Shown: positions 1 to 64,000 of the stretch, one piece after another
Position numbering within the stretch: position 1 is the stretch's first letter
Layout: the number at the start of each line of letters is the position of its first letter
Origin: a virus
Taxonomy: Duplodnaviria > Heunggongvirae > Uroviricota > Caudoviricetes
Strand: one strand, 5' to 3'
IMG/VR virus record: IMGVR_UViG_3300037455_001096
Length of the DNA: 64,000 nt
The notes under the pieces: generated by a model
Seen by the model: the letters and a program-made list of their open reading frames with translations, nothing else
Database searches by the model: none
Told to the model about the DNA's origin: nothing
Made by a program: the position numbers and the translations under genes

Positions 1-132
1 CAGAATAGTCAACGTGTCTATGGCTTCAAACGGTGATTATGTCAGACCGAACCTTCTTGTCATTATGGTCACGGTCGAAACCGACACCTATGGAAAAGAC
101 ACGAGATAGAAGTATAACTAAAATCTAAAACT

Positions 133-789
133 ATGAATATTTCATTTGACACTCTCAACCAATTAACCAAAGAGCAGCAGAAATTCATCCTCGAAGCGGG
201 TGCGCAGCACTGCACGGCAGTCAAACTGAAGCGCAACTTCAAGGAGATTCTGCAACACGCGCTCGGCTATGATGACGTGCGCATTGCGGATTTTGACAAG
301 TTCGCAACGGACAGATACTACATTGCCGCAAAAACGGGAGACAAATACACAATCTGCGGATTCGACAGAAAATGTGTTTTTGTCTATGATGCGTTTGAGC
401 ATATCGAGGACAACCCGAAGCCATCGTTGTTCAAGACACGGGAAAGGCGTGACAGAAAAACGGAGGCGTACAACAAGCGTATGGAACGCAGGGACGTGTT
501 CACCCAACTTTACGAAGACGGCGACAGCGTTGAATCTATGACTTCCAAAATGCGTGAGAACGGCTACCCGAACATTTCGCAGCCCGTGGTGTACAAAGTT
601 GCCTGCGAGTGCGGAATCAAGGTCGGCAAGCCTAAAAACGCATACGAATACGGCGGCAAGTACCGAGGACGGTACAAGACCGCATACGACATTTACGGAA
701 GGCGGACTATGGTTCGTGTTGACAAAATCGACAACGTGAACTTTTTTTCGTCAAAAAAGATGTATAACGAAATGAGGAACGAGTTATGA
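133..789 (+). CDS. hypothetical protein (218 aa)
   Basis: Long ATG-initiated ORF at the head of a co-directional block. No recognisable motif. Confidence 0.55.
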   Translation: MNISFDTLNQLTKEQQKFILEAGAQHCTAVKLKRNFKEILQHALGYDDVRIADFDKFATDRYYIAAKTGDKYTICGFDRKCVFVYDAFEHIEDNPKPSLFKTRERRDRKTEAYNKRMERRDVFTQLYEDGDSVESMTSKMRENGYPNISQPVVYKVACECGIKVGKPKNAYEYGGKYRGRYKTAYDIYGRRTMVRVDKIDNVNFFSSKKMYNEMRNEL

Positions 790-1106
790 GCCTAATCAAA
801 TTCACGCAGGACGACTTGGATAGTATGATTGACATTTTCGTCAATTCAAAGGGCGACCTCAAAAACGCAATCACCGAATATGTAATCAAAGGATATGAGG
901 ACGATGTAATCATCGCGTTTTTCAAGTCCATTGTAGCCGTCTATGACGAACTCATAAAAGACGACCTTACGCAGACTCGGCTTGCGGCTATAAAAATCTA
1001 CATTCTGATGCGAATCAACGTTGCTCTGATGGATGACGATTTCAACGCATCCGAGATGACGGCGGATGAACTCAAAGAAGAAATTGCAAAAATAAGAAAG
1101 AAATGA
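786..1106 (+). CDS. hypothetical protein (106 aa)
   Basis: Start overlaps the upstream stop (ATGA), suggesting translational coupling. No motif. Confidence 0.5.
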   Translation: MSLIKFTQDDLDSMIDIFVNSKGDLKNAITEYVIKGYEDDVIIAFFKSIVAVYDELIKDDLTQTRLAAIKIYILMRINVALMDDDFNASEMTADELKEEIAKIRKK

Positions 1107-1110
1107 CAGT

Positions 1111-1362
1111 ATGGATGAGGATAAATACCTAAAAGGCTACAGAATCGGCATTGAACACGGAAAACGCGATATGCGGATTGAAATGCAGAAGTCGAACAAG
1201 AACACCGACCTGCCTTCCAATGAAACTCTGTTCAAGATATTCAGACTGCTTTTTGAAATCCAAGAAATCGACATAAAGACAAGCAGTTGCTACATCAATA
1301 CCTACGAACACTACGCCAATTACATTACGGAGCATTGGAACGATGCGCCAAAGGAACAATAG
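1111..1362 (+). CDS. hypothetical protein (83 aa)
   Basis: ORF packed tightly after the previous gene. Confidence 0.45.
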   Translation: MDEDKYLKGYRIGIEHGKRDMRIEMQKSNKNTDLPSNETLFKIFRLLFEIQEIDIKTSSCYINTYEHYANYITEHWNDAPKEQ

Positions 1363-1366
1363 AAAA

Positions 1367-1645
1367 ATGGTTTACTACAAAAACATCAAATCATATTATC
1401 CATTAAATATTGATACAATGGGAAGAAGAAAAACGACATCGTATGAGAAAAAGTATGTCACGGACTACGCATACGAAGTGAAGGAACGTACAGTCGAGGT
1501 CGAAGTACCCGATGAACCGAAAAAGAAAGCCGCGCAGGACAGCGCGAAAGAACAGACCAAAAAACCGCGAAGCGGATTCTCCACAGAAGCGAATTGGGAA
1601 ACATTGGCAAGCAACACCGATTTGTCGGCGGCATTATCCAAATAA
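1367..1645 (+). CDS. hypothetical lysine-rich protein (92 aa)
   Basis: The ORF track gives 1343..1645. The internal ATG at 1367 (MVYYKN...) avoids overlap with the upstream gene. Confidence 0.4.
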   Translation: MVYYKNIKSYYPLNIDTMGRRKTTSYEKKYVTDYAYEVKERTVEVEVPDEPKKKAAQDSAKEQTKKPRSGFSTEANWETLASNTDLSAALSK

Positions 1646-1667
1646 ATAAGATAGAATATTTGGAATT

Positions 1668-2123
1668 ATGGAAAAACGACCGCAAATCAGCAGAACAATC
1701 AACCGTATCAGACGCAGGTTCAGAACTTGGATGCGGCATATGTTCGACCCGAAGCACTCCACGAAGATAAGCAAGGAGGAACGGTATTTTATGATTATCG
1801 TGACCCATTTGCTGAAAAGCAAGAACTCGGAGTTGCTGATGGTTCCAGGTATGAACAAGTTTTATATCAAGAGCGATGACGGGACTCTGTTCATCATCAT
1901 CGACCTTCTTATGAACGAGGGCATAGCAATCAACCACGTATTTGGGTATAATATCAAACTTTCGCCGAGGGTTTCATTGTATGTGTACGACAAGTTCATA
2001 CACGAAGTCGAGATACGGCGCAACAATATGGAGAACGAGTACCGAAACAACATACAGAACTCTCTGCACGCCGTTGTCAACCATTATCTAAAAGACATCG
2101 CCAATGAAAGCGTACAAAGTTAG
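1668..2123 (+). CDS. hypothetical protein (151 aa)
   Basis: ATG ORF in the same co-directional block. Confidence 0.5.
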   Translation: MEKRPQISRTINRIRRRFRTWMRHMFDPKHSTKISKEERYFMIIVTHLLKSKNSELLMVPGMNKFYIKSDDGTLFIIIDLLMNEGIAINHVFGYNIKLSPRVSLYVYDKFIHEVEIRRNNMENEYRNNIQNSLHAVVNHYLKDIANESVQS

Positions 2124-2382
2124 GCACAAGGAAAGCGGGCTGTGGTACACCCCAGGGAAAACGAATTTGAGCGAGAAAGGCAAAATCTACACGAACAAAA
2201 ACACTGTCCTTTCAAGCAGCGGAAATTATTCCATAGGTCTAACCGTCTATAAGAAAAGCCGTATCTACACCAAGTATATGGATAAATTCAAAACTTGGGA
2301 TGAAAGCAGATACGGTGACTATGTGATTGCCTATTTCACAAAAGACGACTTTGAACTTGTCGAAATCGAACTAAATTTATAA
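2104..2382 (+). CDS. hypothetical protein (92 aa)
   Basis: ATG ORF overlapping the upstream gene end by 20 nt. Confidence 0.45.
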   Translation: MKAYKVRHKESGLWYTPGKTNLSEKGKIYTNKNTVLSSSGNYSIGLTVYKKSRIYTKYMDKFKTWDESRYGDYVIAYFTKDDFELVEIELNL

Positions 2383-2384
2383 TT

Positions 2385-3101
2385 ATGCAAGTAAACATCA
2401 AGTTATTCGAAGGCGGCACTATGCCCGTCAAAATCCACGAAACCGATGCTGGTTTCGACTGTTACGCACGTTCAAAAAAGAACCGTAACGAATACCAAGT
2501 TGAATACGAACTCGGATTCTCAATCGAGATACCGAGAGGCTATATGGGGCTTATGTTCCCCCGTTCAAGCATCTGCAATTTCGATTTGATTCTGTCAAAT
2601 TGCGTTGGCGTTGTTGACAGCGGGTATCGGGGCGAGGTCAAGGCTGTATTCAACCGAATCAACTCGCCTATGGAAAAAGACTACGAGGTCGGCGAGCGCG
2701 TGTGTCAAATGATTATAATCCCGTATCCCGAAATCGAACTTATACAAGTCGATGAGTTGGGAACGGGTGAGCGTGGGGCAAACGGGTTCGGCAGCAGCGG
2801 CGTGAAAAAGCGGGACTTGGAAACCGAAATCGGCAAAAAACTCTTGGAGTGCAATATGGCGTTCATCGATTGGAAGAACAGTGTGTTGGACGCGGCGGAA
2901 AACAAGCCAGAAGAATGGAGAAGGGGGCAGTCGGTATACAACATCCTTTTCGCCATATACCCCAATGAAGTCGGGGTCGTGCAGCAGGAACGGCATATAG
3001 ACTGTTTCAATGACGACAGCAAGATTGACGATTTCCTCCAAGCGGTCTATGTCGAAATCGACAACAACAAAAAGACCATAACAAAAAACCCTCTGTTTTA
3101 A
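2385..3101 (+). CDS. dut: dUTP diphosphatase (dUTPase) with a C-terminal extension
   Basis: dUTPase motifs AGFDCYA (motif I), PRSSI (motif II) and VGVVDSGYRGEV (motif III) in the N-terminal 150 aa. An extra ~90 aa C-terminal tail follows. Confidence 0.85.
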   Translation: MQVNIKLFEGGTMPVKIHETDAGFDCYARSKKNRNEYQVEYELGFSIEIPRGYMGLMFPRSSICNFDLILSNCVGVVDSGYRGEVKAVFNRINSPMEKDYEVGERVCQMIIIPYPEIELIQVDELGTGERGANGFGSSGVKKRDLETEIGKKLLECNMAFIDWKNSVLDAAENKPEEWRRGQSVYNILFAIYPNEVGVVQQERHIDCFNDDSKIDDFLQAVYVEIDNNKKTITKNPLF

Positions 3102-3115
3102 CGGAGGGTTTTTTG
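3089..3115. terminator. rho-independent terminator, probably bidirectional
   Basis: ccctc...gaggg stem overlapping the dut stop, followed by TTTTTTG. An A-run upstream gives a T-run on the minus strand. Confidence 0.55.
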
Positions 3116-3196
3116 ATAAACAAAAAATAATGATTATGGAAATTGAAAGAATCCCTTTCTAATACTATATAATAAAAAACGGATTTTTATGTTCAA

Positions 3197-3973
3197 TTAA
3201 AATTGTAAAAATCTCGGATTCCAATTCAGACTCAAACCGACACCGACATAAGGTGTCAGTCTTACGGGTCTCGCCAATGCCGCGCCGTAACCAACCTGCA
3301 ACCCTATTCCAAGACCGAACTGCTTGCGTGACTTGTATTCGTATGACTTGTCGGTCACGAGGATTCCCGCGCCGTCATTGAACGTGCAGGCGGGATAGTC
3401 TGTCTTGAGTTTGATGTATGTGTATCCTTTCTTGTCACGGTACAGCATACTCTCGACCCAAATGTTCTGCGATAGGTCGATGTCGGCATTGCCGTTGCTT
3501 TCAAGCATACCCGTTTCGCAGTTCACCTTGTAAGGAACTCTGACAAACACGCTTCTGCTTGAATTTCCGAAATCGCTTTGGTCGTTAGCCGTAATCCAAC
3601 CCATATCGCTCCAAGCCTTTTCAAGGTAAACGGTGTCGTGTACGATTGTTACGGGTATGTTCATAGAATCCGAAACGACAGCCACGTATTTGATTATTGT
3701 TATCGGGGATTTGCCGCGCTCAAGTTTGAGGGAATCGGCGAGTTCGTCAATGCGAAGTTGCATAGCACGCATTTCCGCCACGTTGTACTTGCCTTCCTTG
3801 TAGTTCTTCAGCGTGTCGTTTATGGCGAGCAGGTTGTTTTCAAGACGAGCCTTCTCGCTTTTGTATTTGTTGATTGTGTCGCATTGCTTTATTGTGAGAA
3901 TGCAAAGCACAAGCAATCCAACGAGCAGAATGTATCTGCCGTATTTCTTTATGAATTCAATTACTTTTTCCAT
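3197..3973 (-). CDS. membrane-anchored protein (258 aa)
   Basis: N-terminal hydrophobic segment (ILLVGLLVLCILTI), a central coiled-coil-like stretch and a Gly/beta-rich C-terminus. Confidence 0.5.
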   Translation of the reverse strand: MEKVIEFIKKYGRYILLVGLLVLCILTIKQCDTINKYKSEKARLENNLLAINDTLKNYKEGKYNVAEMRAMQLRIDELADSLKLERGKSPITIIKYVAVVSDSMNIPVTIVHDTVYLEKAWSDMGWITANDQSDFGNSSRSVFVRVPYKVNCETGMLESNGNADIDLSQNIWVESMLYRDKKGYTYIKLKTDYPACTFNDGAGILVTDKSYEYKSRKQFGLGIGLQVGYGAALARPVRLTPYVGVGLSLNWNPRFLQF

Positions 3974-3974
3974 A

Positions 3975-4205
3975 TTACAAGTATGATGCGAGGTCTATGA
4001 TGCTAACCCTGCCGTATTTCTCGTTCAGTTTTTGCAGGAATGCCTTTTCTTGTTCCTCGATTGTCTTAATCTCTGCGGCGAGATTGTCGTGTTTCTGTTT
4101 CAACAACAGCAATTCCGTCTTGACTGCGTTTATCTCGCCGTCACATCTGTTGTAGTCGGAAACGATGTTTTTCAATTCAACAATCTCTTCTTCGGTCAGT
4201 GTCAT
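3975..4205 (-). CDS. small coiled-coil protein (76 aa)
   Basis: The track ORF 3975..4379 overlaps the tail fibre gene end by 160 nt. The internal ATG (MTLTEEEIVELK...) at 4205 is preferred. Confidence 0.4.
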   Translation of the reverse strand: MTLTEEEIVELKNIVSDYNRCDGEINAVKTELLLLKQKHDNLAAEIKTIEEQEKAFLQKLNEKYGRVSIIDLASYL

Positions 4206-4215
4206 ATCGCTCGGT

Positions 4216-7200
4216 TTATTTTTCAACAAATGAAACTGTTTTATTAAATGTGGTCGTTTGGTATGCCAACGGGTCAACAAATCCTGGGACTTTGTTTCCC
4301 GTTCCACCTCCGTTGCCGCTGCTTTGAACCTTTCGGAATGAAACGAATGCCTCGTCATTGAACTGCGGCCCCACGACATAGGAGTACGTCAGATTCATAG
4401 CCGTATAAAGTCCGACAACGGGTCTCAACATAGATTTGAGGTTATATGGCAGTGATGTCGTTTTGTTATACCAATCACAAAGCATTGTAGGAACAATATA
4501 TGTCATTTTGTCGCCGCTGATTCCCATTTTCGGGAAATGACCTTCTCCCCACGCATTGTTGCTTGCCGTCAACACGCCGTCAGACATCATAGTCGTTTTG
4601 CCGTCAAGATGGTCTTTTGCACTCGCTCTGATTTTTGTACTATCCAAAAGACCGTATCTTGAATGATACAATGATGTTTCTTCATTGGTGCTGTTGTATG
4701 ATGAAAGCGACAATTCGTTTCCGACAAAAACATTATGGTTGAACAATGTCTTGTTTGACATTGACGCTTCATCAGTCGTGTAAAGTTCGGTCAATATGCT
4801 TCCGTTTCCATAACAGAACATATTCCTATTGTCGATAACAGAATAAGGAACACGCAGCATTGTCATAGGTTGCTTGTGGAACAATTCGATGGTGTTGTAA
4901 ATTCCTATGTTGGTCGTATCGGCATAATACGTTGTTCCACTGTTTCCTTGTCTTACGTCACCCATAAGCCCGCATACGGTTTCGTTGTATGCGTTGATTC
5001 CGCTGTTCCAAAACGATGCGTAAATCAATGACGGTAAACTTGGGTCTTGGTCGTGCGGTATTTTCAGCATACCGTTGACAACTCTGTACAGTCTGTTTTC
5101 GTGTGTGTTGAACGCGAACCACTCGCAGCGGGCGGTGACATTGACAACATTGCAGACTTTTTGCCAAACTTGATGCACTCTGAACAGCAATGAGTTTTTA
5201 AGTCTGTTTGGATTGTTCGAATTGGCTATGTTGCTTCCGCCTTTCAAGAGTTTTGTGAAATCATCATTGTCCACCATAAACACCTCTGGCGTGTTGCCGT
5301 TGTTATATACACCTATAACATAGTCCATAACACCACACAAGAACTGATTGTAGTAAATGTCTTCAGCAGCCACAAGAATAGGCTCTGTGTGGAGCATAGT
5401 GTTCAATGCGCTGACTTGGAGCGTTGCGTTGTTCACGGATTCAATGAACGGTGTGCCGCTTAATGCTTGAACCTTTGTTGTCGCAGTTCCACCGCTTCCC
5501 CCGCTTGTTCCTTTGGAAGACGGGTTTGCGCTTCCGCCTCCCGTTGAAACGATGCCGCCGTTTGTGGAATCGTAGTATTTCTCCAACTTCCTTTGGTTGG
5601 CGTGTGAGTCAATCACGATTCTGTTTCCGTGGATTGCCACGTCAGCAATGTCGAAGAAATTGACATTCTTCGGGTTTGTCGCGCTCACTTCCTCGTCAGT
5701 CTTGTTAGAGCCGTAAGTTGTCGAGTCCATTTCAATATGGTTTGTCGGGTTGATACCGATGATGATGTTACCCATATTGCGAAGGTCGCCAAAGAATGTG
5801 TTGCCGTTTTTCATAGACGGACGTATTGCGCCGCCGCCGCTGATAAACACATTGCCACCGACATTCTTGAATTGGTTGTTGCCGTCATCAAATCCCGCGT
5901 TGGAAACGCTGTCGCCGCCTTGTATAAGCACATCGCTGCCGAGAGAACCGTTGTGACCCTTGATTTTGAGCATACGTTTCAGCAGGCGTTCATCGCTGCT
6001 TTTTGTCGTATCATCGAATATTGTGATAAGCGGTGAAATCAAATCCTTGCCGAATGCATCGGCGTTCAAGGTTGAGTTGAGCGTTATACCGTATGCGACA
6101 TTGCTGCTTGTCGCGTTGATATATCCAATCAAATCCCTTTGCACAATTGTGGGATTGGCTGAATCAATATTCACTGAAGCGGGTTTCATCGCCATATATG
6201 GGGCATAACCCTTTGCTTGGTCGCTGCCGCCTTTGTCGCTGCCGACATAGATGCCGAATGTATCGCCGCTTGAACCGTTTTTGGGGAAGTTCAGATTGTA
6301 TGCTGTCGCTTCTATACCGAATGAAACGCCGTGCTGCGACCAACCCATAACAGTGCGGGGGTTGTTGTCCTTGTCTTTTGTCTTGACTTTCGGAAAGTCG
6401 TTATTTGTCGGGTCAATCGTTCCCAAATAAATGACGCTTGAAGGGTTGATGTAGATGTCCTTTATTCTGTTCGCGTTGTCCTTGTAACCAAGGTCGTATG
6501 GAGACTTCGGATAAAGTGCGCCAACATAGTTACCCTCGTGCGCAATGACCCATTGCGGTGTGTCGAAACCGACAAAACCTTCCTTGTCGTCAACGGTCAT
6601 AAGAACACGCTTGCCTTGGTTTGAGTTGTCGGCGTATTTTCCGACTTTGATGTTTCCGTCAAGTATCACGAAAACGGAATCCTTGCTTGCGTTTCCGATA
6701 CGGATGTTGTTCTCGTTGCAGATATGGAATTCGTTGCCGCTGCCGACAGACATCCTCGCCACCAAGTTAGAACCGCCGTTGCCGAACACGGAGATAGAGC
6801 CGCTTCCGACCAAATTCAACGCGCTTGTGTTTGACTGCGAAATCACGTTGGCGACCGCACTGCTGTCGCCTCCAAGAACCGTTGGCAATGCGGGGTTGAA
6901 CGGCATTATCGCCCTCTTGTCCGAAGGCGTGTAGTATGTGAACGGGCTTTCTGCTGAATCTGACGGATTGTATATACAATCCCATCCATTAACGGTGTAT
7001 TGCCAAATGCTTCCGTTGTTGTCGTCAATGTAAATATCGTCTATGTTTGACGCGCCTTGCGGGTCGCCGTTACCGTGTATGACACCAGTTCCCTTGACAC
7101 CCTGCACGCCTTGGATACCCTGCTCGCCCATAGAGCCTCTGATACCTTGGATGCCTTGCACTCCCTGCACGCCTCCGCCTTTCAAAGAGAGCAAATCGAA

Positions 7201-7272
7201 ATTGTAATTTATTTTGTCAACCATTGACGACATACTGTCGCCTGCGTTTATGTCTTTGAATGGAATGCTCAT
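4216..7272 (-). CDS. tail fibre / tail spike protein with a short N-terminal collagen-like Gly-X-Y stretch (1018 aa)
   Basis: [32 protein letters not shown] near the N-terminus, then a long Gly/Asn/Ser/Thr-rich beta-type region typical of phage fibres. Confidence 0.75.
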   Translation of the reverse strand: MSIPFKDINAGDSMSSMVDKINYNFDLLSLKGGGVQGVQGIQGIRGSMGEQGIQGVQGVKGTGVIHGNGDPQGASNIDDIYIDDNNGSIWQYTVNGWDCIYNPSDSAESPFTYYTPSDKRAIMPFNPALPTVLGGDSSAVANVISQSNTSALNLVGSGSISVFGNGGSNLVARMSVGSGNEFHICNENNIRIGNASKDSVFVILDGNIKVGKYADNSNQGKRVLMTVDDKEGFVGFDTPQWVIAHEGNYVGALYPKSPYDLGYKDNANRIKDIYINPSSVIYLGTIDPTNNDFPKVKTKDKDNNPRTVMGWSQHGVSFGIEATAYNLNFPKNGSSGDTFGIYVGSDKGGSDQAKGYAPYMAMKPASVNIDSANPTIVQRDLIGYINATSSNVAYGITLNSTLNADAFGKDLISPLITIFDDTTKSSDERLLKRMLKIKGHNGSLGSDVLIQGGDSVSNAGFDDGNNQFKNVGGNVFISGGGAIRPSMKNGNTFFGDLRNMGNIIIGINPTNHIEMDSTTYGSNKTDEEVSATNPKNVNFFDIADVAIHGNRIVIDSHANQRKLEKYYDSTNGGIVSTGGGSANPSSKGTSGGSGGTATTKVQALSGTPFIESVNNATLQVSALNTMLHTEPILVAAEDIYYNQFLCGVMDYVIGVYNNGNTPEVFMVDNDDFTKLLKGGSNIANSNNPNRLKNSLLFRVHQVWQKVCNVVNVTARCEWFAFNTHENRLYRVVNGMLKIPHDQDPSLPSLIYASFWNSGINAYNETVCGLMGDVRQGNSGTTYYADTTNIGIYNTIELFHKQPMTMLRVPYSVIDNRNMFCYGNGSILTELYTTDEASMSNKTLFNHNVFVGNELSLSSYNSTNEETSLYHSRYGLLDSTKIRASAKDHLDGKTTMMSDGVLTASNNAWGEGHFPKMGISGDKMTYIVPTMLCDWYNKTTSLPYNLKSMLRPVVGLYTAMNLTYSYVVGPQFNDEAFVSFRKVQSSGNGGGTGNKVPGFVDPLAYQTTTFNKTVSFVEK

Positions 7273-7303
7273 CGAAATAGTTTTTTAATATTTATAATAA
7301 GAC

Positions 7304-7329
7304 AAAAAAATCCCGTTGCTTCGGGATTT
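7304..7329 (-). terminator. rho-independent terminator (minus strand)
   Basis: aaatcccg / cgggattt stem. The A-run on the plus strand gives a T-run on the minus strand downstream of gene 7334..8380. Confidence 0.5.
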
Positions 7330-7333
7330 GGAT

Positions 7334-8380
7334 TCAGCGGAGGCTCTTGAAATCAAAGAGAATCTTGTGCATTTTATGAAGATACTTTTCGAGGATTTCG
7401 AGAAAGAACGCGCAAAGACCCGCATAGGGTTCTGAACCTTTGAAAACAGCCTTCAGTTTGGGGAACGCCGTTCCGAAATCCGTGATGAACCTTTCGTCAA
7501 GCAGCCTGCCCACGCACTCCGCATCGAATTTTTCCTGCAATATTTTCTTTATCGCAATATATCGTTTATATATTGCGCTGTCATATTCGTTGGACGTGAC
7601 CGAGATTTGGTTGGAGAATGTTTGCAGGTATGCGTTCATTTCCGTCTTGGCAAAATAATAGGGCAGCATATAATAGAAGTCACGCAGGTTGTTCTCTTTG
7701 GTTATGTAGTCCGTGTTGACCGTATAGGAATTGCCCGCCCAATGACCGAATGTCTCAAGCGTGACGGTCTGCTTCTTGACATTGTTTTCCGCTCTGTATT
7801 TCTTGTAGATTTTCTTCATACGGGTTATCTGCGCACGCTCGTATCCTTTTATGAAATATGTGTCGAATACGTGCATAAACTCGTGTTTGACAGTACCGCG
7901 CATCTCCTGCTCGAAGAAACCCGACTGTATGAAAGCGCGGACATCCATAAGGTTGTCAAACGAAAGCCCGTATGCGTTGATGTAGATTATGTGGAGGCGT
8001 GTTCCGTCACCGAGTTTCCTTGTTGTGTGGCTTCCCCTCTCGTTGCCCACGGTGGATAGCAGGTTCGCCGAATCGTGCGACTTGCGGTTGCTCCTAACGT
8101 CCCTGCCGACAGACACCTTGACCGCTATTGTCGATTGTGTGTCGGTAAGGAACACGGGATAGCGGAACTCGCGCCTCTGCGCTTTGAACCAATCCGCTAT
8201 CTCGTCATACATCCACATATAATACAATGTGTATTTCTTTCTGTCGTATTCAAGACGCTTTTTCGATATATGCGATATGTTCCATCGCACGAAGTCGATG
8301 AGGTCTTCCGCAAGAGCGTCAAGGGAATTGTCGCCTCCAAGTATGTGGTGCATATCTGTTCTGAAAGATGTGTCAATCAT
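7334..8380 (-). CDS. hypothetical protein (348 aa)
   Basis: Long ORF with no recognisable motif. Confidence 0.55.
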   Translation of the reverse strand: MIDTSFRTDMHHILGGDNSLDALAEDLIDFVRWNISHISKKRLEYDRKKYTLYYMWMYDEIADWFKAQRREFRYPVFLTDTQSTIAVKVSVGRDVRSNRKSHDSANLLSTVGNERGSHTTRKLGDGTRLHIIYINAYGLSFDNLMDVRAFIQSGFFEQEMRGTVKHEFMHVFDTYFIKGYERAQITRMKKIYKKYRAENNVKKQTVTLETFGHWAGNSYTVNTDYITKENNLRDFYYMLPYYFAKTEMNAYLQTFSNQISVTSNEYDSAIYKRYIAIKKILQEKFDAECVGRLLDERFITDFGTAFPKLKAVFKGSEPYAGLCAFFLEILEKYLHKMHKILFDFKSLR

Positions 8381-9374
8381 TCTTCGGGTTCACTTTGTCG
8401 CAGAACACATTTTCGTCATAATGATTCTCGATTGCGTTTTTGTAAAACAATACGGTTTCTTCACTGATTGGGGTGTAATGATGAGCGTCAACGCCGACAT
8501 TCAAGCCGTTGCGTTTCACCAAGCCCTTCTCGTGTATGTGTCCGAAAAGGTAGAACGCTTTGTCCTCCGCAAGTTCGGTCAGAGGCTCGTGTACGCAACA
8601 CATATCCTTGAAACGCAGGATTTCACCGACCGAATCTTTCACAAGGACTTTCGGGTTGCTGACCGCGAAATTCGGGTCGTCCCTTTCGTAGTTTCCTTTG
8701 AGATAGACCATAGAACCGAAATTCAGTATGTCAAGGTACTCCAACTCCCCGAAATCTCCGAGATGAAACACTATGTCGTTGCCGAACACGGTCTTGTTCC
8801 AATTTGAAACAAGCGTCAAATTCATTTCCTCAACGTTCTTGAACGGGCGTTGGCTCAATTCCAAATGACGGTCAGAGCCGAAATGCGTGTCCGATGTGAA
8901 AAACAGTTTCGGTATGCGGGCGTACTTGTTGGCGACCGCTGTGGCGACTTCCGTCATCGTGGAATAGCAGGGTATGCCTTTCTTCTCGCAGACCCATTTG
9001 ATGTACTCACAATGCTCGCTGCCTTCGGGTACGCCGACAATGAGAGCCTGCGGTGCTTTGCTACTCCAAATACCGAACTCTATGTTTGTCGTCAGTGCGG
9101 GATGCTTGTCGTTTCTGTCAATCCAAAACACTATGGTCGATGCGATGTGCAGTCCGAGTGTTTCCCAAGTGCATTGCTTGTCGTAATAGTCTTTGTCATT
9201 CGTGTCGTAGTTCGGGTTGGTCGGGTTGATTATGTCGCCCTTGAAACCGCATTGTTCAAGTTCGGCAATCATCTCGTCCCTCCAATCCCCGTCACCAGCC
9301 TTTCGCGGACAAGCACCCGCGAGAAATATGGCGTTTTTTATGTTTGTGAATGGTGCTAATGGTTGGTATATCAT
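8373..9374 (-). CDS. fusion protein: N-terminal nucleoside 2-deoxyribosyltransferase/DNPH1-like domain and C-terminal calcineurin-like metallophosphoesterase
   Basis: The N-terminus has NAIFLAGACPRK and a later E..G acidic motif, matching the NDT/Rcl fold. The C-terminus has FTSDTHFG (DxH), HLGDFG (GD) and GNYERD (GNHE-like) phosphoesterase motifs. Confidence 0.55.
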   Translation of the reverse strand: MIYQPLAPFTNIKNAIFLAGACPRKAGDGDWRDEMIAELEQCGFKGDIINPTNPNYDTNDKDYYDKQCTWETLGLHIASTIVFWIDRNDKHPALTTNIEFGIWSSKAPQALIVGVPEGSEHCEYIKWVCEKKGIPCYSTMTEVATAVANKYARIPKLFFTSDTHFGSDRHLELSQRPFKNVEEMNLTLVSNWNKTVFGNDIVFHLGDFGELEYLDILNFGSMVYLKGNYERDDPNFAVSNPKVLVKDSVGEILRFKDMCCVHEPLTELAEDKAFYLFGHIHEKGLVKRNGLNVGVDAHHYTPISEETVLFYKNAIENHYDENVFCDKVNPKND

Positions 9375-9376
9375 AT

Positions 9377-10378
9377 CTATTGTATTTTATATTCGTTTTG
9401 TGTAATGGGTTCTAAACCGAATTTGTCGTGGCGTTCCTTGAAATATCCGCCCATCATATTTATAAATTCTTGGTTTTCACCTATGTTCGTGTATTCATCG
9501 CTGCACAGCGTGTTTATCTTGTTGCGTTCAGCGTTGATTATTGTCGTGATTATCAGATAAGGGTAGGGGATATACACGTTGTCGTACAATGTAGCCGTCT
9601 TGTACAGCAGGCTCAAATCCTCGCAGGCAAGTCTGTCGTAATAACCGCCGACCTCTTTCAAAACTTTTTTCTTTCCGATAAATCTCTCGCATCCGTAATT
9701 GAACAAAGTCCACGGCTCGCAAGCCTTCCTTATATTGTAAAAATAAAAACGGAACACATTGTCGTAACGAAATTCATACGGCTTATTCAGAATATAGCCG
9801 TTCCTTGATACGTGGTTGTCCGCGTATTCTCGGAATGCTTTGTCGCTTTCATACAATGCTTTATATTCATCGGTTTTCTCAAAAAGACCAAATCCGTCAG
9901 CGTTGCACCAATTCAAGTTGGACTTGTGTGTGAAGAAGTCGCCGTTATCGCAGTCCATAGCCATAGAGTCGATGAAGTCGGCGTTTACGATATCGGCATC
10001 GGTACGCTCCACGGCATCGGCGATGTATTCCAACGACCTTGTGTTCAGAAAGTCGTCATAGTCGAGTGTGAAGATTATATCGTTGTCGGAGCAGGTGGTT
10101 AGTTCAACACAGCGGTTCTTCAGTTTGCCGATTCTTCCGTCAGCAAGTCCGATGCCGCTGAACGGCTCGTGATATACTTTGATTTTGTCCCTGCAATCCT
10201 GCAAGCCGTCAAATAAGGGCGTGGCAAAGCACTCCCGTACATATTCCTCGGCGAAACCCTGCTCCGAGTTGTCGAGGATAATGTACTCCCAATCCCTATA
10301 TGTCTGTGTGCATACGCCGTACAGCCGAATATTCCACCAAGGGAGGTTTTTGTGTATCGGGGTTATTATGCTTATCAT
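9377..10378 (-). CDS. glycosyltransferase family 2-like protein (333 aa)
   Basis: N-terminal SIITPIHKN...YIILDNS and a DxD-like LDYDDF motif, consistent with a GT-A fold. Confidence 0.5.
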   Translation of the reverse strand: MISIITPIHKNLPWWNIRLYGVCTQTYRDWEYIILDNSEQGFAEEYVRECFATPLFDGLQDCRDKIKVYHEPFSGIGLADGRIGKLKNRCVELTTCSDNDIIFTLDYDDFLNTRSLEYIADAVERTDADIVNADFIDSMAMDCDNGDFFTHKSNLNWCNADGFGLFEKTDEYKALYESDKAFREYADNHVSRNGYILNKPYEFRYDNVFRFYFYNIRKACEPWTLFNYGCERFIGKKKVLKEVGGYYDRLACEDLSLLYKTATLYDNVYIPYPYLIITTIINAERNKINTLCSDEYTNIGENQEFINMMGGYFKERHDKFGLEPITQNEYKIQ

Positions 10379-10384
10379 CTCGCA

Positions 10385-11176
10385 TCAAATCGGAAGTTCA
10401 TAACGTGTGTCCTGCGGGTGTTTTTCCTCAAGCAGGAAATCGTATTTCTCGTGATATTTTTTGACAAGCAGCAGGAAATGGCGCAGCCAACCTTTCAGTT
10501 CGTCCTTTGTCACGACAACCAACTGCGGTATGTCGTTCTCGACCGCAATCCACAGTTCCGCGTGGTCAAGCACAACCCCGTACATCTGATAATAGGCAAG
10601 GAAATAAGCGGAAAGTTGCAGGTAATAGTTGGTAAGGTATTCCTGCGTCTTTTTCTTGCGGGCGGTCTTGAAGTCGAGAAGCACGTTCTTGCCTTCCTTG
10701 TTGCGGTAAACACAGTCAACACGACCAGCGTAGCCGCCCTGCTCGAATGAATACAGCGTGTTTTCCATCTCGATGATTGAGTCAACTCTCTCGAAAAACC
10801 CGCAAAGGTACAGACTGTCGAACAGTTTGTCGCCGCAGGCGAGTTCCTCCGCCGTGTATCCCTCCTGCTTGACGAACTCCAACATTTTCCTGCTGACATC
10901 ATCGAACCTGCGTTTTCTGTCCTTTATATCGGACAGAAACCAATATTCGAGTTTTTGGTGCATACACGTTCCTCGGTTGGCGGAGAATTTGGTGATTCGG
11001 TCAGCCTCTTCCTCGCCTATGCGCTTGCGCCAAGCGTCAAGACCCGAATGGTCTGTCATAGCACCCAATATGGTAGTGACGGAAGGCAGTTTCATACGCC
11101 TGCCCTCGGATTCGATGTTGTAGTACCTTTTGTTGTCTATGGTTTCCGTCAGATTCAGACTTTCCGCTGTTGCCAT
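10385..11176 (-). CDS. PD-(D/E)XK family nuclease (phage-type exonuclease), 263 aa
   Basis: LPSVTTILG near the N-terminus and VDCV...LLDFKTARK (D...D-x-K) core. Start placed at the internal ATG (MATAESLN...) just downstream of the upstream gene stop. Confidence 0.5.
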   Translation of the reverse strand: MATAESLNLTETIDNKRYYNIESEGRRMKLPSVTTILGAMTDHSGLDAWRKRIGEEEADRITKFSANRGTCMHQKLEYWFLSDIKDRKRRFDDVSRKMLEFVKQEGYTAEELACGDKLFDSLYLCGFFERVDSIIEMENTLYSFEQGGYAGRVDCVYRNKEGKNVLLDFKTARKKKTQEYLTNYYLQLSAYFLAYYQMYGVVLDHAELWIAVENDIPQLVVVTKDELKGWLRHFLLLVKKYHEKYDFLLEEKHPQDTRYELPI

Positions 11177-11178
11177 AA

Positions 11179-11628
11179 CTATTTGATTAAAGTTGTGAGA
11201 TAATGGATTAGGTATCCCGCGCCGTACAATGTTCCGAGAATGCCGAGGATATAGGCGAACACCACAATCGGCTTGCTCCACTTTCTGCCTGCCGACAAAA
11301 CAATCAGAATAGAGTTCGTGCCTTCGAACAACTCGTATTTGTCGGGGTAAATAATCAAATCGGACAACATAAGTTTCGTCAGCAGTTCCGATGCGGGAAC
11401 AAGTTGCTGCTTGATGTATGTGTCAATCATCATATTGCGGATTTCGTAGTCCTTGCGGGAATTTATCGGCATTTTCATAATCTCTTCGGGAATGTTTATC
11501 ACCGTGTAGATTCTGCCAATCCAATCGCAGAAAAACCCGACCTCCTCAAGTTCCTTTGCGTGTTCCTTGACCGTTTGTCGGACAACACGCCAAACCTTCC
11601 ATTCGTGGATAATTTTCTTTATAATCAT
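11179..11628 (-). CDS. hypothetical protein with a C-terminal transmembrane segment (149 aa)
   Basis: C-terminal hydrophobic stretch IVVFAYILGILGTLYGAGYLI. Confidence 0.45.
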   Translation of the reverse strand: MIIKKIIHEWKVWRVVRQTVKEHAKELEEVGFFCDWIGRIYTVINIPEEIMKMPINSRKDYEIRNMMIDTYIKQQLVPASELLTKLMLSDLIIYPDKYELFEGTNSILIVLSAGRKWSKPIVVFAYILGILGTLYGAGYLIHYLTTLIK

Positions 11629-12314
11629 TTTTTCCTGCTTTTCAGTTGTTTGACCACTTTCTTGAGCATATTCATCTCAACGGGCGCATAGTCCCAAAAG
11701 TCGCATCTCAAATTCACCCTGCCCTCGTTGATGTTTGTTTCAGCCTTGCCGCCGTGGAAATTAAGCACGCCGTCATCCTTGCCTTCCCATTCGAGAAGCG
11801 GAACGGTTGACAGCACTATGCCGTATTCGGGCATCTCGAACACTTGCGACCTCAAAATGGTGAAATCCTGCACCAAGTCGGTCTTGACGATAATCGTGTT
11901 CAATGCCTGCTCTGGGGACGACACCCCGAAATTGTCGCAGGCTATGTCGAAGAGTATGTTGTCGCTTTTCACGTTGTAGTCCGACAGAATGTTCGCCGAA
12001 GTCTTGGTGTCCTCCATCATAAGGTTGTCGAGGAGGTTTCTGTCCGTGCGTATCGCGTATTTGTCGGTTACGGTCGGCAGAAGCACCTTCATACCGCGCA
12101 GCGATTCTATGGTGTTTCTGAAAATGAACGGGTTGTAGATGAAGTTGCCGAGAATGAAAACCAAGTCAAAGTCGCCGACAGTGGTGTTCCATTTTTCAAT
12201 AATGGCGGAATTCATTTGGAATGTCCCTTCAAAGGGTCGCTTGTATTCGTCAATGATGTTCGGTCTGTCAAGCCAAAGGTCTGACGTGAAAAAGATTCTT
12301 GTTTTTCGTTTCAT
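11625..12314 (-). CDS. metallophosphoesterase-like protein (229 aa)
   Basis: N-terminal IFFTSDLWLD and LVFILGNF resemble calcineurin-like phosphoesterase motifs. The match is weaker than in gene 8373..9374. Confidence 0.45.
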   Translation of the reverse strand: MKRKTRIFFTSDLWLDRPNIIDEYKRPFEGTFQMNSAIIEKWNTTVGDFDLVFILGNFIYNPFIFRNTIESLRGMKVLLPTVTDKYAIRTDRNLLDNLMMEDTKTSANILSDYNVKSDNILFDIACDNFGVSSPEQALNTIIVKTDLVQDFTILRSQVFEMPEYGIVLSTVPLLEWEGKDDGVLNFHGGKAETNINEGRVNLRCDFWDYAPVEMNMLKKVVKQLKSRKK

Positions 12315-12784
12315 TAGAAATCCTCGTTAGTTATCATTAAATCATAACCCGTGAACCCCTCGAACTGCTTTCGGTCGGCGTTAAGCCTTCTTTCAACGAC
12401 ATCGGCATCGCATCTTTCGGTGAGTCGTCTGCGCCGAGTTTCTTCATCGGGACATAATAATATAATAAAAAATTCTTTTTTTCGCTCACCGAGCATTGAA
12501 ATATATTCGGGTGTCATAACAAACAAGTCGCAGGATTTGAGGTCATCGTTCAAGATTCCGTATTTCCAATTGTTGTACGTGTTGCTGACACCGAACCCGC
12601 CGTGTTCGAGGATGAAATCGAAATCGTCCTCCGAAACGAATGTGTAGTCGCTGTCGGATTCGCCTACACGCATAGGTCTTGTTGTGTATGGGCGACCGTA
12701 GGTCATACCCGTTTTTTCCAATCGCCTGCGCAGGGTGTCCTTACCCGATGCGCCTGGTCCAGTAATGATAATCTTCAAGTTCAT
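12314..12784 (-). CDS. guanylate kinase-like nucleoside monophosphate kinase (156 aa)
   Basis: P-loop ITGPGASGKDTL plus YTTRPMRVGESDSDYTFVSEDDF, matching the Gmk TTRPxRxGExDGxDYxFVS signature. Confidence 0.75.
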   Translation of the reverse strand: MNLKIIITGPGASGKDTLRRRLEKTGMTYGRPYTTRPMRVGESDSDYTFVSEDDFDFILEHGGFGVSNTYNNWKYGILNDDLKSCDLFVMTPEYISMLGERKKEFFIILLCPDEETRRRRLTERCDADVVERRLNADRKQFEGFTGYDLMITNEDF

Positions 12785-12880
12785 ACCGTCAAGATTTAAT
12801 TGGTTGAGTTATTTATGCTTTTCTAATATCAAAACAATGGATGAATTTTGGACATTATGCAATCAAACCGTGCATACTTG

Positions 12881-13255
12881 TTACTCTTTTTTTTCACCAA
12901 GATGTTTCAGAGACAACGGATTGTTGCAGTTTTCTTTCTGTGTTACCCATCGCAAGTTGCTTACAAGCGTCCCATCAACGTCAACGACATTATTCTGCCG
13001 ATTGGTATCAATATGGTCTATGCAAGGTTTGTTTTCTGGATTCGGCAAAAACGCTTCCGCGACAAGTCTATGCACTGTGTATAATTTTCCATCAATGCCA
13101 ACAATCAAATATCCGTGACCGTTGTCGGTCAGTTTACAAAGTTTTGCATAACCCTTGTTGCGCCAATTCAAGCATTTTACCCGTCCAAAATTACTTACTT
13201 GATAGCGAGAATTTTCGATGCCGTTGATTGTCACAGTTTTCCAATATTCACCCAT
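12881..13255 (-). CDS. HNH homing endonuclease (NUMOD4-like N-terminus + HNH)
   Basis: YQVSNFGRVKC...VHRLVAEAF...CIDHIDTNRQNN...NLRW. The track ORF starts at a TTG; the ATG two codons in is preferred. Confidence 0.85.
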   Translation of the reverse strand: MGEYWKTVTINGIENSRYQVSNFGRVKCLNWRNKGYAKLCKLTDNGHGYLIVGIDGKLYTVHRLVAEAFLPNPENKPCIDHIDTNRQNNVVDVDGTLVSNLRWVTQKENCNNPLSLKHLGEKKE

Positions 13256-13262
13256 ATTCAAT

Positions 13263-14426
13263 TTAATTGGTTGTGTTATTTATGCTTTTTCTGATTTTCG
13301 CGCTTTCCCTAACCTGCACGGTTTCACCGATGACGCATTTCACGCATTTGCCCGTTGCTATGGTGTCGCCGAACAGCCTGCATTCCGTTGACACGCTCTC
13401 GTCAGACAAGAACGTGCTGTTGATGAGCGAGCGTTTCAGTTTGGTGTCGCTCATAACGGAGCAGGAGTTGAGTATGGAATCATAGACCTCGCAACTGTAT
13501 AGGTCGCAGGAATCGAGGTTTCCCGAAACCTTGCACTCCACTATGTCGATGTTGGAGAGATAGACATAGCCGTCAAATTCGGTTTCCCTAATCTGATATG
13601 CCCCCGAATCACTGTCGTAGTTGAAACTGACTTTCGTTTCGGGGTTGATTCCCCCGCAAAGGAAAATGTCCTTCAGCCTCGGCTTCACGACAGTCCAAAA
13701 AACGGAAGCGGTGTTCTCTATGGAATCCATATCAACAAGAATCTCCGCGTTTTTGTAAACCTTGGCGAAGTTCTCGTATGTGTCGAACACGGCGTTTGTC
13801 TCAACGCTCTTTCTCGCTATCTCCTTCAGTTTCGCGACCTCTTCGACCGTGTACGCTGGCTCCGCAAGCACGCTATACAAATGCACTATGTAGTAGTCGC
13901 ACAACGCGCTCGCCTCGATGAACTTGTCCTCGTAGTTGTCGCCGCCTATGTAGCCGTAGTTGATTACGTTGTCTTGGATTTTTGTGAAGTCAACGCCGTA
14001 GCCGTCACCAACGAATCGGTTTATCTCCTCGTAGATGTCATTCATACCTGCGGAGTCAACGAAAGCCTTTATGCTTTTCGCCCCTATTCGGTTGCGCCTT
14101 TTGGGGAACGCCTTGTATGACATTTCCTCGTCAAACGACATAATGAACTTGCATTTGTTCACGTTGCAGATGTTCACGCCGTTCAGTTTGACGGAAACGA
14201 CAAACGAGCAATTGCCGTCCGTGTAGCCGTTGTCCTTTATGTGCTTGAACAAGTCGGAGAGGCGGAGTTTCGCGCTCGCGTATGGCAGCATATTCGTTGT
14301 GATTACGGTCTTGCCGTATTCGGTGACTTCCTTCCCAAACGGATAGAACTTGTCGTTCTCCTTGAAGAATTCCGCACGGAACGAGAGTTCCGCGCTCGAC
14401 AGTATTTGGAATTTGCTTTTGTCCAT
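13263..14426 (-). CDS. hypothetical protein (387 aa)
   Basis: Long ORF with no motif recognised. Confidence 0.55.
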   Translation of the reverse strand: MDKSKFQILSSAELSFRAEFFKENDKFYPFGKEVTEYGKTVITTNMLPYASAKLRLSDLFKHIKDNGYTDGNCSFVVSVKLNGVNICNVNKCKFIMSFDEEMSYKAFPKRRNRIGAKSIKAFVDSAGMNDIYEEINRFVGDGYGVDFTKIQDNVINYGYIGGDNYEDKFIEASALCDYYIVHLYSVLAEPAYTVEEVAKLKEIARKSVETNAVFDTYENFAKVYKNAEILVDMDSIENTASVFWTVVKPRLKDIFLCGGINPETKVSFNYDSDSGAYQIRETEFDGYVYLSNIDIVECKVSGNLDSCDLYSCEVYDSILNSCSVMSDTKLKRSLINSTFLSDESVSTECRLFGDTIATGKCVKCVIGETVQVRESAKIRKSINNTTN

Positions 14427-14427
14427 C

Positions 14428-14952
14428 TTAATTTATATCTTCGAATTTGTAATCGTTCAGTCTGTTGAGCCAACCTTTGAGAAAAATCTTGTTGTTGCCT
14501 TTCATCGCTATGTTCATAAGCCACAGTTTCCTCATTTCCCAAAGTTTGTTGAACACCTTTTTGTGGTATTCGTATGAGCCGTCACCGTTCAAAGCGGCGA
14601 GGGTTTTCGCCCCGACAAGCCCGTCAGCAACAAGACCGAGGCAGTTTTGTATTTTCTTTATGGCGGTGACAGTTCCGCTGCCCCAGCACATTTGCACACA
14701 TAGGTTCGCTATGGATTGGCTTTCAATCAAGTCAGCCTTCATTTTGTCCCAATATCCGCTTTTGAGAATGTGAATCCACTGAATATCGGTTATCTTCTTC
14801 AAGTCGGCGCAGGTTTTCGTGCTGCCGTAGTATTTGCGGAAAGTGGCGATTGTTATGCCTTTCATTGTGCAGCCGCCGCTGTCGTATGGGTTGTTGGCGT
14901 ATCCGCCTTCCCATTTCTTTATTTTAGGTGCGAGTTTGTTTACATCAGCCAT
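14428..14952 (-). CDS. endolysin: GH108 lysozyme domain plus C-terminal peptidoglycan-binding domain
   Basis: WEGGYANNPYDSGGCTMKGIT (GH108 N-terminal signature) and C-terminal LGLVADGLVGAKTLAAL (PG_binding_3-like). Confidence 0.8.
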   Translation of the reverse strand: MADVNKLAPKIKKWEGGYANNPYDSGGCTMKGITIATFRKYYGSTKTCADLKKITDIQWIHILKSGYWDKMKADLIESQSIANLCVQMCWGSGTVTAIKKIQNCLGLVADGLVGAKTLAALNGDGSYEYHKKVFNKLWEMRKLWLMNIAMKGNNKIFLKGWLNRLNDYKFEDIN

Positions 14953-14966
14953 TGTTTTTATTTGTT

Positions 14967-15533
14967 CTACGATAGTTCCTCGATTGCGATGGCAAGCCTT
15001 ATGATAGGCTCTACCAAATTATCGCCAACGAAGGATTTTATTCTCTTGTTGATTCTCAAATCCTCCTCATAGAACCCGCTTGTGGGTTCATCGAAATGGA
15101 AGAAGTTTTCGAAATCACCATTGTTCACGAATTTGTAAATTATGCCTTTGAAAACATCAAGGTTAAAAATGAACAATTCGTCAAGATTCGATGAGCATAC
15201 TTCGTCATCGTCTATGAAGTACATATATTCGTCATCATAGTTCCAATAGCCTTCCGATGCCCTTCTCATATATTCTATTGCATCGGACGGGTGTATTTTT
15301 CTAAAAGTGTTGTCGGAAATGAATTCCTCTTTCTTGTATATCCTCAAAATGTCAAACCAATACATCTCGTTCCACAAATCAAGTATATCGCTTTTCGGCA
15401 CTTCGTTCTGTATTCTTTCGCATAGACTGTCAATCATAGGTTGTATGGACTTGTATTTGGGGTCAAGTTCCTCACAGATAAGGTTGTTGACCTTTATGTC
15501 CTCTATGACGTCTTTTAACAATTCACTTCTCAT
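14967..15533 (-). CDS. hypothetical protein (188 aa)
   Basis: ORF with an acidic composition and no motif. Confidence 0.5.
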   Translation of the reverse strand: MRSELLKDVIEDIKVNNLICEELDPKYKSIQPMIDSLCERIQNEVPKSDILDLWNEMYWFDILRIYKKEEFISDNTFRKIHPSDAIEYMRRASEGYWNYDDEYMYFIDDDEVCSSNLDELFIFNLDVFKGIIYKFVNNGDFENFFHFDEPTSGFYEEDLRINKRIKSFVGDNLVEPIIRLAIAIEELS

Positions 15534-15662
15534 ATAACAGATATTTTTTGTATTTATAAACCTTCGCTATAATATAATAAAAAATCGGAATTATCCTTTT
15601 TAGTCTTGTAAACAAAAAACGCAGGTTGTTTGCCTGCGTTTTTGCTTTGTTTGAATATTCAA

Positions 15663-16469
15663 TTATCTTGACTTGTAATAATGCTTTGCAAGGTCATAAT
15701 CACATTTATTATCATCTGCCCTTAATACACCACAGACGGTATTGGGAAGATATCCGTAAAAATGCGGTTCGTCATAAATCAAATTATCATTTCCACTGCA
15801 ATAAAAATCTCCACCCACTTTTTGCGGTGCGCCTTCAAGTGTGGTCAATCCACAATCATTGCAATCAAAATCTCCACCCACTTCCTGCGGTGCGCCTTCA
15901 AGCGTAGTCAATCTTTTGCACACATAGCAAGTAAAATCTCCACCAACTTTTTGCGGTGCGCCTTCAAGCGTGGTCAAATTATTCCAACTGCAATCAAAAT
16001 ACTCACCCACTTCCTGCGGTGCGCCTTTAAGTGTGGTTAAAAGGTTATGACTACATCCAAAAAACCCACTCACTTTCTGCGGTGCGCCTTCAAGTGTGGT
16101 TAGACCAAGTTTAAAACAACGAAAATGACCTTTAACAACACCGAACTTAATCAATAGTTTACCGTCCGATACTAAATTTCCATCCACGTCTATATCACCA
16201 TCACAATCATATAGACCCGTCATCTTGTTCCACACAAGATTATTTTTATTTATGAAATTACGTACATTCTCATCAACATAGGGTTCTTCTTTGTTCATAT
16301 TGGCGAGTCTGTCTTTCGTAATTGGATGAATATTCAGTTTTTCGTTTATGTATTGACTTGCAGTGCCTTTTGACACAGAATATTTGTGTCCGTTACTCAT
16401 AGATGTTCTTACCGCCGTTTCATTTACACACTTTGCAGCAAACTCGTCTATTTTCATTATATTTGCCAT
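15663..16469 (-). CDS. leader-tagged LRR-like repeat protein; dispersed member of the paralogous family
   Basis: Contains YINEKLNIHPITKDRL, then ~22-aa repeats LTTLEGAPQKVGGDFxC. Start placed at the internal ATG (MANIMKIDEF); MKIDEF at 16457 is an alternative. Confidence 0.65.
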   Translation of the reverse strand: MANIMKIDEFAAKCVNETAVRTSMSNGHKYSVSKGTASQYINEKLNIHPITKDRLANMNKEEPYVDENVRNFINKNNLVWNKMTGLYDCDGDIDVDGNLVSDGKLLIKFGVVKGHFRCFKLGLTTLEGAPQKVSGFFGCSHNLLTTLKGAPQEVGEYFDCSWNNLTTLEGAPQKVGGDFTCYVCKRLTTLEGAPQEVGGDFDCNDCGLTTLEGAPQKVGGDFYCSGNDNLIYDEPHFYGYLPNTVCGVLRADDNKCDYDLAKHYYKSR

Positions 16470-16763
16470 TGTATTGAATTTATATTCTTGATATTTATAC
16501 AGACAATCTCCTGCAAGACAAAAAAAGGATGATTCCGATAAAAAATCAAACAACGGCGAAATGGAAGAAAAAATCGCCGCGCCCGCTTCAGCATTTTTAG
16601 GTTTAAAAAATGCTCCACTCTTTACCTATAATTACAGATTTGGTAAAAACGCTATATATGATTGATATATTGTATGTTTCGCCAAAATTTTTTTATGAGT
16701 TTTATGCAGCGGGCAGTGCCTCTGAACGGGTGCTTTATAAATAATATGGCAAAATATCGGTGA

Positions 16764-16949
16764 ATGGTATTCATAAGACAGAACGACAGCAAGGTTGAAC
16801 TACTGAACGAGAATATGGAAAGCGTCCGAGTGTTCGAGGATGCCGAGATGCAGAAGCGTGACGGCGTTTACAACATACACAAGAAGGGCTGCGATTTCCT
16901 AATATACTGCACCATACCGACAGCAGCCGCAGCAATATTGAATGTATAG
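16764..16949 (+). CDS. small hypothetical protein (61 aa)
   Basis: First ORF after the divergent intergenic region 16554-16763. Confidence 0.35.
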   Translation: MVFIRQNDSKVELLNENMESVRVFEDAEMQKRDGVYNIHKKGCDFLIYCTIPTAAAAILNV

Positions 16950-17904
16950 TATGAAATCAGATGTTCTCACTTCGGCTAATTTGGTCGGCGGCACGCAGAC
17001 AGTTGTAACGACAAACGGTGTGCGCACAATATACCCGAACCCCTACAATGACGGCGGATGTTATGGAAAGTCGAACTGCAAGGGTTATTACATAGGCGTT
17101 CCCTGCCTCATAGATGTTTACCAAGGAATCACCGCCTGCCAATACCTTTATCTGATGGACGGCAACGGAAACCCCGTTGACTTGAGCCGTGTCGATTATA
17201 TGAACATAGGCGTGTTCAACGAGTATGAGTGCGAGGTGCTTCGCCTTTCGTCATTGGCTGACGCTGACGCTGACGGAATCATCGACTTCCTGCAAGATAG
17301 CGGCGAGAGAACCCTTCTTGACTTGAACCCGAAGAATTTTATGGACTGCGGGTGTTTTTTCGATTTGAACAACGTCCGTGTCCTTGACGCTGACGCGGAG
17401 AAGGTATGCCCCGATGACAGAACCGCCATCATAGTCGGCGGTGCTGTTGACGAGTGCGTTGTCAGCGGCAACATATTCTTCAATCCGCTCGACAAGGTTG
17501 GGGATATACACATAAGGATTGACGCTGCCGAAAGCAACAGCGGCGAGTGCGTGGTGAGGTACAACGGTATGCCTTACGCAGTCCAATTCGGCGTGGATAT
17601 GACATTGATGGACATTGACGGCGCGGACAGCGGCGTGATAGAGATTGTTTCCGAGACGGCTGACTACGAGCCTTCCATAGCGGAGATTGCGAGGATAGTC
17701 GTTTCCGATGAAGGTGAGATTTCCGATACGGGCAAGTTCCGCATCTGCTATGACGGCGACAAGACATTGGATATGCTGCCATCGTTTCTGACCGCCGTTG
17801 TCGAGGTAAAATTCAAGGACAGCGACAAAGAGGAAAAGGGCGCGACACACGTCATCTCCTGCGTGAAACTCGGAACGCTGAAACGCCATACACCGCTCAT
17901 TTAA
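16942..17904 (+). CDS. hypothetical structural protein (320 aa)
   Basis: Asp/Gly-rich ORF preceding the giant ORFs. The ATG at 16951 is an alternative start. Confidence 0.55.
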   Translation: MYSMKSDVLTSANLVGGTQTVVTTNGVRTIYPNPYNDGGCYGKSNCKGYYIGVPCLIDVYQGITACQYLYLMDGNGNPVDLSRVDYMNIGVFNEYECEVLRLSSLADADADGIIDFLQDSGERTLLDLNPKNFMDCGCFFDLNNVRVLDADAEKVCPDDRTAIIVGGAVDECVVSGNIFFNPLDKVGDIHIRIDAAESNSGECVVRYNGMPYAVQFGVDMTLMDIDGADSGVIEIVSETADYEPSIAEIARIVVSDEGEISDTGKFRICYDGDKTLDMLPSFLTAVVEVKFKDSDKEEKGATHVISCVKLGTLKRHTPLI

Positions 17905-17967
17905 TCCCTTTCGTGTCGCTTGCGCTGAATTATAAATATATAAGTTATATATCTTAAACAAGCGAAT

Positions 17968-20900
17968 ATGAACTCTAAAAACAATTTGTCTTCACTTCTT
18001 GCCCAATTCCTTCTCCTCAACAATAATTCGATAGAGAGTTTCGGCAAGATTAACGAGGCTGTGACATCCGATGCGGATTCTGTCACGGTGAATATCGAGA
18101 ACCCAGACGGAAGCGTTGACACGTTCACCATACCGAGTTTCGGTTGGCTGAAGAACTCAATCGAGCGTCTCAACAACAACATCAACGCTATGTCGAACAT
18201 AACGGGTTACGGAAGCACCGTGCGTTTGAATGACGGCACTTACAGAAAGATTGTGACCGCCAAACTTCCGACAGAGGCTGCTACAATCGAGAAACTCGGA
18301 ACGGTCAATACGTTCAAAATCAAAAGCAACTACTTTTTCGAGAATATGATGAACCCGCTGTTGTGCGTGACGATTGACCTTACGGGTCAAGTCAAGCCCG
18401 ACACGGACAAAATCGTTGTGAAGCGTTTCCTGCTTGACACCGACACAACGGCGAAGCAGGAATTGTTCGACCGCGAGTTCAACGGCAATTCGAAAATCAA
18501 TTACAGCGACTTCCTGCATACTCTGATTGACAACAAGATTTCCTATGTCTTGGACGAGGAAACCGTTTCTGTGCAGCCGAAGATGAAAAGGTACAGCGGA
18601 AATTTCTCCGTGCTGAAGATAACAAACGACACAGTGACCGAACTGATAAACGGGGTTTCGACTTCAAGGGTTCGCAAACTTGTCAAACTGAACACGCTGA
18701 ATTACACAGACAACAGCGCGGGTTACGACAACACTATGCAACTTGCGGTTGGTGATTCCATAGAGGTGAACAGCAATCCCGTTGACACGAGATATGTTGT
18801 CAAGCAGATTGACTCCTCAACCAACACGGTTGTGCTTGAACTCGCCGAGGGCTACCGCGCCGTGAAAATCGGTGCTGACTATTTCAGAATCTCGGCAAGC
18901 AGGGACAATGTCGTGACAACGGATGTGACTGTCGGCTACAACGAGCATTGCGTTGTGTTCGTGAAGGCTGCTGACCCCGATTCCAATATGCTTGCGGCAA
19001 ATTGGAGTCCAGGCACGGGTTTCTTCACCAACAACCTCGCGTTCACCGATTCAAACGGTGTTCAGATGACGTTGCAGCAATATTACCAAAGGTCTGTGAT
19101 AGACTTCGGCGCGTTCTTGTTGAGTTATGCTAACGATTGGTATCCTTCTTCAAGCGAGGGCATCAAGCCCAACGCCCCCGTGTTGAGTTCAACCAACTTC
19201 AAGGTTGTGCAAATCAACAAGCAGGTGACTGATTCGGAGGAAATCACGAAAATCAAGCAACTCAACGCGGAGAAATCCAACCTTTCCGCGCAGATTGCGG
19301 CGAAGAGCAACGCAATCAATGACTTGAAAACGAAGATAAACACAACGAACTACGCTTCTCCCGCACTGAAGAACGCCGATATTGTTGACTTGCAGGACAA
19401 AGTTCGCGAATACGAGTCTATGACAAGCACATACGCTTCAAAGGTCAGCACCATTTCCGCTCTCGCAAACGCAAGCAGCCTCGCTGCGGTAAGCCCGAAA
19501 TTCAGAGTTAGGGGATTTTGGGAAATGCCTGCGGAGCAGAGCAGCGATGCAACGGGTGCGCAGGCAATCATAAAGTTCAAGATTCGCTACCGCTATTTGA
19601 GTCCCGATGGCTCTGCGAACAACGTGGAGCAGATTGGCGACACCGTTAGCGGAAGTTTCTCGAACTACGCCATTGTGGAAAGCGTGCTTCGTGAGCGTGT
19701 CAAGGACACCAACGGGATTTTCCATTGGGCTGACATCGACTTGAACGATTCCGATGAGATAAACATCAACCAACTTGACATCCCTATCACAAAGGGTGAG
19801 AAAGTTGAAATCCAAGTCAAGTCGGTTTCGGAAGCGGGCTTCCCAAGCAATCCTTTGGAAAGTGATTGGAGCGAACCCATAATCATCGAGTTCCCCGAAG
19901 AGTTCTCAACAGACAGCGTTGTTGACAACATACTGAAAACCAACACCGCTGACGAGGCGCAGATGCTCATCAACCAAACCTTGCAGTCAAGGGGTGTTAT
20001 GAGCCACTTGAGCGATGCGTTCAACACAAACGATAAATCGTTTATGCACTCCGCCCTTAACATCGCCTCTGGATTCGTTTCCGAGGAACAGACCCCGATA
20101 AGCCTTTATCAGAAACTCGCTGATATGCAGACTATGATAAACCAACTCATTGATGTAATCGGTGATTCAACGGGTGTTATGGTTGTCACGCTTTCCGATG
20201 AGAACGGCAATGTATATGAACTGAAGAAAGACACCGTTACGAGGATTTTCGCAGGCTCTTACATTAACGAGTCGAAGAAACTCACCGTCAAGAAAGGTGC
20301 TATCATATCAAAGAATTTCAATATCAACATACAGAACACCGCGCAGACGGGTCTTCGCCTGCTCGCCCACATCGCGGGAAGCAGGACGGGTATGGTGAAA
20401 CAGAGCAATCAGTACACAAACGGTAACGACAGCGTTAGGGACTATTATCCGAACAAGGATACATACGATTCGCAGGATACGATGTACAACACATATTACA
20501 GATATGACCTCGTTCCTATCAACGTGTATTCGGAAGACCCGAACATCGTGGACGGCGTTACTTCGTCACCGAATCTGTACCAATCCGCACAATGCAAAAA
20601 CCAATTCCTCAACATTAGGCTTTTTGATGTCAGCGGCGACATCAAGTTGTACAGACACAGCGAAACCGATGACAATATGCTTATCGAGGACAACTTTTGG
20701 GATATGGAGAGCATAATCACGGATTCCCCAGGCGGGGCTTCGTCAAGCGAGTCTTTTTTGTGGAATCCATACGTAGACCAAAACAACAACGGAGGTTTTG
20801 ATTCCACCACTGGAAATCCCATCACGCTCGATATAAGCAACTCTCCGATTACGGATTTTATGGTTCACAAGGAACACCCGTATTTGGCAGACATAGATGC

Positions 20901-21705
20901 GTGGTTGAAGAAAGCCAATGAGGTTTTCGGAACTGGCAACAACGAGCCGATAAGCATTATCACAGCGTACAATCCCGCTTTGAACAGATATTTGTTCAGA
21001 CTTCCGAAGAACGAGGTTTACACAATATCCAACAACACGGTAAAGAACACAGTTCTCGCCAAAAGCACGAAGCCCGCTCTGAAAACGAAGATTTACAAGC
21101 AGATTCCTTACGGTTTCTACAACCTAAACGTCAACGATGTCAGCGGTCTTTCGCTGAACAACCAAAACGAGGAGGCTTATCTCACTCTCACCCACAAAAT
21201 CGGGTATGAGCCGAATGACCAATTCCTTGTCGGAAAGGAAACCTGCACTTCGTTCTTGTTCTTGAACCCCGCAAGCCACGGTCAGATTCAAGTTGACGGC
21301 GACTCGAAGATGAGTTCAAAGGTTGTCACGGGCGGTTCTGTAATCTCCATACCGCTCACTTTCCAATACCGTATGACCGACTATTGGGGAGAAGGCAATA
21401 TGGGCGGCGGCAGAATCCTCGGCGATGCCAATATCTCAACGGTGAACAAGACCGCATTGAGCAACATACAGATGGCTAACCGCATCGGCATTGACATTTG
21501 GAACAGCAAGGACGCTCCCGTTTCATTCGACATAGAAATCTATGCGACATACGGCGATTCTTCTTCCAACATCAACCCAGATTCGCTTATCCAATACAAC
21601 GCGGCTACAATGACAACAGCCGTAAACGGCTCGAAATCAACAGCCTTTGTTACACAGAAAACGGCTTCGGACATTGTTCCCGTGACACCGAAAGCGCATA
21701 TTTAA
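17968..21705 (+). CDS. large virion-associated protein (1245 aa), function unknown
   Basis: Single uninterrupted ORF that is Asn/Ser/Thr-rich. Such size usually means a structural or ejected protein in phages. Confidence 0.7.
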   Translation: MNSKNNLSSLLAQFLLLNNNSIESFGKINEAVTSDADSVTVNIENPDGSVDTFTIPSFGWLKNSIERLNNNINAMSNITGYGSTVRLNDGTYRKIVTAKLPTEAATIEKLGTVNTFKIKSNYFFENMMNPLLCVTIDLTGQVKPDTDKIVVKRFLLDTDTTAKQELFDREFNGNSKINYSDFLHTLIDNKISYVLDEETVSVQPKMKRYSGNFSVLKITNDTVTELINGVSTSRVRKLVKLNTLNYTDNSAGYDNTMQLAVGDSIEVNSNPVDTRYVVKQIDSSTNTVVLELAEGYRAVKIGADYFRISASRDNVVTTDVTVGYNEHCVVFVKAADPDSNMLAANWSPGTGFFTNNLAFTDSNGVQMTLQQYYQRSVIDFGAFLLSYANDWYPSSSEGIKPNAPVLSSTNFKVVQINKQVTDSEEITKIKQLNAEKSNLSAQIAAKSNAINDLKTKINTTNYASPALKNADIVDLQDKVREYESMTSTYASKVSTISALANASSLAAVSPKFRVRGFWEMPAEQSSDATGAQAIIKFKIRYRYLSPDGSANNVEQIGDTVSGSFSNYAIVESVLRERVKDTNGIFHWADIDLNDSDEININQLDIPITKGEKVEIQVKSVSEAGFPSNPLESDWSEPIIIEFPEEFSTDSVVDNILKTNTADEAQMLINQTLQSRGVMSHLSDAFNTNDKSFMHSALNIASGFVSEEQTPISLYQKLADMQTMINQLIDVIGDSTGVMVVTLSDENGNVYELKKDTVTRIFAGSYINESKKLTVKKGAIISKNFNINIQNTAQTGLRLLAHIAGSRTGMVKQSNQYTNGNDSVRDYYPNKDTYDSQDTMYNTYYRYDLVPINVYSEDPNIVDGVTSSPNLYQSAQCKNQFLNIRLFDVSGDIKLYRHSETDDNMLIEDNFWDMESIITDSPGGASSSESFLWNPYVDQNNNGGFDSTTGNPITLDISNSPITDFMVHKEHPYLADIDAWLKKANEVFGTGNNEPISIITAYNPALNRYLFRLPKNEVYTISNNTVKNTVLAKSTKPALKTKIYKQIPYGFYNLNVNDVSGLSLNNQNEEAYLTLTHKIGYEPNDQFLVGKETCTSFLFLNPASHGQIQVDGDSKMSSKVVTGGSVISIPLTFQYRMTDYWGEGNMGGGRILGDANISTVNKTALSNIQMANRIGIDIWNSKDAPVSFDIEIYATYGDSSSNINPDSLIQYNAATMTTAVNGSKSTAFVTQKTASDIVPVTPKAHI

Positions 21706-21723
21706 CAGCGATAAACATCAGAA

Positions 21724-24700
21724 ATGGACATAAACATCATAACTCAATATTGCGACAATATTTTATCAAACGGCAGCGGTTTGCTTGACAAGGCAAGCCG
21801 TATGCTTGTTCGCACCAACCCGAAACTTTCCACTAACGTCAAGGTTATGACAAACGGGAACGGCATTTGGCTTGAAAGTTACGATGCCGACAAGAATTTG
21901 GCGGACAGCAGGTACAAGTCGTTTGTTGTGAGTTCGGAATCACTGTACAACAAAGACCTCGTTTCGTTTTACGGTACGCTTGATTCCGCGTCCGCTTATA
22001 GGATGTTGCAGCAATATGACGATTTGTCCGTGAAGGACGTTTTCGACTCGCAGTACGAGACGTTCTACCATTGCGGCTGCGAATATGTCAAATCGCTCGA
22101 TTATGACGAGCAGTTCGGTTTTGTCGCCCCGCTTTGGTTGGACGAGAACATACCCGACTACTTTGTCATATTCAAGGTGGAAGAGCCTGCGTATGTGTCG
22201 TTCAGTTCACACAGCGATTCCGCAGTCAAGGCTGCGTCCCGCAATATGGTATTCAAAACGGACATACTTGACAAATGCACGATAGTCAAGACGTTCAGTC
22301 TTAAAGATGATTCGCCGATAGGCAAGTACATAAGGAATTACAGAAATCAAGAGAAGTTCCCCGTTTCCCCGCTCTATGCGAGAATGGAGAAGGAAGGCTA
22401 CCTTTCTTTCAACGGAATATCATACGAAACTGGCGAATTCACCGAAGCGCACGAATACGATTTCGAGCGTATGTTCTGCGTTGACGAAACCGTGACATCA
22501 TTCGACAACTATATCACGGGAGGTTTTGAGCGTAACGGCATTGTGTGCGCAAACATAATGAACATCGAATTCCTATTTGACGATACTACCGCTGACGAAT
22601 ACACAATAAGCAGGTACTTCGGATTGTATTGCAATTTCATTGACGATGGTGTTGTCGCCATCGACTACCAAAGGCTTTCCGATTGCGAAAATCTATACTC
22701 AAGAGGTGTTGCAAAATTTGACAAATACACAACCATTGAAACAACGGCATCCAATCCGAGCGGTGTTGTTTTCCCGATAATACCTCCTCAATTCAGCCAA
22801 AACGACATATTGGCGCATATAGCCGAAGTGAACGATGAGCGTGCGGCAAACGGTCAGCCTCCGTTGGATAATATCGAATGGCTTGATGAAGTCGGCAGGT
22901 ATGCGGGACTCGATAGCATATTGTTCCCTACTTGGGACAATGTTGTTGCCGCAGACAATCCGAAAGACCCTTCGGCGAGCGGCGCGTTGAACGGTATGGT
23001 TCATTGTATTATGGACAGACTCGGAAACTTGCACAGCATAAGCAGGTCGGCGCAATACGCGGCAGACGAGTTGCGACTCACAGACAAGATTGTGTCGCTT
23101 ACCGATTTCAACGGATTTGTCAAAACCAACAGAAGCGTTACCTGCGAATACGAGGATACCGTTACTCCGTCACAGACCGTTTTGACAGTCAACGCAAACA
23201 TCGACCCTTACACAAGGATTATCCTTCACAAAGACGGTTTGACCGACCCGATTGGTTATTTGGAGGCGAGTGTCGTGTATGACGACAACAACACACTTGT
23301 TTCTGTCCCAGGGTGGAGCGAGTATGATATGTTCAGTGGAATAGGCGAGACCACTATGGTCGCCATCGCGTTGGCTAACTCGTTCAATGCCGTGTTTTCC
23401 GAAGTCGGTTTGCACGCATATTACTACAAGAACAATGTGGTGATTGTCGCCTGCAATTCGTCAGACGTTTACAACACATATTATATCGAATGTGAGAATA
23501 ATTCAAACGGCTCTGTGGATTCAATCGTGCTTTCAAACGGAGGCAGGTTCTGCGGTGCTAACGATTATCCGCATATCAAGATAAAGGAAATGTATTCCGA
23601 ACTCCTCCAAGTCGGTGAATATATCCGCACGAAAACTTCCCGTGGTTACGGAAGGATTGTGTCAAAGAACATAGACCTTGAAACAGCAACGATAGAAGGC
23701 GACAGAATGACTTTTAAGGACGGCGTTTACTATGACGTGCTGATTGACGAGAACAATGTTATGGTGAACAGAGCGAAAACGGCAAGCGTCTATGACGAGT
23801 TTGAGGTCTCTTTCGGCAGGCTTTCGTTTTTCCCCGTACACGACTTTGATTTTCAGACAACAACTCCCGTAACGCAATATGGCGATTTTGGCGAACTCGA
23901 CTACGAGAGATGCTATCTCGCGCAAGATGCTGTGGAAACCGAAAACGGGGGCGAGGATGTGACGGTTTTGACACACTATGACTTCGAGGTTGACGGCGAA
24001 ACTCTGACTCTTCTTTTTGAAACGGACGGCGACACGGATATAGTCGGTGTTGAAAACTATGTCGTGACAGTTGACCCGAATGACCCCGACACATTCAACG
24101 TGAGTATGGTTCTGAATCTCTATAACGAGGACTTCAATCCGAGCGGGGAAACTACGAGTGTGGAGCCAGACTTCGATTTCTGCAACCTCAACAGCGACTT
24201 GGCTGACGGTTCTCTCGTCAGCAGCGAGTATGCGAGACTGTACGAGAATTTCAGCAGGGACTTTATGCTGCTTTCAAAGACAGCACCTTACATAAACAAG
24301 TGGGTTTACCACGACAACGGATTTGACGTTAGGGAGCGAAAATACAGATTGAACACGAACCCCGTGTTCGGTATGAACTCGTTTGCCCCCGACCCATACA
24401 CATACAATGACGTAAGCACGAATCCGAGCGGCTTCGGTTGCGAGTGGTACTACATATTCGACAAATTCCCGAAGAAAGAACCCGATACGTTTGACTTCAC
24501 AAGGCTTTGGAGTTACATAGGTGATGTCTGCCCAATCGACAGCGGTTCTACTGCGGAGGAAACTTTGGAGCGTATGTTCCTTGACACGGACACAAACTAC
24601 TTCAATGTGTTTTTTGTCAGAGACCACATTGTCAGTATGCAGAGTGACGGGAATGTTTTGTACGACACGCTGAACTATGTCAAGAAATATTCGCTCATAG

Positions 24701-26700
24701 AGAATGGCAGCGGCAATACAACAGCCGAGACATTTTTCCGTGGGGCTAAAATCGAGTTCTTGCAGAAAACATACTACGGCGAGAAGATTGACAACAATCT
24801 GAATTCGCTTATGGTCAAGACCGACAATATGCTGAACGGTTACAAGTTCACTGCGGTCATTGTGCCGATAAGCGAGAGCGGTGCTTTGGACAACCCGAAG
24901 ATAAAGGTGATACGCAATGATGTGTTCAAGTTTGTTGTTATGCTTGTATTTGTTGTGAGGGAGTACAAGGATGCTTTGGATATTGACGAGTCATCCGAAT
25001 CGCAGTTCAACGCGGGCAACATCACAAGATACCTGCTATACAATCCGCAGAAGGTCTTGAGCGAGGACGCTTACGGCTACGAAACCAATGTGGCGCAGTC
25101 AATCGCGGAAAACCCGATATACGGCAATGAGGCGCGTATAACCGTCAAGGGAAGGGGAACGCTGATTGGATATACTCCGCAAACACACTATATCAAAGGA
25201 AATGACACGAATTTCTTGAACGACTTTTCCGATGACAGCAGGCTTCTGATTGTCGTGAAAAGGTGGTACGCGCTCAACACGGAGTACCGTGTTTACAAAG
25301 TGAAAAGCATTGATACCAACTGCGATATGAAGGTTGAGGCGTTTGACGATGTTGCGAGCGACAACAGATATTCGTCACTCATATCTTATATCAACGGAAC
25401 TTTGGGTTGGACAATGGTGCAGGATGACAACATACCAGAGGGATTGACGGATTACTATATCGCTTACTGCGATGCGGAGGTGTTCGCGGACTATTACAAT
25501 TCCTGCGATTTCTTCAACATCGTAAACAATGTGAACTATACGCAGTCCAATGACGTTTCTTACCTGCACGTTGACCGCAGCGGTAATGTTTACAAAAGCG
25601 ACAACGGCGAGTATTCATACGCATTGAGGTTCGTTATGCCTGCGGAGAATGCGAAGTACGAATATCTCGACTATTCGTTTGACGGCGAGATTGTGTCGTA
25701 TATGAACAATCCGAGGTATTCGTTCCGTATGCACAGATACGGTGGTTGGTTCGAGCCGCTTACAAACCCCGTGCTTTATTTCAAAGACCCGTATCTGAAG
25801 GACGCATTCGAAGACCCGTACAAGGACAACCCGCAAATGGATAGTTTTGCGGACAGCGGCTATCTGTATAAAAAGGTCGCGCTGCTCACTTCCCGTTATA
25901 TGAACACCTGCTTCGCATACGACTATAATGGATTCGGCATTGTCAAGCAGATGGCTTATCATAGGGTGAACGACACGAACAACAATCCGTTCAAACTGAA
26001 AGACGGCGACAAGCCTCTGTATCCCGTTTCCAACAAGTTCGCGATAGGATATAGGGATGTCAATGTGTTCAATTCTTCTTGGGATTTGTGGTATTTCATC
26101 AAGACCAACTCAAACACCGATGAACAGTATGTACACGGAACGTTGAGTATGCTTGAGAAATTCGCTATGCTCGGTTCGAAATGTATGACTTTGCCCGACA
26201 AGATACAGATTGAGGACTTCAAACTCACCGACTTGGTTGATGAAAACTACAAATCGGACACCAAGCACAATGTCTTTGCATACGAGAAAAGCGGAAGTGT
26301 TGGATATATAGTTATGGTCGAGCGCAGGTTAAAAGAGTATATGTTCGGGATGCTCAAGGATTATTTCGAGCGTTATATATCGAACATATATTCATACGGC
26401 GACAAGGAAACAATCGATGACGACATAGACAGATACGTGGAGCAGAACATTATGCCTTTGTATATGTTCGACCACTTCGACTTGTATGTCAAGAAAACGC
26501 CAAACGGAATCAAGCGCGAGATGAACTACACCTATGTCGGTTCAAGCGATGCGGTGAAAAACATACACGGGTTGCGCCCCGACAACACATTTGGTTTGAG
26601 CGTTGTCGATTACAGCGAGTTCGACAGAAAGATTGTTCTCAACACGAAAGACCAATACACCTATGAAATTGCATTCACTCTGCATTTGCAGAAACGATAG
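21724..26700 (+). CDS. very large virion-associated protein (1658 aa), function unknown
   Basis: Uninterrupted 5-kb ORF immediately after the 1245-aa gene. Confidence 0.7.
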   Translation: MDINIITQYCDNILSNGSGLLDKASRMLVRTNPKLSTNVKVMTNGNGIWLESYDADKNLADSRYKSFVVSSESLYNKDLVSFYGTLDSASAYRMLQQYDDLSVKDVFDSQYETFYHCGCEYVKSLDYDEQFGFVAPLWLDENIPDYFVIFKVEEPAYVSFSSHSDSAVKAASRNMVFKTDILDKCTIVKTFSLKDDSPIGKYIRNYRNQEKFPVSPLYARMEKEGYLSFNGISYETGEFTEAHEYDFERMFCVDETVTSFDNYITGGFERNGIVCANIMNIEFLFDDTTADEYTISRYFGLYCNFIDDGVVAIDYQRLSDCENLYSRGVAKFDKYTTIETTASNPSGVVFPIIPPQFSQNDILAHIAEVNDERAANGQPPLDNIEWLDEVGRYAGLDSILFPTWDNVVAADNPKDPSASGALNGMVHCIMDRLGNLHSISRSAQYAADELRLTDKIVSLTDFNGFVKTNRSVTCEYEDTVTPSQTVLTVNANIDPYTRIILHKDGLTDPIGYLEASVVYDDNNTLVSVPGWSEYDMFSGIGETTMVAIALANSFNAVFSEVGLHAYYYKNNVVIVACNSSDVYNTYYIECENNSNGSVDSIVLSNGGRFCGANDYPHIKIKEMYSELLQVGEYIRTKTSRGYGRIVSKNIDLETATIEGDRMTFKDGVYYDVLIDENNVMVNRAKTASVYDEFEVSFGRLSFFPVHDFDFQTTTPVTQYGDFGELDYERCYLAQDAVETENGGEDVTVLTHYDFEVDGETLTLLFETDGDTDIVGVENYVVTVDPNDPDTFNVSMVLNLYNEDFNPSGETTSVEPDFDFCNLNSDLADGSLVSSEYARLYENFSRDFMLLSKTAPYINKWVYHDNGFDVRERKYRLNTNPVFGMNSFAPDPYTYNDVSTNPSGFGCEWYYIFDKFPKKEPDTFDFTRLWSYIGDVCPIDSGSTAEETLERMFLDTDTNYFNVFFVRDHIVSMQSDGNVLYDTLNYVKKYSLIENGSGNTTAETFFRGAKIEFLQKTYYGEKIDNNLNSLMVKTDNMLNGYKFTAVIVPISESGALDNPKIKVIRNDVFKFVVMLVFVVREYKDALDIDESSESQFNAGNITRYLLYNPQKVLSEDAYGYETNVAQSIAENPIYGNEARITVKGRGTLIGYTPQTHYIKGNDTNFLNDFSDDSRLLIVVKRWYALNTEYRVYKVKSIDTNCDMKVEAFDDVASDNRYSSLISYINGTLGWTMVQDDNIPEGLTDYYIAYCDAEVFADYYNSCDFFNIVNNVNYTQSNDVSYLHVDRSGNVYKSDNGEYSYALRFVMPAENAKYEYLDYSFDGEIVSYMNNPRYSFRMHRYGGWFEPLTNPVLYFKDPYLKDAFEDPYKDNPQMDSFADSGYLYKKVALLTSRYMNTCFAYDYNGFGIVKQMAYHRVNDTNNNPFKLKDGDKPLYPVSNKFAIGYRDVNVFNSSWDLWYFIKTNSNTDEQYVHGTLSMLEKFAMLGSKCMTLPDKIQIEDFKLTDLVDENYKSDTKHNVFAYEKSGSVGYIVMVERRLKEYMFGMLKDYFERYISNIYSYGDKETIDDDIDRYVEQNIMPLYMFDHFDLYVKKTPNGIKREMNYTYVGSSDAVKNIHGLRPDNTFGLSVVDYSEFDRKIVLNTKDQYTYEIAFTLHLQKR

Positions 26701-26922
26701 CCTACTTTTTCTTGAACGACTTTATGAGTCGGGCGACAACGAGGCACACGCCCGCAGTTATAACGCAGGCGACTATTGCTATGAGTACAGCAGCCCAACT
26801 GAAGCATAGGAAATAGGTCACGCAGGCGACTATCGCAACGACAATGAGGAAAATGATTATGCCGAGTGTTATCATATAAATAGTAATGTTTGAAACATAT
26901 TTATAACTTAATACCAAAAACT

Positions 26923-27540
26923 ATGAAAAATAAGAAAATGAAAATATTGAGTTGCTCCGTTTTCGGCGCACTTTATCTTTTGGTGAGCGTCATAAGTTTG
27001 ATTTGCTCCACATATTTTTTCAAACTCGCCCACAGTGGAATTATGAGTTGGGCTTTGGCAATCGGTTTCGAGTTGGGTGCTATGAGTTGCCTTCTTTCCA
27101 CTATGGTTTTGCCGAGGAACAAGCAGGGTCTTGTTTGGGTTATGTTCGTCATACTGACATTGTTTCAGTGTATGGGTAATATGTACGCGGCATACGTGAG
27201 CCTCGAAAACTATATGGATTGGATTGATATGTTCGGTCTGAACGATATGGAGGAAATCTCGCAGAAGCGTGTTCTTGCCGCAATATCGGGTATCATCCTG
27301 CCTCTCGTTGCCTTGGGTTTCATCAGAATAATGGCTGATATGCTGCAAAGCAACACCGAGGATTCCGTGGAGCAGGAGGCTTTGCCTATCGGAAATCCCG
27401 TTGAGGGGATTGCAGAACCCGAAGTCGTGGAAGAGCCTATACCCGAAGTCGTGGAAGAACCTATACCCGAAGTCGTGGAAAACCCCGAACCCGTAGAAGA
27501 GTCAGAAACCCCGCAGCCCGAATTGAAGTCAAAAAAATAG
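26923..27540 (+). CDS. membrane protein with a C-terminal acidic PEVVEEPI repeat region
   Basis: Several hydrophobic helices, then PEVVEEPIPEVVEEPIPEVVENPEPVEE. The track start at 26890 is TTG; ATG 26923 is preferred. Ends with an A7 tract before the TAG stop. Confidence 0.55.
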   Translation: MKNKKMKILSCSVFGALYLLVSVISLICSTYFFKLAHSGIMSWALAIGFELGAMSCLLSTMVLPRNKQGLVWVMFVILTLFQCMGNMYAAYVSLENYMDWIDMFGLNDMEEISQKRVLAAISGIILPLVALGFIRIMADMLQSNTEDSVEQEALPIGNPVEGIAEPEVVEEPIPEVVEEPIPEVVENPEPVEESETPQPELKSKK

Positions 27541-27560
27541 AGCCGCTGATTGAAGAACCC

Positions 27561-27851
27561 GTGACTGTCAGCGGTGAATCCCAAACGGGAGAAATGGTCT
27601 CGGAAGAAAGTGCTTCGGTCGAGCAGGTTTCTGATATAGTCGATGAATCCGAGCCGAAAGCGGAAGCAGAAGAGGTTTCCGTTATCGAAGAAATACCCGT
27701 TGAAAAGGCTGAATCCAAACAACCAATCGTACAAAATACGGAAATCAAGAAAGAAAAACAGAACAACCGCAAGCGCGAGCCGCAGGAATTCACAACTCCC
27801 GCCGAAAGGAAGATGGTGACGGGCGGCAACACGTTTTGGAAACACGCATAA
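27561..27851 (+). CDS. acidic protein; possibly the -1 frame continuation of 26923..27540
   Basis: GTG start in the track, but the same frame is open far upstream across the A7 tract. The acidic/Pro/Val composition continues that of the upstream gene. Confidence 0.4.
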   Translation: MTVSGESQTGEMVSEESASVEQVSDIVDESEPKAEAEEVSVIEEIPVEKAESKQPIVQNTEIKKEKQNNRKREPQEFTTPAERKMVTGGNTFWKHA

Positions 27852-27852
27852 T

Positions 27853-28164
27853 ATGGGAGGATATGTGTATCTGATATGCGACCCCGCGACCGACACATAC
27901 AAAATAGGTCGCACAAAAAACAGTGTGGAGAAGCGGCTGAAGCAGATTCAGACGGGCTGCTCCTCCGAGTTGTTCATAATGAACTATTACTATACCGAAT
28001 ACCCGAACCAACTTGAACAGATGCTGCACCGCAGGTTCAAAAGCAAGCAGCAGTTGAACGAATGGTTCAAATTGGAACACGATGACATATTCAGTTTCAC
28101 GGAGATATGCGAACACACAAACGATATAATAAAGGCTCTGCACACAGAACCCGAAATTTATTGA
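27853..28164 (+). CDS. T5orf172 (GIY-YIG-like) domain protein
   Basis: GYVYLICDPATDTYKIGRTKN...RLKQIQTG...LHRRFK...EWFKL. Confidence 0.65.
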   Translation: MGGYVYLICDPATDTYKIGRTKNSVEKRLKQIQTGCSSELFIMNYYYTEYPNQLEQMLHRRFKSKQQLNEWFKLEHDDIFSFTEICEHTNDIIKALHTEPEIY

Positions 28165-28190
28165 ATGTGTTTGCACATTTCCGATTTTTT
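28164..28190 (+). terminator. candidate terminator hairpin
   Basis: aatgtg-tttg-cacatt palindrome followed by ccgattttttt. Confidence 0.35.
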
Positions 28191-28200
28191 TATTATATTG
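28183..28200 (+). promoter_or_regulatory. conserved intergenic motif GATTTTTTTATTATATTG (copy 1 of 3)
   Basis: Identical 18-mer recurs at 43854-43871. A near-copy (GAAATTTTTATTATATTAG) lies at 30477-30495. Confidence 0.3.
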
Positions 28201-28217
28201 TTATGAGGATTCAGAAA

Positions 28218-28294
28218 TTGGTTGTTGATAACTTTGTTGATAACTTTTCTGAAAAAAATTTCACGGTGTATAAAAATTTTATATTTTTGCAGCG
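28218..28294 (+). promoter_or_regulatory. promoter/operator cassette copy A (tandem TTGTTGATAACTT x2 plus TATTTTTG -7 box)
   Basis: ttggttgttgataactttgttgataacttttctgaaaaaaatttcacggtgtataaaaattttaTATTTTTGcagcg upstream of gene 28328. Confidence 0.55.
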
Positions 28295-28327
28295 TCAAAA
28301 CAATCAAAATTCTAAAAACAATATGAT

Positions 28328-28600
28328 ATGGAAGATTTAGGAGCAAAAGAACTTATGGCGAAGTCAACGCCAATCGTCTGCGAGCAATGCGGATGTAACA
28401 GATTCATCCAAGTTACCTTGTTGAGAAAGGTGTCGAGATTGTTAATCGGGTCGCCAGAGGACGCGGTTATTCCCGTTCCGACATTCGCCTGCCAAGATTG
28501 CGGCAACATCAACAAGGAGTTCCTTCCGATTGGGATTTCGGAGGACGATAAGCAAGAGAAACCCCAACCCAAACCAAATTCCAACTTAATTCTCCCGTAA
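28328..28600 (+). CDS. zinc-ribbon protein (90 aa)
   Basis: Two CxxC pairs (CEQCGC ... CQDCGN). Confidence 0.5.
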   Translation: MEDLGAKELMAKSTPIVCEQCGCNRFIQVTLLRKVSRLLIGSPEDAVIPVPTFACQDCGNINKEFLPIGISEDDKQEKPQPKPNSNLILP

Positions 28601-28602
28601 TT

Positions 28603-29640
28603 ATGCTTCTCGGACTTGACGACATCACGCTTATCCCCGCACAAATGTCAACTGTGCGTTCAAGGTCGGAATGCGACCCGTATTATCACGAAAAAAGAAC
28701 GATGAACGGGAACTACCTGCCTTTGTTTGCCGCGCCTATGAGTTCGCTCATTGACACGAAAAACTACAACGTGTTCGAGCGTTGCGGCATACACACGGTG
28801 ATTCCGCGCAATGTTCCCGTTGATGACAGAATCTCGCTGTGCAAATATACGTTCTGCGCATTCGGCTTGCGGGAAATCGAGGAAAAATTCATCAACGACA
28901 CGCCGCTTGGATTTTGCAAAATGAGCGGTTGGAACGATGCCTATGTATGCATCGACATTGCCAACGGGCATATGGAGTATCTCTACCAACTCTGTATGAA
29001 ACTCAAAGACAGATACCAAGACCGTATCCACATTATGACGGGCAATGTCGCCAACCCGAACACATACGCCTATATCTGCGATGTGTATAACGGTGTTGTC
29101 GATTATATCCGCTTGGGTATCGGCGGCGGCTCTTGCTGCACAACCTCGGCTAACACGGCAATCCACTATCCTATGGCTACGCTGATAGCGCGGTGCTATG
29201 ACGAGCGTGCTTCCCGAAACGGTGAGGGTTGCCCGAAAATCATCGCTGACGGCGGCTTCGATTCATTCGACAAGATTATAAAGGCTCTCGCCTTGGGTGC
29301 TGACTATGTTATGCTCGGCAGCGTAATTGCGAAATCGGAGGAAGCCTGCGGGCAGACCTATGATGAGGAAAACCTCCGTGGCAGAAGAACGTTTCGCGAT
29401 TACTACGGTATGTCAACCAAGAAAGCGCAGAAGGAATTGGGTAACGCTGAACTGAAAACCTCGGAGGGCATCACCCGAAAGGTTATGGTCGAATACCCGA
29501 TTTCAAAATGGGTTGACAACTTCACATCGTATCTGCGTTCCGCTATGTCCTATATGGACGTGCGAAGCATCGGCGAGTTTGTCGGCGGTGTCGATTATTC
29601 AAGCATTTCCCCAAACGCATTCAAATCATTTTACAAATAA
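28603..29640 (+). CDS. GMP reductase (GuaC)-like enzyme of the IMPDH/GMPR TIM-barrel family (345 aa)
   Basis: DDITLIPAQMSTVRSRSECD, LPLFAAPMSSL, CIDIANGH...GIGGGSCCTT (catalytic Cys loop), IIADGGF and ADYVMLGS align with E. coli GuaC. The length matches a CBS-less GMPR. Confidence 0.8.
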   Translation: MLLGLDDITLIPAQMSTVRSRSECDPYYHEKRTMNGNYLPLFAAPMSSLIDTKNYNVFERCGIHTVIPRNVPVDDRISLCKYTFCAFGLREIEEKFINDTPLGFCKMSGWNDAYVCIDIANGHMEYLYQLCMKLKDRYQDRIHIMTGNVANPNTYAYICDVYNGVVDYIRLGIGGGSCCTTSANTAIHYPMATLIARCYDERASRNGEGCPKIIADGGFDSFDKIIKALALGADYVMLGSVIAKSEEACGQTYDEENLRGRRTFRDYYGMSTKKAQKELGNAELKTSEGITRKVMVEYPISKWVDNFTSYLRSAMSYMDVRSIGEFVGGVDYSSISPNAFKSFYK

Positions 29641-29648
29641 TCATCACT

Positions 29649-30107
29649 ATGGTAAAACCCTACAATGACGAGGAGGTCGCGAAGAAAAACGCCGAATTGG
29701 AAAAGAAATTCAAGGCGGAGCGCGACAGTTGGCAGACATCGGTATCGGAACTTGTCGATATGGTTAAGCAGACATCGAAACTGACCGACTGTATGGTTAT
29801 GGCTCTTTCGTACAGACAGCAGATTATCGAAAGGGTCGCCTATTACCGACAGTCGCTTTACAAACACAAGGCGAAGTATGACGTTCTGCGTGCAGACCGC
29901 TACAAGATGTACACCATCGAAGGCGACATCAAGTACAACAGCACGGAGAAGAACGATGCGGTGAACGCTGACTTGAAGTCGGTTATGTATCAGTTGAACC
30001 TCATTCAGAACCAAATCGACTATCTGAACGAGACCAACCAAACGCTCACCAACCTTCAGTTCGCCGTCAAGAACAAAATCACAATCGAAACCGAGCAATT
30101 GATGTAG
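29649..30107 (+). CDS. coiled-coil protein (152 aa)
   Basis: Heptad-rich, charged ORF. Confidence 0.5.
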   Translation: MVKPYNDEEVAKKNAELEKKFKAERDSWQTSVSELVDMVKQTSKLTDCMVMALSYRQQIIERVAYYRQSLYKHKAKYDVLRADRYKMYTIEGDIKYNSTEKNDAVNADLKSVMYQLNLIQNQIDYLNETNQTLTNLQFAVKNKITIETEQLM

Positions 30108-30108
30108 T

Positions 30109-30471
30109 ATGAGAATCGAAGAACCAAAAGCACTCGGACATCCGAGGAAGATTTATTACTATCGTTCCGACTTGGAGGCTATGCCAACGGACAAACTGCT
30201 GCAAATACTCTCGCTTCTTCGGAAGCAGATTTCAATGTGGTCGCAGCCTATCCATCTTGATTGGGATGAATACAGCGATGACAAGCGGTATGAAATGGAG
30301 GGCAAGATGGTCGAGTTCAGTTGGGACGACAACAACGAATACTATGCTGTGTTTTGGATGGTCAAGGATGTGCTTTCCAAAAGACCGCACGTTCCAAATT
30401 CAAAGCAGGAGCGCAAGGCGGCTCGCCAAATGAGCGCGAAAACGCATAAAAAAATAAAAACGCTTCGTTAG
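30109..30471 (+). CDS. hypothetical protein (120 aa)
   Basis: ATG ORF packed against the neighbouring genes. Confidence 0.5.
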   Translation: MRIEEPKALGHPRKIYYYRSDLEAMPTDKLLQILSLLRKQISMWSQPIHLDWDEYSDDKRYEMEGKMVEFSWDDNNEYYAVFWMVKDVLSKRPHVPNSKQERKAARQMSAKTHKKIKTLR

Positions 30472-30476
30472 TTTTC

Positions 30477-30495
30477 GAAATTTTTATTATATTAG
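30477..30495 (+). promoter_or_regulatory. conserved intergenic motif, variant copy (GAAATTTTTATTATATTAG)
   Basis: Near-copy of the 18-mer seen at 28183 and 43854. Confidence 0.25.
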
Positions 30496-30557
30496 TATGC
30501 AAACAAACGGGTGTATTCCCGAAAAATAAATTCATTAACAATTCAAATTACAAAGTT

Positions 30558-31241
30558 ATGTTTGAAAATTTGCAAAATCAGTTCAACGGAATGTTTGGTA
30601 AGGTCGCCCCTGGTATGTGCCGCCTTACTATGAACGGTAACATCGCAGTCAAATGCTCCGATGGTTACAAGTCTTACAATGTGGAGAAGAAACGCCTCAC
30701 CAACGTGACGAGTTTCTGCTTCAATGTCGGCGAGGAGATGTTCTTCGTCCTGCCCACCAACAAGGTTGAGGTCGGCGACATCATCCTTATCAAAGGCAAA
30801 CCGAAATGCGTTATCTCCGCCAACAAGGAGTGCATCAAGGTCATCGACTACGAGAACTCCGAAATCCGCGAGGTCGTACCCGAAAGACACGTCTTTATGG
30901 GCAGCACCTACTTCTACGGCAGAATCGTCTCTATGTTCGGAAACTCCTTCAAGAAAGGCAAGGGTCTCGGCAATATGATGAAGATGATGCTGATGCAACA
31001 GTTTTTGGGCGGCGGCAACTCCAACGGCGGCAACAACAATATGTTCGGTCAGATGATGGCTATGTCTATGTTTATGGGCAGTGGCAAGACCGAGAACCCG
31101 TTTGAGGGTATGTTCGATTTCGACCTCGATATGGACGGCGGCTTCGGCTGTGACGAAGCCGAATGCGAGAGCGATGACTCCGAAGACGAGCGTCCCGCTC
31201 CCAAGAAAACCAAAAAGAACAGAAAAGTAGAGGAGGAATAG
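30558..31241 (+). CDS. hypothetical protein with a Met/Gly-rich low-complexity region and an acidic C-terminus (227 aa)
   Basis: MMKMMLMQQFLGGGNSNGGNNNMFGQMMAMSMFMG, then a DDSEDE tail. Confidence 0.5.
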   Translation: MFENLQNQFNGMFGKVAPGMCRLTMNGNIAVKCSDGYKSYNVEKKRLTNVTSFCFNVGEEMFFVLPTNKVEVGDIILIKGKPKCVISANKECIKVIDYENSEIREVVPERHVFMGSTYFYGRIVSMFGNSFKKGKGLGNMMKMMLMQQFLGGGNSNGGNNNMFGQMMAMSMFMGSGKTENPFEGMFDFDLDMDGGFGCDEAECESDDSEDERPAPKKTKKNRKVEEE

Positions 31242-31243
31242 TT

Positions 31244-32122
31244 ATGGGAGCAGGAAGTTGGACACCAATGGCATACGCTTCGTACTCTGTTGAAAACAAC
31301 AAGAGTTACGATGCTGACACGCATCGCGTGAGCGGTCAAGTCTATCACAAGTCCTCGTTGGACGATTCACTGAATCCGAGAATGTTTTCGATTCGTGAGT
31401 GTGTCGATTCGGAGGAGCATCCGAACACAATCCCCATTATCCTCGCGCTTGACGTGACGGGTTCTATGGGTCGCTCCTGCATTGAGACCGCTGAAGCGTT
31501 GGGTGTCATTATGAACGAATTGTACAAAAAGTACAAGGACATCGAGTTCTGCGTTATGGGTATCGGCGATTTGGCTTATGACGAAGCACCAATTCAGATG
31601 AGCCAATTCGAAAGCGATGTCCGTATCGCCGAGGCACTTGACAAAATCTATATGGAACAAGGCGGTGGCGGAAACGCCTACGAGAGTTATACCGCAGCGT
31701 GGTATATGGCTCTGCGCCGCACTTCCCTCGACCGTATCGCCAAGCAGGGCAAGAAGGGCATCATTATCACTATGGGTGATGAGCCGCTCAACCCCTATCT
31801 TCCCAAGAGTCAGTTGAATTACGCCATCAAAGGCAGCGAGCAGGGTGACATCGACACGAAGAAACTCTATGCAGAGGTTTCCGAGAAGTTTGATGTCTAC
31901 CACATCGCTGTTAATGATAGCGACAACTGCTACGCTCGTTATTCCGCGAGAATCAAAGATTCATTCGGTGAGATTCTCGGACAAAGACTGAAAGTATCAA
32001 CTGTTAACGAACTCGCAAACGCCATTACGGAGTGCATTGACGATTCCCTTGCAGGAGACTACGAGAATATCGCCGAGCAACCGACCAATATGGTGAATGA
32101 GGAAGGCGAAATCCATTGGTAG
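31244..32122 (+). CDS. von Willebrand factor A (VWA) domain protein
   Basis: PIILALDVTGSMG is a MIDAS-like motif. A strong AGGAGGA ribosome-binding site lies upstream. Confidence 0.6.
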   Translation: MGAGSWTPMAYASYSVENNKSYDADTHRVSGQVYHKSSLDDSLNPRMFSIRECVDSEEHPNTIPIILALDVTGSMGRSCIETAEALGVIMNELYKKYKDIEFCVMGIGDLAYDEAPIQMSQFESDVRIAEALDKIYMEQGGGGNAYESYTAAWYMALRRTSLDRIAKQGKKGIIITMGDEPLNPYLPKSQLNYAIKGSEQGDIDTKKLYAEVSEKFDVYHIAVNDSDNCYARYSARIKDSFGEILGQRLKVSTVNELANAITECIDDSLAGDYENIAEQPTNMVNEEGEIHW

Positions 32123-32123
32123 T

Positions 32124-33233
32124 ATGAACAACGCGAGAATAATAATCGGCGCGAACTACGGTGACGAGGGCAAAGGGACTGTCACCGCGCATTACGCGAA
32201 ACATTCTGACAACGCTCTTAACATTCTGACAAACGGGGGCGCACAACGTGGGCATTCCATTGTCAGCGAACACGGAAGTCATACGTTCCAGCATTTTGGT
32301 TCGGGGACTTACTACGGCGCGGCGAATTATTATTCTCGCTTTTTCATTCTCAATCCTATGCAGTTCGCAAAGGAGTACGATGAACTTGTTGTGAAACCGC
32401 CCGTAATCTATCGGCACGAGGAATGCCGTTGGAGTACGCCATACGATATGATGGCTAACGCCATCACGGAAGAGTTGCAGAGACGGCACGCTTCCTGCGG
32501 TATGGGTATTTGGAACACGATAAAGCGTTATCGGGAAACGGGTACGAGAACCTTCGACAGTTTTTGGAACTTGCCTACTCGTATGAAAATCGAGGAACTC
32601 TATAAGGTAAAGTCCTATTATGAGAAACAGATTACGATTCCGAATAATTGGAAACAAGTTTGGAATTCCGAGGTTCTTATCGTGAACTACCTTTACGACT
32701 GCAAGTTTATGTTCGAACACACGGAAGTCAACAAGGACGAGCGTGTGCTTGCAGAACTCTACACAGACCTTATCTTCGAGAACGGGCAGGGATTGCTGCT
32801 GCGCGACACGGGTAAGGACACTTACGACACCACGCCTTCGGATACGGGTTTGACCGATTCCGCAGTCATACTCTACAAGATGGGTGTTATGGACAGCAAC
32901 GGGAACGCTGTTGGTGATTCAAAAATAACCGCCCACTACGTGACACGCCCGTATCTGACGAGGCACGGTGACGGTGGTATGGAAAACGAATCAAACAGAA
33001 CGGCTCTGTCAAAAGATGTTATGTCAGACCGCACAAACCAATACAACAGATTCCAAGGCAAATTCCGTTACGGGAAACTTGACCTTGACAACTTGAAGAA
33101 AAGAATCGAGTTGAACACGGGCGTAGTTCCTTACGAACTTGAACTGACCCATTGTGACGAGATGGACAGATTGGGTGAGTTCAGACAACTGTTCGACAAA
33201 ATCAATGTGTATGACAAACCCGAAATCGAATGA
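32124..33233 (+). CDS. adenylosuccinate synthetase family enzyme (PurA-like; PurZ candidate), 369 aa
   Basis: MNNARIIIGANYGDEGKGT aligns with the PurA N-terminus and P-loop GDEGKGK. GGAQRGHS aligns with the GGHNAGHT catalytic His region. FENGQGLLLRDTGKDTYDTTPSDT aligns with [24 protein letters not shown]. The protein is shorter than bacterial PurA, as PurZ and archaeal-type enzymes are. Confidence 0.8.
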   Translation: MNNARIIIGANYGDEGKGTVTAHYAKHSDNALNILTNGGAQRGHSIVSEHGSHTFQHFGSGTYYGAANYYSRFFILNPMQFAKEYDELVVKPPVIYRHEECRWSTPYDMMANAITEELQRRHASCGMGIWNTIKRYRETGTRTFDSFWNLPTRMKIEELYKVKSYYEKQITIPNNWKQVWNSEVLIVNYLYDCKFMFEHTEVNKDERVLAELYTDLIFENGQGLLLRDTGKDTYDTTPSDTGLTDSAVILYKMGVMDSNGNAVGDSKITAHYVTRPYLTRHGDGGMENESNRTALSKDVMSDRTNQYNRFQGKFRYGKLDLDNLKKRIELNTGVVPYELELTHCDEMDRLGEFRQLFDKINVYDKPEIE

Positions 33234-33718
33234 ATTGGATTAGCGTAAACGACAGATTTCCCGAAGACGGGCAGCGCGTAATTGTTTGGAACAACAAGTA
33301 CGGCGAGGTTACGTTGCAGGTTTACAACAAGGAATACCAATGTTGGGATTCGGAGAATGGCGTTATCGCCGAGTTCGGACTTGACGAAGAATGCGGAAAC
33401 GGTGTGAGGATAATCGAGCATTGGATGCTTCTCCCGACAAAACCGAGTTCCGACAACACGGTACAGAAAGAAACCGCGCCGTTTGGCGTGGGTGATACTG
33501 TATGGCGCAAAGACCTTTGCACAAACGAGGCTGTTCAAACCAAGATTCGTTCATATCAAGTCGCGATTATGCACGATGACACCAAATGCATCGTGTATCA
33601 CACGGAGGATGATTGCCATACCGTTAATATAGACGGCAATCCCCGTAGCACGGACATATTTGCAACGAAAGATGAATGTGATTCGTTTCCGCCGTTATTT
33701 GACAATTCACAAGATTAG
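33230..33718 (+). CDS. DUF551-like phage protein
   Basis: MNWISVNDRFPEDGQRVIVW is the typical DUF551 N-terminus. Its ATG overlaps the upstream TGA stop. Confidence 0.55.
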   Translation: MNWISVNDRFPEDGQRVIVWNNKYGEVTLQVYNKEYQCWDSENGVIAEFGLDEECGNGVRIIEHWMLLPTKPSSDNTVQKETAPFGVGDTVWRKDLCTNEAVQTKIRSYQVAIMHDDTKCIVYHTEDDCHTVNIDGNPRSTDIFATKDECDSFPPLFDNSQD

Positions 33719-33721
33719 ACT

Positions 33722-34102
33722 ATGTTCACAAAAGAAGAGCGTTCAACGTTCCCTTATTGGTTTGCGCATTGGTGCGCGTTTAATATGACCGCATTGAATT
33801 TGCGGTGTTGGAGATTCAGATTCTTGTTCCACGATATGCTGAAGCCGTGGATGAGGTTGTTTCTCCCTTACAAGACGGTACAGTCTTTTCACAGAAAGCA
33901 CGCCCGTCATCACAAGGAATATGAGGGTCGGCATCCCGATTATCTCGGTATGGTGATTGATTGGGAATGTTCGAGGTTCACGAAAGTCGCGGCGGGTATG
34001 ACTGCCCGTGAGAAAATGGAAACCTACAAGGACAAAGACCCCGTGTTCTACAAAAGGCTGAAAGAAAATTTCGAACCGATACTTTTGCAGTTGGGACTGT
34101 AA
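33722..34102 (+). CDS. small putative HD-type phosphohydrolase-like protein (126 aa)
   Basis: The ordered series AHW ... LFHDMLK ... HRKHARHH ... DYLGMVID fits the H..HD..H..H..D spacing of an HD domain. This is not proof. Confidence 0.4.
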   Translation: MFTKEERSTFPYWFAHWCAFNMTALNLRCWRFRFLFHDMLKPWMRLFLPYKTVQSFHRKHARHHKEYEGRHPDYLGMVIDWECSRFTKVAAGMTAREKMETYKDKDPVFYKRLKENFEPILLQLGL

Positions 34103-34135
34103 AGAAACAATGATTTTATGAATTTAAAAAAGAAA

Positions 34136-34160
34136 AGGAGGCTGATGCCTCCTTTTTTAT
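34136..34160. terminator. bidirectional rho-independent terminator at a convergent junction
   Basis: aggaggc-tgat-gcctcct stem plus TTTTTT, flanked by A-runs. It lies between the plus block end (34102) and the minus gene end (34179). Confidence 0.7.
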
Positions 34161-34178
34161 TTTAATTGTGTGTAATCG

Positions 34179-34550
34179 TTAGATTTTGATGCCCAAATAT
34201 GTGCAGATTGCGGTTGTGACAATCTTGCTGTTGAGAAGTTGGTAGAGCGGTCCAGTTGTGATGCCGAGAGCCTTGCAAATCGCGTTGCCGATTTTGTCGC
34301 CGACAGCGATACCCGTGATACCGCCAAGGATTCCGCCGACAAGTCCTTCATTTTGGACTTCGCTCATTTTGTTCTCTATGCCCTCAACGTCACAGATACC
34401 TTCATCGTTCTTGATGCTTTCCGCGAGGAACTGTATTTCTTTGTCGCTCAATGAGAGTCTTTTTTCGTAGAGTGCTGTGAACAGTTCGATAGCCTTTTTG
34501 TCTGTTGCAGCCTCGTTTTTCAAGTCAAAGTATGTTTTTACGTTTTCCAT
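34179..34550 (-). CDS. hypothetical protein (123 aa)
   Basis: ORF with Gly-rich amphipathic segments. Confidence 0.5.
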   Translation of the reverse strand: MENVKTYFDLKNEAATDKKAIELFTALYEKRLSLSDKEIQFLAESIKNDEGICDVEGIENKMSEVQNEGLVGGILGGITGIAVGDKIGNAICKALGITTGPLYQLLNSKIVTTAICTYLGIKI

Positions 34551-34590
34551 ATTGTGTGTATATTCTGATATATTATTTATATATGTGAAA

Positions 34591-35385
34591 CTACATATAG
34601 TATTCGATAATCACGCCGTTGTCCAATGTGACGTAGTTGTCGTTCAGTTCCTTTGCGTCAAGTTGGCTGAAGTCGTAACCAAGATTGACGAGTGTTTCGT
34701 AAGACAGTTCGTTGGTTTCTTCGGCTACTTCGAAGTATTCGTCCATTTCCTCGTTTTCGCCGTTGTAGTTGTTTTTCAGATAGGTAACAAGCCAAGACTG
34801 TCCGCTGAACTCGAATATCATATTCTCGATTAGTTCGTTTATGTCTTTCCAAGATGTGCATATTCCGTGGTCGAAATACTCGTTGTTTGACGGATAATCG
34901 TCAACAATTTCTTTCGCTTCTTTTAACGAAATGCCACAGTTTCTCGATATTATACCGAGTTCGTCTTTTTTCACTTTTTCGATGAGGCGGCTGTTTTTGT
35001 CTGACAGAAGCGTTATCACAATAGAATCCAACATTTCCTGCGGGCAACTGTTCAATTTGAATGCGTTGAACTGCTCTTCGCTCAACACGGTTTCGTAGTC
35101 ACTGTATTCCGCGTTTTTGTCGAGTCTGTTTGTGAAATTCGCGCCCTGCAACATTATCTGACCGTCAATGTCTGTCAGCAAGTTCCCGTTTTCTATTTTC
35201 ACGTATGAAACAGCGTCTCTGTCTTCCTGCGAGATGTTTTTGAACGCGAACACGCAGCCTATGTAGTTGGTGTAATATGACTTTGGCTTCGGTTTTTCAT
35301 CGGTATACTTTTTCAACTGTTCTTTTGTAATCGGATGTATGTCGAGTTTCTCGTTTATGAATTCTTGTGAATTGAGTATCTTCAT
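34591..35385 (-). CDS. leader-family protein with a non-LRR C-terminal domain (264 aa)
   Basis: N-terminus MKILNSQEFINEKLDIHPITKEQL, with an unrelated C-terminus. Confidence 0.65.
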   Translation of the reverse strand: MKILNSQEFINEKLDIHPITKEQLKKYTDEKPKPKSYYTNYIGCVFAFKNISQEDRDAVSYVKIENGNLLTDIDGQIMLQGANFTNRLDKNAEYSDYETVLSEEQFNAFKLNSCPQEMLDSIVITLLSDKNSRLIEKVKKDELGIISRNCGISLKEAKEIVDDYPSNNEYFDHGICTSWKDINELIENMIFEFSGQSWLVTYLKNNYNGENEEMDEYFEVAEETNELSYETLVNLGYDFSQLDAKELNDNYVTLDNGVIIEYYM

Positions 35386-35394
35386 AATTATGTA

Positions 35395-36147
35395 TTATTT
35401 TTCAATTTTCCCTTTAATCCAACTTGGTTTTTGTTTTGGTAATTTAAGGTTTGGGTTGTTTTTACAACGAAAATCCTTTCCGACTTCCTGCGGTGCGCCT
35501 TCAAGTGATGTCAGTTGGTTATCGCTGCAATCAAAATTCGCACCTACTTCCTGCGGTGCGCCTTCAAGTGAAGTCAGATTATTACTATTGCAAATAAAAC
35601 TCCCATCCACTTTATTCGGTGCGCCTTCAAGAGAGGTCAAATTATTGTCACTACAATAAAAACCTCCACTGACTTCCTGCGGTGAACCTTCAAGTGATGT
35701 CAGTTGGTTTTCGCTGCAATCAAAAAGACCGCCGACTTCCTGCGGTGCGCCTTTAAGCGAGGTTAGTTGGTTGTATTTACACCAAAAATCATCGCCAACT
35801 TCCTGCGGTGCGCCTTCAAGCGATGTCAGTTGGTTGTAACCGCAATCAAAATAACCACCGACCTTATGCGGTGCGCCTTCAAGACTTGTTAATCCAACAT
35901 CCGAACAATCAAAATCACCTTTGATTATTCCAAATTTGATTTTTAATTTACCATCTTTATCGACTACACGGGAATCAATGGTAATGTCGCGGTCACAGTC
36001 GTATAGTTTTGATAATTTGTTCCACACAAGTACGTATTGGTCGATGAATGACTTAACCATCGGCTCATCAAACCTTTTGTCGTTTTTGCCAATAGGTTTG
36101 ATGTTCAGTTTCTCGTTGACATATTCTTGTGTATTGAGTATTCTCAT
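35395..36147 (-). CDS. leader-tagged LRR-like repeat protein (250 aa)
   Basis: MRILNTQEYVNEKLNIKPIGK leader, the YDCDRDI...GKLKIKFGIIKGDFDC linker, then ~22-aa repeats N(Q)LTSLEGAPQEVGxxFxCxx. Confidence 0.75.
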   Translation of the reverse strand: MRILNTQEYVNEKLNIKPIGKNDKRFDEPMVKSFIDQYVLVWNKLSKLYDCDRDITIDSRVVDKDGKLKIKFGIIKGDFDCSDVGLTSLEGAPHKVGGYFDCGYNQLTSLEGAPQEVGDDFWCKYNQLTSLKGAPQEVGGLFDCSENQLTSLEGSPQEVSGGFYCSDNNLTSLEGAPNKVDGSFICNSNNLTSLEGAPQEVGANFDCSDNQLTSLEGAPQEVGKDFRCKNNPNLKLPKQKPSWIKGKIEK

Positions 36148-36148
36148 A

Positions 36149-36982
36149 TCAGTTGATAAATTTTCCTCCTATTCGTTTTGGCTTTCCGCTCAAAGTCCGC
36201 AAAGGGTTGTCGCTGCAATCAAAAAGACCGCCTACTTTCTGCGGTGCGCCTTTGAGTGTTGTCAGACTGTTGTATTCGCATTTGAAATCGCCATTGACCT
36301 CAACGGGTGAGAACTCCAACGATTTTAGTTCGTTGCCGCTGCAATCGAAGTTTCCGCCTATTTTCTGCGGTGCGCCTTTTAGTGACACCAAATCGTTTGC
36401 GCAGCAGTTGAAGTTTCTTTTCACTTCCTGCGGTGCGCCTTCGAGTGTTTTTAGGTTGTTTCTGTGGCAGTAGAAACTGCCGCCTATCTCTTTCGGCGAA
36501 CCCGACAATGACTGCAAGTGCGAGTCGTTGCAGTTGAAGTCGTTTCCAACGTATTCGGGTGCGCCTTCGAGCGACAGCAGATTGTTTTTCTCGCAATGGA
36601 AGTCAAGACCCACGTATTCGGGTGCGCCTTCAAGCGTTTGTAAAAGGTTGCCCGCACAATGGAAATTTCTTTTCACGTATTTCGGTGCGCCTTTCAGAGA
36701 AACAAGGTTCTGCTCGCTGCAAAAGAAACTTCCGTTCACCACGCCGAAGTTTATCTTGAACCCGTTGCCGTCCTTTCTCACAATGCTTTTGCCCGCGTAC
36801 ACATCGTTGTCGCAGTCGTATGCCTGCGTTGTCGGATTGTATTTTAAGCGGTATGTTTTTATGAATGACTCACATTCGGGGTCGGTGTTTCTTCCACTGC
36901 CCATTTTATCGAGAATTCCTTTTGGTATAGGCTTGATGTCCAATTTTTCGGATGTGAGTTCGTATGTTTTCAGAATCTTCAT
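36149..36982 (-). CDS. leader-tagged LRR-like repeat protein (277 aa)
   Basis: MKILKTYELTSEKLDIKPIPK leader and a repeat array L(Q/V)SL(K/E)GAP(K/E)YVxxxFxCxxN. Confidence 0.75.
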   Translation of the reverse strand: MKILKTYELTSEKLDIKPIPKGILDKMGSGRNTDPECESFIKTYRLKYNPTTQAYDCDNDVYAGKSIVRKDGNGFKINFGVVNGSFFCSEQNLVSLKGAPKYVKRNFHCAGNLLQTLEGAPEYVGLDFHCEKNNLLSLEGAPEYVGNDFNCNDSHLQSLSGSPKEIGGSFYCHRNNLKTLEGAPQEVKRNFNCCANDLVSLKGAPQKIGGNFDCSGNELKSLEFSPVEVNGDFKCEYNSLTTLKGAPQKVGGLFDCSDNPLRTLSGKPKRIGGKFIN

Positions 36983-36984
36983 AT

Positions 36985-37590
36985 CTAATTGAATGTTACT
37001 TCTCCTATCATTTCACCGCCAATCCAACTCGGTTTGTCTTTCGGCATAACGAGTCTGTCACCGAAACGATTGTAGTTGTCTTTGCAATAGAAGTTCCCGC
37101 CAACGAATTCGGGTGCGCCTTCAAGGGATGTGATGTTGTTGTGTTCACAGTTGAAGTCGCCAATGACTGTCTTTGGTGCGCCTTTTAGGTTTGTCAGATA
37201 GTTGTGGCTGCAATTGAAGTCATTCGTTTCCTGCGGTGCGCCGACAAGGGAAGTCAGATTGTTGTTGTCGCAGTAAAACGTACCGCCTACTTCGATTGGT
37301 GCGCCTTCAAGCGAAATCAGTTTGCATAGACTGCAATCAAACCAACCCTTTACCACGCCGAATTGTATGGTAAACTTCCCGTCCTTTATATCGTGTTCCG
37401 TCAGACTGACATTGCCATCGCAGTCGTAACGCCTTGTTTTTTTGTTCCAAACAAGGTGGTTGTTTTTGATGGTTGCCCTCGTTTTTTCGTCAACTTCGGG
37501 TTCGTCTGACGAGAACCTTTTATCGTCTTTTGAAATTGGCTTTATGTCGAGTTTTTCGCTTATATACTCCTCTGTGTTCAGTATTTTCAT
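36985..37590 (-). CDS. leader-tagged LRR-like repeat protein (201 aa)
   Basis: Start set at the internal MKILNTEEYISEKLDIKPISK, which overlaps the upstream stop as TAATG. Confidence 0.7.
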   Translation of the reverse strand: MKILNTEEYISEKLDIKPISKDDKRFSSDEPEVDEKTRATIKNNHLVWNKKTRRYDCDGNVSLTEHDIKDGKFTIQFGVVKGWFDCSLCKLISLEGAPIEVGGTFYCDNNNLTSLVGAPQETNDFNCSHNYLTNLKGAPKTVIGDFNCEHNNITSLEGAPEFVGGNFYCKDNYNRFGDRLVMPKDKPSWIGGEMIGEVTFN

Positions 37591-38492
37591 TATGCTTCTG
37601 TTGTATTGTCTATTTTGTCGCCAATCCAATCGGGTTTTTCCTTTGGCAAAACAAGATTCGGGTTGCCTGCGCACCAAAATATGAATTTGACTTTTTGCGG
37701 TGCGCCTTCAAGGGACGTCAGTTGGTTGTTTCTGCAATCGAAACTGTTTGTCACTTTTCTCGGTGCGCCTTCAAGGGACGTCAGTTGGTTGTTTCTGCAA
37801 TCGAAACTGTTGACTTTTTGCGGTGCGCCTTCAAGGGATGTCAGATTATTGTCGCTGCAATGGAAACTTGCTCCTATTTTTTGAGGTGCGCCTTTGAGGT
37901 TTGTGAGTTCATTGTTTGAACAGTTGAAATGCCTGCTCAACTCTTTCGGTGCGCCTTCGAGCGATTTGAGCAAATTGTGTGAACATATATAGTTTTCCCC
38001 TACTTTTTGCGGTGAATATTTGAGTGATTCCAATTTGTTGTGGCTGCAATTGAAATACCCGTTTACCGTTTGCGGTGCGCCATCAAGTGATTTGATTGCG
38101 TTGTATGAACAATCAAAGTGCAATCCTATTGCTTTGGGGATTCCATTGAGCGATGTCAAGTTGTTTTTGTCGCAATAGAAACTTCCATTGACTTCTGTGG
38201 GTGCGCCGTACAGTGTCGTCAGCCCGCATTTGCTGCATTCAAAATCCCCGCTGACTACACCGAATTTTATCGTAAGCCTGCCGTCTTTCACAATACGGTT
38301 GTCAACAAACACGTTGGTGATTGAATCATAACGCATAGTCGCTTTGTTGTAAACAAGTCTGAACTCGTCAATAAATGACTGTGCATTATGGTCTATTATT
38401 TTTTCATTGGAATACTTGTCAAGCCATTCTTTTGATTTTGGCTTTATATTCAATTTCTCTACTATATATTCCTCTGTGTTCAGTATTTTCAT
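37590..38492 (-). CDS. leader-tagged LRR-like repeat protein (300 aa)
   Basis: MKILNTEEYIVEKLNIKPKSK leader and repeats NQLTSLEGAPRKV. Confidence 0.75.
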   Translation of the reverse strand: MKILNTEEYIVEKLNIKPKSKEWLDKYSNEKIIDHNAQSFIDEFRLVYNKATMRYDSITNVFVDNRIVKDGRLTIKFGVVSGDFECSKCGLTTLYGAPTEVNGSFYCDKNNLTSLNGIPKAIGLHFDCSYNAIKSLDGAPQTVNGYFNCSHNKLESLKYSPQKVGENYICSHNLLKSLEGAPKELSRHFNCSNNELTNLKGAPQKIGASFHCSDNNLTSLEGAPQKVNSFDCRNNQLTSLEGAPRKVTNSFDCRNNQLTSLEGAPQKVKFIFWCAGNPNLVLPKEKPDWIGDKIDNTTEA

Positions 38493-38494
38493 AT

Positions 38495-39385
38495 CTATTT
38501 TTGTATTTTACCCTTAACCCAACTCGGCTTTGGTTTTTTTGATTGGATTTTTACATTGATGCACCAAAAATCCCCGCAAATCTCTTGCGGTGCGCCGTCA
38601 AGGGACTCCAAGTCATTGTCGTTACAATAGAAATCACCGTTGATTTTTATTGGCGAGCCTTTAAGCGATGTCAGTTGATTGCCGCTGCAACTGAAATCCC
38701 CGCCAACCTCTTGCGGTGCGCCTTCAAGCGATGTCAATGAGTTGTTGCTGCAACTGAAGTCACCCCCGACTTTTTGCGGTGCGCCTTCAAGCGAGGTCAA
38801 TATATTATTGTCGCAACTGAAATCCCCTTTGACCTCTTGCGGTGCGCCTTCGAGCGATGTCAGTTTGTTTTTTAGAACACTGATGTCGCCCCCAATATCT
38901 TGTGTTATGCCTTTTAGCGATTTTATACTATTGTCATAAAACCAAAAACTGCCTCCGACTTTTTTCGGTGCATACTTGAACGACACTATTTGGTTATGTT
39001 CGCAATTGAAATTGTTGCCTATGATTTTTGGAACGAATTTAAGACTCTTTAATTTATTATTATTGCAGTTAAAATTGCCAAGCACTTCTGTTGGTGCGCC
39101 GTATAACGTGGTCAATTCACAGAGTTCGCAATCGAAGTTACCTTTTATCACGCCGAATTTTATTGGTAATTTCCCGTTTGTTGTATATCGTCCATCAATT
39201 GCGACATCATTTTCGCAATCATATCGTCTTGTTTTCGGATTCCAACGAAGTTTGTTATCCGATATGAACATTCTTACATTCACGTCATCGATTGTCGGCT
39301 CGCAACAAAACCGTTTGTCCCCTTTGAGAATCGGCTTGATGTTCAGTTTTTCGTTTATGTAGTCTTGGCTCTTTAATATTTTCAT
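38495..39385 (-). CDS. leader-tagged LRR-like repeat protein (296 aa)
   Basis: MKILKSQDYINEKLNIKPILK leader and repeats LTSLEGAPQEVGGDFSCS. Confidence 0.75.
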   Translation of the reverse strand: MKILKSQDYINEKLNIKPILKGDKRFCCEPTIDDVNVRMFISDNKLRWNPKTRRYDCENDVAIDGRYTTNGKLPIKFGVIKGNFDCELCELTTLYGAPTEVLGNFNCNNNKLKSLKFVPKIIGNNFNCEHNQIVSFKYAPKKVGGSFWFYDNSIKSLKGITQDIGGDISVLKNKLTSLEGAPQEVKGDFSCDNNILTSLEGAPQKVGGDFSCSNNSLTSLEGAPQEVGGDFSCSGNQLTSLKGSPIKINGDFYCNDNDLESLDGAPQEICGDFWCINVKIQSKKPKPSWVKGKIQK

Positions 39386-39801
39386 ATTTGGCGAATGTTT
39401 ATGAGTTTTACGTATGCTATGTTATCCTCGGATGTTATGTCATATTCGCGGTCAACAAATTTGTAGTCGTTGAACTGCGCGAGTTGGGCGGCATCCGCTG
39501 CGTCAGCAAACACCAAATGAAGGGTCTTTTTGTCTGGCGACACGCTGTATTGCAGGTCTCCGATTTCAGTTCCGATTATGGCATTGTCCGTTATGCTGCA
39601 CTCTCTGCCGTTTGAGGACATAGTGTCGTTGATGAACTTACTTATCTCGATTTCGTTCCAATCAAGCGGCTCGATTGCCTCGTTCACTTTTTTCTGTTTC
39701 TTGTTGTCCTTCTTCGTCTGCTCGATTCTGTCCTTTATGTAACTGTCGAAGTCCATAACATTGCCTTCGAATTTCCTTATCTTTTCAAGTCTGCTATCCA
39801 T
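39382..39801 (-). CDS. hypothetical protein (140 aa)
   Basis: Start set at the internal ATG (MDSRLEKIRKF...). The longer track ORF to 40023 is AT-rich low-complexity sequence and collides with a plus-strand gene. Confidence 0.4.
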   Translation of the reverse strand: MDSRLEKIRKFEGNVMDFDSYIKDRIEQTKKDNKKQKKVNEAIEPLDWNEIEISKFINDTMSSNGRECSITDNAIIGTEIGDLQYSVSPDKKTLHLVFADAADAAQLAQFNDYKFVDREYDITSEDNIAYVKLINIRQI

Positions 39802-39903
39802 AAATTTTTGTTTTTTATTATTTATAAGATGTGGGCTGTATAAATAAATCCGAAAAGCGCGGATTTCGCCTTTTATAAATATATAAATGTAAAACCGATA
39901 ATT

Positions 39904-40143
39904 ATGGCTATCAGAATAACAGAGATACTTGGTACGGACAATATGAACAATTCCCGTATCACCATAAACAACAACTTCAAGACAATCGCGGAAACCATCA
40001 ACCGATTGGACAATCAGATTCACACTGAAATCGCGATGGGTTCAGTTTCCGCAGAGAACCTCACGTTGAGCAACGGATTGAAGATTGGCAACACCGAACT
40101 CACGGAAGACCAACTTCAGCAACTGCTTACTTTGATACAATAA
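39904..40143 (+). CDS. small hypothetical protein (79 aa)
   Basis: Protein-like composition. It is the first gene of the plus block after the divergent region. Confidence 0.4.
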   Translation: MAIRITEILGTDNMNNSRITINNNFKTIAETINRLDNQIHTEIAMGSVSAENLTLSNGLKIGNTELTEDQLQQLLTLIQ

Positions 40144-40314
40144 TGAATTGGTAAACAACAAGATAGAAAAAATGCGAAATTTTTTTCATTTTTTCCAAAC
40201 AAAAACATCGGATATTTATTATATACCATTGTAAGACATTTGAAATTATTATAACAAGCGCGTTAGTTATTATATTTTGTTTTTAGTTTTAATCTTAAAA
40301 AATTTTTAGAAGTT

Positions 40315-41241
40315 ATGAATTTTGACGAATTGTTTAATATGGAAGAAGTTTCCATAGAAGATGTTTCAACAGAACCCGTTAGAAACAGAGTAATTGACGA
40401 AAACCTCTACACAATCAACCTCGCGGATGCCGCAGACGGCGTTTACAAAGCGAGAGTGAGATTTCTCCCCAACCCAGCGGACATCAAGAAATCCATCATT
40501 GCGAAGTACAACTATTGGCTTACCGATTCAAACGGCGACAACGGTATTTCCGTTGACGACCCGACCACCATTGGCGAAAAGTCTCCAATCAACGAACTGT
40601 ATTGGAAACTGAAGAAGTCACCCAACGTTGTTGACCAAAACATCGCCGATGAGTTCCTCAAGAGAAACCGTTATTTCTTCTCACTCGTCCAAATCATCAA
40701 GGACGACCAACACCCCGAACTCGTGGGTCAAGTGAAAGTGTTCAGATACGGTATCAAAATCAAGGAGAAAATCGACCAAGAGTTCAACGATGAGGACGGC
40801 GGCAATCCGTTCAACATTATGAGCGGTCGCGAGTTCAAACTTGAAGTCAAGAAAGTTGGCGGATATCAAAACTATGACGCTTGCAAGTTCGCAGGCAGCA
40901 AGCAACCCGTTTCCATCAAAGGCAAGCCTCTCACCAAGACCCCTGCCGACAAGAAACGCCTCGAATCTCTGTACGAGAACGCACCCGACCTTGACAATTA
41001 CACGTTCAAGCCTTGGAGCGCGGAACTGACCGAGCAGGTCAACGAGCGTTTGAGAACTTTCGGCAAGAACGGCAAGGCTGTCGGTACATCAACCGCCGCT
41101 CCCAAATCGGCTGTCGAAGCCGCTATGAAGCAGGAGGAGGAAGAAGATGTTGACAAAATGATGGAAGATAACGATGTTGACGGAATCCCCTACAGCGACA
41201 GCGGGGATGACGATGACTTGCTCGCAGGTATCGACATTTAA
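40315..41241 (+). CDS. putative single-stranded DNA-binding protein (308 aa)
   Basis: The highly acidic C-terminal tail (EEEEDVDKMMEDNDVDGIPYSDSGDDDDLLAGIDI) is typical of phage SSBs. The body is unassigned. Confidence 0.4.
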   Translation: MNFDELFNMEEVSIEDVSTEPVRNRVIDENLYTINLADAADGVYKARVRFLPNPADIKKSIIAKYNYWLTDSNGDNGISVDDPTTIGEKSPINELYWKLKKSPNVVDQNIADEFLKRNRYFFSLVQIIKDDQHPELVGQVKVFRYGIKIKEKIDQEFNDEDGGNPFNIMSGREFKLEVKKVGGYQNYDACKFAGSKQPVSIKGKPLTKTPADKKRLESLYENAPDLDNYTFKPWSAELTEQVNERLRTFGKNGKAVGTSTAAPKSAVEAAMKQEEEEDVDKMMEDNDVDGIPYSDSGDDDDLLAGIDI

Positions 41242-41252
41242 CCATAGTCCAA

Positions 41253-41281
41253 AGCACCCGATTCAAGTCGGGTGCTTTTAA
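41253..41281 (+). terminator. rho-independent terminator
   Basis: agcacccg-attcaagt-cgggtgct stem, then TTTTAA. Confidence 0.5.
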
Positions 41282-41300
41282 CCCATTTAATTTATTCAAT

Positions 41301-42032
41301 ATGAGCGAAAACAACGAATTGAAAGAAAAACTCGAAACTGTTCAAACAGAGGTGAATGAAGAATCTCCAAACTTGAACGAACAATCCGAGACTGTTCCAC
41401 CCGCCGAGAGCGAGCAACCCGAAAAGGTTGAAAACGCTGACGGAGAAAAGGCTACTCTCCCGAAGAAAAGCGAACTGCTTAAAGAGCAAATCGAATTGGA
41501 GAAACAGTATGACAGTGAATCAGCCGCTATGCTTGAGGACACATACAATGTGAAGTTCGGCACAAAGGGCGCATTCGACAGAATGATGAAGTACTTGGAG
41601 AAGGACGTTGAGTTCGACCACAGTACCGCCACGGGTCTCGCGCTGCTTTACTCCAATATGAGGCAGCAGAAACCGTTCACCCGCGAAGCCGATTGGAACG
41701 GCGAGGTGCAGTTGAAAACATCAAGTTGCTTGATGCTGTGGAAATTCTTGATGGCTCACAAGGGTCACGGCTTTTGGGAGGCAAAGGCATTCTTGGAGAC
41801 TATCCAATTGGTCGGTCAAGACATATCGAAGTCCATCAACACAATCAACGAGAAACAGACTGCTCTGCGCGGAATCCACGACAGACTGAATGTCATCTAC
41901 AACAAACTCGATTCCAACGAATATGAGAACGACCTTACCGAAGAAGAGGAGAAGGCTCTCCTCGAAAGCAGCAAGGAAGTAATCAAGAACGAGGAAGAAC
42001 TGAACAACGAGGTCAATCCCTCTGTTGACTAA
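41301..42032 (+). CDS. acidic hypothetical protein (243 aa)
   Basis: Glu-rich N-terminus with a coiled-coil character. Confidence 0.5.
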   Translation: MSENNELKEKLETVQTEVNEESPNLNEQSETVPPAESEQPEKVENADGEKATLPKKSELLKEQIELEKQYDSESAAMLEDTYNVKFGTKGAFDRMMKYLEKDVEFDHSTATGLALLYSNMRQQKPFTREADWNGEVQLKTSSCLMLWKFLMAHKGHGFWEAKAFLETIQLVGQDISKSINTINEKQTALRGIHDRLNVIYNKLDSNEYENDLTEEEEKALLESSKEVIKNEEELNNEVNPSVD

Positions 42033-42055
42033 CCGAAAAATAAAAAAATTCAACT

Positions 42056-42223
42056 ATGAAGAAAGTATTGTTTATCGCATTGTTCGCAATGTGCTTGCTT
42101 TTCGCCTCTTGTGGGACGAGAACCAATGAAAATGAAACCGTAGTAGGCGACACAATTGCTGCCGTCATCGAAGCCGACACTCTGCTTTGTGCAGACACGG
42201 TTTTGACCGACACACTTGAGTAA
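42056..42223 (+). CDS. small lipoprotein (55 aa); absent from the ORF track because it is under 60 aa
   Basis: MKKVLFIALFAMCLLFASCGTR has a lipobox (LFASC). A strong terminator follows. It beats the two overlapping minus-strand track ORFs. Confidence 0.5.
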   Translation: MKKVLFIALFAMCLLFASCGTRTNENETVVGDTIAAVIEADTLLCADTVLTDTLE

Positions 42224-42239
42224 CTGAAATTGGTTTTTG

Positions 42240-42268
42240 AAGCCCGTCATCTGACGGGCTTTTTTATT
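42240..42268 (+). terminator. rho-independent terminator
   Basis: aagcccgtc-atct-gacgggctt stem plus TTTTTATT. Confidence 0.7.
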
Positions 42269-42293
42269 ATAAATATATGTAACATATATTGCT

Positions 42294-42731
42294 ATGCTTG
42301 GGTTTGAAGAATTTGTTTCATTGCAGGAAAAACTGAAAATAAAGCCAATATCAAAGGAACGTCTCGACTCCTATTCGGACGGCTATGCTTTTTTCGAGCC
42401 AAGTATGGTGAAAATGTTGGAAGATTTGAAAACAAGCAGACATACTTTCGAAGACTACGCTTTGTATGCCGAATATCCCTCTGGCGAATATAACATATAC
42501 GATTTGCCGAAAAACGAAAACGATATGAAGATTATTTGGAACGATGTATCCAAAAGGTTGAAACAAGGTGACTGCCACAAAGATACAAAGGGAACGTATT
42601 ACCTTTGTATAAAGTTGTTTGTGTTAGACCGAAAGAGCAGCCGTTTTGATTCCGTCAGTTGCGGCATTTGGACTTATTATTCAAAGGGAAGGTTTGAATG
42701 CGAATACGTGAACAACGACTTGTCAAAATAA
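42294..42731 (+). CDS. leader-family protein (145 aa) on the opposite strand to the arrays
   Basis: MLGFEEFVSLQEKLKIKPISKERLDSY leader with a non-LRR C-terminus. Confidence 0.6.
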   Translation: MLGFEEFVSLQEKLKIKPISKERLDSYSDGYAFFEPSMVKMLEDLKTSRHTFEDYALYAEYPSGEYNIYDLPKNENDMKIIWNDVSKRLKQGDCHKDTKGTYYLCIKLFVLDRKSSRFDSVSCGIWTYYSKGRFECEYVNNDLSK

Positions 42732-42756
42732 ATCGCAATATAGCAGAAGCAAAAGG

Positions 42757-42786
42757 AAGCCCGTCAATTTGGCGGGCTTTTTTGTT
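42757..42786 (+). terminator. rho-independent terminator, directly abutting promoter cassette B
   Basis: aagcccg-tcaatttgg-cgggctt stem plus TTTTTTG. The stem sequence resembles that of the terminator at 42240. Confidence 0.6.
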
Positions 42787-42858
42787 GTTGATAACTTTGT
42801 TGATAACTTTTTCAGAAAAAATGTTGCGCGTATAAAAAAGTTTTGTATTTTTGCAGCG
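42782..42858 (+). promoter_or_regulatory. promoter/operator cassette copy B
   Basis: ttgttgttgataactttgttgataactttttcagaaaaaatgttgcgcgtataaaaaagttttgTATTTTTGcagcg. The -7 box is at 42846-42853, and the ATG of gene 42878 lies 25 nt downstream. Confidence 0.6.
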
Positions 42859-42877
42859 TAATTAAAAACGATAAGCA

Positions 42878-43288
42878 ATGAGACAAGCAAACGAAATTTA
42901 CGCCTGCGGGACAAAGGTAAAGAAATTGTCCGAAAAGCCGTTCAAGAGCGGTTTGGTTTTCAACACTGTGAAATCCGTCACGGAGCATCCGCATAAAATC
43001 GACCCCGAAACGAACAAGGGTGTTCCTGCCTACACGTTCTTCGAGGACGACAGCGTTGTCGAAGCGGCGGCTGTCAAATTAGTCAATGGCTTTGAATACT
43101 CGCACAATGCCGACAAGTATTTCTTGGACAGCATCGTTAAGCGGCTTACGTACAATCCCAAATACAAGGATACACCCATTACCGCCGCCATCAAGGGCAA
43201 CTGCGTCCGACAGTTGGTTGATACCATACATTCGGACAAAGTGAACGGGCAGAAATTGGTGCTTCTTGGTACTATGATTGTCGGTTAA
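42878..43288 (+). CDS. hypothetical protein (136 aa); paralog of 43899..44117
   Basis: MRQANEIYACGTKVKKLSEKPFKSGLVFNTVKSV...FFEDDSVVE is shared with the 72-aa paralog. Confidence 0.55.
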   Translation: MRQANEIYACGTKVKKLSEKPFKSGLVFNTVKSVTEHPHKIDPETNKGVPAYTFFEDDSVVEAAAVKLVNGFEYSHNADKYFLDSIVKRLTYNPKYKDTPITAAIKGNCVRQLVDTIHSDKVNGQKLVLLGTMIVG

Positions 43289-43354
43289 TAACTTTGTTGA
43301 TAACTTTTCAGAAAAAATGTTGCGCGTATAAAAAAGTTTTGTATTTTTGCGGCG
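43277..43354 (+). promoter_or_regulatory. promoter/operator cassette copy C (overlaps the end of the upstream gene)
   Basis: ...ttaataactttgttgataacttttcagaaaaaatgttgcgcgtataaaaaagttttgTATTTTTGcggcg. The -7 box is at 43342-43349. Confidence 0.6.
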
Positions 43355-43373
43355 TAATCAAAAACCAAAGGAT

Positions 43374-43835
43374 ATGACTTCAATAACGAACTATCAGAAT
43401 GACGGTGCTAATTGGCAGGCTCGCGGTGTTCTCGCTTGCATCTTGGGATGTATGTATGAAATCCAATCACCTAAAGTTTGGGCGTATGGCAATGTCGAGT
43501 GTCCGAAGAAATACGATTTTGATATTTGTGTCGGCAGGTTCGAAAATTGCAGGGAGCAGGGTTACGTGTTCACTTTGTACGAGAGCGGCAGACAACTTAT
43601 TCATTACGCTGTGTACGAACATCGCAACAGCGACAATCTGATTGTACTAATCAGCGAAACCAAGACCATAAACACGCCGACACCAGACCAAATGTTCAAC
43701 GGTCGAGGCAAGTATGATTACAACAAGAGTTTTTCTTGCGGTAAGATAATGGAATGCGCCAAGTTTATTCTTGACGATATGTCGGACGTGCTTGCTGACA
43801 ATTACGTCAAGCGAATGACAAAAAACAAAAAATAA
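43374..43835 (+). CDS. hypothetical protein (153 aa)
   Basis: The track start at 43347 is TTG and lies inside the promoter cassette. ATG 43374 (MTSITNYQ...) is preferred. Confidence 0.55.
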   Translation: MTSITNYQNDGANWQARGVLACILGCMYEIQSPKVWAYGNVECPKKYDFDICVGRFENCREQGYVFTLYESGRQLIHYAVYEHRNSDNLIVLISETKTINTPTPDQMFNGRGKYDYNKSFSCGKIMECAKFILDDMSDVLADNYVKRMTKNKK

Positions 43836-43853
43836 TTTATTTGTTCTCGTATT

Positions 43854-43871
43854 GATTTTTTTATTATATTG
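43854..43871 (+). promoter_or_regulatory. conserved intergenic motif GATTTTTTTATTATATTG (copy 2)
   Basis: Identical to 28183-28200. It sits between stop 43835 and ATG 43899. Confidence 0.3.
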
Positions 43872-43898
43872 TTTTACGACAAATCAAAAAGCAAAGAA

Positions 43899-44117
43899 AT
43901 GGAACAGACAATAGGCATTTATGGAATCGGCACAAAAGTCAGAAAGACGAACAGCCGCCCGTTTAAATCGGGGCTTATGGTGAACACGGTCAAGTCGGTT
44001 GTGGCTCACCCTTACAAATTCAACCAAGTGAGTAAACTTCACGCGCCCGCCTACGAGTTTTTCGAGGACGACAGCATTGTTGAAACGGGTTCTGTAATCG
44101 CTGTGTTTAACCAATAA
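43899..44117 (+). CDS. hypothetical protein (72 aa); short paralog of 42878..43288
   Basis: MEQTIGIYGIGTKVRKTNSRPFKSGLMVNTVKSV...FFEDDSIVE. The track start is TTG; ATG 43899 is preferred. Confidence 0.5.
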   Translation: MEQTIGIYGIGTKVRKTNSRPFKSGLMVNTVKSVVAHPYKFNQVSKLHAPAYEFFEDDSIVETGSVIAVFNQ

Positions 44118-44127
44118 ATCGTAATAT

Positions 44128-44442
44128 ATGGAATCAAGCAAAATCACAAAAGGAGTGGAATTGATTGCGGCGGAACGAATCCGCCAAATCGAAAAGGAAG
44201 GCTTTGACGGCGTTCACGATGACGAATACAAGAACAATGAATTGGTGTTGGCTGCTATGTGCTACGCCGAGCCGAACAGATGTGGAGATGGCGTGCCGCC
44301 CGCGTTCCCTTGGGATGCGTGTTGGTGGAAACCTTCGCCGAATGACCGAATCAAGGAACTCACCAAGGCGGGCGCACTTATCGCCGCAGAGATTGACAGA
44401 CTGATTCGTTCAGACGCAAACAATTGGAAATTGTGTCAATAA
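44128..44442 (+). CDS. hypothetical protein (104 aa)
   Basis: Small helical protein (ELIAAERIRQIEKEGFDGVHDDEY ... ALIAAEIDRLIR). A nucleotide-pyrophosphohydrolase-like fold is possible but was not verified. Confidence 0.45.
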   Translation: MESSKITKGVELIAAERIRQIEKEGFDGVHDDEYKNNELVLAAMCYAEPNRCGDGVPPAFPWDACWWKPSPNDRIKELTKAGALIAAEIDRLIRSDANNWKLCQ

Positions 44443-44494
44443 CAATATCAAACAATTCAATAAACCTTATTTATTAACTAAAAACCAAAAAATT

Positions 44495-46030
44495 ATGCAG
44501 TTAGTTATTTTAATCGCAGCAGCAGTTATCGTGTTAGTCCTCTTCATCGCCGTGTGCTATGTGAAAGCACCCCCGAAAGATGCCTACATCATCAGCGGTC
44601 TTTCCAAACAGCCACGAATCCTCATCGGCAAGGGTGGATTCAGAATCCCAGGGTTGGAACGAGTGGACAAGGTGTTCCTCGGTCAGACATCAGTGGATAT
44701 CAAGACATCAGTCCCCGTGCCTACCAACGACTTTATCTCTGTTATGGTGGATGCCGTGGCAAAGATTAGGGTAATCAACAACCCCGATGGCATTAGGTTG
44801 GCGGCAAAGAACTTCCTCAATATGGCGGAAAAGGAAATCGCCTCGCAGATTCAAGACTCCTTGGAGGGTAATATGCGTGAGATTATCGGTACGCTTGACC
44901 TCAAGTCATTGAACATCGACCGTGACGGTTTCTCCGACCAAATCGCCAAGAAAGCGGCAAGCGATATGGCAAAACTCGGTATCGAGGTGATTTCCTGCAA
45001 CATTCAGAACATCACCGACAACGAGGGGCTTATCAAGAACTTGGGTGCTGACAACACGTTCAAAATCCGCAAGGAAGCCGCTATCACCAAGGCGCAGGCT
45101 GAACGCGACATTCAGATTGCCGAGTCGGTAGCAGCCAAGGAAGCCAACGATGCCCGCGTTGAGAACGAAACCATTATCGCCGAGAAGAACAACGCGCTTG
45201 CCATCAAGAAAGCCAATCTGAAAGTGTCCGAGGATACGCAGAAGGCGAAGGCTGATGCCGCCTACGAAATCCAAAAGCAGGAACAGCAGAAAACCGTCAA
45301 CGAGAAAACGGTTGAAGCCGAGGCTGCGAAGATGATTCTCACCCAAGAGCGTCAGAAGGAAATTAACGCCAAGGCTGTCGAGGCTGAAACCGAGAAAGCC
45401 CGCCGTGAGCAGGAACTGACCGCCGAGCAGGTCAAGATTCAACAGAACAAACTTGACGCTGAAGTCCAAAAGCAAGCCGATGCCGAGAAGTACCAAAAGG
45501 AAATCGCCGCCGCCGCTCAACTCGAACAGAGAAAGCGCAACGCCGAGGCAGAGGCATACGAAGCCGAGCAACGCGCCCGTGCCGTGAAAGCGCAGGCAGA
45601 AGCCGAGCAGTATCGTATGGAGCAGGAGTCCATCGGTAAGAAGAAACTCGCCGATGCAGCCGCCTACGAAATCGAGCAGAAGGGTGTCGCCGAGGCAGCA
45701 GCCATCGAGAAGAAAGGTATCGCCGAGGCAGAGGCTATGCGCAAGAAAGCCGAAGCGTTCAAGCAGTACGGTGACGCTGCAAAGGCGCAGATGGTCATCG
45801 AGAAACTTCCCGAAATCGCCAAGAGCGTTGCCGAGCCTATCAGTTCAATCAAGGACGTGAGAATCTACGGCGGCAGCGGCGAAGGTATCTCCCAACTCTC
45901 TGGTCAAGTTCCCGCCGTCATCAAACAGACGATGGACACCGTATCAGACGCAACGGGCGTGGATATGAGCGAAATCGTGAAACAGTCCACCCTTGAAAAC
46001 GCCGTCAAACGTGTCGGTGACAAGGAGTAA
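44495..46030 (+). CDS. flotillin / SPFH (band-7) domain protein (511 aa)
   Basis: N-terminal transmembrane helix, an SPFH-like core, then a long Ala/Glu/Gln/Lys-rich coiled coil with EA-type repeats typical of flotillins (YqiK/FloT type). Confidence 0.75.
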   Translation: MQLVILIAAAVIVLVLFIAVCYVKAPPKDAYIISGLSKQPRILIGKGGFRIPGLERVDKVFLGQTSVDIKTSVPVPTNDFISVMVDAVAKIRVINNPDGIRLAAKNFLNMAEKEIASQIQDSLEGNMREIIGTLDLKSLNIDRDGFSDQIAKKAASDMAKLGIEVISCNIQNITDNEGLIKNLGADNTFKIRKEAAITKAQAERDIQIAESVAAKEANDARVENETIIAEKNNALAIKKANLKVSEDTQKAKADAAYEIQKQEQQKTVNEKTVEAEAAKMILTQERQKEINAKAVEAETEKARREQELTAEQVKIQQNKLDAEVQKQADAEKYQKEIAAAAQLEQRKRNAEAEAYEAEQRARAVKAQAEAEQYRMEQESIGKKKLADAAAYEIEQKGVAEAAAIEKKGIAEAEAMRKKAEAFKQYGDAAKAQMVIEKLPEIAKSVAEPISSIKDVRIYGGSGEGISQLSGQVPAVIKQTMDTVSDATGVDMSEIVKQSTLENAVKRVGDKE

Positions 46031-46051
46031 CACACTTTCCGTTAATGAAAA

Positions 46052-46080
46052 AGGACTCACAATCGTGAGTCCTTTTTTGT
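46052..46080. terminator. bidirectional rho-independent terminator at a convergent junction
   Basis: aggactcac-aatc-gtgagtcct stem plus TTTTTTG, with an A-run on the other side. Confidence 0.7.
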
Positions 46081-46117
46081 TTATTGTGGATGTTAGTCAA
46101 TGCGAGCGGATATTGTG

Positions 46118-46438
46118 TTAGTCGTTATAAACCTCGTAATTATCCGATACGACCGCTTTGCCGTTTTTGTTTGTTACAGTAACAAGAACGGTTTCGAATC
46201 CCAAATCAATTAAATCATCGCCTTCGTCACCATTCATCGCGCCGAAATAAAAACGGTTATCTTTTTGCGGCAGTTTTTTCACATCCTCAAAATTCATATT
46301 GTTTACTGTGTACTTTACAACATCGTAATCCCTTTTGTTTTTGTATGAATCTGTTTTCATATCGTCAAGGTGTGTTTTTGTAATCGGGGATATGTTGAGT
46401 TTTTCTGCGATAAAATCGTCTATGCTTAATACATTCAT
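46118..46438 (-). CDS. leader-family protein (106 aa)
   Basis: MNVLSIDDFIAEKLNISPITKTHL leader. Confidence 0.55.
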   Translation of the reverse strand: MNVLSIDDFIAEKLNISPITKTHLDDMKTDSYKNKRDYDVVKYTVNNMNFEDVKKLPQKDNRFYFGAMNGDEGDDLIDLGFETVLVTVTNKNGKAVVSDNYEVYND

Positions 46439-46460
46439 ATAGTATTTTTTATTGTAATAT

Positions 46461-64000: not shown

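Follow-up and report, generated by a model that had tools for sequence, protein, structure and literature searches.

A viral fusion of an NDT-fold PF15891 domain to a metallophosphoesterase: a possible bifunctional enzyme of NAD/ADP-ribose-type ribonucleotides

A single uninterrupted ORF of 333 aa (8373..9374, minus strand) in the window – the 64,000-nucleotide stretch of viral DNA analysed here – joins two domains: an N-terminal domain from a phage subfamily of PF15891, with an NDT/TIR-like Rossmannoid fold (aa 1-150; 8925..9374, minus strand), and a C-terminal calcineurin-like metallophosphoesterase (MPE; aa 151-333 plus the stop codon; 8373..8924, minus strand). We propose, with a probability of about 0.4, that the protein is a bifunctional enzyme in which the MPE would cleave a ribonucleotide of the NAD/ADP-ribose type and the N-terminal domain would remove or exchange the base. 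The substrates are probably such ribonucleotides rather than dNMPs or DNA building blocks: the link is one of domain-fusion logic, because other partners of the N-terminal domain are ADP-ribose-pyrophosphatase (ADPRase)-type NUDIX, NadD and NADAR. Both domains look catalytically competent, since E71 and E99 of the first and every metal ligand of the second are invariant.

Profile searches and structure prediction uphold the architecture given in a preliminary description, which had recognized an NDT-like and calcineurin-like fusion beside a GT2-like gene. In Pfam, aa 14-117 match PF15891 (Nuc_deoxyri_tr2; E 1.2e-13, 51.8 bits, cut-off 30) and aa 159-291 match PF12850 (Metallophos_2) at 23.5 bits, slightly under the cut-off of 27; in PHROG, aa 13-152 match phrog_30579 and aa 139-325 match phrog_547, 'phosphoesterase' (E 7.7e-35). 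The AlphaFold2 model is confident and rigid over both domains (pLDDT 91.9, pTM 0.91). On the minus strand the TAG of the GT2 ORF is followed after 2 nt by the ATG of the fusion, and the TGA of the fusion lies in an 8-nt overlap with the ATG of a downstream 348-aa ORF (7334..8380, minus strand), which is probably co-transcribed with the fusion because of that overlap; this ORF has an HEFMH motif, lacks a Pfam or PHROG family match and is conserved only in L001 and L009. Fusion homologues begin at a common start, and the complete two-domain form recurs across at least 120 protein clusters and 218 IMG/VR loci, mostly phage contigs of 100-425 kb: the fusion is thus a conserved family and not a frameshift artefact, and the earlier reservation that its halves might be separate genes falls away. 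The family is absent from GenBank phages, and the literature searched makes no mention of it.

By motifs and fold the C-terminal half is a member of the calcineurin-like MPE superfamily: D162-x-H164, G206-D207, G227-N228 (GNYE), H262 and G-H279-x-H281 are all intact, the metal ligands do not vary among homologues, and family-specific residues (R169, R176-P177, W192-N193, K287, D296, D320) accompany them. If the MPE were to cut nucleic acids or process their ends – attacking host DNA, or healing 2',3'-cyclic phosphate RNA ends in tRNA repair – the N-terminal domain would serve as an accessory that binds nucleotides or excises bases. A precedent is mycobacteriophage MPE gp48, whose phosphodiesterase activity harms host DNA (PMC12287305); stand-alone orthologues in Herelleviridae adjoin RNase H, 3 of 23 de-replicated groups have a T4-type RNA ligase close to the fusion, and a PD-(D/E)XK exonuclease (10385..11281, minus strand; PF12705, E 4.6e-8; phrog_298, E 1.4e-47) stands two genes upstream, 6 nt from the GT2 ORF in a common, tightly packed minus-strand block. 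However, the best structural matches of the C-terminal half are small phosphodiesterases and NDP-X pyrophosphatases (aq_1665, LpxH, YfcE, MJ0936) and not nucleases, and the ten commonest organism names among 900 tblastn matches, beyond which come six rarer ones, include no Mycobacterium phage. Moreover, an NDP-X pyrophosphatase (NUDIX) and the MPE alternate as partners of one N-terminal domain, which argues for a small-nucleotide substrate; we consider a nuclease quite improbable.

The MPE half also has relatives outside the fusion. It is orthologous to stand-alone phage 'phosphoesterases' whose genes neighbour those of RNase H or RNA ligase, a placement that would fit a nucleic-acid substrate too; on the side of NAD/ADP-ribose chemistry, a NADAR gene abuts one stand-alone homologue (L122). 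A 229-aa paralogue is present in the window itself (11625..12314, minus strand), matching phrog_547 over aa 3-62 only and the fusion by blastp at 1e-9. Its alignment shows DTH replaced by DLW and GDF by GNF, the GNY, HE and GHIH motifs missing, and an insertion of ~45 aa: this degenerate copy is probably not catalytic.

Structure comparison places the N-terminal half among N-glycosidases and transferases (NDT, MilB, DNPH1, TIR), and its signature comprises F17, R24, W31-R32, Q67, W70-E71, W84, R87, T95-T96-N97-x-E99 and Y124. The fold is a Rossmann-like NDT fold, yet by sequence the domain lies outside the DNPH1/NDT family: the fusion protein has no match to PF05014 (classical NDT, DNPH1 and MilB), which some family relatives reach weakly (30.7 bits for L169), and hhalign comparison with DNPH1 and with LlNDT gives a probability of ~1%, which is not significant. 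The family profile matches 4MCJ at E 7.5e-12 and, weakly, the ThsB cADPR synthase (E 0.005 and 0.078). The catalytic Glu of such enzymes is nonetheless in place, as the preliminary description supposed: E99 does not vary across 44 fusion homologues or 44 N-terminal domains, and shares its local register with the Glu of 4MCJ and, at weak statistics, with the DNPH1/NDT nucleophile, a correspondence of position only. E71, also invariant, falls in the register of the sugar-binding triad Asp/Asn, D72 of NDT and D80 of DNPH1, in hhalign alignments that are not significant.

Conservation of these residues bears on whether the domain is an enzyme at all. Nucleotide sensing is frequent among NDT, TIR and SLOG-type folds, oligomerization is obligate in NDT-family enzymes, and this domain is joined to several different enzymes: it might accordingly be a non-catalytic module that senses a ligand or oligomerizes, and so regulates the attached phosphohydrolase. 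A pure scaffold, however, is not expected to keep E71, E99 and the phosphate-binding-type Arg set, which are essentially invariant throughout all architectures, 58 stand-alone proteins included; a non-catalytic role is for that reason highly doubtful.

A further residue concerns the choice between ribo- and deoxyribo-substrates. The beta1 Tyr of the catalytic triad (Tyr7 in NDT, Tyr6 in DmtZ) excludes ribo-substrates (PMC4081090, PMC12884076). In the present family Phe occupies the beta1 position (F17 in the fusion) in 132 of 134 representatives; the loop Arg that follows it is found in 133 of 134. MilB, which is CMP-specific and whose preference is shifted to dCMP by the change F17Y, offers counterparts of the signature in F17, R23, D78 and E103 (PMC4081090). 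By analogy, Phe17 is the MilB-type, ribo-specific state, its equivalence to the triad Tyr being set by motif register and the start of the Pfam alignment.

Phe17 and the distance from DNPH1 and NDT in sequence speak against the DNPH1-type dNMP specificity assigned earlier. According to that idea a DNPH1/DmtZ-like dNMP N-glycosidase, coupled to a dNTP/dNDP phosphohydrolase, would deplete one canonical deoxynucleotide in the service of base exclusion or DNA modification, with GT2, Gmk, dUTPase, PurA-like and GuaC-like genes as partners. In its favour are the NDT-superfamily fold and catalytic Glu, the phage precedent in which the dAMP hydrolase DmtZ is encoded beside the dATP/dGTP hydrolase DutZ or in one chain with it (PMC12884076), the calcineurin-type enzyme of the PUA-Cal-HAD system, which turns dADP into dAMP, and a dCMP deaminase adjoining one stand-alone N-terminal-domain gene (L172). 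The nucleotide-metabolism genes named do occur in the window: a guanylate-kinase-like (Gmk-like) NMP kinase in the minus-strand block of the fusion (12314..12784, minus strand; PF00625, 27.9 bits; phrog_1815, E 2.5e-26; 59.6 bits on TIGR03263, under the cut-off of 160); a dUTPase with an ordinary dUTPase profile, which is a separate gene 5 kb from the fusion and on the opposite strand (2385..3101); and, 18-23 kb from the fusion, IMPDH/GuaC-like (28603..29640) and PurA-like (32097..33233) genes.

Base exclusion and DNA glycosylation nevertheless found no support. The PurA-like protein scores 19.4 bits on the NCBIfam PurZ model NF038379 (cut-off 300), which rules it out as PurZ within the 64-kb window; its relatives among phages are Rhizobium and Vibrio phages and Cluster C mycobacteriophages, and no known Z-genome phage is among the relatives listed. 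The GT2-type (GT-A fold) glycosyltransferase (9377..10378, minus strand; 333 aa) matches PF00535 over aa 3-134 (25.9 bits, cut-off 23.3) and has LDNS, DxD (D106/D108/D109, invariant) and ED motifs. It is a lineage-specific neighbour and not a conserved partner: its homologues total only 11, and it occurs with the fusion only in close relatives (L001, L009, L007 and L008). Its AlphaFold2 model (pLDDT 77.8) resembles a cell-envelope glycan transferase, the best Foldseek hits being TarP, SpsA (both at 4e-8), CgT, RmlT and TarS, with wall-teichoic-acid and polysaccharide transferases as fold neighbours; the 50 best of 129 fold hits (E <= 0.001) are envelope-glycan or other non-DNA glycosyltransferases, with no DNA glycosyltransferase among them. 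Nor does a hydroxymethylase or other DNA-modification gene occur among the ORFs scanned, a subset of those in the window. Since, in addition, the other partners identified for the N-terminal domain are ADPRase-type NUDIX, NadD and NADAR and not dNTPases, we judge depletion of a deoxynucleotide unlikely: of the earlier dNTP-pool proposal, nucleotide catabolism by an NDT-type enzyme with a phosphohydrolase keeps its precedent in DmtZ-DutZ, while dNTP base exclusion, DNA modification and a functional tie to GT2 are left unsupported.

The reading we prefer, cleavage of NAD/ADP-ribose-type ribonucleotides, draws on the range of partners. The N-terminal domain is carried by 1,117 representatives at 50% identity, among which large and jumbo phages predominate; the best 150 of these comprise 58 stand-alone proteins, 41 NUDIX fusions, 26 MPE fusions and 25 others, so that PF15891-NUDIX is at least as common as PF15891-MPE. 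The NUDIX partner, which Pfam verifies for 23 of 31 members, has a profile nearest to ADP-ribose/ADP-sugar pyrophosphatases (7e-6 to 3e-5), with MutT-type proteins further off (~1e-2); its likeness to ADPRases, at E ~1e-5, is limited to the NUDIX-box region. NadD and NADAR fusions are each known from a single representative: for the first, 18 of 18 PDB hits are NadD (best 2e-17), and the second is matched at E 4e-31. No NAD-salvage gene was found in the window, nor at a distance of up to 10 kb from the MPE-fusion loci, and at most 3 of the 23 groups share any one neighbour.

On this basis we infer a two-step reaction. In the first step the C-terminal, binuclear-metal MPE would hydrolyse the pyrophosphate or phosphodiester bond of an NDP-X ribonucleotide, a role that in sister proteins would fall to the ADP-ribose-pyrophosphatase-type NUDIX on the same N-terminal domain. 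In the second, the PF15891 domain would break or exchange the N-ribosidic bond of a ribosyl-5'-phosphate compound, with Glu99 as nucleophile assisted by Glu71, Phe17 admitting a 2'-OH sugar, and Arg24, Arg32 and Arg87 binding the phosphate. Candidate substrates for this step are AMP-, NMN- or ADPR-like compounds, which would yield free base and ribose-5-phosphate; the two steps may also run in reverse order. A possible purpose is to recycle or remove NAD/ADPR-derived nucleotides while a large phage infects.

Two related proposals extend this chemistry. The first, which we hold to be rather doubtful, is that the phage PF15891 subfamily as a whole is an unrecognised viral NAD+/ADP-ribose-processing family: proteins with the signature F...R...WE...TTNxE, alone or with MPE, ADPRase-type NUDIX, NadD or NADAR, would carry out Glu-dependent cleavage or exchange at ribose C1'' – the group there being nicotinamide, a base, histidine or the second ribose of cADPR isomers – and the attached pyrophosphatase would destroy or recycle ADP-ribose. 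The second is a counter-defence enzyme against Thoeris-like or ADP-ribosylation immunity, in which the N-terminal domain would open the glycosidic bond of 2'/3'-cADPR, His-ADPR or ADP-ribosylated bases and the MPE destroy ADPR. The ThsB match is consistent with this, as are the NUDIX and NADAR partners (NADARs reverse guanine ADP-ribosylation, and phages carry them against DarTG), and a signal-degrading glycosidase does exist in phages: RyDEP, a cADPR glycosidase whose fold differs from that of the N-terminal domain. However, the ThsB match is marginal, the fusion has neither a PADLOC match nor an anti-defence annotation, and genomic linkage to known anti-defence genes is lacking. Many copies of the domain, too, are stand-alone proteins of 150 aa, at least one of them at an apparently cellular locus (L171), and counter-defence is indistinguishable from simple salvage on present evidence; we give it little credence.

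At present, no front of the phage-bacterium arms race is busier than NAD/ADP-ribose chemistry (NARP1/2, Thoeris signals, Metis, aRES, RyDEP). If the N-terminal domain acts on NAD/ADPR derivatives, as a ribo-N-glycosidase or by base exchange, a new enzyme class would join viral counter-defence or nucleotide scavenging, and PF15891 and the common phage 'phosphoesterase' phrog_547 would gain a function. Were the whole subfamily to process NAD+/ADPR, large phages would have a new means of countering immunity that depletes NAD or signals through ADPR, or of drawing nucleotides from the NAD pool. Should the protein turn out instead to hydrolyse dNMPs, the DmtZ-DutZ logic would have arisen twice independently, here with another kind of phosphohydrolase.

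Several known systems invite comparison. NMNAT-ADPRase fusions of the NadM-Nudix type exist, and Metis comprises calcineurin-type NAD+ pyrophosphatases. With these, and with NARP1/NARP2 and RyDEP, the fusion would share ADPR/NAD pyrophosphate cleavage and glycosidic-bond chemistry, a theme taken from the fusion partners and set in the conflict between phage and host; the likeness to Adps, Namat, Nampt and RyDEP is thematic, by domain-fusion logic. DmtZ-DutZ, known from PurZ0-type Z-genome phages such as Gordonia phage Ghobes and in fused form from Arthrobacter phage Wayne, likewise places a phage NDT-superfamily N-glycosidase/transferase domain with a catalytic Glu next to, or in one chain with, a nucleotide pyrophosphatase; the pair degrade a nucleoside triphosphate in two successive steps, first to the monophosphate and then to the free base (PMC12884076). 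It differs in that DutZ has a dUTPase fold where the window has an MPE, in that DmtZ is closest to DNPH1/MilB with the triad Tyr-Asn-Glu whereas the window domain belongs to PF15891, is closest to 4MCJ and has Phe-Glu-Glu, and in that the 64-kb window has no PurZ. The CMP and hmCMP N-glycosidases MilB, BcmB and BlsM, and DNPH1 (Rcl), show no significant sequence similarity to the window domain, whose putative activity goes with another residue set (W31-R32, W70, W84, R87, TTN). The PF15891 structural representative 4MCJ (BDI_0649 of Parabacteroides distasonis) is stand-alone and lacks R24, R32, R87 and TTN; on the MPE side aq_1665 (PDB 1XM7), YfcE, MJ0936 and the phrog_547 phage proteins (such as Enterococcus phage EFDG1 gp186) are stand-alone too, unlike the fused MPE of the window. 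Gp334 of Bacillus phage G and its relatives in jumbo and huge phages have the same N-terminal signature, likewise placed N-terminal to a phosphohydrolase, which in their case is an ADPRase-type NUDIX and in the window an MPE.

The fusion gene occupies positions 8373..9374 on the minus strand and is a single, uninterrupted open reading frame of 333 aa; the suggestion that its halves might separate into two genes after a frameshift check can therefore be set aside. In the N-terminal domain (aa 1-150) PF15891 (Nuc_deoxyri_tr2) matches above threshold (aa 14-117, E 1.2e-13). In the C-terminal metallophosphoesterase (MPE) half (aa 151-333) PF12850 scores 23.5 bits, slightly below its cut-off of 27, and the PHROG 'phosphoesterase' family phrog_547 matches aa 139-325 (E 7.7e-35). 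The AlphaFold2 model of the protein has a pLDDT of 91.9 and a pTM of 0.91. The gene is tightly packed: on the minus strand 6 nt separate the stop of the PD-(D/E)XK exonuclease gene (10385..11281) from the ATG of a GT2-like glycosyltransferase ORF (9377..10378, 333 aa, passing the PF00535 model), 2 nt separate the GT2 TAG from the fusion ATG, and the fusion TGA overlaps the ATG of the next ORF by 8 nt. That ORF (7334..8380, minus strand, 348 aa) carries an HEFMH (HExxH-like) motif and matches no Pfam, PHROG or NCBIfam family. Pfam, PHROG and the single ORF thus bear out the observation, made in the preliminary description, of fused NDT-like and phosphoesterase domains adjoining a GT2-like gene.

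Relatives of the fusion are numerous. At least 120 protein clusters (90% identity) span 92-100% of the query and, with few exceptions, carry both Pfam domains; IMG/VR holds 218 relatives, many on contigs of 100-425 kb. T4-type gp15, NrdD and RNA ligase genes were seen in the gene contexts. Among GTDB genomes the full-length fusion occurs only about 10 times, always in MAGs from gut or rumen; the MPE domain on its own is common across cellular genomes. No deposited phage carries the fusion (0 of 900 tblastn matches reach 80% coverage) and, among the matches listed, all lie in the MPE half. The N-terminal half alone found five distinct phage or virus genomes by tblastn: phage G (gp334), three huge 'uncultured phage' genomes and virus Rctr197k. 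Existing database names are automatic ('calcineurin-like phosphoesterase family protein', 'nucleoside 2-deoxyribosyltransferase domain-containing protein'), and no PADLOC or NCBIfam model matches the protein. Literature searches on PF15891, Nuc_deoxyri_tr2, or NDT plus calcineurin in phage returned no paper on this architecture from the library searched, and those on YtoQ returned no function.

Across 44 fusion homologues the invariant residues of the MPE half are D162-T-H164, R169, R176-P177, W192-N193, G206-D207, G227-N228, H262, H279, H281, K287, D296 and D320, which amount to a complete metallophosphoesterase motif set. Structural matches to this half were aq_1665 (15.6), LpxH (9.9), YfcE (8.9), MJ0936 (8.8) and an MPE nuclease (8.8), and a profile of the fusion family recovered 1XM7 (1.5e-10) and MJ0936 (1e-3) from the PDB. 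The half is orthologous to phage and bacterial stand-alone 'phosphoesterases' that share its motifs, such as EFDG1 gp186. Three genes upstream of the fusion is a degenerate paralogue of this half (11625..12314, minus strand), enlarged by an insertion of about 45 aa; its catalytic motifs are essentially all gone and, given its conservation in the syntenic relative L001, it may be a pseudo-enzyme. In Herelleviridae a Rosetta-stone comparison found MPE genes in tandem and no NDT-like neighbour. These phages share a cluster of three phosphoesterases after the RNase H gene: in Enterococcus phage EFDG1 (L165, 18593-21298) two tandem phrog_547-type genes and a NinI-like phosphatase gene directly follow it.

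Whether the N-terminal domain is a DNPH1/NDT-type enzyme, as first proposed, receives a divided answer: the fold agrees, but the sequence family does not, there being no PF05014 match. Its invariant residues in the same 44 homologues are W31, R32, P51, Q67, E71, R87, E99 and Y124, and the catalytic Glu, whose loss would have told against the assignment, is present. The fusion-family profile matches 4MCJ (7.5e-12) and, weakly, the TIR protein ThsB (5e-3); a single N-domain from the relative locus L169, searched against the PDB by phmmer, gave only noise. Alignment with DNPH1 and LlNDT by hhalign was not significant (probability about 1%), a lead more than a test, and served for the local register alone, in which E99 falls opposite the catalytic Glu and E71 opposite the Asp that binds the sugar. 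In the NDT superfamily the catalytic triad is Tyr, Asp/Asn and Glu, the Tyr being credited with excluding ribose (PMC12884076). MilB has Phe17 at the Tyr position, and F17Y switches its preference from CMP to dCMP; its R23, in the loop after beta1, binds phosphate (PMC4081090). The N-domain family parallels this pattern: of 134 anchored representatives, 132 have Phe at the beta1 position, 133 have an Arg no more than five residues further on, and 133 carry the WE motif. Where Pfam matches PF05014 in relatives, its position 1 falls on the Ile just before the beta1 Phe. Judged by motifs, the combination F17/R24/E71/T95-T96/E99 looks closer to that of an N-glycosidase acting on ribonucleoside-5'-phosphates than to that of a deoxy-specific enzyme. 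Because 4MCJ lacks R24, R32, R87 and the TTN motif of the phage N-domains, the latter form a distinct subfamily. That the N-domain is a non-catalytic sensor seems to us improbable.

The most informative test was a survey of the other fusion partners of the N-domain. Searching 1.84 billion representatives exhaustively with phmmer yielded 1,117 N-domain matches, of which the best 150 were classified: 58 are stand-alone, 41 carry the C-terminal domain of the gp334 type, 26 an MPE and 25 something else. The gp334-type domain is a NUDIX hydrolase (PF00293 in 23 of 31 members, best E 6.6e-10). An earlier two-sequence profile gave no signal against the PDB; the 31-sequence profile finds ADP-ribose/ADP-sugar pyrophosphatases first (8WV3, 9JAX, NUDT5; 7e-6 to 3e-5), UDP-glucose and GDP-mannose pyrophosphatases second, and MutT-type enzymes far lower (~1e-2). 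Among the other proteins, one joins NADAR to PF15891 (E 4e-31), and one joins NadD to it, with nicotinate/nicotinamide-mononucleotide adenylyltransferases making up 18 of 18 PDB matches (best 2e-17). Contexts of four stand-alone N-domain genes are heterogeneous. NadD, NADAR and NUDIX seeds run against all fetched loci and the window matched once, at a NADAR-domain ORF that overlaps and follows a stand-alone MPE homologue in a Bacteroidaceae MAG (L122:6001-7177). One signature domain thus pairs with either of two unrelated (pyro)phosphohydrolases and now and then with an NAD/ADP-ribose enzyme.

These partners shape our tentative reading of the fusion, to which we assign a probability of roughly 0.4. 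The MPE half would fill the role that falls to the ADPRase-type NUDIX in the sister proteins, that of an NDP-X pyrophosphatase or phosphodiesterase, and the N-terminal half would be a Glu99-dependent N-ribosyl hydrolase or transferase, acting on a ribosyl-5'-phosphate product or precursor (AMP-, NMN- or ADPR-like). Substrate, order of the two steps and biological purpose are all things that we infer. An MPE half that is instead a nuclease or RNA-end-healing enzyme has a precedent in mycobacteriophage gp48 and stands against the pyrophosphatase partners of the sister proteins; we think it improbable. A dedicated anti-signal or anti-ADP-ribosylation role shares the NADAR and NUDIX partners with the two-step reading, and seems somewhat less remote, if still unlikely. 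Owing to the partner spectrum, an NAD/ADP-ribose role is directly testable.

A conserved-operon comparison of 23 de-replicated fusion groups found no neighbour common to more than 3 of them, and a functional link to the GT2, the Gmk-like gene (12314..12784, minus strand) or the exonuclease is therefore rejected. Only the closest relatives (L001 and L009, 82% identity; L007 and L008, 61%) have a GT2-like gene within 10 kb of the fusion. Just 11 members of the GT2 family turn up among 5.8 billion proteins, and its model is closest to the envelope-glycan enzymes TarP, SpsA, CgT, RmlT and TarS. The divergent PurA-like ORF (32097..33233, plus strand, 378 aa) and the IMPDH/GMP-reductase-like ORF (28603..29640, plus strand, 345 aa) both fall far below every curated NCBIfam cut-off. 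The former retains GDEGKG, is assigned to a PurZ-type PHROG and bears the pipeline label '2-aminooxy adenylosuccinate synthetase'; it scores 19 bits against a cut-off of 300 on NCBIfam PurZ, is far below the PurA cut-offs as well, and by these scores is not PurZ. Its clade comprises Rhizobium T4-like phages, Vibrio phages of ~190 kb and Cluster C mycobacteriophages, and we know of no Z-genome phage among the relatives listed; with the PurZ score, this led us to reject a Z genome. The preliminary interpretation is supported in part; no evidence of base exclusion or DNA glycosylation was seen in the 64 kb. Directly after the PurA-like gene lies a DUF551 ORF (33230..33718, plus strand); DUF551 is fused to PF15891 elsewhere (protein P0383).

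In gene content the window resembles part of a large phage, with a gp32-like SSB, a dUTPase (2385..3101, plus strand, with a C-terminal extension of ~100 aa lacking a family match), a GH108 endolysin, very large structural ORFs and collagen-like fibre proteins; it contains no tRNA genes, and megablast found no nucleotide-level match to the region among GenBank phages. Record names place the related contigs and MAGs in ruminant and gut samples; together with a Fib_succ_major (Fibrobacter succinogenes major paralogous domain) ORF at 62823..63584 (plus strand), this suggests a gut or rumen origin, and the ORF might be a sign of a host of the Fibrobacter or Bacteroidota type. An HNH/NUMOD4 homing-endonuclease ORF (12881..13261, minus strand) separates a 387-aa ORF from the Gmk-like gene; because these two are adjacent and HNH-free in L001, it has the appearance of a mobile insertion. 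That relative carries a TnpB/IS605 OrfB-type gene (Cas12f-like TNB domain; L001:1-793) extending beyond the start of its stretch. On the plus strand, a 104-aa ORF (44128..44442) is matched by nine PHROG families without a known function, in each case at their C-terminal ends (E down to 1.8e-27), and seems to be a small domain that has been shuffled widely, and 44495..46030 encodes a 511-aa SPFH/Band-7 and flotillin-domain protein. A 732-aa ORF (52576..54774, minus strand) combines a PGA_cap (CapA-type) domain with a MATCAP-like (tyrosine carboxypeptidase family) region. Thirteen paralogous ORFs, mostly on the minus strand (15663..16553, 34591..39385, 42294..42731, 46118..52567), share an N-terminal 'EKLNIxP' motif, and those of them that were searched match no Pfam family; seven also carry 5-10 copies of 'L-x-G-A-P-x-x-V-x-G-x-F-x-C', which looks like a leucine-rich repeat.

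The two-step reading has precedents. DmtZ-DutZ joins an NDT-type domain to a nucleotide pyrophosphatase (PMC12884076); a deoxy-specific, DmtZ-like role for the phage protein would follow that architecture, and runs against the beta1 Phe of its N-domain; we hold it to be unlikely. For the MPE half, Metis is a calcineurin-type enzyme that cleaves NAD+, and another enzyme of that type cleaves dADP. The fusion would thus represent a known kind – an NDT-superfamily glycosidase type joined to a nucleotide phosphohydrolase – in what appears to be a new variant.

Follow-up and report, generated by a model that had tools for sequence, protein, structure and literature searches.

A probable programmed -1 ribosomal frameshift site, conserved within a membrane protein gene of very large phages

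In IS3-family elements such as IS911 (OrfA-OrfAB), and in the IS cluster A_AAA_AAA_1 (Sharma et al. 2014, PMC4066793), a heptamer rich in A (A_AAA_AAG or A_AAA_AAA), a short spacer, and a stem-loop or pseudoknot direct a -1 shift that joins an upstream ORF to a startless downstream ORF, yielding a short and a long product; according to PMC4066793, the cluster using A_AAA_AAA is a proven example, with a stem-loop as stimulator. Escherichia coli dnaX combines an A_AAA_AAG-type slippery sequence with a hairpin about 6 nt downstream, and additionally with an upstream SD element, to make two C-terminally different isoforms, tau and gamma, from one gene in a set ratio, the shifted product being the shorter because it meets a stop almost at once. 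Conserved phage -1 shifts add a C-terminal extension in a fixed ratio to the tail assembly chaperone of lambda-like phages (G/GT), where the shift is conserved in tailed phages, and to the gene 10 product of T7 (10A/10B); G/GT is a soluble chaperone encoded between the tail-tube and tape-measure genes, and its sites are typically G_GGA_AAG-like and often lack structure. A-runs can also be recoded by slippage of the RNA polymerase: in Citrobacter rodentium tssM (A11) and Thermus thermophilus dnaX (A9), a run preceding a premature stop restores a C-terminal region lying in the other frame, and runs of about 9 are documented to cause efficient slippage (PMC5009743). TssM is a membrane protein which occurs in two length variants, both of them needed (PMC4256274).

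We describe here an A_AAA_AAA heptamer and its surroundings in a window of 64,000 nucleotides (the whole stretch of DNA analysed) from a virus of the Caudoviricetes, IMG/VR record IMGVR_UViG_3300037455_001096; the features are collected in Table 1. We think it probable that a single phage gene here contains a conserved site of programmed -1 ribosomal frameshifting (-1 PRF) and so gives rise to two isoforms. The locus resembles IS3/IS911 in its A-rich heptamer, short spacer, predicted downstream structure, and startless downstream ORF, but encodes a phage protein with four transmembrane helices (4-TM) rather than a transposase, ends its heptamer in A rather than G, and has no conserved Shine-Dalgarno-like stimulator upstream of the heptamer, where we looked for one and found the sequence not to be conserved. 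As in dnaX, two C-terminally different isoforms would be made in a set ratio, except that here the shifted product would be the longer one. It differs from G/GT in gene, position, and product class, since the 4-TM product is encoded between a gene for a 1658-aa protein and a T5orf172/MUG113 gene.

Table 1. Features of the recoding locus, in window coordinates
Feature	Position	Strand	Remarks
ORF1, zero frame, 205 aa, proposed short isoform	26923..27540	+	ends at TAG directly after heptamer
Slippery heptamer A_AAA_AAA	27531..27537	+	zero-frame codons (TC)A AAA AAA
Zero-frame stop TAG	27538..27540	+	first part of the 4-5 nt spacer
ORF2, -1 frame, 104 codons + stop	27537..27851	+	extends acidic tail; ends in conserved basic/aromatic motif
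Predicted stimulatory hairpin	27542..27575	+	5' arm 27542-27552, 3' arm 27565-27575
Putative pseudoknot stem 2	27558..27589	+	loop CCCGU (27558-27562) with ACGGG (27585-27589)
Conserved C-terminal motif of ORF2	27786..27848	+	EFTTPAERKMVTGGNTFWKHA; clade consensus [FY]xxPAxRKxLTG..(R)T[FY]WK

The zero-frame 3' end of ORF1 reads gaa ttg aag tca aaa aaa TAG, in agreement with a preliminary description of A AAA AAA immediately before a stop, and the phase of the heptamer is correct for tandem -1 slippage. At the A7 run the -1 frame is open for 104 codons downstream, to a stop at 27849-27851, and for 44 codons upstream; the downstream part of the open frame described earlier stands, but the upstream part is irrelevant, being a by-product of composition whose length in relatives ranges between 7 and 44 codons. 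The first shifted codons are ATA GAG CCG, and joining ORF1 to ORF2 gives a 309-aa product which reads ...ELKSKK-IEPLIEEPVTV... across the junction. Our ORF listing extends ORF1 to 26890..27540 from a TTG, but homologues begin at ATG 26923 or at 26938; for the downstream frame the listing reproduces the earlier call of 27561..27851 from a GTG (96 aa).

The bare pattern of an A7 run, a stop, and an open -1 frame is not beyond chance in this genome, where coding regions contain 10 A7 runs, 5 of them in heptamer phase, and where, of 55 long ORFs, 22 have a -1 frame that remains open for at least 100 codons past the stop, a consequence of ATGA overlaps between adjacent genes. Two other in-phase A7 runs preceding stops, at 48232-48238 and 50792-50798 (both on the minus strand), were considered and rejected, as the next genes have an ATG of their own, in one case within an ATGA overlap. 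What is unusual at the present locus becomes visible only in comparative data: the downstream frame is startless and the site is conserved.

Relatives with the A7 run come from at least 18 independent samples and several assemblers; they number more than 20 contigs and fall into four sub-clades. Relatives occur on contigs of 387-413 kb. All 13 distinct sequences have exactly A7 in the same phase. Synonymous divergence of the N-domain between sub-clades is considerable (dS 0.38-2.24), and the acidic tails just upstream of the heptamer cannot be aligned among relatives; the heptamer and the stem arms are nevertheless invariant despite a between-sub-clade dS of 0.4-2.2. By this comparison, conservation of the site exceeds the neutral expectation. 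Homopolymers are prone to error and readily mutate, and in a sister clade the run differs between contigs (A10 versus A11); A7 could in principle be an error for A8, or a genuine frameshift which left ORF2 an untranslated relic. The sequencing error allowed for by the preliminary description is contradicted by the recurrence of exactly A7 in so many samples and assemblies. A profile search of 5.8 billion proteins turned up no in-frame ORF1-ORF2 fusion, the ORF2 tail being present only as ORF2-only fragments with arbitrary starts, and neither a fused query nor the ORF2 profile retrieved any allele in which the A7-type tail follows A8 or is uninterrupted. Nor does ORF2 resemble a relic: it is open for 70-110 codons in each sub-clade, its dN/dS is 0.28-0.61, and every indel is a multiple of three at near-saturated synonymous divergence. 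We regard both an artefact and a dead gene as very improbable.

TAG directly follows the heptamer in 11 of the 13 variants; it is replaced by a stop one codon further on in L008 (GCA TAA) and three codons further on in L012 (CAG AGC CGC TGA), and adjacency of stop and heptamer is therefore not essential. The CAG (Gln) that stands in place of TAG in L012 has a superficial likeness to TAG=Gln, as though TAG were read as an amino acid (code 15, used by some gut phages) and ORF1 simply continued in the zero frame. Against this, zero-frame read-through would add Q-S-R and then meet TGA, leaving ORF2 out of reach; with the standard code, 88% of the window is coding; TAG terminates 17 of the 55 long ORFs; and suppressor tRNAs are absent. 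We attach next to no probability to stop recoding.

The alignments indicate that ORF2 is under purifying selection and translated in the -1 frame, and several observations bear on where its translation begins. Specifically, i) both ends of ORF2 are conserved, and the conserved sequence starts exactly at the heptamer; ii) codons 1-19, the most conserved part of ORF2, lie upstream of all candidate starts, as does the tryptic peptide IEPLIEEPVTVSGESQTGEMVSEESASVEQVSDIVDESEPK; iii) no start codon is conserved between sub-clades, the GTG called at 27561, which falls inside the hairpin loop, being GTA in L006 and L013; iv) ORF2 of L006 lacks ATG altogether and contains only one GTG, at codon 32, and in L013, whose ORF2 has 84 codons, no candidate start precedes a TTG at codon 59; and v) gene callers settle on a different start in each sub-clade, and their products range over 55-116 aa. 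The callers' annotation is of two genes, ORF2 encoding an independent small acidic protein from its own start (GTG 27561 or later), and the frequency of open -1 frames behind ATGA overlaps in this genome is in keeping with it; given the missing start and the conservation that precedes every candidate for one, we find two genes very improbable. More distant homologues point the same way: they are single uninterrupted ORFs of 234-398 aa with a like layout, at the same position and followed by the same T5orf172 gene, and the pattern of two conserved genes with independent starts, which the preliminary description had named as one that would refute it, was not seen among them. Its claim of a single protein thus gains from the purifying selection in the -1 frame, the lack of a conserved start, conservation that begins at the heptamer, and the single-ORF homologues. 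The trans-frame sequence at the junction would include IEPLIEEPVTVSG..., and the Glu-C junction peptide would be LKSKKIE.

A hairpin of 9-11 bp is predicted about 4-6 nt past the heptamer in all four sub-clades, which answers the earlier call for a downstream stimulatory structure. In the window it has 9 contiguous pairs, one mismatch, and one G-C pair, with a folding energy of -13.5 kcal/mol (z -3.3); the hairpins of the other sub-clades range from -12.4 to -18.4 kcal/mol (z -2.8 to -3.75). The loop is 12-16 nt long. Six control A7 runs in the window have no significant downstream structure, and no Rfam family matched 27300-27900 even with E allowed to reach 10. Pairing-capable cells amount to 92% in the helix and 94% over hairpin plus stem 2, as against 30-60% in slid controls. 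The substitutions found in the hairpin are all compatible with pairing (AU to GU, UG to UA, UA to UG); no pair shows covariation or compensatory double substitution among relatives, because the arms vary too little. Identical codons make up 150 of 186 (0.81) in the hairpin compared with 66 of 149 (0.44) in the equally conserved C-terminal peptide, and the codon comparison indicates that an RNA-level constraint acts on the hairpin codons, although part of the conservation could come from selection on the peptide EPLIEQPV.VSG. The hairpin itself is a prediction resting on conservation, thermodynamics, and suppression of synonymous change. More speculatively, its loop may pair with a downstream element to form stem 2 of a pseudoknot: CGGG is the sole invariant block downstream of the hairpin, and all 5 pairs of stem 2 are possible in every variant, with a single type of change (UA to UG) and no covariation.

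Of the causes originally put forward for a fusion, a hairpin at this distance favours -1 PRF, and the main rival is transcriptional slippage, in which a host or phage RNA polymerase would sometimes add one A on the A7 run, and the resulting A8 mRNA would be translated into the same 309-aa protein; the hairpin would then be incidental or serve another purpose. RNA polymerases of their own are common in large phages. The product of slippage is identical in sequence (...SKKIEPL...), and protein data cannot separate the two mechanisms. Moreover, sister clades have longer runs (A10 in L011, L037, and L042, A11 in L035, and perhaps A8 in another) without any hairpin, and the A10 and A11 runs are best explained by slippage, for which tssM and the T. 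thermophilus gene provide the best analogue (L011, L035, L037). The window differs from those analogues in that its run is of 7 A's, invariant in length, and coupled to a conserved hairpin which slippage does not need. Seven A's are below the roughly 9-nt runs on which bacterial RNA polymerase slips efficiently (PMC5009743), such runs being absent from the A7 clade and present in the A10/A11 sister clade; selection for slippage would predict a longer run, and yet every member has exactly 7; and with the polymerase on the run the hairpin is not yet transcribed, leaving its conservation, its spacing, and its frozen synonymous sites unexplained. Slippage at the A7 site, taken with the different view of the hairpin that goes with it, seems to us possible but rather unlikely. 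It is -1 PRF that accounts best for the A7 clade, where the locus has the elements of a -1 PRF cassette, namely an in-phase heptamer, a predicted downstream structure, a startless selected -1 ORF, and conservation.

Another kind of A-run slippage probably operates elsewhere in the family, in the sister clades. The canonical C-terminal motif GR[IV]WNxxxNAE[LV]G, represented by an HMM built from 51 tails of uninterrupted homologues, is found in the -1 frame behind A10 (E ~1e-7), and the run there is polymorphic between contigs. We also considered whether the ORF2 tail (...TGGNTFWKHA) might be a homologue of this motif and rejected the idea, since the HMM missed both the A7-clade tail and the A8 extension; for the A7 clade, the statement that fusion restores the canonical protein therefore holds for overall architecture only. 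The comparison suggests ribosomal -1 PRF in the A7 clade with its hairpin, and RNA-polymerase slippage or phase variation in the A10/A11 clade. We suggest only tentatively that A-run recoding in the disordered linker arose more than once, as A7 plus hairpin, as A10/A11, and possibly as A8.

We envisage the following sequence of events under -1 PRF. Ribosomes translating ORF1 would arrive at A_AAA_AAA with two tRNA-Lys on AAA AAA, while the hairpin just downstream, possibly extended to a pseudoknot, would resist unwinding; some ribosomes would then slip back by one base, where re-pairing would be perfect because all seven bases of the heptamer are A. Ribosomes that slip would read 104 codons in the -1 frame and complete the 309-aa protein, and those that do not would stop immediately on TAG and release the 205-aa protein. 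Both products would have the four-helix membrane anchor and an acidic disordered tether; the long form alone would continue the tether to its end and add the conserved basic/aromatic motif at the C-terminus (...PAERKMVTGGNTFWKHA), so that the site would set the ratio of motif-less to motif-bearing isoforms. That the slip occurs on the ribosome, and that both isoforms are made and used, we infer. In E. coli, A_AAA_AAA is far less shift-prone than A_AAA_AAG (PMC5009743), which counts against -1 PRF here; the tRNA-Lys set of the host may differ. Stimulation by membrane insertion of the nascent chain, as for alphavirus TF, is unlikely, since among relatives TM4 and the slip site are separated by a variable stretch of about 45-95 residues.

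ORF1 consists of a four-helix transmembrane N-domain (approximately residues 1-151) followed by a disordered acidic tail rich in Glu, Pro, and Val; the AlphaFold model has a pLDDT of about 90 over residues 1-150, falling under 50 in the tail. The N-domain is strongly constrained (dN/dS ~0.02-0.04), and ORF1 has 367 homologues. The continuity of composition that had been noted between the two ORFs is real: the ORF1 tail (E 30%, P 18%, V 15%) has a net charge of -16 over 60 aa, and the first 75 aa of ORF2 (E 25%, V 13%) one of -15, whereas the last 29 aa of ORF2 are basic. The alignment shows residues P88, A89, R91, K92, T95, G96, T99, W101, and K102 to be invariant in the C-terminal motif, across which synonymous codons vary normally, and this points to selection at the level of the peptide. 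Application of the positive-inside rule to the model would place the C-terminal tail in the cytoplasm.

We were unable to connect either ORF with a named family. Pfam and PHROGs searches gave no match for ORF1 or ORF2, and with E raised to 1 Pfam still gave none for the window protein and 17 family members; a blastn search with 2.9 kb against 50,697 GenBank phages found no match, relatives were absent from the 185,579 bacterial and archaeal genomes searched, and a fold search of the PDB returned nothing meaningful. Foldseek against BFVD matched the N-domain to unnamed phage transmembrane proteins (E 5e-8 to 6e-7). The predicted fold of the N-domain may also be similar to that of DUF2637-type 4-TM proteins of phages and actinobacteria, which carry variable C-terminal extensions as well, but the matches (E 8e-4 and 2e-2, TM 0.45-0.51) are between helical bundles, which match easily, and DUF2637 (PF10935) gave no Pfam match above the gathering threshold for the window protein. 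We know of no frameshift in the DUF2637 family.

We wish to stress that the mechanism itself is already well known, and that what is new is this example. If our reading is correct, the two 'hypothetical proteins' of each related assembly belong to a single gene that makes two products, and the downstream calls from arbitrary GTG or TTG starts are wrong; the locus would add a well-conserved, structure-associated -1 recoding site, situated in a membrane protein gene of uncultivated, very large phages, to the few phage frameshifts known outside tail-chaperone and capsid genes; and the A7 clade with its hairpin and the A10/A11 sister clade would allow ribosomal and polymerase slippage to be compared in nature as two answers to one problem within one family. 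Repeated recoding, if true, would fit a requirement for a fixed ratio of the motif-less anchor to the motif-bearing form, a logic like that of the short and long TssM variants or of holin/antiholin pairs, here in a membrane device of phages of about 400 kb.

ORF1 (26923..27540, 205 aa) ends ...GAA TTG AAG TCA AAA AAA TAG, and because its zero-frame codons over the run of seven As (A7) read (TC)A AAA AAA, the heptamer A_AAA_AAA lies in the phase required for tandem -1 slippage; after a shift, the -1 reading (ORF2) would run on as ATA GAG CCG CTG... (IEPLIEEPVTV...), 104 codons in all before its stop at 27849-27851. The site thus has the properties ascribed to it in the preliminary description, namely an A7 with an immediate TAG, a -1 frame open for about 100 codons, and a separate call from a GTG, and the acidic Glu/Pro/Val-rich composition does span the junction (net charge -16 over the 60 aa ORF1 tail, -15 over the first 75 aa of ORF2). 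Such a pattern is by itself not rare in this genome: 5 of the 10 coding-region A7 runs share the heptamer phase, and in 22 of 55 long ORFs no -1 stop occurs within 100 codons of the terminator, because neighboring genes overlap by ATGA. The verdict therefore rests on comparative evidence. Two further in-phase minus-strand A7 runs, at 48232-48238 and 50792-50798, each lie 9 nt ahead of a stop (of ORFs 48223..50622 and 50783..51244, respectively); as frameshift sites we rejected both as ordinary, the next ORFs having their own ATG (one at 48226, where stop and start overlap as ATGA) and no downstream hairpin. The longest homopolymer in the window is a T11 at 62328-62338.

We compared 13 distinct DNA sequences, representing more than 20 contigs, at least 18 samples, several assemblers, and four sub-clades. 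Specifically, i) all 13 have exactly A7 in the same phase, which excludes the sequencing error or homopolymer indel once entertained as a cause, and the acidic tails upstream are unalignable between sub-clades; ii) the zero-frame TAG adjoins A7 in 11 of 13, and lies one codon further in contig L008 (GCA TAA) and three codons further, as TGA, in contig L012 (CAG AGC CGC TGA), both of which keep A7 and the -1 ORF, so that conservation does not extend to the position of the stop; iii) every sub-clade has a -1 ORF of 70-110 codons that begins exactly at the heptamer with [IT]EPL[IV]E[EQ]PV..S (SITLIEQPV in L008), and ends with [FY]xxPAxRKxLTG..T[FY]WK; and iv) ORF2 dN/dS is 0.28-0.61, and every indel is a multiple of three. 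ORF2 is apparently translated, and without a start of its own. No start codon is conserved across sub-clades: the called GTG (ORF2 codon 8) is GTA in contigs L006 and L013, L006 lacks an ATG and has its single GTG at codon 32, and L013 offers no candidate before the TTG of codon 59 (of 84). Database calls begin at differing places in each sub-clade (products of 55-116 aa), which favors one recoded gene over two with independent conserved starts. Searched with a profile, 5.8 billion proteins yielded ORF2 fragments only and no in-frame ORF1-ORF2 fusion. ORF1 and ORF2 are very probably joined through recoding at A7.

The downstream stimulatory structure that had been sought is predicted in every sub-clade: a hairpin of 9-11 bp (CCGCUGAUUG...CAGUCAGCGG) beginning 4-6 nt past the heptamer, with dG -12.4 to -18.4 kcal/mol and z -2.8 to -3.75 relative to dinucleotide shuffles. 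In the 11-sequence alignment 94% of pairing cells are compatible, versus 30-60% in slid controls; substitutions are confined to AU to GU, UG to UA, and UA to UG, and since no pair is altered on both sides there is no proof from covariation. In the hairpin region 81% of identical residues use the identical codon, versus 44% in the C-terminal peptide, which is conserved to the same degree; the constraint on the region is on its RNA. No significant structure follows six other A7 runs of the window, and no Rfam family matched. More speculatively, an H-type pseudoknot could arise by pairing of the loop CCCGU with ACGGG, the sole invariant block downstream of the hairpin.

Transcriptional slippage at A7 would yield the same protein, but we consider it less likely: efficient slippage takes place with runs of about 9 (PMC5009743), the process would be expected to favor a longer run, whereas exactly 7 As are found in all sequences, and it gives no reason for a hairpin that is transcribed only once the polymerase is past the run. 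On balance the event is probably ribosomal. The in-phase heptamer, fixed short spacer, conserved stable predicted hairpin with frozen synonymous sites, and selected -1 ORF lacking a start jointly fit the definition of a bacterial-type -1 programmed ribosomal frameshifting (PRF) cassette, and A_AAA_AAA with a stem-loop has a precedent in an IS cluster (PMC4066793). PRF at A7 would produce 205-aa (unshifted) and 309-aa (shifted) isoforms of a predicted phage membrane protein.

Structure prediction gives a 4-helix membrane bundle for ORF1 residues ~1-150 (pLDDT about 90) and a disordered tail. Neither Pfam nor a PDB fold search matched the protein; a BFVD fold search found resemblance to uncharacterized transmembrane proteins of phages, DUF2637-type ones among them. 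Purifying selection on the N-domain is very strong (dN 0.01-0.05 at dS 0.4-2.2). Among 367 homologs, the 15 closest protein clusters all terminate at or just past ...KK, and the more distant homologs are single ORFs of 234-398 aa in which an anchor and acidic linker precede a short conserved C-terminal motif, GR[IV]WNxxxNAE[LV]G, with T5orf172 directly next. The uninterrupted homologous ORF that had been looked for thus exists as to architecture, but not as to motif: an HMM of that motif does not match the ORF2 tail of the A7 clade (the window and its closest relatives), so motif homology is not demonstrable.

In the sister clade of this family (N-domain identity about 78%) a long linker A-run is polymorphic (A10/A11). 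A10 members, which judged by protein ends ...KKKMM[NH]V* include the related proteins P0043, P0048, and P0079, have a split gene whose -1 frame holds the canonical motif GRVWNxxLNAEVG (HMM E about 1e-7). Downstream structure is absent (z +0.25), and the run likely reflects RNA-polymerase slippage resembling that of tssM (PMC4256274) or, alternatively, phase variation. A more distant pair of contigs reads TTA AAA AAA ACG...TAG, with A8 in the same phase as A7; the 21-codon -1 extension, NEQQVEPKVDFVSTWNSLLNK*, contains WNSLLN and is W-motif-like by eye. No downstream structure is predicted there, and because the motif HMM gives no score this further case of recoding is tentative only.

Features of the window and of related contigs (L-prefixed coordinates are positions in the latter)
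Feature	Coordinates	Strand	Remarks
A7 run	27531-27537	+	window sequence
Zero-frame stop TAG	27538-27540	+	window sequence
ORF2 as called	27561..27851	+	GTG start; ORF calling
T5orf172/MUG113 (GIY-YIG-like) gene	27853-28164	+	directly 3' of ORF2; syntenic in nearly all relatives
IMPDH/GMP-reductase-family gene	28603-29640	+	further downstream; syntenic in nearly all relatives
Small hydrophobic ORF, 71 aa	26702-26917	-	directly upstream of frameshift gene; Pfam Phage_holin_3_6 E 0.006, sub-threshold
732-aa phage protein	52576-54774	-	PGA_cap (poly-gamma-glutamate capsule synthesis) E 5e-53; MATCAP (microtubule-associated tyrosine carboxypeptidase) E 2e-10
A10	L011:3649-3658, L037:2446-2455, L042:3143-3152		sister clade, linker
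A11	L035:896-906		near-identical to A10 contigs; single 398-aa ORF
A8	L045:3214-3221, L046:1507-1514		more distant pair, N-domain identity about 46%
TnpB/IS605 OrfB-type genes	L003:4215-5171, L006:805-1947, L067:4230-5504(-), L011:372-1577(-)		domain matches

The window is phage DNA, uses the standard code, is 88% coding, has no detected tRNA genes, and ends 17 of 55 long ORFs with TAG; it encodes tail-fiber and collagen-like proteins and families matched in PHROGs only. A 2.9-kb blastn query matched none of 50,697 GenBank phages, and no relative of the protein family was found among 185,579 bacterial and archaeal genomes; the contigs that carry homologs come from IMG/VR and metagenomes, reach 387-519 kb, and include one of 413 kb with a 99% identical N-domain. 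Gene order is conserved, from a 1600-1660-aa protein through a small minus-strand TM ORF, the ORF1/ORF2 gene, and T5orf172/MUG113 to, further on, the IMPDH-like gene, which is replaced by a DNA methylase in L012; a minus-strand ORF of 56-60 aa is called at the corresponding position in contigs L003, L008, L014, and L067. TnpB/IS605 OrfB-type genes (HTH_OrfB_IS605, OrfB_IS605, Cas12f1-like_TNB) adjoin the frameshift gene at differing positions in several related contigs, and the window has none at the corresponding site; the neighborhood looks like an insertion hot spot. Elsewhere in the window, the PGA_cap and MATCAP combination is unusual for a phage.

We conclude that the A7 marks a genuine recoding site that is conserved, and most likely one of -1 PRF. 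It adds another case to an already known kind of recoding, made somewhat more interesting by the parallel use of an A-run in the sister clade.

Follow-up and report, generated by a model that had tools for sequence, protein, structure and literature searches.

The window, by which we mean the whole 64 kb stretch of Caudoviricetes DNA analysed here, carries a plus-strand transcription unit that includes a gene homologous to adenylosuccinate synthetase (PurA). The genes and signals of this unit, together with two genes from elsewhere in the window, are as follows:

28282..28289, plus strand: inferred promoter TATTTTTG, 39 nt upstream of the unit's first gene, at 28328
28603..29640, plus strand: GuaC-like protein of the IMPDH/GMP-reductase family, 345 aa, in the same operon as the cassette
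29649..30471, plus strand: two small genes (152 aa and 120 aa) that separate the GuaC-like gene from the cassette
30558..31241, plus strand: third component of the cassette (adaptor), 227 aa, with homologues directly upstream of vWA genes
31244..32122, plus strand: vWA-domain protein with a complete MIDAS site, 292 aa, directly upstream of the PurA-like gene
32124..33233, plus strand: PurA-like enzyme of a vWA-linked third clade of the adenylosuccinate synthetase superfamily, 369 aa
33230..33718, plus strand: DUF551-domain protein, 162 aa (Pfam DUF551, E=3e-10)
33722..34102, plus strand: all-helical 126-aa protein with an H..HD..H..HH..D pattern
34131..34158, bidirectional: strong intrinsic-terminator-like hairpin with a 12-bp stem, which ends the plus-strand unit
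8373..9374, minus strand: fusion of Nuc_deoxyri_tr2 and Metallophos_2 domains
12314..12784, minus strand: guanylate-kinase-like gene (Pfam E=2e-6, TIGR03263 E=3e-16, PHROG guanylate-kinase family E=3e-26)

The open reading frames of a preliminary description of this DNA were all confirmed in coordinates and strand, and its family calls (PurA superfamily, GuaC-like, guanylate-kinase-like, NDT-like and HD-like) held, the matches found being far beyond chance, while its inference that the synthetase is PurZ did not. That description overlooked the two genes directly upstream of the PurA-like gene (30558-32122), which are its conserved partners.

The sequence TATTTTTG fits what we take to be the Bacteroides-type -7 promoter consensus, TAnnTTTG. 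Neither of the two small genes at 29649-30471 has a Pfam or PHROG match; both are conserved in the close relatives L015 and L016, as is the DUF551 gene, which overlaps the upstream PurA-like gene by 4 bases. Across 36 homologues, the residues of the H..HD..H..HH..D pattern in the 126-aa protein show little or no variation, and the protein is probably a minimal, weakly HD-like member of the HD superfamily; no link was found to DatZ, for which it had been put forward as a candidate, and its gene lies outside the cassette, with no conservation beside it in relatives. The guanylate-kinase-like and NDT-like genes are situated 16-20 kb from the cassette, on the opposite strand and in a different block.

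The 369-aa protein is a true member of the adenylosuccinate synthetase superfamily, matching Pfam Adenylsucc_synt (PF00709) over residues 6-352 with E=5e-22 and PHROGs family phrog_1211 with E=1e-40; the motifs GDEGKGT, GGAQRGHS and FENGQGLLL, quoted previously, are all found in its translation. As had been pointed out, it is shorter than bacterial PurA (432 aa in E. coli), the shortening being the absence of a C-terminal segment with Ser414 that longer members of the same clade retain. In E. coli numbering, the protein keeps Asp13, Lys16, His41, Gln224, Thr239 and Asp333 and carries Gln for Asn38, Ser-Cys for Thr128-Thr129, His for Val273, Phe-Gln for Thr300-Thr301 and His for Lys331, with Arg303 lost. 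Aspartate is contacted in this family by Arg303 and the tip of a Thr-rich loop (PMC8342488). Throughout the clade, Thr300/Thr301/Arg303 are replaced by an invariant aromatic-Gln: Gln301, His273 and deletion of the Arg303 position are each found in 90/90 sequences, and one Arg is retained in the region of the aspartate loop. The catalytic residues Asp13, Lys16, His41 and Gln224 are fully conserved across 88-90 divergent clade sequences.

Ordinary PurA was rejected for this gene both on the aspartate-binding replacements, together with Val273 to His, and on score, the NCBIfam PurA model giving 55 bits (cutoff 402) and no PurA equivalog cutoff being even approached by the protein. Bacterial PurA (EC 6.3.4.4; E. 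coli PDB 1ADE and 1CG0) provides the nearest solved relatives of the clade, at 137-156 bits, and shares with it the P-loop GDEGKG, catalytic Asp13 and His41, Lys16, Gln224 and Thr239. In contrast, identity over conserved alignment columns is ~20%, the window protein fails all PurA equivalog models, and the clade differs further at Asn38 (Gln), Thr129 (Cys) and Lys331 (His or Cys). The clade is also always paired with a vWA gene, whereas to our knowledge PurA never is.

The preliminary description had regarded a short phage-encoded PurA homologue as the signature of PurZ, the enzyme that joins dGMP to aspartate to begin the route to 2-aminoadenine DNA, and had offered a Z-genome pathway as one of its two readings. 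Length and phage origin do recall PurZ and PurZ0 (PDB 6FM1, 7ODX, 7VF6), likewise phage-borne, shortened PurA homologues, which share with the window protein a Ser at the Thr128 position; phrog_1211 bears a PurZ-type name, and a dUTPase and the NDT-like protein are encoded elsewhere in the window. However, the diagnostic P-loop position is Asp13 in 88/88 clade sequences but Ser in all PurZ compared, and in 100% of 147 phage PurZ (PMC12884076). PurZ identity was likewise rejected on the NCBIfam PurZ model, with 19.4 bits against a cutoff of 300, and phmmer queries with phiVC8 and S-2L PurZ left the protein unmatched at E<=1. The clade profile scored 28-39 bits on PurZ structures compared with 137-156 on those of bacterial PurA, the tblastn match sets of the window protein and phiVC8 PurZ appear to be disjoint, and a neighbour-joining tree, the comparison that had been proposed for separating PurA from PurZ, split the clade off on its own, outside PurZ, in 200/200 bootstraps. 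Val273, the Thr-rich aspartate-contact loop and descent from archaeal-type PurA, all features of PurZ, are absent from the window protein, as is the company of DatZ/MazZ/DpoZ or DutZ/DmtZ: phmmer and a Pfam sweep of 59 window ORFs detected no DatZ, MazZ, DpoZ, DUF550 or family-A polymerase in the 64 kb, the part of the phage genome covered here. The phrog_1211 label is generic, since it is also attached to the clade's homologues from Mycobacterium, Rhizobium and Vibrio, and a 2026 PurZ survey did not assign Mycobacterium cluster C phages, which carry the clade, to the PurZ group. At the level of sequence, the PurZ reading is thus already contradicted, and we regard a Z-genome as barely credible here. 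Instead, the clade constitutes a distinct, previously undescribed third branch of the superfamily.

The conserved cassette (30558-33233) encodes three proteins: one that is rich in Met and Gly and has an acidic tail, a vWA protein and the PurA-like enzyme. The vWA protein (phrog_2971, E=2e-48) has the MIDAS residues Asp70-x-Thr72-x-Ser74 and Asp179, conserved in 85-86 of 86 family sequences, and an MGxGxW N-terminus, of which the initial MG recurs in 84/86. Its AF2 model is of moderate confidence (pTM 0.66, pLDDT 64.5), and all PDB matches listed by Foldseek contain vWA domains, with low TM-scores of 0.32-0.41. Among bacterial genomes, for which the best 80 loci out of 581 confirmed vWA matches were compared, the PurA-like gene lies directly 3' of the vWA gene at 77/80 loci, the 3 exceptions being contig ends. 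The pair is found in phages and bacterial islands across many phyla, including Rhizobium, Vibrio and Mycobacterium (cluster C) phages, and the host distributions of the two proteins among phages are near-identical (224 records for the PurA-like protein, 220 for the vWA protein). In the 227-aa adaptor the N-terminal domain is beta-rich; the protein also has a region rich in Met and Gly, a conserved 'MFDFD' motif and an acidic tail, and has no Pfam or PHROG family. In L004, L007, Vibrio pv27 and Rhizobium TM30, and at 34 of the same best 80 genome loci, a homologue of it immediately precedes the vWA gene; a J-domain plus pseudokinase protein fills this position in the cluster C phages of Mycobacterium and in many bacterial islands. 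The adaptor is a third, replaceable component. An NrtR-type regulator (Nudix plus winged helix) is encoded nearby at 45 of these best 80 loci.

The GuaC-like assignment at 28603-29640, made previously, is borne out by a Pfam IMPDH/GMP-reductase match (E=3e-40), and the protein shares 31% identity with E. coli GuaC and 27% with GuaB. Like GMP reductase, it has an IMPDH/GMPR barrel without the CBS insert or the IMPDH Arg-Tyr flap, and both the catalytic Cys, within GGGSCCTT, and the Glu-Gly motif downstream of it are retained. It differs in scoring 121 bits on the NCBIfam GMP reductase model (cutoff 397) and in belonging to a phage family, phrog_9582, with further members in Lak megaphages, a crAss-like phage, XacN1 and Thermus phages. 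The arrangement of this gene and the cassette is the same in L015 and L016; no GuaC-like gene lies near the cassette in L004 or L007, or within 6 kb of it at any of the best 80 genome loci (0/80), and the phage match sets of the GuaC-like and PurA-like proteins are disjoint. The link is found only in this phage lineage.

We consider the best overall explanation, with a probability of about 0.6, to be that the protein is neither PurZ nor standard PurA but a vWA-partnered enzyme that activates a 6-oxopurine and has a rebuilt amine pocket. Our best guess from the residue pattern is an NTP-dependent, probably GTP-dependent, amination of purine C6 with a non-canonical amine site, the substrate and product of the clade being read from residue conservation only. 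Because the PurA set for phosphotransfer and 6-oxopurine activation (P-loop, Asp13, Lys16, His41, Gln224 and Thr239) is retained, NTP use is most likely and chemistry of the same type is predicted, in which IMP or a related 6-oxopurine nucleotide would be phosphorylated at O6 and the phosphate then displaced by an amine attacking at C6; the donor is probably GTP in the window protein because Asp333 is retained. The L-aspartate pocket of PurA and PurZ is rebuilt in every clade member, which suggests that the amine is bound differently or is not free aspartate, and the reaction may yield an N6-substituted adenylate different from adenylosuccinate. Its obligate partners would be the vWA protein and adaptor, which would act as a scaffold or regulator or would deliver the substrate or target, with the acidic 'FDFD' tail of the adaptor a candidate MIDAS ligand. 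The GuaC-like enzyme could feed IMP from GMP in this phage lineage, as a local addition outside the module.

The second reading of the preliminary description, a shunt of guanine nucleotides to AMP during infection, would make the protein an ordinary auxiliary adenylosuccinate synthetase (IMP + Asp + GTP) acting with the GuaC-like GMP reductase and host PurB, with the vWA protein a regulator or unrelated. This is possible, if rather unlikely. The conserved catalytic residues, Thr239 as an IMP-phosphate contact, the bacterial PurA structures as nearest solved relatives and a gene of GMP-reductase architecture that the transcription unit also carries, ~2.5 kb upstream, are all consistent with it, and the relocated positive charge of His273 and the retained loop Arg could stand in for Arg303, so that aspartate could still be bound and the enzyme be a plain adenylosuccinate synthetase whose pocket is unusual. 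Yet the canonical aspartate-binding residues are absent from all 90 clade members, scores lie far under the PurA cutoffs, the GuaC-like gene and the clade do not co-occur outside this lineage, and no PurB gene was detected among the 59 window ORFs in the Pfam sweep. The shunt, which is weakly supported on these grounds, also leaves the strict vWA linkage across phyla unexplained.

There are two further alternatives. The amine could belong to a protein, joined covalently to the purine nucleotide through C6, for instance the N-terminal Gly that Met removal would expose on the vWA partner, or a target that the vWA protein and adaptor capture. Such chemistry would account for the loss of the free-aspartate site alongside the retained activation machinery; the nearly invariant vWA N-terminus appears in the model as a flexible tail (pLDDT<50 for residues 1-6), the J-domain adaptors suggest protein handling, and in conflict systems vWA domains are considered to be modules that bind peptides in an Mg-dependent manner (PMC9503650). 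The proposal is purely inferential, however, and the conserved N-terminus may be structural. No PurA-family enzyme is known to us to act on proteins, and we consider this improbable. Highly improbable is a non-catalytic role, as a nucleotide sensor or a poison subunit that heterodimerises with host PurA, with the vWA protein and adaptor as effectors: PurA is obligately dimeric and its active sites are shared (PMC8342488), and the partners are typical of regulatory or conflict modules, but a catalytic set complete in 88-90 divergent sequences argues for catalysis.

Set against known systems, the vWA-partnered enzyme that we favour resembles, in its genomic company, the NrtR/WYL-regulated ARG-centred systems (Iyer, Burroughs, Anantharaman, Aravind 2022, PMC9503650), with which its loci share an NrtR-type Nudix-wHTH regulator, a vWA protein, interchangeable chaperone-like adaptors and a patchy spread across phyla and mobile elements. 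The core of those systems is an ADP-ribosylglycohydrolase with phosphatases, whereas here it is a PurA-like ligase, a component unmentioned in that paper, in which the vWA proteins are described as 'chaperones' and the systems are predicted to counter viral ADP-ribosylation (PMC9503650). The window also differs from them in having no NrtR gene among the 59 ORFs of the Pfam sweep. MoxR-vWA and CobS-CobT/ChlI-ChlD, common also in large phages, are pairs in which a P-loop NTPase gene adjoins a gene for a MIDAS-containing vWA protein, as in the cassette. Their NTPases are AAA+ remodelling ATPases, whereas the PurA family consists of small-molecule ligases, whose catalytic residues are retained here.

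Judged by its sequence, the PurA-like protein belongs to a third clade of the PurA superfamily with a defined signature, and is neither an ordinary PurA nor a PurZ. Its gene closes a three-gene cassette (30558-33233), which is listed here together with the other genes that bear on its function.

Genes of the window considered in relation to the PurA-like enzyme
8373-9374 (-): fusion of a nucleoside-deoxyribosyltransferase-like (NDT-like) part and a metallophosphoesterase
12314-12784 (-): guanylate-kinase-like (Gmk-like) gene
28603-29640 (+): GuaC-like protein, IMPDH/GMP-reductase domain (Pfam, E=3e-40)
30558-31241 (+): third component of the cassette (adaptor), 227 aa; its N-terminal part is beta-rich, and it has a Met/Gly-rich stretch, an MFDFD motif that is conserved, and an acidic tail
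31244-32122 (+): predicted vWA protein, 292 aa, phrog_2971, ending 1 nt ahead of the synthetase start codon at 32124
32124-33233 (+): PurA-like enzyme (synthetase), 369 aa, motifs GDEGKGT, GGAQRGHS and FENGQGLLL
33722-34102 (+): 126-aa protein with an H..HD..H..HH..D pattern

The ORFs and motifs that the preliminary description had reported for the synthetase are all present at their coordinates, and membership of the superfamily is clear from a near full-length match to Pfam Adenylsucc_synt (PF00709, E=5e-22) and a match to phrog_1211 (E=1e-40), with ∼20% identity to E. coli PurA over conserved alignment columns. The protein has canonical features of the PurA fold (P-loop, Asp13, Lys16, His41 and Gln224; E. 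coli numbering), and when the E. coli residues were mapped on 90 members the activation residues Gly12-Asp13-Glu14-Gly15-Lys16-Gly17, His41, Gln224 and Thr239 were found to be kept throughout the clade. Its scores with the PurA equivalog models are 55 bits for NF002223 (cutoff 402) and 45 for TIGR00184 (cutoff 396), and the archaeal PurA model NF003295 gives 39 bits, below the cutoff of 368. Run against sequences of known structure, the clade profile scored 137-156 bits with bacterial PurA, 85 with archaeal PurA and 28-39 with PurZ/PurZ0 (6FM1 39, 7VF6 34, 7ODX 29). A neighbour-joining tree of 98 sequences, in which cellular PurA was represented by three sequences only, split the clade of 90 from PurA and PurZ in 200/200 bootstraps, and the synthetase does not group with PurZ/PurZ0 and archaeal-type PurA.

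One reading in the preliminary description made the synthetase a PurZ within a pathway to 2-aminoadenine (Z) DNA. The P-loop aspartate, the failure of the PurZ model, the separate clade and the lack of Z-partner genes in the window all speak against this. Position 13 is Asp in the window P-loop (GDEGKG), as in 88/88 clade sequences, whereas every PurZ/PurZ0 compared has Ser; a 2026 survey found Ser here in 100% of 147 phage PurZ/PurZ0, with Asp kept by 99% of true PurA (PMC12884076), and a preprint reports that reverting the Ser abolished substrate selectivity. NCBIfam PurZ model NF038379 aligned with the P-loop region only, scoring 19.4 bits where the cutoff is 300. With PurZ of phiVC8 or S-2L as query, phmmer did not find the PurA-like protein at E<=1, although E. 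coli PurA does find it. The phage distributions also differ: tblastn with the window protein matched 224 phage records (Mycobacterium 202, Rhizobium 10 and Vibrio 6, the last being 190-kb phages), whereas phiVC8 PurZ matched 211 from Arthrobacter, phiVC8-like Vibrio, Microbacterium, Acinetobacter and Gordonia phages, with no overlap seen in the host counts or among the matches listed.

PurZ genes come with DatZ (HD_3), MazZ/DUF550 and DpoZ or with DutZ/DmtZ, and the search for such partners covered the available 64 kb of the phage genome. Using phiVC8, S-2L and Wayne proteins as queries, phmmer found no DatZ, MazZ or DpoZ match, and HD, MazG/DUF550 and DNA_pol_A families were absent from a Pfam sweep of 59 window ORFs. 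The 104-aa protein at 44128-44442, put forward as possibly MazZ-like, has neither a family match nor similarity to MazZ. The sole window ORF matched by the Wayne Dut-type protein, at 2385-3101, encodes a 238-aa dUTPase-family protein (domain at residues 12-139, followed by an extension of ∼100 aa); that match led us to consider it as a DutZ analogue, a candidate dropped because the similarity is that of an ordinary dUTPase family member and because the same Wayne protein leaves the NDT-like ORF unmatched.

The signature of the clade is a uniform set of substitutions. Asn38 is replaced by Gln in 88/89 clade sequences (GGAQRGHS in the window), Thr128-Thr129 by Ser-Cys across the clade (ASCG) and Val273 by His in 90/90 (TRHG), while the Thr300 position is aromatic in 79/90 and the Thr301 position Gln in 90/90 (FQG); Gln38, Ser128-Cys129, His273 and aromatic300-Gln301 are all found in the window protein. 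The Arg303 position is deleted in every one of the 90, the Arg303-Arg306 run being reduced to a single Arg, and the aspartate-site loop reads NRFQGKFRY in the window protein versus GATTGRRRR in canonical PurA, so that the canonical site is absent. In PurA and PurZ, Arg303 and the Thr-rich loop tip contact the aspartate substrate, and Val273 adjoins ribose C2' (PMC8342488). Because the substituted residues are these aspartate contacts and the C2' neighbour, the amine-receiving half of the pocket has been rebuilt, and since every member shows the same rebuilding we read it as a change of function rather than decay. The guanine (N/T)KxD motif is THCD in the window protein, with Lys331 changed to His and Asp333 kept; across the clade Lys331 becomes His or Cys, and position 333 is Asp in 50 sequences and Asn in 40. 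The C-terminal Ser414 segment is missing from the window protein.

A MIDAS vWA protein accompanies the clade almost without exception. Homologues occupy the same position as the window vWA gene in Rhizobium phage TM30, Vibrio phage pv27, Mycobacterium phage Tonenili and gut-metagenome contigs, and tblastn with the vWA protein matched 220 phage records (Mycobacterium 201, Rhizobium 10, Vibrio 6), a near-exact mirror of the synthetase distribution. When one genome for each bacterial and archaeal species was scanned with an alignment of the vWA protein, 581 matches were confirmed; among the best 80 of them, the PurA-like gene follows directly in the same orientation in 77, and the remaining three loci are cut by a contig end. 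Hosts named in the records of these loci are Bacteroidota, Bacillota, Pseudomonadota, Cyanobacteria, Acidobacteriota, Planctomycetota and Patescibacteria, and the surrounding genes are often ordinary chromosomal ones, so a good share of the loci are islands rather than phages. The vWA family comprises ∼1,400 clusters at 50% identity; fusions of the two proteins, sought as a sign of physical coupling, were absent from its 150 best representatives (138-409 aa).

As sequence searches returned no Pfam family for the vWA protein (noise only at E<=10) and no PDB match, its fold was taken from an AlphaFold model of moderate confidence (pLDDT 64.5, pTM 0.66). The Foldseek PDB matches listed all contain vWA domains, among them TFIIH p44, complement C2a and integrin I domains, with E-values as low as 2e-5 but TM-scores of 0.32-0.41, and the MIDAS residues Asp70-x-Thr72-x-Ser74 and Asp179 are kept in 85-86/86 sequences; on this model, 31244-32122 encodes a vWA domain with a MIDAS site. 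An N-terminal MGxGxW is present in 84/86 family sequences. The idea that this partner might be an ammonia-delivering glutamine amidotransferase was rejected, because the fold is that of a vWA domain and there is no Cys among the family's invariant residues.

The upstream adaptor is variable. Homologues of the window adaptor fill its slot in gut contigs, Vibrio phage pv27, Rhizobium phage TM30 and 34/80 genome loci, and in 31 other loci and Mycobacterium phage Tonenili the slot holds a protein of ∼345 aa that combines a J domain (HPD in 29/31) with a kinase-like domain, from which the catalytic Asp is absent in the members inspected by eye. The only other recurrent neighbour is an NrtR-type protein, a Nudix domain with an intact Nudix box joined to a winged helix, seen in 45/80 loci by clustering and in 24/146 of the nearest neighbouring ORFs scanned. 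Among the bacterial loci (L017-L096), the pair is accompanied by an NrtR-like Nudix-wHTH protein and a J-domain-pseudokinase protein (for example at L024, 3842-4609, and L060, 274-1311). Two bacterial loci carry a microbial PARG, and clustering, with identities judged by eye from N-terminal sequences only, suggested nicotinamidase-like proteins at seven loci and NAD-synthetase-like proteins at five. Together with NrtR, these neighbours hint at an ADP-ribose/NAD context.

The other genes invoked in the preliminary description stand in a looser relation to the cassette. Identification of 28603-29640 as GuaC-like was sound as regards its IMPDH/GMPR architecture and less so as regards GMP reductase itself, as the protein scores 121 bits with NF003470 against a cutoff of 397; the IMP dehydrogenase model gives 110 bits (cutoff 482). 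It is 31% identical to E. coli GuaC and, when aligned with E. coli GuaC and GuaB, is seen to be without the CBS insert and the Arg-Tyr flap and to keep the catalytic Cys/Thr and Glu-Gly. Its gene shares a transcription unit with the cassette, with a strong terminator at 34131-34158, and the layout is the same in close relatives; a Bacteroides-type -7 motif at 28282-28289 presumably marks a promoter. There is no GuaC-like gene within 10 kb of the cassette in more distant gut phages or within 6 kb in the 80 genome loci, and the phages that have one (Lak megaphages, a crAss-like phage, XacN1 and Thermus phages) do not overlap those with the cassette, so the coupling is local.

Family matches bore out the guanylate-kinase-like gene and the NDT-like fusion, the latter with its metallophosphoesterase domain. 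Both lie 16-20 kb off on the other strand, among exonuclease, glycosyltransferase and endolysin genes. The phosphoesterase family phrog_547 is matched by the NDT-like fusion and by the ORF at 11625-12314 (-), in the latter case via the N-terminal 60 residues only; these two ORFs lie on either side of genes for a GT2 glycosyltransferase and a PD-(D/E)XK exonuclease and of the Gmk-like gene, and this region may be a separate nucleotide or DNA-modification block. For the 126-aa protein, the HD-like pattern was upheld, being invariant or nearly so in 36 homologues, and the suggested DatZ identity was not: there was no Pfam match at all up to E<=10, HD_3/YfbR-like profiles included, and no phmmer match with phiVC8 or S-2L DatZ. 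An 83-aa gene takes its place in the close relative L015, and elsewhere in gut phages its neighbour is an AAA_28 kinase and no PurA-like gene lies closer than 6 kb. The family gave 477 matches and has no Pfam model; its AAA_28 P-loop kinase neighbour is adjoining or one gene off (contigs L102, 6001-6932, and L104, 6001-7904), and the two may form a nucleotide-handling pair.

The picture that we favour, with a probability of roughly 0.6, is of a third-clade enzyme that would aminate C6 using an altered amine site, with the vWA protein and adaptor as partners. To activate a 6-oxopurine nucleotide the enzyme would use a nucleoside triphosphate, which for the window protein is probably GTP because Asp333 is kept; C6 would then be aminated by an amine that is either other than free aspartate or bound in a different way. 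Both the vWA protein and the adaptor would act with the enzyme, the acidic tail of the adaptor being a possible MIDAS ligand, and in the window phage the GuaC-like enzyme may supply IMP to the synthetase. The simpler alternative, also raised in the preliminary description, is that the enzyme works as an adenylosuccinate synthetase and takes part in a GMP-to-AMP shunt; the intact activation residues and the co-transcribed GuaC-like gene suit it, the altered aspartate loop and the local nature of the GuaC coupling do not, and we regard it as unlikely though deserving of serious attention. A plain PurA would shrink the finding to an auxiliary metabolic gene that is unusual and oddly partnered. 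A reaction directed at a protein would accord with the constant vWA partner and its conserved N-terminus, and with the lost aspartate contacts, yet is improbable. We give still less credence to a non-catalytic role, against which the complete set of activation residues speaks, and least of all to PurZ, in view of the P-loop Asp and the separate clade.

More tentatively, the favoured C6-aminating enzyme may belong to a new nucleotide-modifying module, composed of the vWA–PurA-like pair, a swappable third component and frequently an NrtR-type regulator, whose product would not be adenylosuccinate and whose role would lie in phage-host conflict over adenine or NAD/ADP-ribose pools. Candidate outcomes would be direct amination of IMP, an N6-substituted adenylate serving as decoy, signal or poison, or a nucleotide attached to an amine on a protein, one example being the invariant glycine at the N-terminus of the vWA partner. 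These genes are shared among bacterial genomic islands and the lytic phages of four or more bacterial phyla.

With regard to the phage itself, a megablast search with 24 kb of the window found no match among 50,697 phage records, and there is thus no close cultured relative in that set. Fib_succ_major, the Bacteroides-type -7 motif and the relatives in Prevotella/Bacteroidales MAGs (L017-L020) fit a Bacteroidota host. The Pfam sweep also found Band_7/SPFH with Flotillin, PGA_cap, MATCAP and collagen-repeat domains, one ORF matching LRR_4, and a tail-fibre-like ORF (56400-57956) has matches to collagen-like tail-fibre PHROGs. Upstream of the operon on the same strand, 17968-26700 (+) holds two giant ORFs of 1,245 and 1,658 aa that match PHROGs of unknown function only (phrog_29329, phrog_31887), and a T5orf172/MUG113 gene (27853-28164) lies just upstream of the operon. 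Downstream, 34591-40023 (-) is a run of paralogous genes of ∼210-300 aa with the look of a diversifying family. The N-terminus M[KR]ILN[ST]QE[FY][IV]NEKL[DN]I[HK]PI is common to two or more of them, and the gene at 35395-36147 (-) is made of 'NQLTSLEGAPQEVGG'-type repeats. Just beyond the downstream end of the cassette in the related contig L004, the opposite strand encodes a DUF285 protein and has genes of similar size, and an IS605 OrfB/TnpB lies two genes upstream of that cassette; L015 has two IS605 OrfB/TnpB (Cas12f-like) insertions (5417-6691 and 16237-17493) that are absent from the window.

On a practical level, the RefSeq/PHROG-derived label on the clade in Mycobacterium, Rhizobium and Vibrio phages is '2-aminooxy adenylosuccinate synthetase', which is a systematic over-annotation of a non-PurZ clade. 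PHROG-based annotation thereby gives a PurZ-type name to the whole clade, including more than 200 Mycobacterium cluster C phages, which invites false calls of Z-DNA genomes and could mislead Z-genome surveys. PurZ and the clade can be told apart by whether the P-loop carries Ser or Asp, together with His273/Gln301 and an upstream vWA gene. The conserved gene pair occurs in phages that can be cultured and are open to genetic work (Bxz1-like mycobacteriophages, Vibrio Va1-like and Rhizobium TM30-like phages) and also in gut contigs of megaphage size. Invariant rebuilding of the aspartate pocket next to an activation site that is intact suggests that a classic family of purine biosynthesis has acquired a new reaction, and the repeated presence of an NrtR-type regulator hints that conflicts centred on ADP-ribose/NAD may be involved.

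PADLOC models gave no match for the vWA, PurA-like, GuaC-like or J-domain proteins and only a marginal methyltransferase match for the adaptor (E=0.006), the only informative matches being a weak Nudix one and those to the kinase domain of the Tonenili J-kinase; no catalogued defence system thus corresponds to the module. A literature search for PurA-like enzymes linked to vWA, J-domain, NrtR or anti-defence roles returned nothing relevant, and NARP3, considered as a related system, was rejected on its composition of PnuC and NadR. A comparison can be drawn with the ARG-centred systems, for which, unlike the clade loci, no PurA-like component is mentioned, and which follow a similar logic of regulator, vWA protein and adaptor and are predicted to counter viral ADP-ribosylation (PMC9503650).

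Follow-up and report, generated by a model that had tools for sequence, protein, structure and literature searches.

A dispersed promoter cassette with putative tandem DnaA boxes in huge phages of Bacteroidota

The 64-kb stretch of phage DNA analysed here (the window) holds three copies of a cassette of about 75 bp that, on comparison with related contigs, is a promoter family dispersed genome-wide in a clade of huge (~400-kb) Bacteroidota phages. The promoter role of the cassettes is well supported comparatively; their core appears to be a strong promoter of the sigma-ABfr type, used by the housekeeping RNA polymerase of the host, and the tandem repeat ahead of it may be read as a pair of variant DnaA boxes (TTATCAACA). 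On balance we favour the view that the cassettes form a class of host-polymerase promoters, probably early, that is wired to host DnaA; the timing is judged from promoter type and gene content only.

The cassettes of the window

The three copies (Table 1) lie where a preliminary description had placed them and share one order of parts: two TGTTGATAA boxes 3 bp apart, a T5 tract, an A tract, a weak TTG, an A-rich spacer and TTG-TATTTTTG-C. Pairwise identity over ~79 nt is 92% for B and C, 83% for A and B, and 79% for A and C. The 13-mer TTGTTGATAACTT, described as occurring twice in each cassette, does so in A and B; C has a single exact copy, the first unit, GGTTAATAA, carrying two mismatches and overlapping the stop codon (TAA, 43286-43288) of the upstream ORF. 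The period of the repeat is 12 bp (a 9-mer plus 3) and not 13, with one T common to both 13-mers, and the quoted 37-nt middle segment is found in B and C but not in A, which has TTTTCTGAAAAAAATTTCACGGTGTATAAAAATTTTA. A Bacteroidota -7 box of the TAnnTTTG / TAHHTTTG type, TATTTTTG, is present in 3/3 copies as had been reported, and the unit junction TAACTTTG also fits TAnnTTTG in all three. The ATG, thought to lie 25-35 nt downstream, in fact stands 20 nt (B, C) or 34 nt (A) past C(A/G)GCG, corresponding to 24, 24 and 38 nt past the -7 box, and the ORFs that start at this distance of 20-34 nt are mutually unrelated. On its reverse strand the cassette reads TATCAA-N5-TTA, one base away from an IHF-type WATCAANNNNTTR.

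Table 1. Coordinates of the cassettes, their parts and neighbouring features in the window
Feature	Positions	Strand	Remarks
Cassette A	28223-28299	+	box 1 TGTTGATAA 28223-28231; box 2 28235-28243
Cassette A, -7 element TATTTTTG	28282-28289	+	37 nt past box 2 and its following C
Cassette A, predicted TSS	~28294	+	
90-aa ORF	28328-28600	+	first gene behind cassette A
Intrinsic terminator	42753-42783	+	14-pair stem, then T-run; ends the unit of ORF 42294-42731 and abuts cassette B
Cassette B	42786-42863	+	box 1 42786-42794; box 2 42798-42806
Cassette B, tracts	T-tract 42808-42812; A-tract ~42815-42821	+	
Cassette B, -33-like TTG	42824-42826	+	19 nt ahead of the -7 element
Cassette B, -7 element TATTTTTG	42846-42853	+	predicted TSS ~42858
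136-aa ORF, unknown function	42878-43288	+	behind cassette B
Cassette C	43283-43359	+	box 1 degenerate, GGTTAATAA 43283-43291; box 2 43295-43303
Cassette C, -7 element	43342-43349	+	37 nt past box 2 and its following C; predicted TSS ~43354
153-aa ORF, unknown function, phrog_6319	43374-43835	+	behind cassette C
Box-less -7-type element TATATTTGCGGCG	54785-54797	+	divergent intergenic region upstream of ORF 54874-56394

The strong terminator reported ahead of copy B is borne out by its RNA fold (-22.7 kcal/mol); a stem-loop is present at cassette B and at its ortholog, and cassettes A and C are without one. The similar box that had been noted upstream of 54874 shares the -7 box and GCGGCG with the cassettes, but neither the tandem boxes nor any further cassette sequence.

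Repetition of the cassette in the window is far beyond chance. When the search and shuffle test proposed in the preliminary description was run, the exact 13-mer was found five times, always within cassettes, and at up to two mismatches there were eight matches against 2.7 expected, a number reached in 0/100 shuffles. The 9-mer core TGTTGATAA likewise occurs five times in cassettes and nowhere else on either strand (mean of 0.71 occurrences in block shuffles). The four exact matches of TANNTTTGCRGCG are the three cassettes and the site at 54785-54797, and six of the eight intergenic TAnnTTTG matches of the window fall in cassettes, with one more at 54785. A scan for E. coli-type sigma-70 promoters gave no excess, and none within cassettes.

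Cassette A is predicted to drive the ORF at 28328-28600 together with a nucleotide-metabolism operon that runs to 34102. The N-terminal part of the ORF behind cassette B is paralogous to a small ORF at 43899-44117.

A dispersed family and its turnover between relatives

What had been described as a local, thrice-repeated feature belongs to a family found throughout the genomes of the huge-phage clade. At least 43 non-redundant copies were found in uncultivated huge-phage contigs, one relative of 413 kb having matches at ~25 sites spread over 20-395 kb, and the exact 23-mer that holds the boxes is present at nine loci of the phage family. The pattern box2-N(25-55)-TATTTTTGC is fitted by 58 loci, most of them full cassettes and some of them chance single-box matches inside coding sequence. 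The -7 element follows box 2 at 37-39 nt in all copies (38 nt in 29, 37 in 11 and 39 in 3), and box 1 is nearly invariant though absent from the retrieval pattern. Conservation extends to T-50 to T-46, an A-run at -23 to -18, a T-run at -17 to -14, TTG at -15 to -13, C-4, G+1, T+2 and A+4. Since copies were retrieved by patterns holding box 2 and TATTTTTGC, apparent conservation at these two places is inflated, which includes the invariance of TATTTTTG, part of the retrieval pattern, in 29/29 aligned relatives; moreover, a few related contigs supply most of the copies, so that shared ancestry or gene conversion adds to their identity. The 3-bp linker between the boxes is the least conserved part of the repeat, reading CTT, CTC, CTA, GAT or CCG.

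Neither megablast of positions 40000-46000 nor blastn of the cassette found a match in INPHARED; among deposited phages, relatives were recognised only at the protein level, in Lak and LR75-type huge phages and in jumbo phages of Flavobacteriia. No prior description of the motif or of promoters of such phages was found in literature searches; the matches obtained for TTATCAACA and TGTTGATAAC pointed to papers on the DnaA boxes of T5 and T. tengcongensis.

A co-oriented ORF is found behind every cassette with readable downstream sequence, starting 7-111 nt past the -7 box and mostly at 19-43 nt (45 relatives). In relatives, the genes behind cassettes appear to be regulators and genes of the host-takeover type; among their products are a protein with HTH_17 and RNAP alpha-CTD domains, one that weakly matches a sigma factor, a DnaQ-like exonuclease, a protein with a DnaJ domain and a GmrSD_N protein. 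The HTH_17 and RNA_pol_A_CTD protein is conserved, and its gene comes immediately after a cassette in three contigs, the ortholog of cassette B being one of the cassettes concerned.

At the site orthologous to cassette B in one relative (L005), terminator and cassette are ~95% identical and the terminator-promoter junction is conserved, while the upstream ORF has only 33% amino-acid identity and the downstream gene has been replaced. The ORF behind cassette A is kept in the relative L073 (63% amino-acid identity), with no cassette there; where cassette A is missing at the orthologous site, the relative concerned has a cassette and an extra ORF elsewhere. A link to the gene with a T5orf172/MUG113 domain just upstream of cassette A, which might have pointed to homing-endonuclease-like mobility, was rejected: a relative retains this gene without a cassette, and the two are therefore independent.

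The cassettes are gained and lost between related phages in the manner of the promoter-early stem-loop (PeSL) elements of T4-like phages (PMC2839356, PMC4122927), and their near identity would allow them to serve also as recombination junctions, at which small genes may be swapped, gained and lost as at the PeSLs of T4. Like PeSLs, they are short, near-identical composite promoter or terminator-promoter sequences scattered among small variable genes, and they stand where genes have been replaced, inserted or deleted between close relatives. Unlike PeSLs, they have a different sequence and host promoter type, a terminator stem-loop at copy B only, and initiator boxes, which are not described for PeSLs; the lineage itself, a relative of huge Lak/LR75-type phages, is unrelated to T4 phages, only the logic being shared.

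Promoter core and upstream boxes

For Bacteroidota, the consensus TAHHTTTG has been placed at -12 to -5, with transcription starting 4-5 nt further on, and the AT-rich motifs at -18 and -28 have been reported to outweigh the -33 element (PMC6847099; PMC2483708). The cassettes resemble sigma-ABfr promoters (-33 TTTG, -7 TAnnTTTG/TAHHTTTG) in that TATTTTTG has no G at -10 or -9, in a TTG 19 nt upstream in B and C (TTG-N19-TATTTTTG; cassette A is without a clear TTG), in an AT-rich spacer around -18 and -28, and in an A-rich leader with no Shine-Dalgarno sequence. They differ from such promoters in the conserved TTG immediately 5' of the -7 element, in the conserved C-4, G+1, T+2 and A+4, in the T5/A-tract with two boxes upstream, and in that the whole 75 bp is copied nearly verbatim at dozens of sites. 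From a predicted G start site, TATTTTTG would occupy -12 to -5, preceded by TTG at -15 to -13, the A-run at -23 to -18 and a weak TTG near -33, with UP-like T5 and A tracts at -50 to -37; downstream, an A-rich leader would lead to an ATG after ~20-45 nt. The reading of the cassettes as promoters, already proposed in the preliminary description, is strongly supported, on comparative evidence, by the co-oriented ORFs, the rigid spacing between boxes and -7 element, the near-ideal -7 element with its AT-rich spacer and the ~95% conservation at orthologous sites whose flanks have diverged.

The tandem repeat had been regarded as the site of a dimeric regulator; a head-to-tail pair of DnaA boxes with 3 bp between them would account for it better. 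Both here and in relatives it consists of two head-to-tail 9-mers TGTTGATAA (= TTATCAACA) with a 12-bp period. TTATCAACA agrees with TTATCCACA at 8/9 positions; it breaks at position 6 the relaxed E. coli consensus TTATNCACA, but fits TTATCNACA, the DnaA-box consensus of T. tengcongensis (PMC1888806). The departing base, a T in TGTTGATAA, is invariant in the phage copies and never alternates with the canonical G, which would fit a binder whose optimum is TGTTGATAA. In the oligonucleotide 2Box3D, TGTTGATAA-gcc-TGTGGATAA, which has the 3-bp spacing and pairs TGTTGATAA with a canonical TGTGGATAA box, cooperative binding of DnaA was reported at 8 nM (PMC1888806). A tblastn search with two DnaA proteins against the window and 530 kb of related phage DNA gave no DnaA homolog, which implies that the binder would be a host protein.

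The exact 23-mer is also found in bacteria, with 24 matches in 596 Gb of genomes against ~0.02 expected (an estimate that assumes uniform base composition). At two loci (L011, L021) it is immediately upstream of dnaA and, at four (L011, L017, L029, L019), it is set at 3-bp spacing among canonical TTATCCACA, TTATTCACA and TGTGAATAA boxes; it is also found upstream of class II ribonucleotide-reductase (RNR) genes in seven Bacteroidales MAGs, of class Ia (Psychroflexus) and class III (L015, L032) RNR genes, and of nrdR and mraZ, its boxes pointing at the gene wherever one follows. At L013, L015, L032 and L027 the pair stands 37-39 nt ahead of a TAnnTTTG box, which is the phasing of the phage cassettes; at class II RNR promoters the distance from boxes to promoter is different, which counts against the DnaA reading. 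The same pair is present in the dnaA/oriC regions of Firmicutes, whose polymerase does not use TAnnTTTG. The phage pair is like the tandem DnaA boxes of dnaA promoters, of the T. tengcongensis oriC and of nrd promoters in its head-to-tail order, its 3-bp linker and the occurrence of the same 23-mer upstream of dnaA and RNR genes; it is unlike origin and cell-cycle pairs in its fixed phase on ~25 promoters per genome, where binding of DnaA is presumed. In E. coli, nrdAB is under DnaA control. The repeats upstream of RNR genes were also considered as NrdR boxes, whose consensus is the 16-bp palindrome acaCwAtATaTwGtgt; this was rejected, the palindrome being unlike TGTTGATAAC and the repeats being found at dnaA as well. 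An explanation by non-coding RNA was likewise discarded, as neither the Bacteroidales loci nor the window had Rfam matches at the gathering threshold or tRNAs.

In the mechanism that we propose, the boxes, at -72 to -64 and -60 to -52, would bind host DnaA cooperatively, and DnaA held at a fixed helical phase would most likely modulate, and probably activate, RNA polymerase. In this way a set of phage genes, probably early ones, would be coupled to the state of host replication and growth; it includes those of the HTH/alpha-CTD regulator and the sigma-like protein in relatives and the nucleotide-metabolism operon in the window. Taken together, the boxes, of which a genome has more than 50, could also serve as a DnaA sink. 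More tentatively, it is conceivable that the clade has hard-wired an entire temporal promoter class (~25-30 promoters, >50 high-quality boxes per genome) to DnaA, as a licensing activator of early transcription and/or as a datA-like sink. Licensing would let infection proceed only in replication-competent hosts, and amplifying phage DNA, acting as the sink, would strip DnaA from the host oriC and from nrd and dcw promoters. The same proposal implies a previously undescribed DnaA regulon in Bacteroidota, with TGTTGATAA as the preferred box and all three RNR classes and mraZ as members; no published account of DnaA-dependent cell-cycle regulation in Bacteroidota was found.

Phage promoters that answer to host regulators have precedents. 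The lambda pR promoter is stimulated by DnaA. The early promoters of phi29 and Nf hold Spo0A boxes (PMC2731898), and in all these cases, as proposed here, sites for a host master regulator in early units would tune infection to host physiology; in phi29/Nf and lambda, however, the sites are few, the genomes small and binding has been shown, whereas the cassettes are a genome-wide module for which binding is predicted. The injection-stop region of T5 contains DnaA/DnaA* box pairs 3 bp apart, of the TTATCAACA type, its eight boxes lying in one non-coding region and being proposed to hold the DNA at the membrane (bioRxiv 10.1101/866236); unlike those of the cassettes, they are neither promoter-linked nor dispersed.

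Alternative readings and biological meaning

The tandem boxes of the same promoter could instead be the operator of a phage-encoded regulator that switches the class on or, later, off. Phage factors commonly control early-promoter classes of phages, the HTH_17 and alpha-CTD protein encoded directly behind a cassette in three contigs would be the candidate, and the invariant non-canonical T suggests a binder tuned to exactly TGTTGATAA; the likeness to DnaA boxes would then be coincidence or mimicry. A phage factor cannot, however, explain the same 23-mer in bacterial chromosomes, where it stands in the same orientation at dnaA, in DnaA-box clusters and at RNR promoters, and where four loci have the 37-39-nt phasing to a -7 box. 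The window, which covers 64 kb of a ~400-kb genome, also has no homolog of the HTH/alpha-CTD protein despite its three cassettes, and we regard a phage operator as rather unlikely. It is less probable still that the boxes are the site of no dedicated factor and represent an extended polymerase or architectural region (UP-like, bent DNA) or a second promoter, an idea raised because the junction TAACTTTG itself fits the -7 consensus in all three copies of the window. The A/T tracts directly after the boxes and the rigid spacing would agree with it, but no part of the repeat is less conserved than the linker, in which CTC or CCG destroys the TTTG, there is no -33 element or AT-rich spacer ahead of the junction, and the pair recurs in Firmicutes dnaA/oriC regions, which are served by a polymerase of another promoter preference.

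Origins typically contain DnaA boxes and direct repeats, and cassettes are gained and lost between relatives, as might be expected of replication-origin iterons or of mobile-element remnants that lie upstream of genes by accident. An origin would be recognised by at least three repeats beside an initiator gene and an AT-rich unwinding region, present at one or a few loci per genome, an arrangement that the cassettes do not have: there are only two repeats per site, ~25 dispersed sites in one genome, a fixed orientation and distance to the -7 box and the ORF start, and no adjacent initiator gene in annotated regions, nor did inspection of the alignments by eye reveal terminal inverted repeats of a mobile element. 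This origin or remnant reading is very improbable, and we give even less credence to a recent local duplication that would be functionless in itself. B and C are indeed 495 bp apart and 92% identical, yet the coding sequences on either side are unrelated, cassette A lies at a distance of 14.5 kb, other contigs contain at least 43 non-redundant copies and an orthologous copy is 95% conserved beside a gene of only 33% identity. Duplication of one gene with its upstream region, which the preliminary description had named as a possible refutation, was examined and fails because the proteins encoded downstream are not related to each other and the copies resemble one another no further than the ATG.

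To our knowledge, the huge phages that infect gut and rumen Bacteroidota have not been brought into culture, and next to nothing has been established about how they programme transcription. The cassette gives a concrete definition of one promoter class in these phages and with it of a probable early regulon, including sigma-like and alpha-CTD-like regulators. It is also a compact candidate for a strong promoter in Bacteroides/Prevotella engineering and a marker motif, in metagenomes, for the phage clade and its gene-shuffling junctions. The box pair ahead of class I, II and III RNR genes and mraZ gives a starting point for the study of cell-cycle control by DnaA in Bacteroidota. Should the boxes bind DnaA, the family would be a genome-scale case of a virus reading or draining the replication initiator of its host, a link that, if true, would exceed the single-site precedents in lambda, T5 and phi29.

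Predicted promoter cassettes in the window and its relatives

The preliminary description proposed three near-identical cassettes, and these (A, B and C) are indeed present and co-oriented in the window. The 13-mer TTGTTGATAACTT occurs five times exactly, always within a cassette, and at up to 2 mismatches it has 8 matches against 2.7 expected, a count attained in 0 of 100 shuffles; its 9-mer core TGTTGATAA, with both strands scanned, is likewise found five times and in cassettes only (shuffle mean 0.71). Pairwise identity is 92% between B and C and 79-83% between A and the other two. Each cassette was said to hold the 13-mer twice in tandem, which applies to A and B, and the period of the repeat is 12 bp; copy C keeps a single intact unit, its first one being GGTTAATAA, which shares bases with the stop codon of the ORF before it. 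The middle segment then quoted belongs to B and C and not to A, and the ATG, placed 25-35 nt downstream, lies 20 nt (B, C) or 34 nt (A) past C(A/G)GCG. The strong terminator described directly before B is real, with a 14-pair stem at 42753-42783, a T-run and a fold of -22.7 kcal/mol. The similar box reported upstream of 54874 shares with the cassettes the -7 box and GCGGCG (54785-54797) and nothing else. The window has eight intergenic TAnnTTTG matches, of which six lie in cassettes and one at 54785.

The exact tandem 23-mer was found at nine viral loci, and the pattern box2-N(25-55)-TATTTTTGC at 58; the 413-kb related phage contig IMGVR_UViG_3300031994_000001 has hits at about 25 sites over 20-395 kb, and five or six further contigs also carry them. 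Once duplicates and chance coding hits were taken out, 43 non-redundant two-box cassettes remained, in which box 2 with its following C is separated from the -7 box by 38 nt (29/43), 37 nt (11/43) or 39 nt (3/43). A co-oriented ORF follows every cassette with a readable downstream region, starting 7-111 nt (mostly 19-43) past the -7 box. Since the retrieval pattern contains box 2 and TATTTTTGC, ascertainment inflates how conserved these two appear; the pattern does not cover box 1, the T tract, the start-site bases or the TTG at -15 to -13, which are near-invariant all the same. The repeats are a dispersed promoter cassette and not a local curiosity, a real, functional-looking feature whose predicted promoter role we regard as highly probable. 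In published Bacteroidota promoters TAHHTTTG occupies -12 to -5, transcription starts 4-5 nt further on, and the -33 element is less prominent than AT-rich motifs at -18 and -28 (PMC6847099; PMC2483708); the predicted cassette core fits this arrangement. On the minus strand of L007 (IMGVR_UViG_3300030294_000125, a 31-kb viral contig), at ~13608, the same box pair lies only 15 nt before a TATATTTG box and overlaps the -33 position; the pair thus occurs in at least two promoter geometries.

Genes are densely packed in the window, which has a phage-like map and 45% G+C and is syntenic with the 413-kb contig (loci L073, L005) at ~72-79% nucleotide identity. Nucleotide searches against deposited phages (INPHARED) with 40000-46000 and with the cassette gave no match, and the window's large proteins have distant relatives only, including uncultured huge phages of 462-735 kb (LR7565xx, LR745206), Prevotella Lak phages and jumbo phages of Flavobacterium, Tenacibaculum and Chryseobacterium. 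These relatives make a Bacteroidota host plausible and the -7 element relevant.

Features of the window and related loci, and cassette architecture (cassette positions numbered from the predicted G start site)
Feature	Position	Strand	Remark
Cassette A	28223-28299	+	~75 bp
Cassette B	42786-42863	+	~75 bp
Cassette C	43283-43359	+	~75 bp
TTTTTATTATATT, exact copies	28187-28199, 30481-30493, 43858-43870	+	
TTTTTATTATATT, exact copies	12459-12471, 15571-15583	-	
TTTTTATTATATT, variants	3166, 39812, 40213, 40264, 42261, 17935, 54825		
IMPDH/GMP-reductase-like protein	28603-29640		operon behind cassette A
Adenylosuccinate-synthetase-like protein	32097-33233		PurZ PHROG phrog_1211, E = 1.4e-40
HTH_17/alpha-CTD protein, L004	597-1424	-	~280 aa
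HTH_17/alpha-CTD protein, L079	9676-10530	+	~280 aa
HTH_17/alpha-CTD protein, L005	6601-7173	+	~280 aa
Tandem TGTTGATAA units, L023	4985-5015	-	upstream of RNR gene
Further Bacteroidota tandem-TGTTGATAA loci			L012, L020, L022, L026, L028, L031; L030; L032/L015; L024
Box 1, TGTTGATAA	-72 to -64		cassette
C + variable 2-nt linker	-63 to -61		cassette
Box 2, TGTTGATAA	-60 to -52		cassette
C	-51		cassette
T5 tract	-50 to -46		cassette
A tract	-43 to -37		cassette
Weak TTG	about -34 to -32		TTG-N19 in B and C
A-run	-23 to -18		cassette
TTG	-15 to -13		cassette
-7 element, TATTTTTG	-12 to -5		cassette
C	-4		cassette
G, T, A	+1, +2, +4		cassette
A-rich leader	downstream of predicted start site		cassette

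The tandem boxes in bacterial genomes

Bacterial and archaeal genomes totalling 596 Gb contain 24 matches to the exact 23-mer, where ~0.02 would be expected by chance (our own estimate, assuming uniform base composition). In two Firmicutes MAGs (L011, L021) dnaA follows it directly, and canonical boxes with the same 3-bp spacing surround it in L011, L017, L029 and L019: L011 has the run TGTGAATAA...TTTTACACA-aag-TTATTCACA-ttt-TGTTGATAA-ctt-TGTTGATAA, L017, near yidC, several TGTGGATAA/TTATCCACA boxes, and L029 (Sporomusa) and L019 four TTATCCACA. In Bacteroidota it is found upstream of ribonucleotide-reductase (RNR) genes of all three classes, namely class Ia (nrdB-nrdA in Psychroflexus), class II (three tandem units in seven Bacteroidales MAGs) and class III (nrdD in L032, L015). 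Further matches precede nrdR (L018) and mraZ (L024). Wherever a gene follows, the pair is oriented TGTTGATAA to gene, and in the bacterial loci L013, L015, L032 and L027 it stands 37-39 nt ahead of TAnnTTTG, the phasing of the phage cassettes. In E. coli, nrdAB and dnaA are under DnaA control.

The DnaA-box consensus of T. tengcongensis is TTATCNACA, and an oligonucleotide TGTTGATAA-gcc-TGTGGATAA, with boxes 3 bp apart, was bound cooperatively by DnaA at 8 nM, while a single box gave no DnaA binding at 60 degrees C (PMC1888806); TTATCAACA-type box pairs with 3-bp spacing have been described in T5-like phages (bioRxiv 10.1101/866236). Neither the window nor 530 kb of DNA from related phages yielded a DnaA homolog. 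Given these DnaA-target contexts, the literature precedent and the lack of a DnaA homolog in the phage DNA searched, we read the reported 13-mer repeat as a pair of variant DnaA boxes, putative sites for the host DnaA, and give this about an even chance. One position of the box deviates from the relaxed E. coli consensus, and all phage copies have the deviating T. At the Bacteroidota loci with RNR genes or mraZ, TGTTGATAA stands in two or three tandem units. The bacterial matches further suggest that Bacteroidota have a DnaA-type regulon using this variant box, comprising RNR genes of three classes and mraZ; a literature search found no published description of such a regulon.

Genes behind the cassettes and their turnover

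An operon follows cassette A; among its genes are an IMPDH/GMP-reductase-like one and one for a PurZ/PurA-like adenylosuccinate synthetase, and it may serve purine or 2-aminoadenine-type nucleotide metabolism. B and C each precede one small ORF without assigned function. A T5orf172/MUG113-domain (GIY-YIG-like) protein is encoded just upstream of cassette A (27853-28164), and an SPFH/flotillin-like protein (44495-46030) in the cassette C unit. In relatives, cassettes precede the gene for an HTH_17 + alpha-CTD protein in three contigs and, at three loci, one for a protein weakly resembling sigma factors. Other products encoded behind cassettes there are a DnaQ-like exonuclease, a J-domain protein and a GmrSD_N-domain protein. 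That host-type promoters precede regulators and takeover-type genes suggests, on sequence grounds, an early class of cassette-driven genes.

Comparison of the window with L005 and L073 at the B and A sites indicates that cassettes are kept near-constant, apparently through selection and/or gene conversion, amid genes that are swapped, gained and lost. At the B site, the window and L005 share ~95% identity over terminator and cassette, with only 33% protein identity for the ORF upstream (42294-42731); the gene behind is the HTH_17 + RNA-polymerase alpha-CTD protein in L005 and, in the window, a 136-aa ORF followed by cassette C. At the A site, the genes on either side and the TTTTTATTATATT motif are retained in L073 and the cassette is missing; L073 instead has a cassette with an extra ORF after the GMP-reductase-like gene. 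The promoter/terminator cassettes (PeSL) of T4-like phages similarly remain constant while neighbouring genes are exchanged (PMC2839356, PMC4122927).

In the window the intergenic motif TTTTTATTATATT (also as TATAAATATATA) has 5 exact copies; allowing up to 2 mismatches raises the number to 20, where 4.2 would be expected. It precedes many genes on either strand, with one copy shortly before cassette A, and is conserved in L073. It resembles a promoter class of its own, possibly specific to the phage, and its recurrence in other intergenic regions suggests at least two classes. Behind the cassette C gene, in an apparent gap, the small ORF 43899-44117 is a paralog of the cassette B product (ORF 42878-43288; 55% identity to its N-terminal 66 aa), preceded by TTTTTATTATATT, the other putative promoter type. 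Elsewhere, large arrays of paralogous genes (15663-16469, 34591-39385 and 46461-52567, minus strand) consist of repeated 63-nt units (21 aa) that share a conserved ...GCGGTGCGCCTTCAAG... core on the plus strand; they look like leucine-rich-repeat (BspA-like) families with conserved N-termini, and related repeats occur in L003, L005 and L048. Repeats with a 9-nt period, GGN-rich (56690-57511, 63844-64000), encode collagen-like Gly-X-Y in ORFs 56400-57956 and 62823 onward. Part of a 349-nt non-coding gap (62258-62606) matches intergenic DNA at three loci of related contigs (L043, L072, L080) with 70-86% identity; a search of this gap found no tRNA and no Rfam match.

Proposed function and alternatives

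The host RNA polymerase with its housekeeping sigma factor would recognise the near-consensus -7 element and the AT-rich spacer, with the T and A tracts as a possible UP-like element. DnaA, probably in its ATP form and cooperatively, would occupy both boxes (centres ~-68 and ~-56) in a fixed helical phase and modulate initiation; activation is favoured, since the boxes are upstream and their phasing is common to host promoters.

A phage-encoded regulator acting through the boxes is a less likely reading, to which we still give some weight. The HTH_17/alpha-CTD protein has an N-terminal HTH_17, a weak sigma-70 region-4-like middle and an RNA-polymerase alpha-subunit CTD at its C-terminus (PF03118, E = 5e-15 to 2.5e-16), and is conserved directly behind a cassette in every case (L004, L079, L005); no homolog was found within the window. 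That the boxes are an architectural element or a second promoter seems improbable, even though the two-unit junction TAACTTTG is itself a TAnnTTTG match. Iterons or mobile-element remnants are very improbable. A functionless local duplication of one gene with its upstream region, the scenario first named as a possible refutation, fails, because the similarity among A, B and C starts abruptly at box 1 and stops at the start codon and the proteins encoded downstream (90, 136 and 153 aa) are mutually unrelated.

The host-type phage promoter and the PeSL-like shuffling junction are already known kinds. A literature search found no paper describing a DnaA-box pair attached to a whole promoter class and, to our knowledge, such a systematic joining, mirrored by the RNR promoters of Bacteroidota hosts, is undescribed. 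Control by host DnaA would couple a class of phage genes to the replication status of the host, and the many boxes could also titrate DnaA.
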